A DNA stretch of 32,000 nt, from contig NZ_CP074694.1 of the NCBI RefSeq assembly GCF_018398935.1, positions 5,100,001 to 5,132,000 of the forward strand. Direction: 5' to 3'. Shown piece by piece: positions 1 to 32,000 of this stretch. Numbering within the stretch: position 1 is the first letter of the stretch; every line of letters begins with the position of its first letter. The notes under the pieces were generated by a model. It was not told the DNA's origin and made no database searches. It saw only the letters and a list, made by a program, of their open reading frames with translations. Source of the stretch: Telmatocola sphagniphila (lineage in GTDB: Bacteria > Planctomycetota > Planctomycetia > Gemmatales > Gemmataceae). The position numbers and the translations under genes are program-made.

Positions 1-471
1 GGTCAAGCCGATGAACACGCCGTATTGCTGGTTGAATTGATCGCCATCGGAGGGGCACAGGAAGCTCTTCACTACCGTGCGACCAGCCGTGATGCCCGGG
101 GCCGTGGCGCCCAGACCGATGGAGCCCCACCAGTTGCTGCTGTAAGAGTCCATGAACATATTCGCGGGAATCAGGTTGTACGCGTTACCCTGCTCGATGT
201 ACGGCAGAATATAGGCCATCACACCCAACCACGAGGTGCTGGCATTCAAGCCGGGAGGGAAGTAACCGTAGGCGCTTTCGTAGTTGTGAGAGGCCAGAGC
301 GATCTGCTTCAGGTTGTTCTGGCAGCTCATACGAGCCGCGGCTTCACGAACCTTCTGCACCGCCGGCAGCAACAGACCGATCAGGATCGCGATGATCGCG
401 ATCACCACCAGCAACTCGATCAGCGTGAAACCGCGTCGAGCTTGCTTACGGGCGTTCAACAATTTCAACAT
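1..471 (-). CDS. Prepilin-like DUF1559 / H-X9-DG family protein, N-terminal 157 codons only (C-terminus lies beyond the left window edge)
   Basis: Minus-strand ATG at 469-471 with GGAG about 6 nt upstream. Translation is [66 protein letters not shown]... and the frame stays open to base 1. It has the prepilin (class III) leader motif G/FTLIE. The first ~200 nt plus the leader are nearly identical to the paralog at 1890-2105. Confidence 0.85.
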
Positions 472-635
472 GCCGCACTCCAACAAAAGAAAAAAAGAAA
501 AATGAAAGAAACAACTCACAACTACTGCTTGTGTGGAATCGAGATTTATCGCAACTCCTGAACAAACAAACAGTTCCTGACAGCCTCAAATGTGGCGATG
601 AGATAATGTGCAGAACAGAGGAAAGTTTCTCTGCT

Positions 636-816
636 TAATTGATAATGAAAATGCTATTAAATAACAATGATTTATAAATTAATAATTGATTTTTAATTCG
701 ATTAAAATTTGTTTATCTGATGTGAAAATCAACAAATTAAAGAGTCAAATCTGGCTGAAGGCTCACTTCCACCAGATTATATAAATATTATTTAATTTAA
801 AATAAGACTCATTTAA
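636..816 (-). promoter_or_regulatory. AT-rich island upstream of the DUF1559 gene at 1-471 (putative promoter/regulatory region)
   Basis: By eye this stretch is strongly AT-rich (ttaattgataatgaaaatgctattaaataacaatgatttataaattaataattgatttttaattcg...) within an otherwise ~55% GC context. It contains the 14-mer AATATTATTTAATT at 784-797, which recurs twice at 6264-6295. Confidence 0.3.
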
Positions 817-990
817 TCAATCAGATCCCTTGGGTTTGGGAGCTTCTGCCGCTTTACCATTCTTGCCGACTGGACCCGGAGGAGCTGTCGGGGGAGCCTT
901 CGTCGCGGTAGGCTTGCTCGATTCGCCCCCACAGCCCGCCAGAAGACCAAAACAACCACACAGTACACACACGCTCAGTAACTTTCTCAC
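817..990 (-). CDS. Small lipoprotein, Pro/Ala/Lys-rich, 57 aa (cassette partner of the DUF1559 gene at 1074-2090)
   Basis: GTG at 988-990 (minus strand) with GAAGGG 8 nt upstream. Translation is (M)RKLLSVCVLCGCFGLLAGCGGESSKPTATKAPPTAPPGPVGKNGKAAEAPKPKGSD, with lipobox LLAGC. The ORF track starts it at ATG 1050, but that ATG lies inside a terminator-like hairpin and would add a non-signal-like extension. The start codon remains uncertain. Confidence 0.6.
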   Translation of the reverse strand: MRKLLSVCVLCGCFGLLAGCGGESSKPTATKAPPTAPPGPVGKNGKAAEAPKPKGSD

Positions 991-1013
991 TGCTTCTGCC
1001 CTTCTACTTGATG

Positions 1014-1051
1014 TTAAAACGAAAATGGCGAAAAGTTCCCTTCTCGCCATT
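1014..1051 (-). terminator. Intrinsic-terminator-like hairpin between the DUF1559 gene and its lipoprotein gene
   Basis: On the minus strand: AATGGCGA - 12 nt loop - TCGCCATT (perfect 8-bp stem, + coordinates 1024-1051), followed by TTCGTTTTAA. Confidence 0.5.
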
Positions 1052-1073
1052 CAATTTTCAAATCTCGAGTTTA

Positions 1074-2090
1074 TTAATTGCCGCCGATCAGATCGAAGTT
1101 GATGATATTACCATCCGAGATACCGCCGGCCGACTGCAGGGCCACCCAATCCGCTGAATAAGGAGTGGTACCCACGCCTTTGCGAAGGTGACGAACCGAG
1201 CCATCAGCATAAGCGAATTGAATGATATCGGTGTGCTTGCTGCTGAAGTTGTACCAATTCGAAGGTTTTGGCAGACCCCAGTACAAAGGCATCGAACCCG
1301 CACCCGCCCAGGTCAACGAATAATCCCGAGGACCGGTATCCGTCCCACCCAGGGTTTCGCCGAACGCGATCGTGTTCGACGTACCGTCGGTGATGGACAC
1401 AATCGACGTCTTGGAATCTAGAAAGTAGATCCCGCCGTACGGCTGGAAGGTCGGACCAAATGCACCCGCACAACCAATGTAGTTTGATCGACCGGCCGGG
1501 GGATTGGGACTGCTACCGCCACCCGCGGCGTTACCGCCGTTAGCGTTATAGAAGCCGTAGAAGGTCGAATTGTACTGATCGATCACCAGACCGATGAACA
1601 CGCCGTATTGCTGATTGAATTGATCGCCATCGGACGGACACAGATAAGACTTAATCACCGTTCGGGCGGCAGTGATACCCGGAGCCGTGGCACCCAAACT
1701 GATCGAGCCCCACCACAGTGAACTGTAGGTCGGCTGGAACATCGCCGAAGGAATCAGATTGTACGCATTGCCTTGTTCGATATAGGGCAGAATTTCAGCG
1801 AGGACCCCCAGCAGGGATTGATTACCCGCACTCATACCGGCTTGAAGATTCGTGGGATTCACGACCAAACCGGGAGGAAATACCCCGTAGGCGCTTTCGT
1901 AGTTGTGAGAGGCCAGAGCGATTTGCTTCAGGTTGTTCTGGCAGCTCATGCGAGCCGCGGCTTCACGAACCTTCTGCACCGCCGGCAGCAACAGACCGAT
2001 CAGGACTGCGATAATCGCAATCACCACCAGCAACTCGATCAGCGTGAAACCGCGTCGAGCCTGCTTTCGGGCATTCAACAATTTCAACAT
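1074..2090 (-). CDS. Prepilin-like DUF1559 / H-X9-DG family protein (338 aa)
   Basis: ATG at 2088-2090 with GGAG upstream. The ORF-track start at 2207 would add 39 implausible residues. N-terminus is [57 protein letters not shown]-terminal H-X9-DG motif is HTDIIQFAYADGSVRHL. A CPSD motif is also present. Confidence 0.9.
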   Translation of the reverse strand: MLKLLNARKQARRGFTLIELLVVIAIIAVLIGLLLPAVQKVREAAARMSCQNNLKQIALASHNYESAYGVFPPGLVVNPTNLQAGMSAGNQSLLGVLAEILPYIEQGNAYNLIPSAMFQPTYSSLWWGSISLGATAPGITAARTVIKSYLCPSDGDQFNQQYGVFIGLVIDQYNSTFYGFYNANGGNAAGGGSSPNPPAGRSNYIGCAGAFGPTFQPYGGIYFLDSKTSIVSITDGTSNTIAFGETLGGTDTGPRDYSLTWAGAGSMPLYWGLPKPSNWYNFSSKHTDIIQFAYADGSVRHLRKGVGTTPYSADWVALQSAGGISDGNIINFDLIGGN

Positions 2091-2249
2091 GCCGCACTCC
2101 AAAAAGGAAAAATGAAAAAAATAACCTCGACTTAGTAGGAACTGAAATTCCTGAGTAGCCAGCGGTTCCGTGTTGACCCAAACCAAGGAGAGAAAAAGGA
2201 TAGACAAAGAAGCAAAAGGGTCAGTCAGAGCCGTCTGTTTGAGGTTTGG

Positions 2250-2560
2250 ACATGATAAGTTAATGAGAAATTCATTTCAATATCTTTTAGCTTGTTTTTT
2301 ATCATATTATTCTAATTTTAGATTTTATCTATATTTATTAACTTTAATTAATATCAATCGCAAACTATTGAGCTTCCTACATTTAATGCGTTATGGCAGA
2401 ATTCTCTCGCTCGCGAAAGCACGTTTTTTCCGCTGCAAATGGAAATCACATTCTTCCTAAGACGATTTTTGCGGAGCATCGCGAATACTTTGTTCTTATC
2501 TTTTGCGATTTCCACTTAATAGATTTATAAAAATTTCTTAAGTCGAAAATTTGTTGTCTG
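2250..2560 (-). promoter_or_regulatory. AT-rich island upstream of the DUF1559 gene at 1074-2090
   Basis: Visibly AT-rich (atcatattattctaattttagattttatctatatttattaactttaattaatatc...). It contains ATATTATTCTAATT (2304-2317), a one-insertion variant of the 14-mer seen at 784 and 6264/6282. Confidence 0.3.
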
Positions 2561-3247
2561 GAGAGACATTTGGTGAGAATTCGGACTAAAAGTGAATGTC
2601 GACTCCGGCCGATTCTTGCCGGGTCTCAGATTGACGGCCCGGCTTCACCGGCAACTCGTCTGACAAAATCGATCCGTTTTTGAGACTGAATTTCGAAGGG
2701 CAAGGAAGATCTTTACGATGCCTGCCCTGCCCACTTTCACCTGGACGGCCGCGACCTCCCTACTTCAAAAACAGCTAAAACTCTTTGAAAATCAGTTGAT
2801 CGACCCATTCCATGACGGATAAGCCTGGGAATCGCTGGAGAAACTGACGCCAGACTCGACGATACCTGTGCTTCAGAGAATACAGATTCAAAACGCAGTA
2901 TTTCATCGACTGCATTTGCCTCGCACTGCCTTTTTGGTGCCTGAACTTCCCCCAATATACAAAACCGTGATCGGATGGCCGGGAAAGTGAAAACGGCGAA
3001 CCTTCCGCTCAAATCCGATTGCGGTCGAAGATTCTCGACCCACTGAATGCCGAGGCCGTTCGCGCCGTCGTCTTACGAGGAGTCGCGTTGTCGAAAAGCT
3101 CTGACAAAGAGGAATTCGAAGCCGAACGGGAGGCAATTTCGATCGATTTATTGGCGGGATGGGGTTCAGAAGTCGAGTTGCGAGATTTCGAAGTGCAGAC
3201 GCGAGGGGCCGTTGGTCCCTGTGGCGCGTCTGGTGAATGAAACAGGA

Positions 3248-3448
3248 TTACTGAGGCGTCTGAGGGGCGGTACTGTTGGATTGCTTGCCGTCGGAAGGGG
3301 AATTCTTACCGGGAGCGGCGGAAGCCCCTGCGGCGGCAGGTTTGGGAGCATCTTTGCCTACGGGCTTCAGATCCTTGTTGAGATCCTTTTCTCCGCAACC
3401 AACGAGAAAAAGCGTAGTAATCATGGCGAAGATTTGCAGCGAACGCAT
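3248..3448 (-). CDS. Small lipoprotein, Pro/Ala/Lys-rich, 66 aa (cassette partner of 3522-4586)
   Basis: Translation is MRSLQIFAMITTLFLVGCGEKDLNKDLKPVGKDAPKPAAAGASAAPGKNSPSDGKQSNSTAPQTPQ. It has a signal peptide plus lipobox FLVGC, and the mature part is low-complexity only. Confidence 0.65.
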   Translation of the reverse strand: MRSLQIFAMITTLFLVGCGEKDLNKDLKPVGKDAPKPAAAGASAAPGKNSPSDGKQSNSTAPQTPQ

Positions 3449-3477
3449 GCGGTCAACCTCTGAGTCTTTAAAAGAAA

Positions 3478-3516
3478 AAGAGCATTGGAATCACACTCCA
3501 ATGCTCGAAGAATCAA
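3478..3516 (-). terminator. Rho-independent terminator/attenuator between the DUF1559 gene and its lipoprotein gene
   Basis: On the minus strand: GAGCATTGGA-gtgtgat-TCCAATGCTC (perfect 10-bp stem, + coordinates 3490-3516), followed immediately by TTTTTCTTTT. Confidence 0.7.
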
Positions 3517-3521
3517 CTCGA

Positions 3522-4586
3522 TCAATTAGAAAGTACGTCGTTCAGGTTCACATCCCCATCCGACTTGCCGGCGAGTCGTTGTAAGGCATCCCAGGCGGTA
3601 TTGGTTCGATCTTTAATTTCCTGAGACGATGCAGGAGTATTGTTACCCGATCGAAGGCCACGCACCGAGCCATCGCCGAAGGCGACGTTGTAAATTCCGG
3701 TGTGAAAACTGGAATAGGTGAACAAGCCTTTATCTTTCGTAGCCGACCAATACGAAGGCATGCCGGTGGCGTTGAACCAAGAGAACGACCAGGAACGCGC
3801 ATTGTTATCGAAGGCACCGGTAACTTCGGCGAAGAGGATCGTATTCGAAGTTCCATCGGTGATGCTGATCAGCGCGGTCCCTTTTTCTCCGGTAAAGACC
3901 CCTTCGTGAGCGGCATAAAAAGGCTGCGAAAGACTGGCGGAATTGGTGACAACGTAGTGGCCGAGGGTTCCTCCAACTGGAATATAATTCGTCATGCCGG
4001 GCAATCCGCCCGAGGCTTGCAGGCTGCTGGAAGTGAATCCGTTGACGCTACCCGCTCCCCGGATGGTCGCTCCGCCGATAGGCGTCACGTTTCCTTGTCC
4101 GATGTCAAATGCAATCGCGCCTGAGGCTTGATAGAGAGAAGGATCGGAAGGACATTCGTAAGTTTTGACGCGATTTCGCGCGGCATTGAAAACCGTCGGC
4201 CAGAAAGCAATGAGACCCGTGGAATCATCCAATGGGGAAGTGGTGTTGGACTCCGGAGTCACGGTAGTGATGCGCGGGTCGATCTGCTTGTAAATATTGT
4301 CTTGCTCGAGATACGGCAATATGAGAGTCAGAGGTCCCACGTGGCTCCAACGATGCTTTCCGTAAGGCAGCACGCCATTCGCCGATTCATAGTTATGAGC
4401 ACCCAGAGCGATCTGCTTCATATTATTCTGGCAACTCATGCGGGCCGCGGCTTCACGAACCTTCTGCACAGCCGGTAGCAACAGACCAATCAAGATCGCG
4501 ATGATCGCGATCACCACCAGCAACTCGATCAGCGTAAAAGCCTTTCGAGGCCGGTTTTTCTTAAACCAACCCATTCGTTGAAACAT
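3522..4586 (-). CDS. Prepilin-like DUF1559 / H-X9-DG family protein (354 aa)
   Basis: ATG at 4584-4586 is preceded by AGGAG (caggagtattgATG). The ORF-track start at 4724 is an unlikely extension. N-terminus is [60 protein letters not shown]9-DG motif is [17 protein letters not shown]. Confidence 0.9.
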
Positions 4587-4724
4587 CAATACTCCTGATG
4601 AGAACAAGAAGCCCAAAGCAGCAATTCGGCAAAAAGAAATAAGCCTATACCAACGCCTCTCTGGGCATAAATCGGGCAGGGAAGAGGTATAATTAAAGTT
4701 ATTTTCATTAAAATAGCAATTCAA

Positions 4725-4900
4725 TAATATTTTCTTTATTTTTTAGAAAAACTCAAAAATGAATTGGAATACTCGCAAAAACGACTGGTTAATCTTCACA
4801 AAATTTGGGATTATCAGCGTTTTAGATTAAACGATAATTTGAATATGATAGTGTTATGACAAGCCATGTAATCGTTTTATTAAAATATCTTGATCAATTG
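4725..4900 (-). promoter_or_regulatory. AT-rich island upstream of the DUF1559 gene at 3522-4586
   Basis: Visibly AT-rich (caataatattttctttattttttagaaaaactcaaaaatgaattgg ... gttttattaaaatatcttgatcaattg). It sits between the lipoprotein terminator and the next cassette. Confidence 0.3.
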
Positions 4901-4914
4901 AAGTAGCACGAAGT

Positions 4915-4952
4915 GGAAAAATGAGAGGGGCCGGGCTTGGGCTTTCCCGGCC
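4915..4952 (-). terminator. Probable terminator after the lipoprotein gene 4974-5168
   Basis: On the minus strand: GGCCGGG - 10 nt - CCCGGCC (+ coordinates 4929-4952), then cctctcaTTTTTcc. The U-run starts 7 nt after the stem. Confidence 0.5.
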
Positions 4953-4973
4953 TGCAGAGCTTCAAAATCGATC

Positions 4974-5168
4974 TCAACTCTTGGGCGGAGCGTTGATCGC
5001 CGGAGCCTTACTTTGGGGCGATGCGGCCCCCGGCTTCACTCCGGCTGGCGGCTTAGCCGCCGCTTCCTTTGGGGCGGCATCGTGGGGCTTGCTTTCACTG
5101 TTACACCCCGTCAGGACCACGAGGCCAACAGCTCCCCGGGCCAACCAACTTAAACTGCGCTTTTTCAC
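4974..5168 (-). CDS. Small lipoprotein, Pro/Ala/Lys-rich, 64 aa (cassette partner of 5206-6201)
   Basis: GTG start at 5166-5168 with GAAGGGA upstream. Translation is MKKRSLSWLARGAVGLVVLTGCNSESKPHDAAPKEAAAKPPAGVKPGAASPQSKAPAINAPPKS, with lipobox VLTGC. Confidence 0.65.
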   Translation of the reverse strand: MKKRSLSWLARGAVGLVVLTGCNSESKPHDAAPKEAAAKPPAGVKPGAASPQSKAPAINAPPKS

Positions 5169-5205
5169 TGCGTTCCCTTCTTGAAAATATGGGTTTTAAG
5201 TTCGA

Positions 5206-6201
5206 TCAGTTCGAATACGGATTGGGCGAAGGGATCACCTGGCCATCCGCCATCCCCGAGAGTTGAATCAGACCGCCGAAGGTGTTGCCGCCTCCTTTGA
5301 TCAGCGTTCGCACCGAGCCGTCGCAGTAGGTCACGTTCAGAACTCCCGGATGGTTGCTGCCGAATTGATACCAGCCGGCTTCCACGTTGGGGATATCGTA
5401 AGCGGTCCCCATGGAGCCGACCCCGAACCAGGAAAAGAGCGTCGAGCGCGTTCCGGTCTGTTCTCCACCGAGACTTTCGCCGAACATCAGGGTGTTGGAG
5501 GTTCCATCGATGATACCGGTGATAGTCACCTTGGATTGCGTCGTGAATACGCCTTGATACGGGGCCCAGCCGTTGCTCGAAGCGAATGCCCCAAGCCCGC
5601 CGGCCACGCCCAAATAATTCGTCAAACCGAGCGTGGGGGTGGCGCCCGGACCGAAACTCGCCGCCGTTATGGAACCGGAATTCGGATCGTACTCTTGAGC
5701 TGCCAGCAGCACGAAAATGCTGGCACTGGAGGCCCATTGATAAGGATCATCCGAAGGACACTGAAGAATCTTGAGGCGATACTGCGCGGCCGTCCACTGC
5801 TCGTTGACACCCCACCAGTTGGGGCCTGGGGTGTTGACGCCTCCCGTGAGCGTCGAAGAGAATATCGAGTAAATGTTCCCTTGTTCGAGATAGGGTAGTA
5901 ACTGAGGAATTAGACCCACAAAACGGTAACTCCAGAAGTCGCCCACGCCATAATTAGTGCCAGGGGCCGGCCCATAGTATCCCGCCGGCAGCACGCCATA
6001 GGTGCTTTCAAAATTCAGAGCGGCCAGACCCAACTGCTTGAGATTATTCTGGCAGGACATGCGAGCGGCTGCCTCGCGAACTTTCTGCACGGCCGGTAAC
6101 AGCAGGCCGATGAGAATGGCAATAATGGCGATGACCACTAAGAGTTCGATCAGCGTGAAACCGCGACGTAACCTGCGCACTTCCGATGGCAATGACAACA
6201 T
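5206..6201 (-). CDS. Prepilin-like DUF1559 / H-X9-DG family protein (331 aa)
   Basis: ATG at 6201 with GGGAG upstream. N-terminus is [56 protein letters not shown]. It has a CPSD motif and the H-X9-DG motif [17 protein letters not shown]. Confidence 0.9.
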
Positions 6202-6254
6202 TCTTACTCCCGATAGAATGAAACGAAAAAAACAACTGTGGGCAATGCGTCCTG

Positions 6255-6480
6255 ATAAACATGAATATTATTTAATTTGTTAATATTATTTAATTATTAA
6301 CCGCATTTTAAGCTATCGGCAGGTGGTGACCGCGACTTCTCGTTGAAAATATGTTAGTCAAATCCCGGGTAAATGAGCAAGAGCTGTTCCCGGATTAAAA
6401 AATGCTCATCATTTATTAATGAGAGTTAATCAGCCATAATATAAATATATTTTAATATTAATGGAAATTTCGAAGTTATT
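6255..6480 (-). promoter_or_regulatory. AT-rich island upstream of the DUF1559 gene at 5206-6201, with tandem 14-mer repeats
   Basis: AATATTATTTAATT occurs at 6264-6277 and again at 6282-6295 (18-bp register). The near-palindromic ATAAATATATTTTAATATTA lies at 6441-6460. Confidence 0.35.
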
Positions 6481-6665
6481 GTGCGGGAAAATGGCCGACT
6501 TTTTAGGTCGTTTTTAATGAGTAGCGGATCTGAAAATGGCTCTCATTTTAACCCGATTTTTCGAGAGCAAAATCGGGAGGTAATTAGGGTGTCCTGAAAT
6601 TCCCTTGAGCCGATGTCGCCAGATAATACAGCTCGTCCTGGAGATTGTGCAATATTGCTCACCAC

Positions 6666-8486
6666 TCACTTCAAATAGAGCATCACCACCGCCAGATCCG
6701 CCGGAGTAATTCCACTGATTCGGCTCGCCTGCCCGATACTGCGCGGGCGAATTTTGCCTAGCTTTTCGCGAGCCTCCGCACGCAACTGGGGAATGCCCTC
6801 ATAAGCGAACGCTTCGGGAATCTTCTTCTCTTCCCACTTCTGAAAGCGCTCGACCTGTTCCGACTGCCGATTGACGTAACCGGCGTACTTCAATTCCAGA
6901 ATCACCTGCTCGATTACCTCGGGCTGGGAATTCCACTCGGCCAGCGCCGGCTGGAATTCCACCATCTGGCTCCATTCCGTATCGGTGCGGCGCAGCCATT
7001 TTTCCAGCGTTTCGCCGTCGTGTCGATTCTTCTTCAAGAACGTCAGGAGCTCGGCAATCCTTTCCTCTTTGCGCGCCAACCGGGTCGTCGCTTCCGGAGT
7101 GATGGCGCCGATTTTCTCCGCCAGCGGCGTCAACCGCCGGTCGGCGTTGTCGTGCCGCAGCAGCAGCCGGTATTCCGCCCGCGAAGTGAACATCCGATAG
7201 GGTTCGTCCACACCCTTGGTCACCAGATCGTCGATCAGCACACCGATGTACGCCTGCGATCGATCGATGACGAAACCCGGCTTCCCGGCCACTTTCAGCG
7301 CTGCGTTATAGCCCGCGAGTAATCCTTGAGCCGCCGCTTCTTCATAGCCCGTCGTTCCATTGATTTGACCGGCGAAAAAGAGGCCGCTGACCGGCTTGGT
7401 TTCCAGAGTGGAGTAGAGCTGCGTCGGCGGGGCGAAATCGTATTCCACCGCATAGCCCCAGCGCATCACTTCCGCTTCTTCCAGGCCGGGAATTTCCTTC
7501 AACATGGCCTGCTGAACGTCCTTGGGCAGACTGGTGGAAATGCCGTTGCAGTAGTATTCCCAGGTGTGCAGCCCTTCCGGCTCCAGAAATATCTGATGAG
7601 CGGTTTTGTCCGCAAAGCGGACGATTTTGTCTTCAATACTCGGGCAATAGCGCGGCCCGCAGGTCTTGATCTGGCCGCTGTACATCGGCGAGCGATGCAG
7701 ATTCGCCCGAATGATGTCGTGCACCTTATCGTTGGTGTACGTGATGTGGCAATTCCGCTGCGGCACGGTGATCTTCGTAGTCGCAAAACTAAACGGCCGC
7801 GGGTGGGGATCGCCCGGCTGCTCTTCCAACTTGGAAAAATCGATCGTGCGGCCATTTAATCGACAAGGCGTACCGGTTTTGAATCGCTTCAGTTCGAAGC
7901 CGCATTCCGACAGACTATCCGAAAGATTCTCGGCCACCGCATCCCCGGCCCGGCCCCCCTGCGTCTTCGATTCGCCGGTGTGCATCAGCCCCTTGAGAAA
8001 AGTACCCGTCGTCAGTACCACTGTCAGGGCGCGATAGAGCGTATCGCCGCGCGCCAGCACGCCGCGAATTTTTCGCATCCCCGGGCTATTTTCGAAGACG
8101 AGAGCTTCGACGAGTTCCTGGCGAAGCGTCAGATTGTTCTGTTCTTCGACCCAGTTCTTCATGGTGAACTGATAGAGCTTTTTATCGGCCTGGGCACGCG
8201 GGCTGTGCATGGCCGGGCCCTTCGATTCGTTGAGCATTCGAAACTGAATGCCGGAAGCATCGATGCATCGGCCCATCACGCCGCCCAAGGCGTCGATTTC
8301 GCGGACGATTTGCCCCTTGGCAACGCCGCCGATGGCCGGGTTGCAGGACATCTGAGCCACGGTATCGGCATTGATGGTCAATAGAACCGTCTTGGCGCCC
8401 AGGCGCGCCGCGGCCATGGCCGCTTCGACTCCCGCGTGCCCCGCCCCCACTACCACCACATCGAAATCGTAGGTCAACGCTGGCAT
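6666..8486 (-). CDS. mnmG: tRNA uridine 5-carboxymethylaminomethyl modification enzyme MnmG (GidA)
   Basis: 606 aa. It has the N-terminal FAD fold [25 protein letters not shown], followed by [39 protein letters not shown] and [20 protein letters not shown]. This is the full-length MnmG pattern. Confidence 0.97.
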
Positions 8487-8534
8487 ATCTCTCCCAAGTA
8501 AGCTCCATTCATTTTACTGCGTCGGGACAATTCC

Positions 8535-8600
8535 GTTTACCGCGACGCGCTAGCGGAGCGTGATTCCCTTCTTTCCAACGCGACAGTGGAGTGTGATTAC
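8535..8600. repeat. Left copy of the short repeat family flanking the TA module
   Basis: GTTTACCGCGACGCGCTAGCGGAGCGTGATT at 8535-8565, plus a degenerate second unit AACGCGACAGTGGAGTGTGATTAC at 8577-8600. The reverse complement of 8535-8563 matches 9337-9367. Confidence 0.7.
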
Positions 8601-8740
8601 TTCTATTCGTTGCGATAAAACACGTTCTGTAGCGAGTTCGATATTATCTCAAACAGACCCGGTTTGGCCCCTCTTTCCAATCTCGCCAGATGAACTTCGT
8701 GCTCAGAAAACGAAATAGTGTCCCAAGTCCGGTTTGAAAA

Positions 8741-9043
8741 CTAGGGAAGTCGCTTTCGCCAAAAATTCCAATCAACACGGCCGTGTTGTACGGCGACAAT
8801 GAGAATTAGATTTGACTCAATTTTGTAATAAATGACTTGTGGAAATTTCAGAAGTGGACACGCACGCATGCCATCTTCGATGATTCCATACATTTCTGGA
8901 TTACTGGCGATTCGAGAAGTTTGCTTTGCCAACGCCGAGTAAAATCGTTCCCCCAATCCAGAGCGTATGAGTTCATAGTCGGTATAAAGCTCGTCGATTT
9001 CAGCAATCGCTTCTTTTAAGTAGACGATGGGGCGAGTGTTCAT
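8741..9043 (-). CDS. Type II toxin-antitoxin system toxin, ParE/RelE family (100 aa)
   Basis: The small protein has a ParE/RelE-like layout (..AEIDELYTDYELIRSGLGERFYSALAKQTSRIASNPEMYG...FPQVIYYKIESNLILIVAVQHGR). Its start overlaps the upstream gene's stop in ATGA (9040-9043). Confidence 0.8.
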   Translation of the reverse strand: MNTRPIVYLKEAIAEIDELYTDYELIRSGLGERFYSALAKQTSRIASNPEMYGIIEDGMRACPLLKFPQVIYYKIESNLILIVAVQHGRVDWNFWRKRLP

Positions 9044-9264
9044 CGAATTCGTCGCAAGTGGGTGATCAATTGCTCTGGGGTCATCGAATCTTCGGGATTT
9101 AGCCGATAATTGTGCAATCGCTTTTGAAATTCCAGTTTTTGCTCGGCACTGAGTTGAGGATCACAATTCGATACAGTGATCTCTTCCCATATTTGCTCGA
9201 CAAAATGTAACTGATCCTCAATCGGCCATTGTCTTACGGCTTCTATTACTGCTGATTTAGTCAT
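9040..9264 (-). CDS. Putative antitoxin / addiction-module component (74 aa)
   Basis: Small acidic helical protein (MTKSAVIEAVRQWPIEDQLHFVEQIWEEI...LSAEQKLEFQKRLHNYRLNPE) lying directly upstream of the toxin, with a 4-nt overlap that suggests translational coupling. It resembles the 'putative addiction module component' type of antitoxin. Confidence 0.7.
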   Translation of the reverse strand: MTKSAVIEAVRQWPIEDQLHFVEQIWEEITVSNCDPQLSAEQKLEFQKRLHNYRLNPEDSMTPEQLITHLRRIR

Positions 9265-9336
9265 GGATTTTTCTCGCCATTGCTTAAGTTCATTTTACCA
9301 GACAGTGCGTTCCGCCACAACTGATCGATTTCACGA

Positions 9337-9392
9337 GTAACACTCCGCTACCGCGTCGCGGTTAAACGCGTTCTTTACCGCGGAGCGTGATT
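9337..9392. repeat. Right copies of the short repeat family flanking the TA module
   Basis: GTAACACTCCGCTACCGCGTCGCGGTTAAAC at 9337-9367 is the inverted copy of 8535-8565. TTTACCGCGGAGCGTGATT at 9374-9392 is a direct, internally deleted copy. Confidence 0.7.
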
Positions 9393-9397
9393 TTGTT

Positions 9398-10645
9398 TCA
9401 CCGCAGCCATTTATCGGCGAAATCACAGAAGATCTTCCAGTCGTCCTTAATCATCGAGTGCTTGCCAGGGCGGATCCAGTAACCGAGCTTGCTATCGATG
9501 AATTGGCCTACCTCCGGCATTTTTTCCGACGCACATTCGCCGGCTTTCAGCAACTTGTAAACCGGCTCGGCCGACTTCAGCATCTGAAACTGCCCGGCCG
9601 GATTGGCCCATTCATCCTCAATCGCATTGGTGATCAACAGCGGACGCGGCGCACAGAGCGCCATCAGACAGTTCTGATCGAATGGCAGCTTACTGGTATC
9701 GGGCCCAAACTGTTTGAAATTGGTGTCGAACCAGTGGGGAAATGCCTTATTGATGCGCTCGACGCTTTCGTTCTTCGGATTCTTGGTACGGCTCGGAGCG
9801 GTGCCGCCGCAGCCCGCCTGGTGGGGAATAACCACAGCAAAGCGCTCGTCGAATGCCCCGGCCACTATCGTCGCCTTGCCCAACCGGCTGTGACCCACCA
9901 AAGCGACCTTTTTGGAATCGATCGCTTTATCGGTTTCCAGATAATCGAGTATCCGGCTCGAGCCCCAGGCCCAGACCATCACGGACGCCGGATCATCATC
10001 TTCGGGTGTCTTCAATTTCCACAGGTGCTTTTGCACGCCCAGCCGTTGATCGGCCCGGTCGGGATCGATGTCGCCATAATAGAGCGTGGCCACGGCGTAA
10101 CCCCGGTCGATGATGTATTCCAGATTCCAGGTATCGACCTGTTTGCCACGACCCTCTTCGGTGGCTCGATTCGGTTGGGCTTTGTTCTCGCTGCCCAGCA
10201 TCCAAACGGTGGGAAGGTGAATGCGTTTATCGGCTAAAAGCGAGTGATTTCCCGTGAAATTATAGCCGAGAAAACAGGGCACCGGACCTTGCGCTTTATT
10301 GGGTAGAGCCATCAGTAGATAAGATTTGGGACAGCTCTCGGACGGAAAAGAGATTTCCACTTCGCGAAGAGTGGCCTTGCCCCCAAATACCTGCTTATCT
10401 TCAAAGAGAATTTTGGCCGTGACCTTTATGGCATCCGGTTTCCGGCCATACATGTAGTATTCGAAAAGATGTTGCAGTTCTGGTTTGCGTTTGGTGTTCC
10501 ATTCCGCGGCCGAGGTGATTTTGGTACCATCCATTCCAACCAGGGGATCGACGGCTTGTTGCGAGGGGAGATCCTTGAAAGCGGGATAGGTTTGGGCCTG
10601 GACCGTTGAAGCGAACAAAAACAAAATGAAACAGAAGCGGTTCAT
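9398..10645 (-). CDS. Secreted alpha/beta hydrolase, CE15 glucuronoyl-esterase-like
   Basis: The ATG at 10645 gives MNRFCFILFLFASTVQAQ as a signal peptide (the ORF-track start at 10654 is a TTG). The N-terminal region DPLVGMDGTKITSAAEWNTKRKPELQHLFEYYMYG and the nucleophile motif VGHSRLGKATIVAGAFDERFAVVIPHQAGCGG resemble the CE15 G-x-S-R-x-G block. Confidence 0.7.
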   Translation of the reverse strand: MNRFCFILFLFASTVQAQTYPAFKDLPSQQAVDPLVGMDGTKITSAAEWNTKRKPELQHLFEYYMYGRKPDAIKVTAKILFEDKQVFGGKATLREVEISFPSESCPKSYLLMALPNKAQGPVPCFLGYNFTGNHSLLADKRIHLPTVWMLGSENKAQPNRATEEGRGKQVDTWNLEYIIDRGYAVATLYYGDIDPDRADQRLGVQKHLWKLKTPEDDDPASVMVWAWGSSRILDYLETDKAIDSKKVALVGHSRLGKATIVAGAFDERFAVVIPHQAGCGGTAPSRTKNPKNESVERINKAFPHWFDTNFKQFGPDTSKLPFDQNCLMALCAPRPLLITNAIEDEWANPAGQFQMLKSAEPVYKLLKAGECASEKMPEVGQFIDSKLGYWIRPGKHSMIKDDWKIFCDFADKWLR

Positions 10646-10695
10646 GAGAGTCAATCCTGTAGGAAATTCCGCCGCGAGGCCTCCCGATAATACCC

Positions 10696-12093
10696 ATGAA
10701 ATCCCTCTTTCGCAAACGGATATTCCGACTCGGATTGCTCCTCACACTCCCCTTCCTCCTCTTCTTCGCCTTCCTTATCGGTTATCGATGGCACATCTCT
10801 GAACAATCCAACGCAGCCCTACGCGAAATCACCCAAAAACTCGATCAAACCGACCCCGGTTGGCGCTGGGAAGAGATCCTCACAAATCAAAAGACCCTAC
10901 CGGCAGACACCAATAGTTATTTTGTAGTTCAGAGGCTGCTTCCTCAACCGAGGCCAAGCCCAATGGCGCTTCTGCGAATGAACACCTCCAATCTACCTAT
11001 CGAAAGAAGCTGGGCACTACCCGGATTAATGCCGCCGGAACAAGCCGATTGGGCGGGAGAATTTGTTGAGAAAAATTCGGAAAAGCTTCTGTTGGCCCGC
11101 AGTCTTGTGAATTACCCAGAAGGGCGACCATTAATCGCATATACGCACGCAATCCTAGACACAATCAGCAGCACTGAGCGAGTCCCTTTTCTTCAGGGGG
11201 CTGAACTATTACGATGGGATGCTCGAGTCGCCTGCCAAATGGGTAATCTCAATCAGGCGATTGAAGACATACGGGCACTCCGCAATTTAGCTCGAGCCTT
11301 TAATCATGCTGATGGGTTTGGTTCGTGTTTGAGTAACCGTCGAATGGGACTTTCGTGGGTCGTTTATTCACTTGAAGAACTTCTGGCCAACAGCGAACCG
11401 AACGGGAAGTCGCTTGTTCTTCTTGAGGAAGAATTACTAGAGGAAAGTCTGGAAAATCAGATCGTGCCCAATTTGAAGTTCCAGCGAGCCCTGTGCTTTG
11501 AAGCGATGAAAGATTTCGAACGAATAATGCTTATCCTTGGGATAACGAATGGCGACTTGAAATCTCGTTTACTTCCTTACAAATACGGCGCCTATGCAGA
11601 ACGGGATCAGGCGGCTTATCTCCAAGAAATGACGGCTCTTATAGAGAAATGCAAAAATCCGGAGTACGAATTGCTGGATGTTCAGAAAAGTTACAAACTC
11701 AGTCATGCCGACATAAAACAGTGGCCCGAGTGTGAGACCGATACACTGCTATGCAATTTGTTGTTCTACCAGTTCGAAACTATGAATTTGCTTATTGTTG
11801 GTGATTTGTTAAACAAAGCGGAGCTGCGCTGTGCAGCCACGGCCATCGCCGCCGAACGCTTCCGGCAGGATCACAATCGCTGGCCGGAGAAACTCGATCA
11901 GCTCGTACCGCAATACCTGAAATCCGTGCCGCGCGATCCCTTCGTAGATGAACCCCTGAAATTCAGACAGGTCAAGGACGGCGTCTTCATCTATTACAAC
12001 GACCGAGGAGCATTTCTTCGACCACCCGAAAGTAATGGCAAACCAGCTGATCTGGGTATCAAACTCTGGAACCCCGAGCTACGCAGACACTAA
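10696..12093 (+). CDS. Membrane-anchored hypothetical protein with GspG-like C-terminal module (paralog A, 465 aa)
   Basis: N-terminal anchor is MKSLFRKRIFRLGLLLTLPFLLFFAFLIGYRW. C-terminus is AATAIAAERFRQDHNRWPEKLDQLVPQYLKSVPRDPFVDEPLKF. It is followed 12 nt later by a paralog. Confidence 0.8.
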   Translation: MKSLFRKRIFRLGLLLTLPFLLFFAFLIGYRWHISEQSNAALREITQKLDQTDPGWRWEEILTNQKTLPADTNSYFVVQRLLPQPRPSPMALLRMNTSNLPIERSWALPGLMPPEQADWAGEFVEKNSEKLLLARSLVNYPEGRPLIAYTHAILDTISSTERVPFLQGAELLRWDARVACQMGNLNQAIEDIRALRNLARAFNHADGFGSCLSNRRMGLSWVVYSLEELLANSEPNGKSLVLLEEELLEESLENQIVPNLKFQRALCFEAMKDFERIMLILGITNGDLKSRLLPYKYGAYAERDQAAYLQEMTALIEKCKNPEYELLDVQKSYKLSHADIKQWPECETDTLLCNLLFYQFETMNLLIVGDLLNKAELRCAATAIAAERFRQDHNRWPEKLDQLVPQYLKSVPRDPFVDEPLKFRQVKDGVFIYYNDRGAFLRPPESNGKPADLGIKLWNPELRRH

Positions 12094-12105
12094 TAAGACA
12101 AACCC

Positions 12106-13545
12106 ATGAAATCCCTCTTTCGCAAACGGATATTCCGACTCGGATTGCTACTCGCACTCCCCTTCCTCCTCTTCTTCGCCTTCCTTATCGGTTATCGATG
12201 GCACATCTCTGAACAATCCAACGCAGCCCTACGCGAAATCACACAAAAACTCGATCAAACCGACCCCGGTTGGCGCTGGGAAGACCTGTACGAACGCCGC
12301 CCTAAAATGCCGGAGGAAAAAAATAGCTCGGTTCTGATCGATAAAATTTTAAGCCGTTTTCCCACCCTGAAGTTCAATCCAACATCACCGGAGAATCCCA
12401 AATATGAACGAAGCTGGGCATTACCTGATCACATGCCCTGGGAGGAGGCCGACTGGGCCGGGGAATTTGTCGGACAGAACGCCGCGGCTATACAAATGGC
12501 CCGACAACTGGTGAACTTTCCGGACGGCCAGTTGAACATTAATTATGCACCGGGCATCATCGGTACCATTCTGAACAAACAACAGAATTACCTTCAAATT
12601 GGTCCACTTCTTCGTTGGGATGCCCGTGTGGAAATGCAGCTGGGACATCTCGATGTCGCCATCGAAGATATTCGCGCTCTGATCAACTTCGGCCGGACGT
12701 TCAACCGGGAAGAAGGTCTGATTTTTCTCGGTTTTCGGAGATACCAGCAGCTCCAAGCCGCCGAACTGGTAGAAGAACTGCTGGCTCTCAGCGAACCCCA
12801 GGGGCCGACGTTCGCCATTTTGCAGGAGGAACTGCTTCGCGAAAGCCAAGAGGATCTCTACTTACCTGCCCTCCGATTCGAACGGGCGATGAGTTTCGAA
12901 GCCATGAATTACTTCGCAAAGGAGGTGCGAGAAGGCCGGATGATGCAGATATTTGCTCAGTATGGAATTCGACTTCCTCCTGTCGATCTGCGGGTTTACT
13001 TGATTCCTTACCGCTATGGAGCTTTTGCGAAGGGAGATCAGGCCGCATACCTCCGGGAGATTACCGATTTCATCGAAGAGTGCAAAAAGCCCGAGTACGA
13101 ATTGACTGAGGTTCAGAAGTCCTACAACCTTCGGCACGCGATTATAAATCGCTGGCCCGACTACGAAATGAGATCCCTGATGGGGAATGTCTGCCTCTTC
13201 AAAAAAGTGGAATTTCTGGTTGCCGACCTCAAAGCCAAAGCCCTTCTGCGTTGTGCCGCCACGGCCATCGCCGCCGAACGCTTCCGGCAGGATCACAAAC
13301 GCTGGCCGGAGAAACTCGATCAGCTGGTACCGCAATACCTGAAATCCGTGCCGCGCGACCCCTTCATCGATGCTCCTCTCAAGCTCCGACGCGTCGAAGA
13401 CGGTATTGTCCTCTACAGTGTGGGCGAAAACGGCCAGGACGATCAGGGCGATGTCGTTAAGCCCCTAAATAGCACCGTCGAACCTGCCGATCTGGGCGTT
13501 AAAATCTGGAACTCCGATCGACGCGGCCGCGCGAACAAAGATTGA
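12106..13545 (+). CDS. Membrane-anchored hypothetical protein with GspG-like C-terminal module (paralog B, 479 aa)
   Basis: The first 59 aa are almost identical to paralog A. C-terminus is AATAIAAERFRQDHKRWPEKLDQLVPQYLKSVPRDPFIDAPLKLRRVEDGIVLYSVGENGQDDQGD...DLGVKIWN, which resembles the globular C-terminal pattern of T2SS pseudopilin GspG (lP.DPW..pY.Y...G..DG..GG...DI..W). Confidence 0.8.
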   Translation: MKSLFRKRIFRLGLLLALPFLLFFAFLIGYRWHISEQSNAALREITQKLDQTDPGWRWEDLYERRPKMPEEKNSSVLIDKILSRFPTLKFNPTSPENPKYERSWALPDHMPWEEADWAGEFVGQNAAAIQMARQLVNFPDGQLNINYAPGIIGTILNKQQNYLQIGPLLRWDARVEMQLGHLDVAIEDIRALINFGRTFNREEGLIFLGFRRYQQLQAAELVEELLALSEPQGPTFAILQEELLRESQEDLYLPALRFERAMSFEAMNYFAKEVREGRMMQIFAQYGIRLPPVDLRVYLIPYRYGAFAKGDQAAYLREITDFIEECKKPEYELTEVQKSYNLRHAIINRWPDYEMRSLMGNVCLFKKVEFLVADLKAKALLRCAATAIAAERFRQDHKRWPEKLDQLVPQYLKSVPRDPFIDAPLKLRRVEDGIVLYSVGENGQDDQGDVVKPLNSTVEPADLGVKIWNSDRRGRANKD

Positions 13546-13703
13546 GCCATGCAAAGGTGATTTTCTCTTGCCCCAGAGCGGGATTGTGCGACAATTTCCT
13601 GATTGAATTTCAGGAGCGCTCCGTGGCAAAGTCCGTTTTCGCGTCGGCCTTTTTCGAAATTTCCATCTTCTTTCCGCGCGATGTCTTCACTCTGGTCACG
13701 TGG

Positions 13704-14291
13704 ATGATGGCCCGCGATGGCATCCGTGAGGAAGCTTCCGGCGATCGGCCTAAAACGACCGTTTGGGAAGTTTGCGACGCCGTCGCCTACATGTCCGGGG
13801 TAGACCCTAAAGAAGTGGAACGTAAATTCCGGGAAGCCGGCATCGATATGGAGGCCTTCGTCGAAACCGACCCCGAAAATTCCCCGCTGATCGAACGAAT
13901 TATCGACGATGCCAGTTACGATGATAATGAAGAGTTTCTCGACGAAGGCGAATTTCTGGGCGATGATCCCATTCCGTTCCCCGGAAAATCGAGTCGACGG
14001 CTCGATTCCGAGGCCCCCGAAAGCATTACGTTCGAACTAACCGCCAGCGACCGCAAACTCGTCCTGAAACATGGGCAACCCAAGGGAGGGTTACTGGCCC
14101 TTCTCGATCAGCACACCCGCAACCTGCAGAGCATCGTGGTGCAAACCGATCCCCGAACTTTCACGCACATCCTGGTCTACCTGACCCACGCCGCGGTGAA
14201 GTGTCAGGGCAAAAAATACGATGCCCTGTCCGACCTGATCGGCTACATGCTCCAGGAAGCCGAAGAGCAGGGTCTGGACCTCCGAAAATAA
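13704..14291 (+). CDS. Acidic hypothetical protein (195 aa) immediately upstream of dnaA
   Basis: ATG at 13704 (MMARDGIREE...). The ORF-track start at 13542 is a TTG with a hydrophobic, non-protein-like extension. There is a strongly acidic central segment (IIDDASYDDNEEFLDEGEFLGDDP). The stop lies 7 nt before the dnaA start. Confidence 0.6.
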   Translation: MMARDGIREEASGDRPKTTVWEVCDAVAYMSGVDPKEVERKFREAGIDMEAFVETDPENSPLIERIIDDASYDDNEEFLDEGEFLGDDPIPFPGKSSRRLDSEAPESITFELTASDRKLVLKHGQPKGGLLALLDQHTRNLQSIVVQTDPRTFTHILVYLTHAAVKCQGKKYDALSDLIGYMLQEAEEQGLDLRK

Positions 14292-14298
14292 AGATGTA

Positions 14299-15285
14299 AT
14301 GTCCGCTATTTCCATTCCCGAGCAGCGCGCCGCCCGCAAAGCGCTCGAACGACTTGAAGTTCACCTTTCCCAACGCAAGATCAAACCGAAAATTTCGCTC
14401 TTCCCGCCCATCTTTCTGCACGGTCTGCCCGGGACCGGCAAATCGGAGCTTTTCCGGCAGCTCCTGGAGCACATCACCGCTCTCGACCCTTCCCTGGTCT
14501 GTCAGATCCTCCCGGCCCGCGAACTGGCGGAATTATTACGCCAGGAGGCGGAAGCCGAGGCCGTGCAGATTCAACTGCGGGATGTGGACCTTCTGATCGT
14601 GGAAGACCTGCAGTACTTCAGCAACTCGGCCTCGGAAGCGCTGTGCAACATTCTGGATGACCTGCAGCAGAATAAAGGCTACTTTCTGGCCAGCGCCACC
14701 AGCGGCCCGATGATTCTCAAGGATCTCTCAGCCCGGCTCAAATCCCGGCTCAGCGGCGGCTTGGTCCTGCGAATGGGAACGCTCACCGAAAGTAGCCGTC
14801 GCAAGCTCACGGCTCAACTTCTGAAAGCCAAAAAACTGCACGTTAGCGAAGAGGTTCTGGATTTTCTGGCCAGGCAACCGGGGGAGTGTCGGGAAACTGT
14901 AGGGCGGGTTGTGCAATTGGAAACGCTTGCTCGCATGGTGCCGGTTCCGCTTCGCTTATCGGATGTGTCGACCTACTTTTCGCAAACTTCGCAACCGGTA
15001 GAGTCTTCCATTGATCGAGTCAGCCGTTTAGTGGCGAAGAATATGGGGACGGACATCCGAAAGATGCGTTCCCAGGCTCGACATGCGGGGGTGACCTGGG
15101 CCCGTCAGGTGGCCATGTATCTCGCTCGGCAGGTCACCGACGAGTCGCTGGTAGCCATCGGACGGTATTTTGGTGGACGTGACCACTCCACCGTACTGCA
15201 TGCTCTGACGAAAGTCTCAGAGCGAATGAAGGACGACCCGACCATCCGGCGCGAGATCGAGCGCTGGGTGCAGGAAGCCAAGTGA
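14299..15285 (+). CDS. dnaA: Chromosomal replication initiator DnaA, short form (AAA+ domain III + DNA-binding domain IV only, 328 aa)
   Basis: Walker A is FLHGLPGTGKSELF, Walker B is LLIVEDLQYF, and the box VII-like motif is KSRLSGGLVLRMG. The domain IV signature is ARQVAMYLARQVTDESLVAIGRYFGGRDHSTVLHALTKV. dnaN lies downstream. No upstream in-frame start exists (in-frame stop at 14236-14238). Confidence 0.8.
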   Translation: MSAISIPEQRAARKALERLEVHLSQRKIKPKISLFPPIFLHGLPGTGKSELFRQLLEHITALDPSLVCQILPARELAELLRQEAEAEAVQIQLRDVDLLIVEDLQYFSNSASEALCNILDDLQQNKGYFLASATSGPMILKDLSARLKSRLSGGLVLRMGTLTESSRRKLTAQLLKAKKLHVSEEVLDFLARQPGECRETVGRVVQLETLARMVPVPLRLSDVSTYFSQTSQPVESSIDRVSRLVAKNMGTDIRKMRSQARHAGVTWARQVAMYLARQVTDESLVAIGRYFGGRDHSTVLHALTKVSERMKDDPTIRREIERWVQEAK

Positions 15286-15399
15286 GCTGCCTCCGGCCAG
15301 ACGACCCGGGCGCGTCGATGAGCTGATGCGGCGGCTTATGCTCCAAAGCTTCCCCCCTTAACCCGGCCGGCCAACTGGGCGAAGGGGCGTTCGGGTCGT

Positions 15400-15700
15400 C
15401 ACTAACACTGTGGAAAACTTGGCGCGCATTTGTCACTTAACTGGCGCGCCTCGACACTTCTTATTCATCCGAACTTCTTAAAGTTTCTGGCCTTCCGAAC
15501 GCGCGCCGATGCGCGACATTTTATTGACAAGTTATGAACAGGTTTTCCACATTCGCGAATTGTTCCTAAAATCTTGGGACCGATAGCTTTAGAGCGAATT
15601 ACAGGAAGTTATTGGCAAATTCGCGTCTCTCTTACTACTGACTCTGAATTTATTCATTCAAGAGATAAGAAAATAAGAACATCCGAGAGCCGTCAGCCGA
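15400..15700. other. Candidate oriC core in the dnaA-dnaN spacer (DnaA-box-like 9-mers plus AT-rich stretches)
   Basis: TGTGGAAAA at 15409-15417 and its reverse complement TTTTCCACA at 15543-15551 each differ by 1 mismatch from TTATCCACA. TTATTGACA (15521-29) and TTATGAACA (15532-40) form an 11-bp phased array with the 15543 box. AT-rich segments lie at about 15455-15490 and 15640-15680, with TTATTCAT repeated at 15461 and 15650. Confidence 0.5.
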
Positions 15701-15710
15701 TTGGGTTGGT

Positions 15711-15829
15711 TAGCCCGAACGTGAGTGAGGGCAGTAAAACGAATTGTTCCCCCACAGGAAAAGATTCCCTCCGCTCATTCTGTTTTGGGACATCCACGCT
15801 GAGACTGCCCTCGATCACGCGTCGGGCTA
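15711..15829. repeat. Long imperfect inverted repeat (119-nt stem-loop) in the dnaA-dnaN spacer
   Basis: TAGCCCGAACGTGAGTGAGGGCAGT (15711-15735) pairs with ACTGCCCTCGATCACGCGTCGGGCTA (15804-15829). The helical segments are 8, 5 and 9 bp around a 68-nt apical region. Confidence 0.6.
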
Positions 15830-15972
15830 AACTAAACAAGAACGACGCGATGACGGTTGTATCAGGAGCCGATTTCACAATTCTTCAGAAGCTACCCAAT
15901 TCCTTCTTGTGATATAACCGTTAAACTCCAAAATAAACACTTTGGTGTTTTTCGAAGGACGAGGTCGAACCC

Positions 15973-17070
15973 ATGCTTGTGAAGTGTCAGCGCGATGCTT
16001 TGTTGATGGCCTGCCAGGTGGTGGGTACTGCGGTGGCATCCCGGACCACCAAACCGATTCTCAGCTCGATCAAAGCGGTAGCCGATAAGAATAGCCTGAC
16101 GCTTCTGGCCACCGACCTCGAGGTGGCCATCCGCTACGAACTGAAAGGCATCTCAGTCGATCAACCGGGCGAAGCAATTCTGCCTATCGGTCGACTGGTT
16201 TCGATTCTGCGGGAAAGTCCCGATACGGAAATCGTGATCGATGCCGATCAACGCCGGGCACGCGTCTTCACGACTTCCTCGGAATTCGAAATGCCGAGCG
16301 AAGATCCGAACGAGTTCCCTCCGATTCCGTTGATGGAAGGCCAGTATCACGAACTGTCGGCCGGGGTGCTCCGACAACTGATTCGTCGCACTGCTTTCGC
16401 CGTGGGTAAGGACAACACCAAGTACGCCATCACGGCCATTCTCTGGGAAGTCGAAGACGGCAAGGCTCGTCTGGTAGCCACCGATACCCGACGGCTGGCT
16501 GTTGCCACCGGCGTCGCCAATGTGGAAGCGGGCGAGAATAAGGGGCACACTCATCTGGTGCCGGTGAAGGCGGTTCAGATTCTCGAGCGCAATCTTCACG
16601 ACGACCTGGAACTGGTGAAAGTTGCCCTGCGACCCAATGAGGTGATTTTTCAGACCGAGAAAGCGATGATTTACAGCCGGTTGCTGGAAGGTCGCTATCC
16701 CCCCTATCAGCAGATTCTGCCCAAGAAAAGCACTGCCAAGATTCATCTGGCCGTCGATGCCCTGCTCTCTTCGGTGCGGCAGGCCGCGATTATGACCGAC
16801 GATGAAACCAAGCGGGTCAGTTTCATTTTCCATAACAAGAAGCTGATTTTGCAGGCCCAGGGAGCAACGACCGGAAAATCCAAAGTCGAAATGCCGATTC
16901 CCTATGACGGCGAGGAGATTCGCATCGATTTCGATCCCAACTACGTTGCGGATATGCTCAAAGTCCTCGATCCCAAAGACGAGGTGCTGCTGGAATTGAC
17001 CGATGGTCAGAAGCCGGCTCTTTTCAAACATGGAACCGACTATCAGTATCTGGTGATGCCGCTCACCTGA
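15973..17070 (+). CDS. dnaN: DNA polymerase III subunit beta (sliding clamp)
   Basis: 365 aa, starting MLVKCQRDALLMACQVVGTAVASRTTKPILSSIKAVADKNSLTLLATDLEVAIRY and ending ...LFKHGTDYQYLVMPLT. It has the typical DnaN length, N-terminal pattern and position after dnaA. Confidence 0.95.
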   Translation: MLVKCQRDALLMACQVVGTAVASRTTKPILSSIKAVADKNSLTLLATDLEVAIRYELKGISVDQPGEAILPIGRLVSILRESPDTEIVIDADQRRARVFTTSSEFEMPSEDPNEFPPIPLMEGQYHELSAGVLRQLIRRTAFAVGKDNTKYAITAILWEVEDGKARLVATDTRRLAVATGVANVEAGENKGHTHLVPVKAVQILERNLHDDLELVKVALRPNEVIFQTEKAMIYSRLLEGRYPPYQQILPKKSTAKIHLAVDALLSSVRQAAIMTDDETKRVSFIFHNKKLILQAQGATTGKSKVEMPIPYDGEEIRIDFDPNYVADMLKVLDPKDEVLLELTDGQKPALFKHGTDYQYLVMPLT

Positions 17071-17080
17071 TGAATCCAAC

Positions 17081-17115
17081 GGCGGAACTTCGACGAAAAA
17101 AGTTCCGCCCATTTC
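17081..17115 (+). terminator. Probable terminator after dnaN
   Basis: GGCGGAACTT-cgacgaaaa-AAGTTCCGCC (perfect 10-bp stem, 17081-17109), 11 nt after the dnaN stop. The trailing sequence CATTTCAAGTT is only moderately T-rich. Confidence 0.5.
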
Positions 17116-17509
17116 AAGTTGTACCGATTGCGCGTGTAAGTTGATCCGCAGAGCGATTTCTGAGAAGGGACTGCTCAAAAACGGACGTTTTCTCTCGAAT
17201 TCCGAACGATCAAAGACGATACCTATCGTGTCACAGAACGTGTGTTTTGCCTAGTTTAACGTGATGGAAACTCGAGGAACGGAACGGTTGAATCGGCGGA
17301 TCTCACGACATGTAACCTGGACGAACGCGGGTCTCTCCAGCCGTGTTTTCGTAAATGCTTCGCATGACCGGTCTAACCAGAATATTTTCAAACCTGAGCT
17401 TTACAAATCGGATATTTGTCAAGATTCCATAATGAGGAATTGACAAACCTCGATAGAATCTGGTGTTAAGGATGACATCTCGTTACCCATTCTCGGATCG
17501 GTAATATCT

Positions 17510-18367
17510 ATGGTGCGGGACGCGGAAAATATGGTCAAATCTCGTCGTTTGCGAACGGACCTGGTGCAGTCTCCTCTGGAGACTTACCTCCGTGAGATCA
17601 ACGAGACCTCTCTGCTATCCGCTCAGGACGAGAAAGATCTTGCCAATCGGATCGCCGTGGGCGATGTGCAGGCTCGCGATAAAATGGTTCGCGCCAACCT
17701 TCGGTTGGTCGTCAACATTGCTCGCGGCTACACCGGCAAAGGTCTCGCTCTTCAAGATCTGATCGAAGAAGGCAATCTCGGTCTGTTGCGAGCGGTCGAA
17801 GGTTTCGACCCTTCGATGAACACCCGGTTCAGTACTTATGCCAGCTACTGGATCAAGCAGTCAATTAAAAGAGCCCTAGTCAACACCGCCAAGACGATTC
17901 GCATCCCCGCCTACATGGTGGAGTTGCTGGCCAAATGGCGGCGGGCGACCAATCAGCTGACCGATGAACTCAATCGGCCGCCGACGAACGAAGAGATCGC
18001 CAAGTTTCTGGGCTTGCCCAAGAAGAAACTGAACATCATCAAGAAGGCGATCCGGGTTTACAACTCGACGCCGCAGAGCGACCAGACCGATGCCGGTTGG
18101 AGCATTGATGAAATGCTGGAAGACGGCCGTTCGAAGGCTCCCGATGCGGAGATGCTTGAGAACGACGTTTTGAAGCAGGTCCTCGGACTGCTCGACAAGA
18201 TGGACAAGCGCGAAGCGACCGTGTTGCGGATGCGTTTCGGACTCGATTGCGAAGAGCCCAAGACGCTCAAGGAAATTGGGGAATGTCTCGGTCTGACTCG
18301 GGAACGGGTTCGACAGATTGAAAGTGAAGCCCTGGCGAAACTGAACGAAAATCTCTCAGCCGACTAA
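17510..18367 (+). CDS. Sigma-70 family RNA polymerase sigma factor (RpoD-like, regions 1.2-4 present, no region 1.1)
   Basis: Region 2 is MVRANLRLVVNIARGYTGKGLALQDLIEEGNLGLLRAVEGFDPSMNTRFSTYASYWIKQSIKRAL. Region 4.2 helix-turn-helix is TLKEIGECLGLTRERVRQIESEALAKL. The start could instead be the ATG at 17531. Confidence 0.9.
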   Translation: MVRDAENMVKSRRLRTDLVQSPLETYLREINETSLLSAQDEKDLANRIAVGDVQARDKMVRANLRLVVNIARGYTGKGLALQDLIEEGNLGLLRAVEGFDPSMNTRFSTYASYWIKQSIKRALVNTAKTIRIPAYMVELLAKWRRATNQLTDELNRPPTNEEIAKFLGLPKKKLNIIKKAIRVYNSTPQSDQTDAGWSIDEMLEDGRSKAPDAEMLENDVLKQVLGLLDKMDKREATVLRMRFGLDCEEPKTLKEIGECLGLTRERVRQIESEALAKLNENLSAD

Positions 18368-18398
18368 TACCTGCTATTATTCATTCGAATCTCTCATC

Positions 18399-18430
18399 CA
18401 CCCGGTCGATTGGCCGGGTGAATGTTTTTG
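18399..18430 (+). terminator. Rho-independent terminator after the sigma factor gene (between convergent genes)
   Basis: CACCCGGTC-gatt-GGCCGGGTG (9-bp stem including one G-U pair, 18399-18420), followed by AATGTTTTTG. Confidence 0.65.
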
Positions 18431-18447
18431 TGGGGCGCCTTTTCGAA

Positions 18448-19092
18448 CTACAACCGGCCCGAATCAAGGGCTAGTCCGATTAAAAGACCAGTGAAATAGA
18501 CGAGACGGGCTTCCGGATTGTTTGTGATATTAAACTCATCCAACCATTTATTAATCGATTTGCAATCTTGTTTCCATCTCACGCTTAAAGCCTGAAGTTC
18601 TAATTTTTCTTCTGGGGTCATGCGGTTATCCAGAAATTCAAAAATTTGGATTTCGAATTGAATTTTCCCGTATTTTTCCGCTGGTTCGACCAGGTATTGG
18701 AGCAATGCGGGAAGTTTGGTCCAATCTCGTTCTTCCTCAAAGGTTATCAAGCGTACCTTGCCATCGTTAAACGGCACGATGTTCAGTTCTCCAAGTTGTT
18801 CGAATAAAACCATTAATCCCGTGATCGACCAAGTAGTATCGGCCGGGGAGTTTTCATTGTCATTCTGAGCATCCAACCACTTGCTGATAGTGATCGCATG
18901 ACCCTTCTGATCGATTTCCTCATAAAGTTTACGAAGAGGTTCGATAGCTTTTTTCGGGAGTTTCTCGGCATATTTCACGTGTCGGCCGAGCCGTCGATCA
19001 AAGCTAGCCATGCGAGCCTCCGAACCATGTTTTTCAGCGAGCGGGATGATGTAATGCAATTCCGGTGGAACATGAGCGGGTGAAATGGACAT
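18448..19092 (-). CDS. Hypothetical protein with an internal two-fold domain duplication (214 aa)
   Basis: ATG at 19092. The N-half (ELHYIIPLAEKHG...ITISKWLDAQNDNENSPADTTWSITGLMVLFEQLG) aligns by eye with the C-half (LLQYLVEPAEKYG...KSINKWLDEFNITNNPEARLVYFTGLLIGLALDSG). The coding sequence is lower in GC than its flanks. Confidence 0.65.
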   Translation of the reverse strand: MSISPAHVPPELHYIIPLAEKHGSEARMASFDRRLGRHVKYAEKLPKKAIEPLRKLYEEIDQKGHAITISKWLDAQNDNENSPADTTWSITGLMVLFEQLGELNIVPFNDGKVRLITFEEERDWTKLPALLQYLVEPAEKYGKIQFEIQIFEFLDNRMTPEEKLELQALSVRWKQDCKSINKWLDEFNITNNPEARLVYFTGLLIGLALDSGRL

Positions 19093-19127
19093 GGGAGGCT
19101 ATCTCAGTTTCGACACAAAGTAATTCA

Positions 19128-19508
19128 TCATCCGGCAATCTTCGAATTGTCGTACCGTTTATTATCTCTTTTGCGAGCCCAAAGCACTCCTGCAAAAATG
19201 CTGAAGCACAAAGTCACAATTAACGAGCAGAAATAGACCAAGAAAAAAATGAATCCGATCATGGACATTTCGAAGAGATCGGGATCGGGGCTGAGCAACC
19301 CTCGACATAAACTCATGAGTACAAAATAACCCAGTGCGGCCAAGGGTACTCCAACAACAACGAAGCCAAGCAAAAAATTGGAGATGAGAAGGATCGTTCG
19401 TTTTTTGGGTGGTATCTGTCCCAAAGAGCAGACAATAAAGCACAATGCAAAAAGGAGAGTCACTGCAACGGCAATATTTTCGAAATCATCCATGGCGAGT
19501 ACTGTCAT
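19128..19508 (-). CDS. Small integral membrane protein (about 4 TM helices, 126 aa)
   Basis: ATG at 19508 (the ORF-track start at 19511 is a TTG). Hydrophobic segments are IAVAVTLLFALCFIVCSL, ILLISNFLLGFVVVGVPLAALGYFVLMSL and MIGFIFFLVYFCSLIVTLCFSIFAGVLW. It lies 35 nt upstream of 18448-19092 on the same strand. Confidence 0.55.
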   Translation of the reverse strand: MTVLAMDDFENIAVAVTLLFALCFIVCSLGQIPPKKRTILLISNFLLGFVVVGVPLAALGYFVLMSLCRGLLSPDPDLFEMSMIGFIFFLVYFCSLIVTLCFSIFAGVLWARKRDNKRYDNSKIAG

Positions 19509-19660
19509 CAAAACTGGGTTAGGAATCTACACTATTATTACTAAATGCAATCACGCGGAAAAGTGTTGCGTTGAAGAATTGGAAATTCCAATCTCATAGT
19601 CAGCTAAAAATCTTTGCGTAGCCTAACAATCAGGCTCTCTGGATTCCAAGATCATATAAG

Positions 19661-20338
19661 ATGCTACTTATGAATGATCTGCAAACTACCGAACGGGCTG
19701 CTTGCATCCGTCGCATTTGCGAAGATCCGTACAACCTCGCACTAAAATTGATTTTCGCGGATTGGCTGGAAGAAAATCATCCGGAGGAAATCGAGTGGGT
19801 CGAGCAGATTCGGACAATCAATGACGAAGCGATCTCGCAAGAGATGAGCATTGGTGACAAGAAATTTTCCGCCAGGATTCGAAATGGCTTTTTCTGCCAA
19901 GTGGCCATGACATGCGATATGTTCATGGAAAATGCAAAAGAACTTTTTGAACAGCAACCGATTACGAAAGTGGAGCTTTTGGATAAATTCCCAGAGAAGC
20001 TTTTTTTGAAGGATTCTCCTGAAGAAACTAGCGTTCTCTTTACGTGGTTTTTGGAATCACCACGAGAGTTCGGAGAACAGCAAAGATTCCAGGAAATGCT
20101 AGAAAGTATCGAAAGAGACCGCGCCCGCAACTATCTGCCCAAGTCGCTTTGGGGTTTCCCGGCATGGCAACCTCACACCAGTTCAAAGCAACTTCCAGAG
20201 CCGATTTGGGAACGCACAAAGAGGGCTCGCGAAAGTATTCAGGAATCCCTGGAGGTATTATCGCAGGCCTGTGTTGATTTTGGCCGAACCCTGGCAGGGT
20301 TGCCGCCACTGAAGTGGCCAGAGGAAAAGTTGAGGTGA
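19661..20338 (+). CDS. TIGR02996 (repeat-companion) domain-containing hypothetical protein (225 aa)
   Basis: The N-terminus ICEDPYNLALKLIFADWLEENHPEEIEWVEQIR matches the characteristic DD.PRLVYADWLEE.GD..RAEFIR pattern of the TIGR02996 domain, which is common in Gemmatales and Myxococcota. Confidence 0.65.
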   Translation: MLLMNDLQTTERAACIRRICEDPYNLALKLIFADWLEENHPEEIEWVEQIRTINDEAISQEMSIGDKKFSARIRNGFFCQVAMTCDMFMENAKELFEQQPITKVELLDKFPEKLFLKDSPEETSVLFTWFLESPREFGEQQRFQEMLESIERDRARNYLPKSLWGFPAWQPHTSSKQLPEPIWERTKRARESIQESLEVLSQACVDFGRTLAGLPPLKWPEEKLR

Positions 20339-20363
20339 GCGTTGAGGTGCGGCGGATTGAGTG

Positions 20364-20954
20364 TTACTTGGGATTGTAATCTACCGCGAACCATGTTGAA
20401 ATATCATCGGTGATATCTGGACTCCAAGCACATACAAAATGAAGTTGTGATTTTTGCTTTATGGCAACCTCGAATCCGTCTCGGCGATAAGTCGTATCAG
20501 TTTCATAGTCGGGAAGGCCAACCGTGACCTTGGTTTTGCCATCGGTCCAAGATTGAGCATCGAGATTCTCTCCAATTTCTGGACCTACCTCAGTCCATTT
20601 TGATTTTTCATCCCAGCGACATCGAAAAACCTTTGATCTGCGAGTCGGTAGACTTCCCTCAATTAAGTGATTCGTTGGCGTCAGTCGCAAGATTGCTGCG
20701 TAAGCATCCGTTACTGACATTCCTTTTGGGAGAGATAATATCGGTCGAAACAATATCAATTCAGCTCCTACATCTTCGGGCCAGATGAAGATGGTCGTTT
20801 CGTCGGCGCAGAATACACTCGATGGTTTTAATTCGATACCATTGGCTTCTAAAAAAAGATCGATTCGGCCGAGCGGAGTTGGAAAAGAGGGAGACACGAC
20901 ATCGGCTTGCCGTAACGGGGCATCAATTCGAAACAATTTTGGGTGAATTTCCAT
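20364..20954 (-). CDS. Hypothetical protein (196 aa)
   Basis: ATG-initiated ORF with protein-like composition. I recognised no motif. It converges on 19661-20338 with a 25-nt gap. Confidence 0.5.
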   Translation of the reverse strand: MEIHPKLFRIDAPLRQADVVSPSFPTPLGRIDLFLEANGIELKPSSVFCADETTIFIWPEDVGAELILFRPILSLPKGMSVTDAYAAILRLTPTNHLIEGSLPTRRSKVFRCRWDEKSKWTEVGPEIGENLDAQSWTDGKTKVTVGLPDYETDTTYRRDGFEVAIKQKSQLHFVCAWSPDITDDISTWFAVDYNPK

Positions 20955-21133
20955 TCGGTTAATCTATTCATTCGTTTGTGATTTTGGAATCGGAGGCAAT
21001 GCCTATAAAAGGGAGCCTGTCCAACTCCTAAGAACAAAATCGAAAGAGAAATTGAGCGGGAAAATTGGACTGTTGAAAACTAAGAAAAACGATTTTTTGT
21101 TACAGCCCTTAAGTTCTAAATTTCGAGGCCGAG

Positions 21134-21592
21134 TCACTGGTCGAACATCTCGAAACTTCGGGGACTGTACCCGAAAATTCGAATCAAGTCCGCCCCAACA
21201 TGATAGTCCATTCCTACTTGTTCTAGAAGAGGAATCAACCACTCGGAGTGGTCAATAATCTTTTCCTGAGGAGGTAGCCGATGCACTCGAAGCTTTTGCA
21301 AATAACCTATATCGAACCATTCAACAGATAAGAATGGGAATGGCAAATGATAAAACCATCCCACGTCCCAGTCTGATATGGGTCCATCGATGCATTTGAA
21401 GCGATAGCTAGGTCGCCAGTCAGTTCGAGATCGAATGGCATTAATAAACTCGTCCCACTTCGTGTCGTTCGCTAATCCAATTAGGCCACGCTCCGATATT
21501 ATTCGCCGTAATTTTTCACGCTCGTCGGAATTGTAGCTGACGAAAGGATTTCTTGGAGTTGATTTCGCATTGGGTAAATCGCTTGGAGTCAT
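21134..21592 (-). CDS. Hypothetical protein (152 aa)
   Basis: ATG at 21592 (the ORF-track start at 21598 is a TTG). The sequence is Trp/Phe-rich and globular-looking (WDEFINAIRSRTDWRPSYRFKCIDGPISDWDVGWFYHLPFPF). I recognised no family with confidence. Confidence 0.5.
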   Translation of the reverse strand: MTPSDLPNAKSTPRNPFVSYNSDEREKLRRIISERGLIGLANDTKWDEFINAIRSRTDWRPSYRFKCIDGPISDWDVGWFYHLPFPFLSVEWFDIGYLQKLRVHRLPPQEKIIDHSEWLIPLLEQVGMDYHVGADLIRIFGYSPRSFEMFDQ

Positions 21593-21733
21593 TTCCAATT
21601 CTCAATGCTCGATAAGGAGGCAGAAAGCAAAACATGATCTTCTCTGTGGCTGTCCATCCAATTTTTTAGCGATCAGATGTCAAACGGTGATTTCATTTTA
21701 CCGCATTCCCAATTCATAGATAGCCTCTTGCTG

Positions 21734-22540
21734 CTAATTTTCATCGCGTTTCAACCAGGTCAGCTCTGGCAAATCCGGCATGGTACGCTTCGTATTATCT
21801 TTTAGCAGAAGTTCTTTAAGCGCGACGCACATCCATTCCAGGCGTTCGGGTTGCAGTAGCGAGCCGAATTGAATTTTGCGTTCCGATCTCAATTCAATAA
21901 ATCGATTAGCTTTAGTTTCTCCATCCGATTGCCAAGTTTTCGTGCCAAAGGTTACGTCATTCACTTGCGAAGCTTTAAAGCGCTTTTTCCACAAGAGGAA
22001 GCTGAATCCTGTAGCAGCGTATGAATCAAATTCGTCGATAACTACTACGACCTTTCCGATGATGTTCATCAAGGCGATGGTGAGAACTGATATCCCAGCG
22101 ATCACGAATGGAACGAGAAATAAGCAGAGGAATAAGGTCATTCCCAGGTCCATCGGAGCGCCATTCATTTCCGGTTTGCCGCCGTTCTCTTTCGGGGCTG
22201 GGAACCATTCCGGAAGCGGGCCTATCAAATTGCTGTAAAGCCCGGCGAGGGCAATCATCAAAAATATTGAAAGAAAGCCATTCCAGAACAGCGCGAAGCC
22301 GGCAAAAAACAAAAATTTGGGGATCGATTTCAACGAGCCGCGCACGACGACTCGCTCCCCCTCGGCTACGATTGAACAGCCAGACGGTGGTTGAACGAGA
22401 GTTTCCTGAATTGTGCGGCCGCTGTGATTCAGCATCGAAAGCTTTGTCAGTCCTCCGCAAGCGGGGCAAAGGGCAAATCCTTCCTGGATGTTGATATCTT
22501 GCGCCGAGATGAGACTGTCACAATTTGGGCAACGCTGCAT
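21734..22540 (-). CDS. Zinc-ribbon membrane protein, hypothetical (268 aa)
   Basis: The N-terminal CxxC...CxxC (MQRCPNCDSLISAQDINIQEGFALCPACGG) is followed by hydrophobic helices (FLFFAGFALFWNGFLSIFLMIALAGLY; MTLFLCLFLVPFVIAGISVLTIALMNIIG). Confidence 0.6.
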   Translation of the reverse strand: MQRCPNCDSLISAQDINIQEGFALCPACGGLTKLSMLNHSGRTIQETLVQPPSGCSIVAEGERVVVRGSLKSIPKFLFFAGFALFWNGFLSIFLMIALAGLYSNLIGPLPEWFPAPKENGGKPEMNGAPMDLGMTLFLCLFLVPFVIAGISVLTIALMNIIGKVVVVIDEFDSYAATGFSFLLWKKRFKASQVNDVTFGTKTWQSDGETKANRFIELRSERKIQFGSLLQPERLEWMCVALKELLLKDNTKRTMPDLPELTWLKRDEN

Positions 22541-22651
22541 GGCAAACCTCTTCGATAAGCGTTTTAGGTTCCAGAGAAACTGCTAACTCTCTACCCTTGA
22601 ATATACAATTCCAGTGGGCGGTTGGGGAAACTGTAACTGATTCGTCTGGGA

Positions 22652-22843
22652 GGCACTGGCTATCTGCCAGTGCGTGAAAGCTCAGGCCTCAGAAAAGGCT
22701 TTGATCCTCATTCAGTGGCTATGTTGAACCAGGAATTCGAGGGTTACAAAGTTTGAGTGAGGTGGTTATCGGAAATACGCACTGGCAGATAGCGAGTGTC
22801 ACCCAAAACCAGACAAAATAACGAGTTAGGACAAACGAGAGGG
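22652..22843 (+). repeat. Structured repeat element, copy L (~190 bp; 22-nt arms pairing across ~105 nt)
   Basis: GGCACTGGCTATCTGCCAGTGC (22652-22673) matches the reverse complement of GCACTGGCAGATAGCGAGTGTC (22779-22800) at 20 of 22 positions. The internal and 3' tail sequences are homologous to 23686-23843. Confidence 0.7.
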
Positions 22844-22921
22844 GCTGGCCGCGCCGCCCGTCGCGACTTGCTCATGTACAATTTCGGAATCTATATACAG
22901 AACATTGTAAAAACGAGATCG

Positions 22922-23626
22922 ATGACTGAGGCATGCCACATGCAGAATCCAAGAGAAGGGCGGAAAATTGTCCTCACTCGGGACATCGACGGCCGCACCG
23001 AACTGGTCGAGTGGATCCGGCATGCCGACACCGTGTGGATTGTAAGCGATGGTCAGGAGAGAACGATCGGTCCGGAGGCGCGGCGACAGGAATGGGCCGA
23101 CCTGGAGTCGCAGGGCTTCGTCGAGATATTCCCCACGGACCAGCCAAAGATTGCCGCCGAAAAGGAACGCGTCTTAGTTTTGATCCGAAGCGCATTCCAG
23201 GGGGTTTCGCTTGGTGAAGGCGTCGGACTGCTCCAAGGTCAAGGTCTCGATGACTATGCCGACAAGCTCACGCTAGCTGCGTATCGTGCGCAAGATGAGA
23301 AGCAGGACTGGTCGGCGATTCCCGTTGCAGAGCTCAACCGATGTCACAGTAGTCTATCCTTCTTCGACGCGGCTGGAATGCGGTTTCATCTGCCGGCGTA
23401 TTTAGTCGCCGAGCTGGAAGGCAGTTTGCAGAGTATCGACGTTGTGTACTATTTGGTTCATATCTCGCGAGGCGGCGCATCGCAGTTCGAGACGTTGTCT
23501 CCAGCCCAGCGCGAAGCCGTGCGTGCGTTCTTATTGCTGCAACTTTCCGACGCCCATCGGGAGTTCGATCAACCGATGATCCAAGCATCGTTGAAAAATT
23601 ATTGGAAAGCAGACACCGTGTCATGA
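22922..23626 (+). CDS. Hypothetical protein (234 aa), flanked by the two structured repeat copies
   Basis: ATG at 22922 (MTEACHMQNPREGRK...). The ORF-track start at 22796 lies inside the repeat. The C-terminal half (SLSFFDAAGMRFHLPAYLVAELEG...LSPAQREAVRAFLLLQL) reminds me of a DUF family of unknown function, but I cannot verify that. Its GC content is visibly higher than that of the island to its left. Confidence 0.6.
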   Translation: MTEACHMQNPREGRKIVLTRDIDGRTELVEWIRHADTVWIVSDGQERTIGPEARRQEWADLESQGFVEIFPTDQPKIAAEKERVLVLIRSAFQGVSLGEGVGLLQGQGLDDYADKLTLAAYRAQDEKQDWSAIPVAELNRCHSSLSFFDAAGMRFHLPAYLVAELEGSLQSIDVVYYLVHISRGGASQFETLSPAQREAVRAFLLLQLSDAHREFDQPMIQASLKNYWKADTVS

Positions 23627-23685
23627 ACTACTGGAAGGAGTTGACCCAGTCGCAGCCTCCAACCGCGGCCGCATTGGGGCTGGTT

Positions 23686-23843
23686 GGCAATGGCATCTGC
23701 CCGTGAACGAAAGATTAGTCATCTGAAAAGGCTTCGATCCTCATCCAGTTGAGTGAGGTAGTTATCTGGAATATGCACTGGCAAATAGCCATTGCCACGC
23801 AAGATCAATCAGGATAAATAGTTAGGACAAGCGGGAGTAGCTG
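23686..23843 (+). repeat. Structured repeat element, copy R (~155 bp, with an internal ~30-bp deletion relative to copy L)
   Basis: GGCAATGGCATCTGCCCGTG (23686-23705) pairs with GCACTGGCAAATAGCCATTGCC (23775-23796). Shared blocks include CTGAAAAGGCTTCGATCCTCATCCAG, TTGAGTGAGGTAGTTATCTGGAATATGCACTGGCAAATAGC and AGTTAGGACAAGCGGGAG. Confidence 0.7.
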
Positions 23844-23864
23844 ACTGCTGGCACCTGCCGATTA

Positions 23865-25259
23865 CTAAATTTCGGACGACGTCCTTTCCACCCGCACATT
23901 CCTCACCGCAAACCAACCACTCAAAATCACCATCGAAAAACTCCGCAGCGGTTCGACCACCCACAGTGCCACGGCCTTCATCTCATGCTGCACACAAAGA
24001 TCCTTGATGTTCAGCCAGGCCGTTTCGGGAATGCACCAGAATAGAACCATCGTAGTCACCAGCCGCGTGGAAATCGGCTTCTGTGCAGTGACCGCTATTG
24101 CCAGCGGGAGAAGCAAGAACGCCAGGTAATGATCCCAGGACACCGGCGAGCAAAGAGGGATCAGGCTGACACTCAAACCAAAAAGATAATCCACTTTCAA
24201 TGCTTCTGACTCGGGTCCCGTCGGAGTCTTGCGCCGAGCTAGCAGCATCAGCGTCAGCCCGATGCAGACGCCCATTCCCATCCAAATCTTCTTCGCCAGA
24301 TTATCGTCGGTCTCCCCGAAAAATCGGCCACCGCGAGCGAGATAACCCAACAGCGACAGATTCGAGGGATAGCTGTCGTATTCCTCGATCACTCCCGCGG
24401 CCGTCTCGCGGTACTTGGAAAAATCTCCGTCCACGGCCAGAACCACTACGAGAAGAGTGGTCAGCAAAGCGGTAAGCATGCTCACCAGAAAACCGCGCGG
24501 CCAGCGCACCAGAAAGACGACGAGCAGAATCGCCGGAATGAATTTGAAGGAAATGGCCAATCCCAGGGCCAGACCCGCAAATGCCACTCTCTGATGCCGG
24601 GCCAAAAACCACGACACGGTCAGTAAGCCGCCTAGCATCAGATCGGTCTGGCCATTGCGAATCACGGTCACTACGGGGCCCGACCCCAGCGTGGCCGCAA
24701 TCAGAGTGATCGTCGGCCAGGTGCCCCAGTCGGGTTTCAAGGTTCGCAGCAGTAAAAAGAGAGTGATGGACCAGGCCAATAATGCAATCGCCGCGATAGC
24801 GGCCTGCGTTCCCAATACGCCGAGCAGTTTCACCAGACCGGCCACGAACATCGTCATAAAAGGCGGATGGGCTTGCACCCAATGCTGATGAAGCGTCAGT
24901 TCCTTGGCGTGATCGGCATATTGGCCGACCGTCCAGCCGACCGGTAACGTGCGGCGTTCCCCTTCTTCGCGAAGTGTGCGGTCCATGCACTCGGCCATGT
25001 TGTCGGGGTACATAGATCGACCGGCCAGATATTCCTGGGCCGAAACGATGTCCTGCATGATATCGCGGGGAGCGGTATAAGCCCGGAATAGACCGATGCC
25101 CTGATTCAGAAGCGAACCCAAAATCACCAGCACGGCCACCGGCTTCCAGCCCCACCAGCTGCGGCTCGGTAAGCCGCCGCGCAATGCCAGCAACCAGGCG
25201 ACCAGAGCCACCCAGAATGTCGAGTTATAAACTCCAAACTCGATGAGGAAGGTTTTCAT
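23865..25259 (-). CDS. Polytopic membrane protein, GT-C-type glycosyltransferase-like (DUF2029/GT87-like)
   Basis: 464 aa with at least 10 hydrophobic helices. The segment NGQTDLMLGGLLTVSWFLARHQRVAFAGLALGLAISFKFIPAILLV resembles the conserved GQ...K(F/P) core of DUF2029-type mannosyltransferase-like proteins. The functional call is tentative. Confidence 0.55.
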   Translation of the reverse strand: MKTFLIEFGVYNSTFWVALVAWLLALRGGLPSRSWWGWKPVAVLVILGSLLNQGIGLFRAYTAPRDIMQDIVSAQEYLAGRSMYPDNMAECMDRTLREEGERRTLPVGWTVGQYADHAKELTLHQHWVQAHPPFMTMFVAGLVKLLGVLGTQAAIAAIALLAWSITLFLLLRTLKPDWGTWPTITLIAATLGSGPVVTVIRNGQTDLMLGGLLTVSWFLARHQRVAFAGLALGLAISFKFIPAILLVVFLVRWPRGFLVSMLTALLTTLLVVVLAVDGDFSKYRETAAGVIEEYDSYPSNLSLLGYLARGGRFFGETDDNLAKKIWMGMGVCIGLTLMLLARRKTPTGPESEALKVDYLFGLSVSLIPLCSPVSWDHYLAFLLLPLAIAVTAQKPISTRLVTTMVLFWCIPETAWLNIKDLCVQHEMKAVALWVVEPLRSFSMVILSGWFAVRNVRVERTSSEI

Positions 25260-25334
25260 CTAAACAGCTTAGTATCCCGCTGTTCAGAATCAGTACTTAG
25301 ACGGATGGACAATTCGAAAAAAAGTCATCTCAGC

Positions 25335-26699
25335 TCAGGCGAGTAAAAAAGTCAGCACCAGGAATAAAGGGATTAATACGCCGAAGGAATAGGCCATGTA
25401 GCCGAGAAAGCTGGGCATGGAGTAACCGGAATGCTCGGCGATCGACTTCACCATGAAATTGGGTCCATTGCCGATATAGGTGAGCGCGCCCATGAAAACC
25501 GCCCCGCAACTGATGCTGCTGAGAATGTTGGGTTTGTTGGTCATCAGCCAGCCGAGATCGTGGCCGTTGGACGCCAGCGTTCCCATGGTGACGTAGGTCG
25601 GGGCATTATCCAGAAACGAGGACAATAATCCGGTTAGCCAGAGATACTGCCAGCCCTTGTCGATCTGAATGCGATCGCCGTACTTATCGAGCAGTGCCAG
25701 GGCCGGGACCATGGTGATAAAGATCCCGATGAACAGCACGGCGACCTCGACAATTGGCACCCAGGAGAAATCATTCTGATGGCGCAAACCTTTGGGAGTA
25801 CCCATCAGCGAAATACCCGCCAGTATCAGCATCAGAATTTCACCGAAGGGCTTTTGTAGCGTCAGGTCTCCCACGCCGATCAGTGCTCCCAGCTTGGCAC
25901 CGACAACGGGCGATTGCAGAATCACCGCCAGCAGCACGCCGAACAATAAGGGCGCATTCACACCCCAGCCGCGCAACTTGATGGGTTCCTGGATCGCTTC
26001 ATCCATCCGAATAGCTTGTCGGGATTCCTTGCGATAGGCGACAATGTCCCAGACATAGAAGATGGCCAGAATCGCCAGATTCACCAGCAACCAGTAGGGC
26101 CAGAGGCTGAGAGTCCAGAAGAAATCGACACCCTTGAGAAAGCCCAAAAACAGCGGTGGATCGCCGAGCGGGGTTAACAGACCACCGGTGTTGCTGACCA
26201 GGAAAATGAAGAAGATCGGCAGATGCGTTTTGTGATCTCGTTCCGAATTAATTCGTAACAGCGGCCGGATCAGAATCATGCTCGCGCCGGTCGTGCCGAT
26301 GAAATTTGCCAGCACGGCACCGAGTGCGAGTAGGGCCACGTTGGTCCGCGGTTTCGCTTCAATATCCCCGAAGACGACGATACCTCCCGAGATGGTGTAC
26401 AGGCTGAAAAGCAGGATAATGAAGGAGGCGTATTCTTCAAGTTCATGCAACAACCGATGAACACTCTCCCCACCCGAGGCTTCGTTAATCGCCAGCAGAT
26501 AGATGACGACGGGTAAAGCGAGCAATCCGGAAACGATCGCTTTATTGCGGTTGGAATGCCACCAATGCTCGGCTACCAGGGGCAGCACGGCGATGCAGAG
26601 CAAAATCAAGGCGAAAGGCGCGGCCGCGAGGGCGGCTACATCCAGATTATGAGCCTCGGCTGCCCCCCAAAGAACTGACATAGTTCCGACATTACTCAT
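25335..26699 (-). CDS. ArsB/NhaD-superfamily ion transporter (putative Na+/H+ antiporter)
   Basis: 454 aa and highly hydrophobic throughout. The N-terminal LPLVAEHWWHSNRNKAIVSG and the internal repeat-like halves are typical of NhaD/citrate-transporter-like permeases. Substrate is not determinable. Confidence 0.65.
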   Translation of the reverse strand: MSNVGTMSVLWGAAEAHNLDVAALAAAPFALILLCIAVLPLVAEHWWHSNRNKAIVSGLLALPVVIYLLAINEASGGESVHRLLHELEEYASFIILLFSLYTISGGIVVFGDIEAKPRTNVALLALGAVLANFIGTTGASMILIRPLLRINSERDHKTHLPIFFIFLVSNTGGLLTPLGDPPLFLGFLKGVDFFWTLSLWPYWLLVNLAILAIFYVWDIVAYRKESRQAIRMDEAIQEPIKLRGWGVNAPLLFGVLLAVILQSPVVGAKLGALIGVGDLTLQKPFGEILMLILAGISLMGTPKGLRHQNDFSWVPIVEVAVLFIGIFITMVPALALLDKYGDRIQIDKGWQYLWLTGLLSSFLDNAPTYVTMGTLASNGHDLGWLMTNKPNILSSISCGAVFMGALTYIGNGPNFMVKSIAEHSGYSMPSFLGYMAYSFGVLIPLFLVLTFLLA

Positions 26700-26869
26700 G
26701 TGGGAAAATCTCTTCCTGAAATCGCCCGGGTTTCCGGGCCGGAGCGGGCCTATTCACATCCAACTGCGAGAGCTATCCTATGAACAAATTCCGGCCCGCA
26801 GGTTAACGAACTCAGTACCAATAGTGCTGGTCTGGAACTTCCTGAGGGTTACAAGTTCGTAAATAGTGA

Positions 26870-26950
26870 AAGCATAATAACTTACATTTCTCATATTTAA
26901 TAAAATATATTTTATATTAGTCTAATTTTTGGTTTAGATTACGACTAGTC
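26870..26950 (+). promoter_or_regulatory. AT-rich island upstream of the fifth DUF1559 gene
   Basis: The sequence is gcataataacttacatttctcatatttaataaaatatattttatattagtctaatttttggtttag. It contains AAATATATTTTA (26903-26914), identical to 6443-6454. Confidence 0.3.
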
Positions 26951-27009
26951 CAGAATCACGTATTGAGGAATTTTTGGGGATCGTGACCCTGCGGAAGGAA
27001 TTTTAGACC

Positions 27010-27915
27010 ATGAATAGGCGCCCTGCGTTTACCCTGATTGAGTTACTGGTAGTGATTGCCATCATCGCCATCTTGATCGGTTTATTACTACCCGCCGTGC
27101 AGAAAGTGCGCGAAGCCGCCGCTCGGATGAGCTGTCAGAACAATCTGAAGCAGATCGGATTGGCCATGCTCAATTACGAGTCGGCCATTGGCGGCTTACC
27201 TCCTCGTCGAAATACTGTGGTCGGTACGCAGCGAGGCTGGGGACCGGCCATTCTTTCTTACGTCGAACAAGCGTCTCTCAGCGGCAATTACCGGTTGGAT
27301 AAAAATTTCTACGCACCGGAGAACGCCGACAATATCATCGTCCCGCTTAAGCTGTTTGTTTGCCCCTCGGGTCCCGGACCAAGAACATTGAATGTCACTC
27401 AGGGAGGAATTACCGCGATAGGAGCCGCCGGGGATTATTTCGGCCCGAACAGCTTCTCCTCGAAGCTTTACGGAGTGCAGTCTCTAAGCGGCGATAATAC
27501 GGTCACCGCCATGAACGACAACGTCAACCGGAAGCTGACCGCTATCACGGATGGGTTATCCAATACGCTGCTGGTGACCGAGCAAGCCGGTCGCCCCGAT
27601 TTCTACATTCGGAGTGTCAAACAGGCTTCCAACACATCCATGAGCAATTATGCCTGGTGGGGCCCTTGGGCCTCCTACCAGGTTTTCGCGTTCTGGCAAT
27701 TCGGTTCCGATGGCATTACCAAGGACGGCAGCGGCGGCCCGTGCACGATCAATTGCAACAACAGTCAGGGGGTTTACGCCTTTCACACGGGCGGGGCCAA
27801 CGCCGTTTATGCGGATGGTTCCGTGCACTTCATGAGACAGGGAATGAGCCCTTCCACCCTGTTCGCTCTGGTGACCATCAACGGCGGCGAAATTCTAGGC
27901 GATGATGCTTACTGA
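27010..27915 (+). CDS. Prepilin-like DUF1559 / H-X9-DG family protein (301 aa)
   Basis: N-terminus is [58 protein letters not shown]. It has a CPSG motif and the H-X9-DG motif [24 protein letters not shown] lies upstream of the ATG. Confidence 0.9.
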
Positions 27916-27958
27916 TCCTCCGCTTTCACCCATCTCCACACTTGAGGAATTTATTGAG

Positions 27959-28735
27959 ATGTCAACAGTTTCTCCTCCGGCCGCGACCGCGGTGGTCTCA
28001 GCCGAGCATTTGACCAAGAGATTTCATCAGGGGGATTCGGTCGTCGAAGCCATCAAAGATGTTTCCCTGAAAATCGAGGACGGAGAATTCGTCGCTCTCA
28101 TGGGAGCGAGTGGTTCGGGCAAAAGCACCTTCCTACACGTGATGGCCGGGCTTACTCGCCCCGATGAAGGAACTCTGACAATAGCGGATACCGATCTCAG
28201 CCGGTTATCCGATTCCCGGCTGACGCATTTTCGCCGACGCAAAATCGGTCTGGTTTTTCAAGCATTTAACCTCATTCCCACACTCACGGCGGAAGAGAAT
28301 ATCACACTTCCCTTGCTGACCGATGGCCGCAGCGAGCAGATCGAAGACAGACTCGAACCGCTATTGGATCGCCTCGGCCTGATGGCCCGCCGACACCACC
28401 GGCCCGATGCGCTCAGCGGCGGCGAGCAACAGCGCGTGGCCATTGCGCGGTCTTTGATAACTCAACCGGCGCTGATTCTAGCCGATGAACCGACGGGCAG
28501 TCTCGATTCGGTGAACGGCCAGAACATTTGCCGACTCTTGCGGGAACTCTCCGAAGAGCAACGTCGAACGATTGTCGTCGTCACCCACGAGCCGAGTGTG
28601 GCGGTGTGGGCCAGCCGGATTGTGGTCATGAAGGATGGCCGGATTCTCACCGAGTTTCGGGCCAGCGACTTCCAGGATGCGCAGTCTCTGGCGATCCATT
28701 ATCAGAACGTGATAAAGTCCGCAATCCCCGCCTGA
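27959..28735 (+). CDS. ABC transporter ATP-binding protein, MacB/LolD/FtsE-like
   Basis: Walker A is GASGSGKST, Q-loop is VFQAFNL, signature is LSGGEQQRVAIARSL, Walker B is LILADEPTGSLD and the H-loop is VVVTHE. Start is ATG 27959 (GAGGAA upstream), or alternatively ATG 27902, which would overlap the DUF1559 gene by 14 nt. Confidence 0.9.
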   Translation: MSTVSPPAATAVVSAEHLTKRFHQGDSVVEAIKDVSLKIEDGEFVALMGASGSGKSTFLHVMAGLTRPDEGTLTIADTDLSRLSDSRLTHFRRRKIGLVFQAFNLIPTLTAEENITLPLLTDGRSEQIEDRLEPLLDRLGLMARRHHRPDALSGGEQQRVAIARSLITQPALILADEPTGSLDSVNGQNICRLLRELSEEQRRTIVVVTHEPSVAVWASRIVVMKDGRILTEFRASDFQDAQSLAIHYQNVIKSAIPA

Positions 28736-28745
28736 GGAAGCGAAC

Positions 28746-31667
28746 ATGCTGCTCGCCGAATTTCAAATCGTTCTCAAGTTGGTGCGGGAGCAGGCTCGCT
28801 ATCGGCCCGGCCGCGTTCTGTTAACCAGCCTTTCGACCATCGCGGCGGCCTGCATCGTGGTGTGGGTGGTCAGCGGTTACGATTCTTTGGTTGCTCAGTT
28901 CGGCAATATGGGCGGCGAGTACGTCGGTCGGTACGAGATGCTGTTGCTTCCCAAACGCAACGAAGAAGGGGCCCAGCAATTCGCTCGGGGCAATCAATTA
29001 TCTCAGGAATTTCTCCAGAGCATTCAACAGGATACCGACGTGGCTCTCGCCGAGCCGGTGTTTGAAATCGCCGCGGCCGTAACTAAATCGGGCGCAGCAC
29101 CAGTACCAAGAAAAGAGATTCCATCGACTGGCGATGCTACGAGCCCGGGCGGAAAATCTTCCGGCCCCCGCATCATGGGCGGCATGGAGCAGCTCCGTTC
29201 ACAAAGCAAAGCGCCGACTCTAGTGGCAACCGACTCGGCCGAACCGCTGCACACCCTAGTGGAAGGGCGCTGGCTCGATCCGAAGCCAATCGAAAGCCCA
29301 GAAGGAGTACTCACCCGCGATTCCGCCGAATTTCTCGGCGTTCGACTGGGGGAAGCCGTCGCCGTGGCCACGATCGGGACCAAGTCTGCCGATGTGAAAG
29401 TGAAAATCGTCGGGATCGTCGAACAACCGAAGCGATTACCCGGCCCGAAATTCATGGTCGGTTTGCCACCGACGCGAGCCGGGGCACTCCTCGGTGGTCC
29501 CGCCAGTAATGCCTTGTATGTAAACCGGTCTTTAGTTCAGAAAATCATGGGAGCTGCGCCTCGAATCAGTTACATCGGCCTGGTTCTGAAACCGGGAGTG
29601 AATGCGGACGATTTTCTGACCAAGTGGACCGACCGATTCGTCAATTCTTTTCCTCCGGTGGAAGTGCGGACAGCCGCGAGAGTGGATAACGAAGTTTCGC
29701 AAAGCACCACATTCGAAACCGTTCGCACGCAGGCTTACTCGGCGACGGCCATTTCTCTGCTAGCGGCGCTTTTCATCATTTTCACAACACTCAGTATGGG
29801 TGTCGACGAGCGAATCCGCCAGTTCGCCATCCTGCGGGCGGTGGCTTTCACGAAATGGCAGATCGCCGTCCTGATTGCTCTGGAAAGCCTCTTTCTGGGA
29901 ATCCTCGGCTGGGTGGGAGGCCTGCTCGCCGGCTGGGGTCTGCTGAAGATCATGGCTCAGATTCGACCACAATCCCTGTACGAAGGAGCCTCTCTCGGAA
30001 CCTGGTGCATTGTTCTATCGGGCGTCTGTGCGCTCGGTGGCTCGCTGGCCGCCGCCATTCTCCCGGCCTGGCGGGCAACACGGGTGAATCCCTTGGAGGC
30101 CATGGCTCCCCGGCGACCGATCCACTCCGGCCGGCTTCCGCTTCTGATGACAATCAGCGGTTTACTCTTAATTGCCATTAATCCGCTGGTAATCTTTGTG
30201 ATTCCCATGCAGGATACGTCGCGCTATGCCATCGCGGCGGCCATCGGTTACACGACTCAAATCATCGGCTTCGTGTGCCTGGCTCCGCTAGCTATTATTT
30301 TCACCGAACGTTTACTCGGTCCGCTTCTGGCTCGATTGCTGCGCTTGAATCGTCGTTTACTGGCCACGCAGCTTTCCTCCAACATGTGGCGAACGGCCGG
30401 CACTACCGTGACTCTAACCATAGGCCTCGGTCTGTTTGTCGCTACCCAGACCTGGGGCTATTCCATGTTAGCCCCCTTCACACCCGGCGAGTGGGCTCCC
30501 GATCTGCTCGTTTATATTTCCCGGGGGGGCGTTCCCGATTCGGAGATCGACGCCGTGCGAAACGTACCGGGAGTGATTCCCGAAAAGTTTCTGCCGCTGG
30601 CCGTCAAGCAGGTGAAGTTCGCGGAGGATATCACCGGTTTCAAAATTCGCCCCTCGGCCACCCGGCAGGACACGTGCGTGATGGTCGGCGTGGATCCCGA
30701 TCTCGCACTCGGTGGCGAACATCCGCTCTTTCCATTTCAATTCGTCGAAGGGTCTCCCTCGGAAGCGATTCAGAAATTGAAGCAGGGCCGTTATTGTCTG
30801 GTGCCCGATCATTTCACCCGAGAATCGGGCTTGGGGGTGGGACAGAAGTTTGCCGTCCTGACCTCCGAGGACCGGGGACAGACCGTGGAATACGTGATAG
30901 CGGGCGTTGTCTCCATGCCCGGCTGGCACTGGTTATCCAAAACCGGTTTCCGGCGCGGCCGGGCGGCCGGACTGATGTTCGGCAACTTCGATACAGTGCG
31001 GGCCGATTTCAAGACCGGTCCGACCACAATGTTCTGGGGAAATACCAATGGCAAGGCCTCGAACGAACAAATCAAGGCGTCGATTCAAGCGATCGTCGAT
31101 CGCCGATCGATGGAAAATCCGAAAGCGATCCCGAGTCCGACCACGACTCGAGCTGGTACCCCGCGCCGCGATCTTTCCAAAACTTCCGTGACTCTGCAAA
31201 CGGCCCAGGAAGAGCGCGATGAGGTACGCGACCGCGCCGACAAGATTATCTGGGCTCTCAGTGAGCTTCCTCTAGTTACTCTGCTGGTAACCTCCTTGGG
31301 TTTAATCAACACCGTTCTGTCTTCCATTCGAGCCCGCCGTTGGGATCTGGGGGTGTTGCGGGCATTAGGTGTAACGCGCTTCGGTTTGTTTCGGTTAATA
31401 GTCGCGGAATCGATTTTGATAGGAGTGGTGGCGATATTGCTGAGCCTGGGTTTCGGTACGCTGGCCGGGTATTGCGGCACGGGGGTAACGCGTTATGTGA
31501 ATATTCGCGGCGGACAGTATACGCCGATGGTGATTCCGTGGGCTCAATTAGCGGAGGGTTTTGCGATTGCGCTTTCACTCTGTTTGCTGGCAGCGATTTG
31601 GCCCGCGTTTAGAACGGGCCGAACGGAGCCCTTGCGGTTGTTGCAGGCTGGCCGCGCCGCAGGGTGA
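28746..31667 (+). CDS. ABC transporter permease with two fused FtsX/MacB-type modules (973 aa, about 10 TM)
   Basis: Two copies of the FtsX-type four-helix pattern are present (..FAILRAVAFTKWQIAVLIALESLFLGILGWVGGLLAGWGL.. and ..LGVLRALGVTRFGLFRLIVAESILIGVVAILLSLGFGTLAGY..). Each follows a large extracytoplasmic domain. GAGGAAG lies upstream of the ATG, which is 10 nt after the ATPase stop. Confidence 0.9.
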   Translation: MLLAEFQIVLKLVREQARYRPGRVLLTSLSTIAAACIVVWVVSGYDSLVAQFGNMGGEYVGRYEMLLLPKRNEEGAQQFARGNQLSQEFLQSIQQDTDVALAEPVFEIAAAVTKSGAAPVPRKEIPSTGDATSPGGKSSGPRIMGGMEQLRSQSKAPTLVATDSAEPLHTLVEGRWLDPKPIESPEGVLTRDSAEFLGVRLGEAVAVATIGTKSADVKVKIVGIVEQPKRLPGPKFMVGLPPTRAGALLGGPASNALYVNRSLVQKIMGAAPRISYIGLVLKPGVNADDFLTKWTDRFVNSFPPVEVRTAARVDNEVSQSTTFETVRTQAYSATAISLLAALFIIFTTLSMGVDERIRQFAILRAVAFTKWQIAVLIALESLFLGILGWVGGLLAGWGLLKIMAQIRPQSLYEGASLGTWCIVLSGVCALGGSLAAAILPAWRATRVNPLEAMAPRRPIHSGRLPLLMTISGLLLIAINPLVIFVIPMQDTSRYAIAAAIGYTTQIIGFVCLAPLAIIFTERLLGPLLARLLRLNRRLLATQLSSNMWRTAGTTVTLTIGLGLFVATQTWGYSMLAPFTPGEWAPDLLVYISRGGVPDSEIDAVRNVPGVIPEKFLPLAVKQVKFAEDITGFKIRPSATRQDTCVMVGVDPDLALGGEHPLFPFQFVEGSPSEAIQKLKQGRYCLVPDHFTRESGLGVGQKFAVLTSEDRGQTVEYVIAGVVSMPGWHWLSKTGFRRGRAAGLMFGNFDTVRADFKTGPTTMFWGNTNGKASNEQIKASIQAIVDRRSMENPKAIPSPTTTRAGTPRRDLSKTSVTLQTAQEERDEVRDRADKIIWALSELPLVTLLVTSLGLINTVLSSIRARRWDLGVLRALGVTRFGLFRLIVAESILIGVVAILLSLGFGTLAGYCGTGVTRYVNIRGGQYTPMVIPWAQLAEGFAIALSLCLLAAIWPAFRTGRTEPLRLLQAGRAAG

Positions 31668-31772
31668 GGGGTGAGTAGCTCAGATTCGCGGATAGATTTT
31701 TAGGTTTTAATCAAGGATGAGTGATTTCGATTTGAGCTCGAAATTTTAAGATCGTTCCATCGATAAAAAGGT

Positions 31773-32000
31773 TTAGTCATCCCATCCGGAACTCACCGGC
31801 AGGCCGTTTTTGAAAATTACCCAATAACCCACGTACTCATCGGCGGGGTGTCGAAAGTCAATTTGAAACGATGAGTCGCCATACAGCCAAAGTCCACAAG
31901 GTTCCACATCTCCAGGTTCAAGTTTTATCCACGATTTACCATCATTTTGAGCCAAAAAATACTTTCGCGCATGCTGAGTTAGAATTTCCAAATTTTTAAA
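31773..32000 (-). CDS. Hypothetical small protein, possibly 5'-truncated by the window edge
   Basis: The minus-strand frame is open from 31773 to the window end. The only in-window start is a TTG at 31991, giving ..EILTQHARKYFLAQNDGKSWIKLEPGDVEPCGLWLYGDSSFQIDFRHPADEYVGYWVIFKNGLPVSSGWDD. I recognised no family. Confidence 0.35.
   Translation of the reverse strand, partial: FKNLEILTQHARKYFLAQNDGKSWIKLEPGDVEPCGLWLYGDSSFQIDFRHPADEYVGYWVIFKNGLPVSSGWDD

Follow-up and report, generated by a model that had tools for sequence, protein, structure and literature searches.

Pilin-like DUF1559 genes and downstream small lipoprotein genes form tandem two-gene cassettes in Telmatocola sphagniphila

Four DUF1559/prepilin-type genes, all on the minus strand, lie in positions 1-6201 of the window from Telmatocola sphagniphila (Gemmataceae), the window being the whole stretch of 32,000 nucleotides that was analysed. 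This region consists of four tandem cassettes, with a long AT-rich upstream region ahead of each (Table 1). The first gene of a cassette encodes a protein with a class III signal peptide (G/A↓FTLIELL, Glu +5), a hydrophobic helix of ~50 residues and a DUF1559 head of ~270 aa; the second, located 37-83 nt downstream, encodes a small lipoprotein with a Sec/SPase-II signal. That the two genes are a co-inherited and co-duplicated unit is well supported, because all of the evaluable relatives of one of the small lipoproteins (c3) are found directly 3' of DUF1559 genes and because the DUF1559 subclades match the type of partner. By analogy with LptM, we infer a physical partnership of the two proteins, with the mini-lipoprotein as tether or partner. 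Our preferred explanation, held with about even confidence, is that each pilin-like protein has its own mini-lipoprotein as a cognate anchor or chaperone, and that this is a co-inherited, domain-less variant of a phylum-wide pairing. Its conservation in related bacteria makes the pairing a concrete entry point to a very large protein family whose function is unknown, even with a partnership that is only inferred.

Proteins of the DUF1559/SBP_bac_10 type (PF07596), which have a prepilin leader and an H-X9-DG motif, are the largest paralogue family of the Planctomycetota. For example, P. limnophila has 68 DUF1559 paralogues, two of which are essential (PMC10632474), R. baltica has 74, which are stress-regulated (PMC2754498), and in T. 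immobilis 25 of 91 members turned up in membrane fractions (PMC8567305). In one sentence, the T. immobilis paper also describes genes of this kind as 'often flanked' by genes for proteins with signal peptides. A preliminary description of this DNA was not aware of any account of the pairing; the sentence by Seeger et al. does note the flanking genes, and the literature searched contains no account of the pairing beyond it. The DUF1559 literature proceeds gene by gene and does not consider classes of lipoprotein partners, a mini variant or co-diversification of the pairs.

The four genes, c1 to c4, are full members of this family, with all three models above their cut-offs. They match Pfam SBP_bac_10/DUF1559 with E values of 8.5e-25 (the partial c1) to 8e-44 (89-151 bits, cut-off 23.3) and N_methyl with 34-37 bits (cut-off 21.2), c1 included; TIGR02532 is matched by 4/4, and TIGR04294 (H-X9-DG) by the three complete copies with 20.0, 24.5 and 28.3 bits (cut-off 19). 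The coordinates, the prepilin leaders and the hydrophobic helices given in the preliminary description are confirmed. It also had the complete copies ending in H-X9-DG; the motif is present in each, but not at the very end, since 36-50 residues follow it. The N-termini of c1-c4 are identical over ~39 consecutive alignment columns, and c1 and c2 have 91% DNA identity over the first 257 nt and share the ~60 nt immediately 5' of the c1 ATG. The partner ORF of c1, if any, is beyond the window edge. The public entry for c2 carries the label 'DUF1559 domain-containing protein', Telmatocola sphagniphila. An AF2 model of the c4 protein (pLDDT 92, pTM 0.87) combines an N-terminal helix of 52 residues (17-68) with a beta-sheet head.

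Table 1. Features of the cassette region in window coordinates (↓, cleavage site)
Feature	Position	Strand	Description
DUF1559 copy c1	1-471	-	Partial, N-terminal 157 aa, gene cut by window end; leader ...RRG↓FTLIELL
c1 upstream region	472-816	-	AT-rich (GC 0.30); presumed promoter and leader
Mini-lipoprotein c2	817-990	-	57 aa from GTG 990; MRKLLSVCVLCGCFGLLAG↓C...; lipobox LLAG↓C20; agrees with lipobox rule
Stem-loop, c2 spacer	1023-1052	-	13-bp stem, then T-run; between c2 DUF1559 stop and mini-ORF start
DUF1559 copy c2	1074-2090	-	338 aa; prepilin leader, long hydrophobic helix, HX9DG motif (HTDIIQFAYADG); WP_246539362.1
c2 upstream intergenic region	2091-3247	.	1.16 kb, GC 0.45
Mini-lipoprotein c3	3248-3448	-	66 aa; KIH39_20455; lipobox FLVG↓C18; MRSLQIFAMITTLFLVG↓CGEKDLNKDLKPV..., then P/A/G/S/K-rich tail
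Stem-loop, c3 spacer	3480-3506	-	12-bp stem, then TTTTTCTTTT; between c3 DUF1559 stop and mini-ORF start
DUF1559 copy c3	3522-4586	-	354 aa; leader ...RKA↓FTLIELL; HX9DG motif; WP_213495078.1
Region upstream of c3, downstream of c4 cassette	4587-4973	-	AT-rich (GC 0.36)
Mini-lipoprotein c4	4974-5168	-	64 aa, GTG start; KIH39_20465; lipobox VLTG↓C22; MKKRSLSWLARGAVGLVVLTG↓CNSESKP..., P/A/K-rich tail
DUF1559 copy c4	5206-6201	-	331 aa; leader ...RRG↓FTLIELL; HX9DG motif
c4 upstream region	6202-6665	-	AT-rich (GC 0.37); bounded by mnmG/gidA (6666-8486)

Each of the three complete copies is followed on the same strand by a lipobox ORF of 57-66 aa, as was first described, with gaps of 83 (c2), 73 (c3) and 37 nt (c4) between the DUF1559 stop and the mini-ORF. 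All three mini-ORFs come with an RBS-like element (GAAGGG or GAGG), and their signal peptides combine an n-region containing K/R, an uncharged h-region and a lipobox. In a codon-usage test, the log-likelihood per codon in the annotated frame was +0.08 (c2), +0.27 (c3) and +0.19 (c4), and it was negative in the other two frames for all three. The c3 and c4 products are labelled 'Lipoprotein' in UniRef. The c2 product, which has an upstream GAAGGG, a mature part of 38 aa rich in P/A/K/G and a positional analogue in locus L001, was not found in the public protein collection, so its ORF counts as unannotated; it is the weakest supported of the three. An alternative ATG at 1050 would extend it to 77 aa. 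The c4 mini-ORF has positional counterparts 3' of c4-clade DUF1559 genes in L085, L084 and L098-L101.

The c3 mini-lipoprotein belongs to an unannotated family of small lipoproteins, which we call DLNKDLKP, with 31 cluster representatives of 45-101 aa. Its conserved motif, GCGxxDLNKDLKPV, is located directly after the lipidated Cys; G-C, N and P are invariant, and G, D and K nearly so. In loci L086-L095 the constancy of DLNKDLKP is partly circular, because the same peptide was the search pattern with which they were retrieved. Between c3 and its L084 orthologue, the 14 motif codons have nine synonymous changes and no non-synonymous ones. All 11 evaluable c3-type relatives from elsewhere are directly downstream of a DUF1559 gene (9/9 of those found with the pattern and 2/2 of the divergent ones found with a profile), and the c3 DUF1559 protein groups with all DUF1559 genes located 5' of DLNKDLKP lipoproteins. 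The mature parts had been characterized as only low complexity, and for c3 the conserved segment after the Cys contradicts this. The AF2 model of the c3 product has the signal-peptide helix as its only structured part, and the mature part is coil (pLDDT ~50, from a shallow alignment). The c2 and c4 mini-lipoproteins share no sequence motif with the c3 family, only composition.

It is very improbable that the small ORFs are non-functional, either as chance ORFs in 3' regions or as decayed stubs of the larger beta-sandwich partners described below. Such a reading would fit the unannotated c2 ORF with its weak codon score, the several such ORFs passed over by gene callers and the lack of any Pfam or NCBIfam family match for the small ORFs. 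However, a canonical lipobox is present in every one, at 8-20x the background rate, and chance or decay would account poorly for the consistent size and conserved motif of the 31 representatives, for purely synonymous motif changes or for a codon signal that is positive in-frame and negative off-frame in 3/3 mini-ORFs. Nor does the beta-sandwich HMM match anything in the window or any remnant in the gaps; region 472-816 shows no trace of either a DUF1559 gene or a beta-sandwich gene, and 2091-3247 has no ORF with a family signal and no Rfam family.

Across the Planctomycetota, a lipobox ORF is present 3' of 36 of the 88 DUF1559 genes sampled (41%) vs 20 of 410 other genes (5%), counting only same-strand ORFs that start <=200 nt downstream. 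The background under this definition is 5% in antisense scans and 2% in shuffles, and from the 5% rate the chance of 3/3 pairs in the window is ~1e-4. The pairing of DUF1559 genes with lipoprotein ORFs is thus beyond chance, as the preliminary description had argued, and orthologous arrays agree: L084 has the same array, with 59-aa and 73-aa lipobox ORFs each 3' of a DUF1559 gene, L085 has a 56-aa one 3' of a c4 orthologue (54% identity), and in L098-L101 lipobox ORFs of 64-78 aa come after 6/7 DUF1559 genes.

The usual partner in the phylum is a beta-sandwich lipoprotein of 105-190 aa, which is CarboxypepD_reg-like (PF13620 sub-threshold, 28-29 bits vs 32.3) and has the motif VSGxVTxDGKP...IPxKY...FDL. 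All 34 members of this family in the loci are on the strand of a DUF1559 gene, 25 of them just downstream of one and seven just upstream. Cassettes of this type, defined here from L001-L080, account for 23 of 84 sampled DUF1559 genes, and the domain-less mini for two of 84. In the DUF1559 clade that contains the window genes, the mini is the partner of 12/13 genes, often in tandem arrays, and DUF1559 proteins in general cluster by partner type, indicating co-diversification. The two kinds of cassette are alike in gene order, strand, short spacer and the SPase-II signal on the second gene; they differ in that the beta-sandwich partner is folded, whereas the window partners are domain-less and have no similarity to the beta-sandwich family. 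The rule in the Planctomycetota is a DUF1559 gene with a downstream lipoprotein, and the domain-less mini is a clade-specific variant. The family as a whole does not require a partner, because 40 of 84 DUF1559 genes (48%) and some arrays, such as the eight back-to-back genes of L030, have no lipoprotein neighbour.

A strong terminator-like hairpin with a T-run lies between the paired genes in two of the three cassettes, and so their expression could be uncoupled. The c2 spacer folds with an MFE of -25.5 kcal/mol (z -3.7) and its stem-loop sequesters the alternative ATG; the stem-loop in the c3 spacer appears terminator- or attenuator-like. Region 4587-4973 contains a GC-rich hairpin and T-run just 3' of the c4 mini-ORF. 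Hairpins of this kind are no commoner between the paired genes than in other spacers between same-strand genes.

Since they are as frequent between unrelated same-strand genes, the hairpins are consistent with separate transcription units. They would suit a possible, if doubtful, explanation in which the small ORFs are genuine lipoproteins that do not partner DUF1559 proteins physically, the adjacency resulting from hitch-hiking in segmental duplications and from shared envelope-related regulation while the genes act separately in the periplasm. The mainly low-complexity mature sequences, the lack of a detectable common motif among the three mini types and the DUF1559 genes without such a neighbour point the same way. 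However, adjacency, strand and order are kept even where the DUF1559 proteins are 40-55% identical, and also in unrelated metagenomes, for 11/11 c3-type relatives and 12/13 clade genes; DUF1559 subclades track partner type; and beta-sandwich partners are almost confined to DUF1559 neighbourhoods (32/34). Hitch-hiking alone also leaves unexplained an intact 60-aa ORF with only synonymous change in its motif.

Under the cognate anchor or chaperone explanation, the pilin helix would insert the DUF1559 protein into the cytoplasmic membrane, with processing by prepilin peptidase, and the mini-lipoprotein would be acylated at its Cys. The short segment next to the membrane (for the c3 family, GEKDLNKDLKPV) may dock on the cognate DUF1559 protein at the surface of the membrane, with the tail, rich in Pro/Ala/Lys, presumably a flexible spacer; in this way the pilin-like protein would be held, oriented or escorted by the mini-lipoprotein. 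A precedent is LptM (YifL), a lipoprotein of <70 aa with a conserved segment right after the lipobox Cys and a variable Pro/Ala/Lys/Thr-rich tail, which binds the LptDE translocon (PMC10567701). The minis resemble it in size, conserved post-Cys segment and variable tail, and may likewise bind a larger envelope protein. They are not homologous to LptM, however (NF047847 13 bits vs 27.7, no PF13627 match), and LptM is single-copy and encoded away from its partner, whereas there is one mini per paralogue, immediately downstream.

This LptM-like architecture (PMC10567701) could also mean, though we think it rather unlikely, that the mini-lipoprotein acts only transiently in biogenesis, as a pilotin- or LptM-like chaperone: it would aid the cognate DUF1559 protein, or the fibre or secretion machine that handles it, in export, sorting or assembly and would then dissociate. 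The weak LptM-model matches in the signal and Cys region (13-19 bits) would agree with this, as would the intercistronic hairpin, which could give the sub-stoichiometric expression expected of a catalytic helper. Yet the minis fall outside the LptM family, one helper per paralogue is unusual among assembly factors, and the present evidence fits transient and stable binding equally.

The DUF1559 proteins share with type IV pilins and T2SS pseudopilins (GspG/PulG, PilA, ComGC) the class III signal peptide, Phe+1, Glu+5 and a long N-terminal helix on a beta-sheet head. Type IV pilin and PulG matches in a profile search are restricted to the N-terminal helix (~60 residues), the window proteins score 28-36 bits with the GspG model (cut-off 88.85), and their heads have no significant Foldseek match to any solved pilin head (E >= 1). 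Unlike pilins and pseudopilins, DUF1559 paralogues number tens to hundreds per genome and are scattered outside T2SS/T4P operons. The Verru_Chthon cassettes (TIGR02596-02599) are multi-copy prepilin-like cassettes of four proteins in Verrucomicrobia. They too are repeated multi-gene cassettes around prepilin-type N-termini in the PVC superphylum; however, the matches to them are N-terminal only (protein D 24-26 bits vs 70, protein C 16-18 vs 256), and their four proteins per cassette contrast with the two-gene unit of pilin-like protein and lipoprotein in the window.

Nothing sets the four DUF1559 genes c1 to c4 (see the table) apart within their family, which is known but has no assigned function (PMC10632474, PMC2754498, PMC8567305). 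All of them match PF07596 (SBP_bac_10/DUF1559; 88.7-151.1 bits against a gathering score of 23.3), the prepilin N-methylation motif PF07963 (34-37 bits against 21.2) and TIGR02532 (27-34 bits against 16.3), and TIGR04294 (H-X9-DG) is matched by c2, c3 and c4 (20.0, 24.5 and 28.3 bits, cut-off 19). These searches bear out the preliminary description of four prepilin-type genes, the three complete ones each followed by a lipobox open reading frame (hereafter mini), whose coordinates, gaps and lipoboxes are confirmed. The H-X9-DG motif had been placed at the very end of the proteins; the motif is real, but 36-50 residues come after it. The GspG equivalog TIGR01710 is not reached (28-36 bits against 88.85, over profile positions 1-60 of 134 only).

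Coordinates of the features discussed in the window
Feature	Positions	Strand	Remarks
c1 DUF1559 gene	1-471	-	cut by window edge, before H-X9-DG motif
c2 mini	817-990	-	GTG start; 57 aa; gap 83 nt; lipobox LLAG↓C20
c2 DUF1559 gene	1074-2090	-	
c3 mini	3248-3448	-	66 aa; gap 73 nt; lipobox FLVG↓C18; KIH39_20455
c3 DUF1559 gene	3522-4586	-	
c4 mini	4974-5168	-	GTG start; 64 aa; gap 37 nt; lipobox VLTG↓C22; KIH39_20465
c4 DUF1559 gene	5206-6201	-	
Stem-loops between DUF1559 stop and mini start	1023-1052, 3480-3506	-	terminator-like
AT-rich upstream regions	472-816, 4587-4973, 6202-6665		345-464 nt; GC 0.30-0.37
mnmG/gidA	6666-8486		
ParE-type toxin and Unstab_antitox antitoxin pair	8741-9043	-	pair formed together with the adjacent ~74-aa ORF
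Fungal-type glucuronyl esterase homologue	9398-10654		
Fifth DUF1559 gene	27010-27915	+	301 aa; leader MNRRPA↓FTLIELL
LolD/MacB-type ABC ATPase	27902-28735	+	start overlaps fifth DUF1559 end by 14 nt
Duplicated FtsX/MacB_PCD permease	28746-31667	+	973 aa

About 39 N-terminal columns are identical among c1-c4 and indicate a class III signal peptide, with G or A at -1, Phe at +1 and Glu at +5, followed by a hydrophobic stretch of about 20 residues; the leader junction is RRG↓ in c1, c2 and c4 and RKA↓FTLIELL in c3. Outside the N-terminus the copies are only 44-54% identical, and even the DNA coding for the identical N-terminal peptide is only 65-91% identical, which implies that the genes are old paralogues held by selection and not recent copies. 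Invariant or near-invariant residues include Glu+5, two cysteines (in MSCQNN and CPSD), DGTSNT, a Trp and the His...Asp-Gly of HX9DG. The AlphaFold2 model of c4 (79 homologues, pLDDT 92, pTM 0.87) predicts a 52-residue N-terminal helix (17-68) and then a head with seven strands, a long helix packed on an antiparallel beta-sheet head. By sequence profiles and Foldseek, solved type IV pilins and PulG align with the N-terminal helix only, and nothing in the PDB matches the head significantly. No prepilin peptidase, secretin or assembly ATPase of a T2SS/T4P was present among the window genes examined; the only ATPase found is a LolD/MacB-type ABC subunit, which is not a T2SS/T4P assembly ATPase. 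Proteins of this family have been detected by proteomics in membrane fractions of Tuwongella immobilis (PMC8567305), many planctomycete genomes have no larger family of paralogues (68-91 copies in published examples; PMC10632474, PMC2754498, PMC8567305), and two of the copies in P. limnophila are essential (PMC10632474).

Each of the three minis is preceded by an RBS-like purine tract, and each agrees with a lipobox rule like that of PROSITE PS51257 ([LVI][ASTVI][GAS]C, Cys at 15-35, K/R in the n-region and an uncharged h-region), so that from their sequences they are predicted to be SPase II substrates. A codon-usage test trained on the other window genes gave scores per codon in the proposed frame of +0.27 for c3, +0.19 for c4 and only +0.08 for c2, with the DUF1559 genes at about +0.3; both other frames were negative for all three minis. 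The c3 and c4 products are annotated in Telmatocola sphagniphila and carry the UniRef name 'Lipoprotein'. Neither start of the c2 mini yields an entry in the public protein collection; the ORF seems not to have been annotated in the genome and is the least secure of the three. The locus tags skip from the c2 DUF1559 gene to KIH39_20455. Other small lipobox ORFs missed by gene callers occur in L081, L100 and L101. NF058595 ('lipo-invert putative C-terminal anchoring domain') was considered for a 77-aa reading of the c2 ORF (817-1050, minus strand) and rejected, as the match is sub-threshold (26.9 bits against 37, E 4.7e-6) and probably compositional.

One genome per species was scanned with the conserved N-terminal peptides, which gave 80 loci across Planctomycetota. 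With the three genes of the window included, 88 DUF1559 genes had downstream sequence long enough to be scored. A lipobox ORF follows 36 of the 88 (41%), versus 20 of 410 (5%) non-DUF1559 genes, counting ORFs that start on the same strand within 200 nt downstream; the same lipobox rule gives 5% in antisense scans and 2% in shuffles. With this background, three out of three in the window is very unlikely to be due to chance, as had been proposed. The mini type is rare in this sample, being present after only two of the 84 DUF1559 genes outside the window.

The usual partner after these genes is a lipoprotein of 105-190 aa with the motif VSGxVTxDGKP...IPxKY...FDL. It matches CarboxypepD_reg (PF13620, 28-29 bits, cut-off 32.3) and DUF6795 below threshold, which indicates a beta-sandwich domain. 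When 17 of these partners were used to build an HMM, it recovered 34 members from the loci, every one on the strand of the DUF1559 gene: 25 just downstream of it, seven just upstream and two or three elsewhere. The upstream genes lie 41-240 nt before the DUF1559 gene (L019, L058, L067, L069, L025, L006 and L072) and represent either a reversed gene order or members of the preceding cassette; L019 has a beta-sandwich lipoprotein gene on either side. In the window the same HMM has no match in segments of at least 50 codons or in the intergenic gaps, and the minis have no Pfam match, including PF13620.

Downstream of the 84 non-window DUF1559 genes there is a beta-sandwich partner in 23 cases, another lipobox protein in about 10, a mini or disordered lipoprotein in two, a doubtful short lipobox ORF of under 50 aa in one, the next DUF1559 gene directly in eight and none of these in 40. 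Thus, a DUF1559 gene followed by a lipoprotein gene is frequent but not universal, and the window displays a rare variant. An array of a different type occurs in a Planctomycetaceae chromosome (L030 4105-11377, CP051247.1), where eight DUF1559 genes follow one another in the same orientation, 2-35 nt apart, with no lipoprotein gene in between, which indicates that the partner is not obligatory. Other classes of partner found after DUF1559 genes have no Pfam or NCBIfam match: a lipoprotein family of about 140-160 aa with the motif ALKAWQxG (L024, L032), a helical lipoprotein of about 105 aa (L079, L080) and a 147-aa signal-anchored non-lipobox protein (L084 2280-2723, minus strand). Short-read assemblies of Telmatocola (L081-L083; Logan SRR14506983 and SRR14506984) break exactly at DUF1559 genes, presumably because of the near-identical N-terminal coding repeats, so that DUF1559 arrays are likely under-represented or fragmented in metagenome assemblies.

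The mature minis had been described as only low-complexity sequence, and for the c3 product this is incorrect. A profile search of 1.84 billion representatives found 31 clusters of the c3 type, all 45-101 aa, with the motif GCGxxD[LPI]NK[DN]LKP[VI]xxx[AT]P[KR]P directly after the lipobox; we refer to them as the DLNKDLKP family. G-C, N and P are invariant in the alignment and G, D and K nearly so, and the c3 product agrees with the pattern G-C-G-x-x-D-[LPI]-N-K-[DN]-L-K-P-[VI]. The motif leads into a tail rich in G/A/P/K, which in many members terminates with two hydrophobic residues plus Lys (VIK, ALK, LLK, VVK and IMK among P0125-P0154 of alignment A6; absent from the Telmatocola copies). 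This ending may be a second recognition element, at the C-terminus. The AlphaFold2 model of the c3 product, from a shallow alignment, has the signal-peptide helix only, the mature part being coil with pLDDT of about 50.

The Telmatocola genome has a paralogue of the c3 mini (63 aa, 68% identity), and a relative is present on metagenome contig L084. This contig has an array like that of the window: a c3-like DUF1559 gene and then a 59-aa lipoprotein, a c4-like gene and then a 73-aa lipoprotein with a Pro-rich tail, and a c2-like gene truncated at the edge of the contig. The 14 codons for GCGEKDLNKDLKPV differ between the window and L084 at nine positions, and all of the differences are synonymous. 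In ten further metagenome loci (L086-L095) a same-strand DUF1559 gene is directly upstream of the mini in nine, the tenth being cut by the contig end; these ten had been retrieved with the peptide itself as search pattern, which makes the invariance of the motif among them partly circular. For this reason two divergent profile-found members, P0133 and P0151 (L096 and L097), were also looked up, and both are directly downstream of a c3-like DUF1559 gene. Codon degeneracy of DLNKDLKP over L086-L095 was discarded as independent evidence on the same grounds, and synonymous changes count only from the window-L084 comparison and the profile-found members.

The other two minis are not DLNKDLKP members. 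Homology of the c2 and c4 minis to the c3 mini was rejected, since the profile of the c3-family mature region gives them 0.3 and 2.1 bits, the level of shuffled versions; judging from the sequences, only architecture and position are common to the three types. A sequence search with the c4 mini finds only the protein itself, and so its conservation is shown by position only. After the c4 orthologue of locus L085 (54% identical) comes a lipoprotein of 56 aa, which likewise starts GCNS.... In the c4-clade loci L098-L101, six of seven DUF1559 genes have a lipobox ORF behind them; these ORFs measure 64-78 aa, their tails are rich in P/A/G/K/S, and two had not been called as genes.

When the DUF1559 proteins are clustered (by UPGMA only), they group by partner type. 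All partners in the c3 clade are of the DLNKDLKP type; the c4 clade consists of c4, L085 and L084_b; and the c2 clade consists of c2, L084_c and L001, the last with a poly-Pro lipoprotein as partner. Outside these clades are the genes with beta-sandwich partners and the fifth DUF1559 gene of the window. It follows that each pair has been passed on and duplicated as a unit, starting before these lineages diverged.

The regions upstream of the cassettes are 345-1157 nt long with a GC of 0.30-0.45 and contain no gene remnants; the DUF1559 and beta-sandwich HMMs find no decayed genes in the long intergenic gaps, and no Rfam family is matched anywhere in the window. The longest region is that of c2 (1157 nt), and the AT-rich ones in the table compare with about 0.52 for the window. 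A T-rich leader of about 60 nt before the start codon is common to c1 and c2 only. Perfect stem-loops of 12-21 bp, some with T-runs, are present wherever the spacer between DUF1559 gene and mini is at least 70 nt, as in L084 (9124-9244), L085, L088, L090, L091 and L095, and strong stems occur in eight of 14 mini-cassette spacers. A cassette-specific attenuator was considered and rejected: stems of at least 10 bp are found in 65% of DUF1559-lipoprotein spacers versus 51% of other same-strand spacers (p = 0.36), and the hairpins are therefore a general planctomycete intergenic feature.

In each cassette the pilin-like gene comes first and the lipoprotein gene second, and the two co-occur and co-diversify. 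We are highly confident that c3 and c4 are conserved two-gene units with a real small lipoprotein, and somewhat less so for c2. Whether the mini-lipoprotein and the DUF1559 protein are direct physical partners is close to an even bet, if anything slightly below it. Against a partnership count the terminator-like hairpins that separate the two genes in two of the three cassettes, the many DUF1559 genes that lack a partner, and the absence of a demonstrable motif common to the three mini types. The DUF1559 protein would enter the cytoplasmic membrane through its pilin helix and be processed by prepilin peptidase, and the mini-lipoprotein would become acylated. At the membrane surface, a short membrane-proximal segment of the mini-lipoprotein (GEKDLNKDLKPV in the c3 type) would then bind the cognate DUF1559 protein, and the Pro/Ala/Lys-rich tail would be a spacer. 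As regards architecture, LptM (PMC10567701) is the best precedent: this lipoprotein of less than 70 aa binds LptDE, and its lipobox is followed at once by a conserved segment and then by a variable tail. The minis are not homologues of LptM, however: the c3 product reaches 13.0 bits against 27.7 for NF047847, with no stretch passing alone, and there is no match to PF13627 at E <= 0.1.

A broader proposal, which we consider unlikely, is that the planctomycete DUF1559 expansion is one of two-component modules, each a pilin-like, membrane-anchored head protein plus a cognate lipoprotein encoded directly behind it, that form paralogue-specific envelope complexes with the minis as LptM-like ligands. 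If true, the lipoprotein would be a beta-sandwich or, for the clade of Telmatocola, no more than a peptide with a lipid anchor; the modules could be, e.g., units for substrate capture or surface display that depend on the service of a T2SS/T4P-like machine; and the minis would be a new class that recognizes its partner via a motif of about 12 residues beside the acylated Cys.

The pairing had been thought undescribed. This is not entirely so, as one sentence in Seeger et al. 2021 (PMC8567305) states that genes of this family are often flanked by type-I/type-II signal-peptide genes; the searchable literature does not define the partner classes, the DLNKDLKP family, its strict coupling to a single DUF1559 clade or the co-diversification. 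The DUF1559-mini pairing is thus a new variant of a barely described arrangement and no surprise in principle. What matters is that a dedicated lipoprotein gene accompanies a large fraction of DUF1559 genes, and that one clade uses a lipopeptide of about 60 aa with a short conserved motif. Co-diversifying pairs turn an amorphous family into defined pairs open to experiment, and the long-standing question of DUF1559 function becomes experimentally approachable. The analysis also draws attention to small genes that often escape annotation pipelines, apparently including one of the window's three.

Two other gene groups in the window deserve mention. The toxin-antitoxin pair sits between mnmG/gidA and the glucuronyl esterase homologue. 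The fifth DUF1559 gene has no lipoprotein gene after it and, with the ABC ATPase and the permease that follow, looks like part of one operon (27010-31667). This association of a DUF1559 gene with a 'mechanotransmission'-type ABC system (LolCDE/MacB class) may give a clue to the extraction of such proteins from the membrane or to their handling there.
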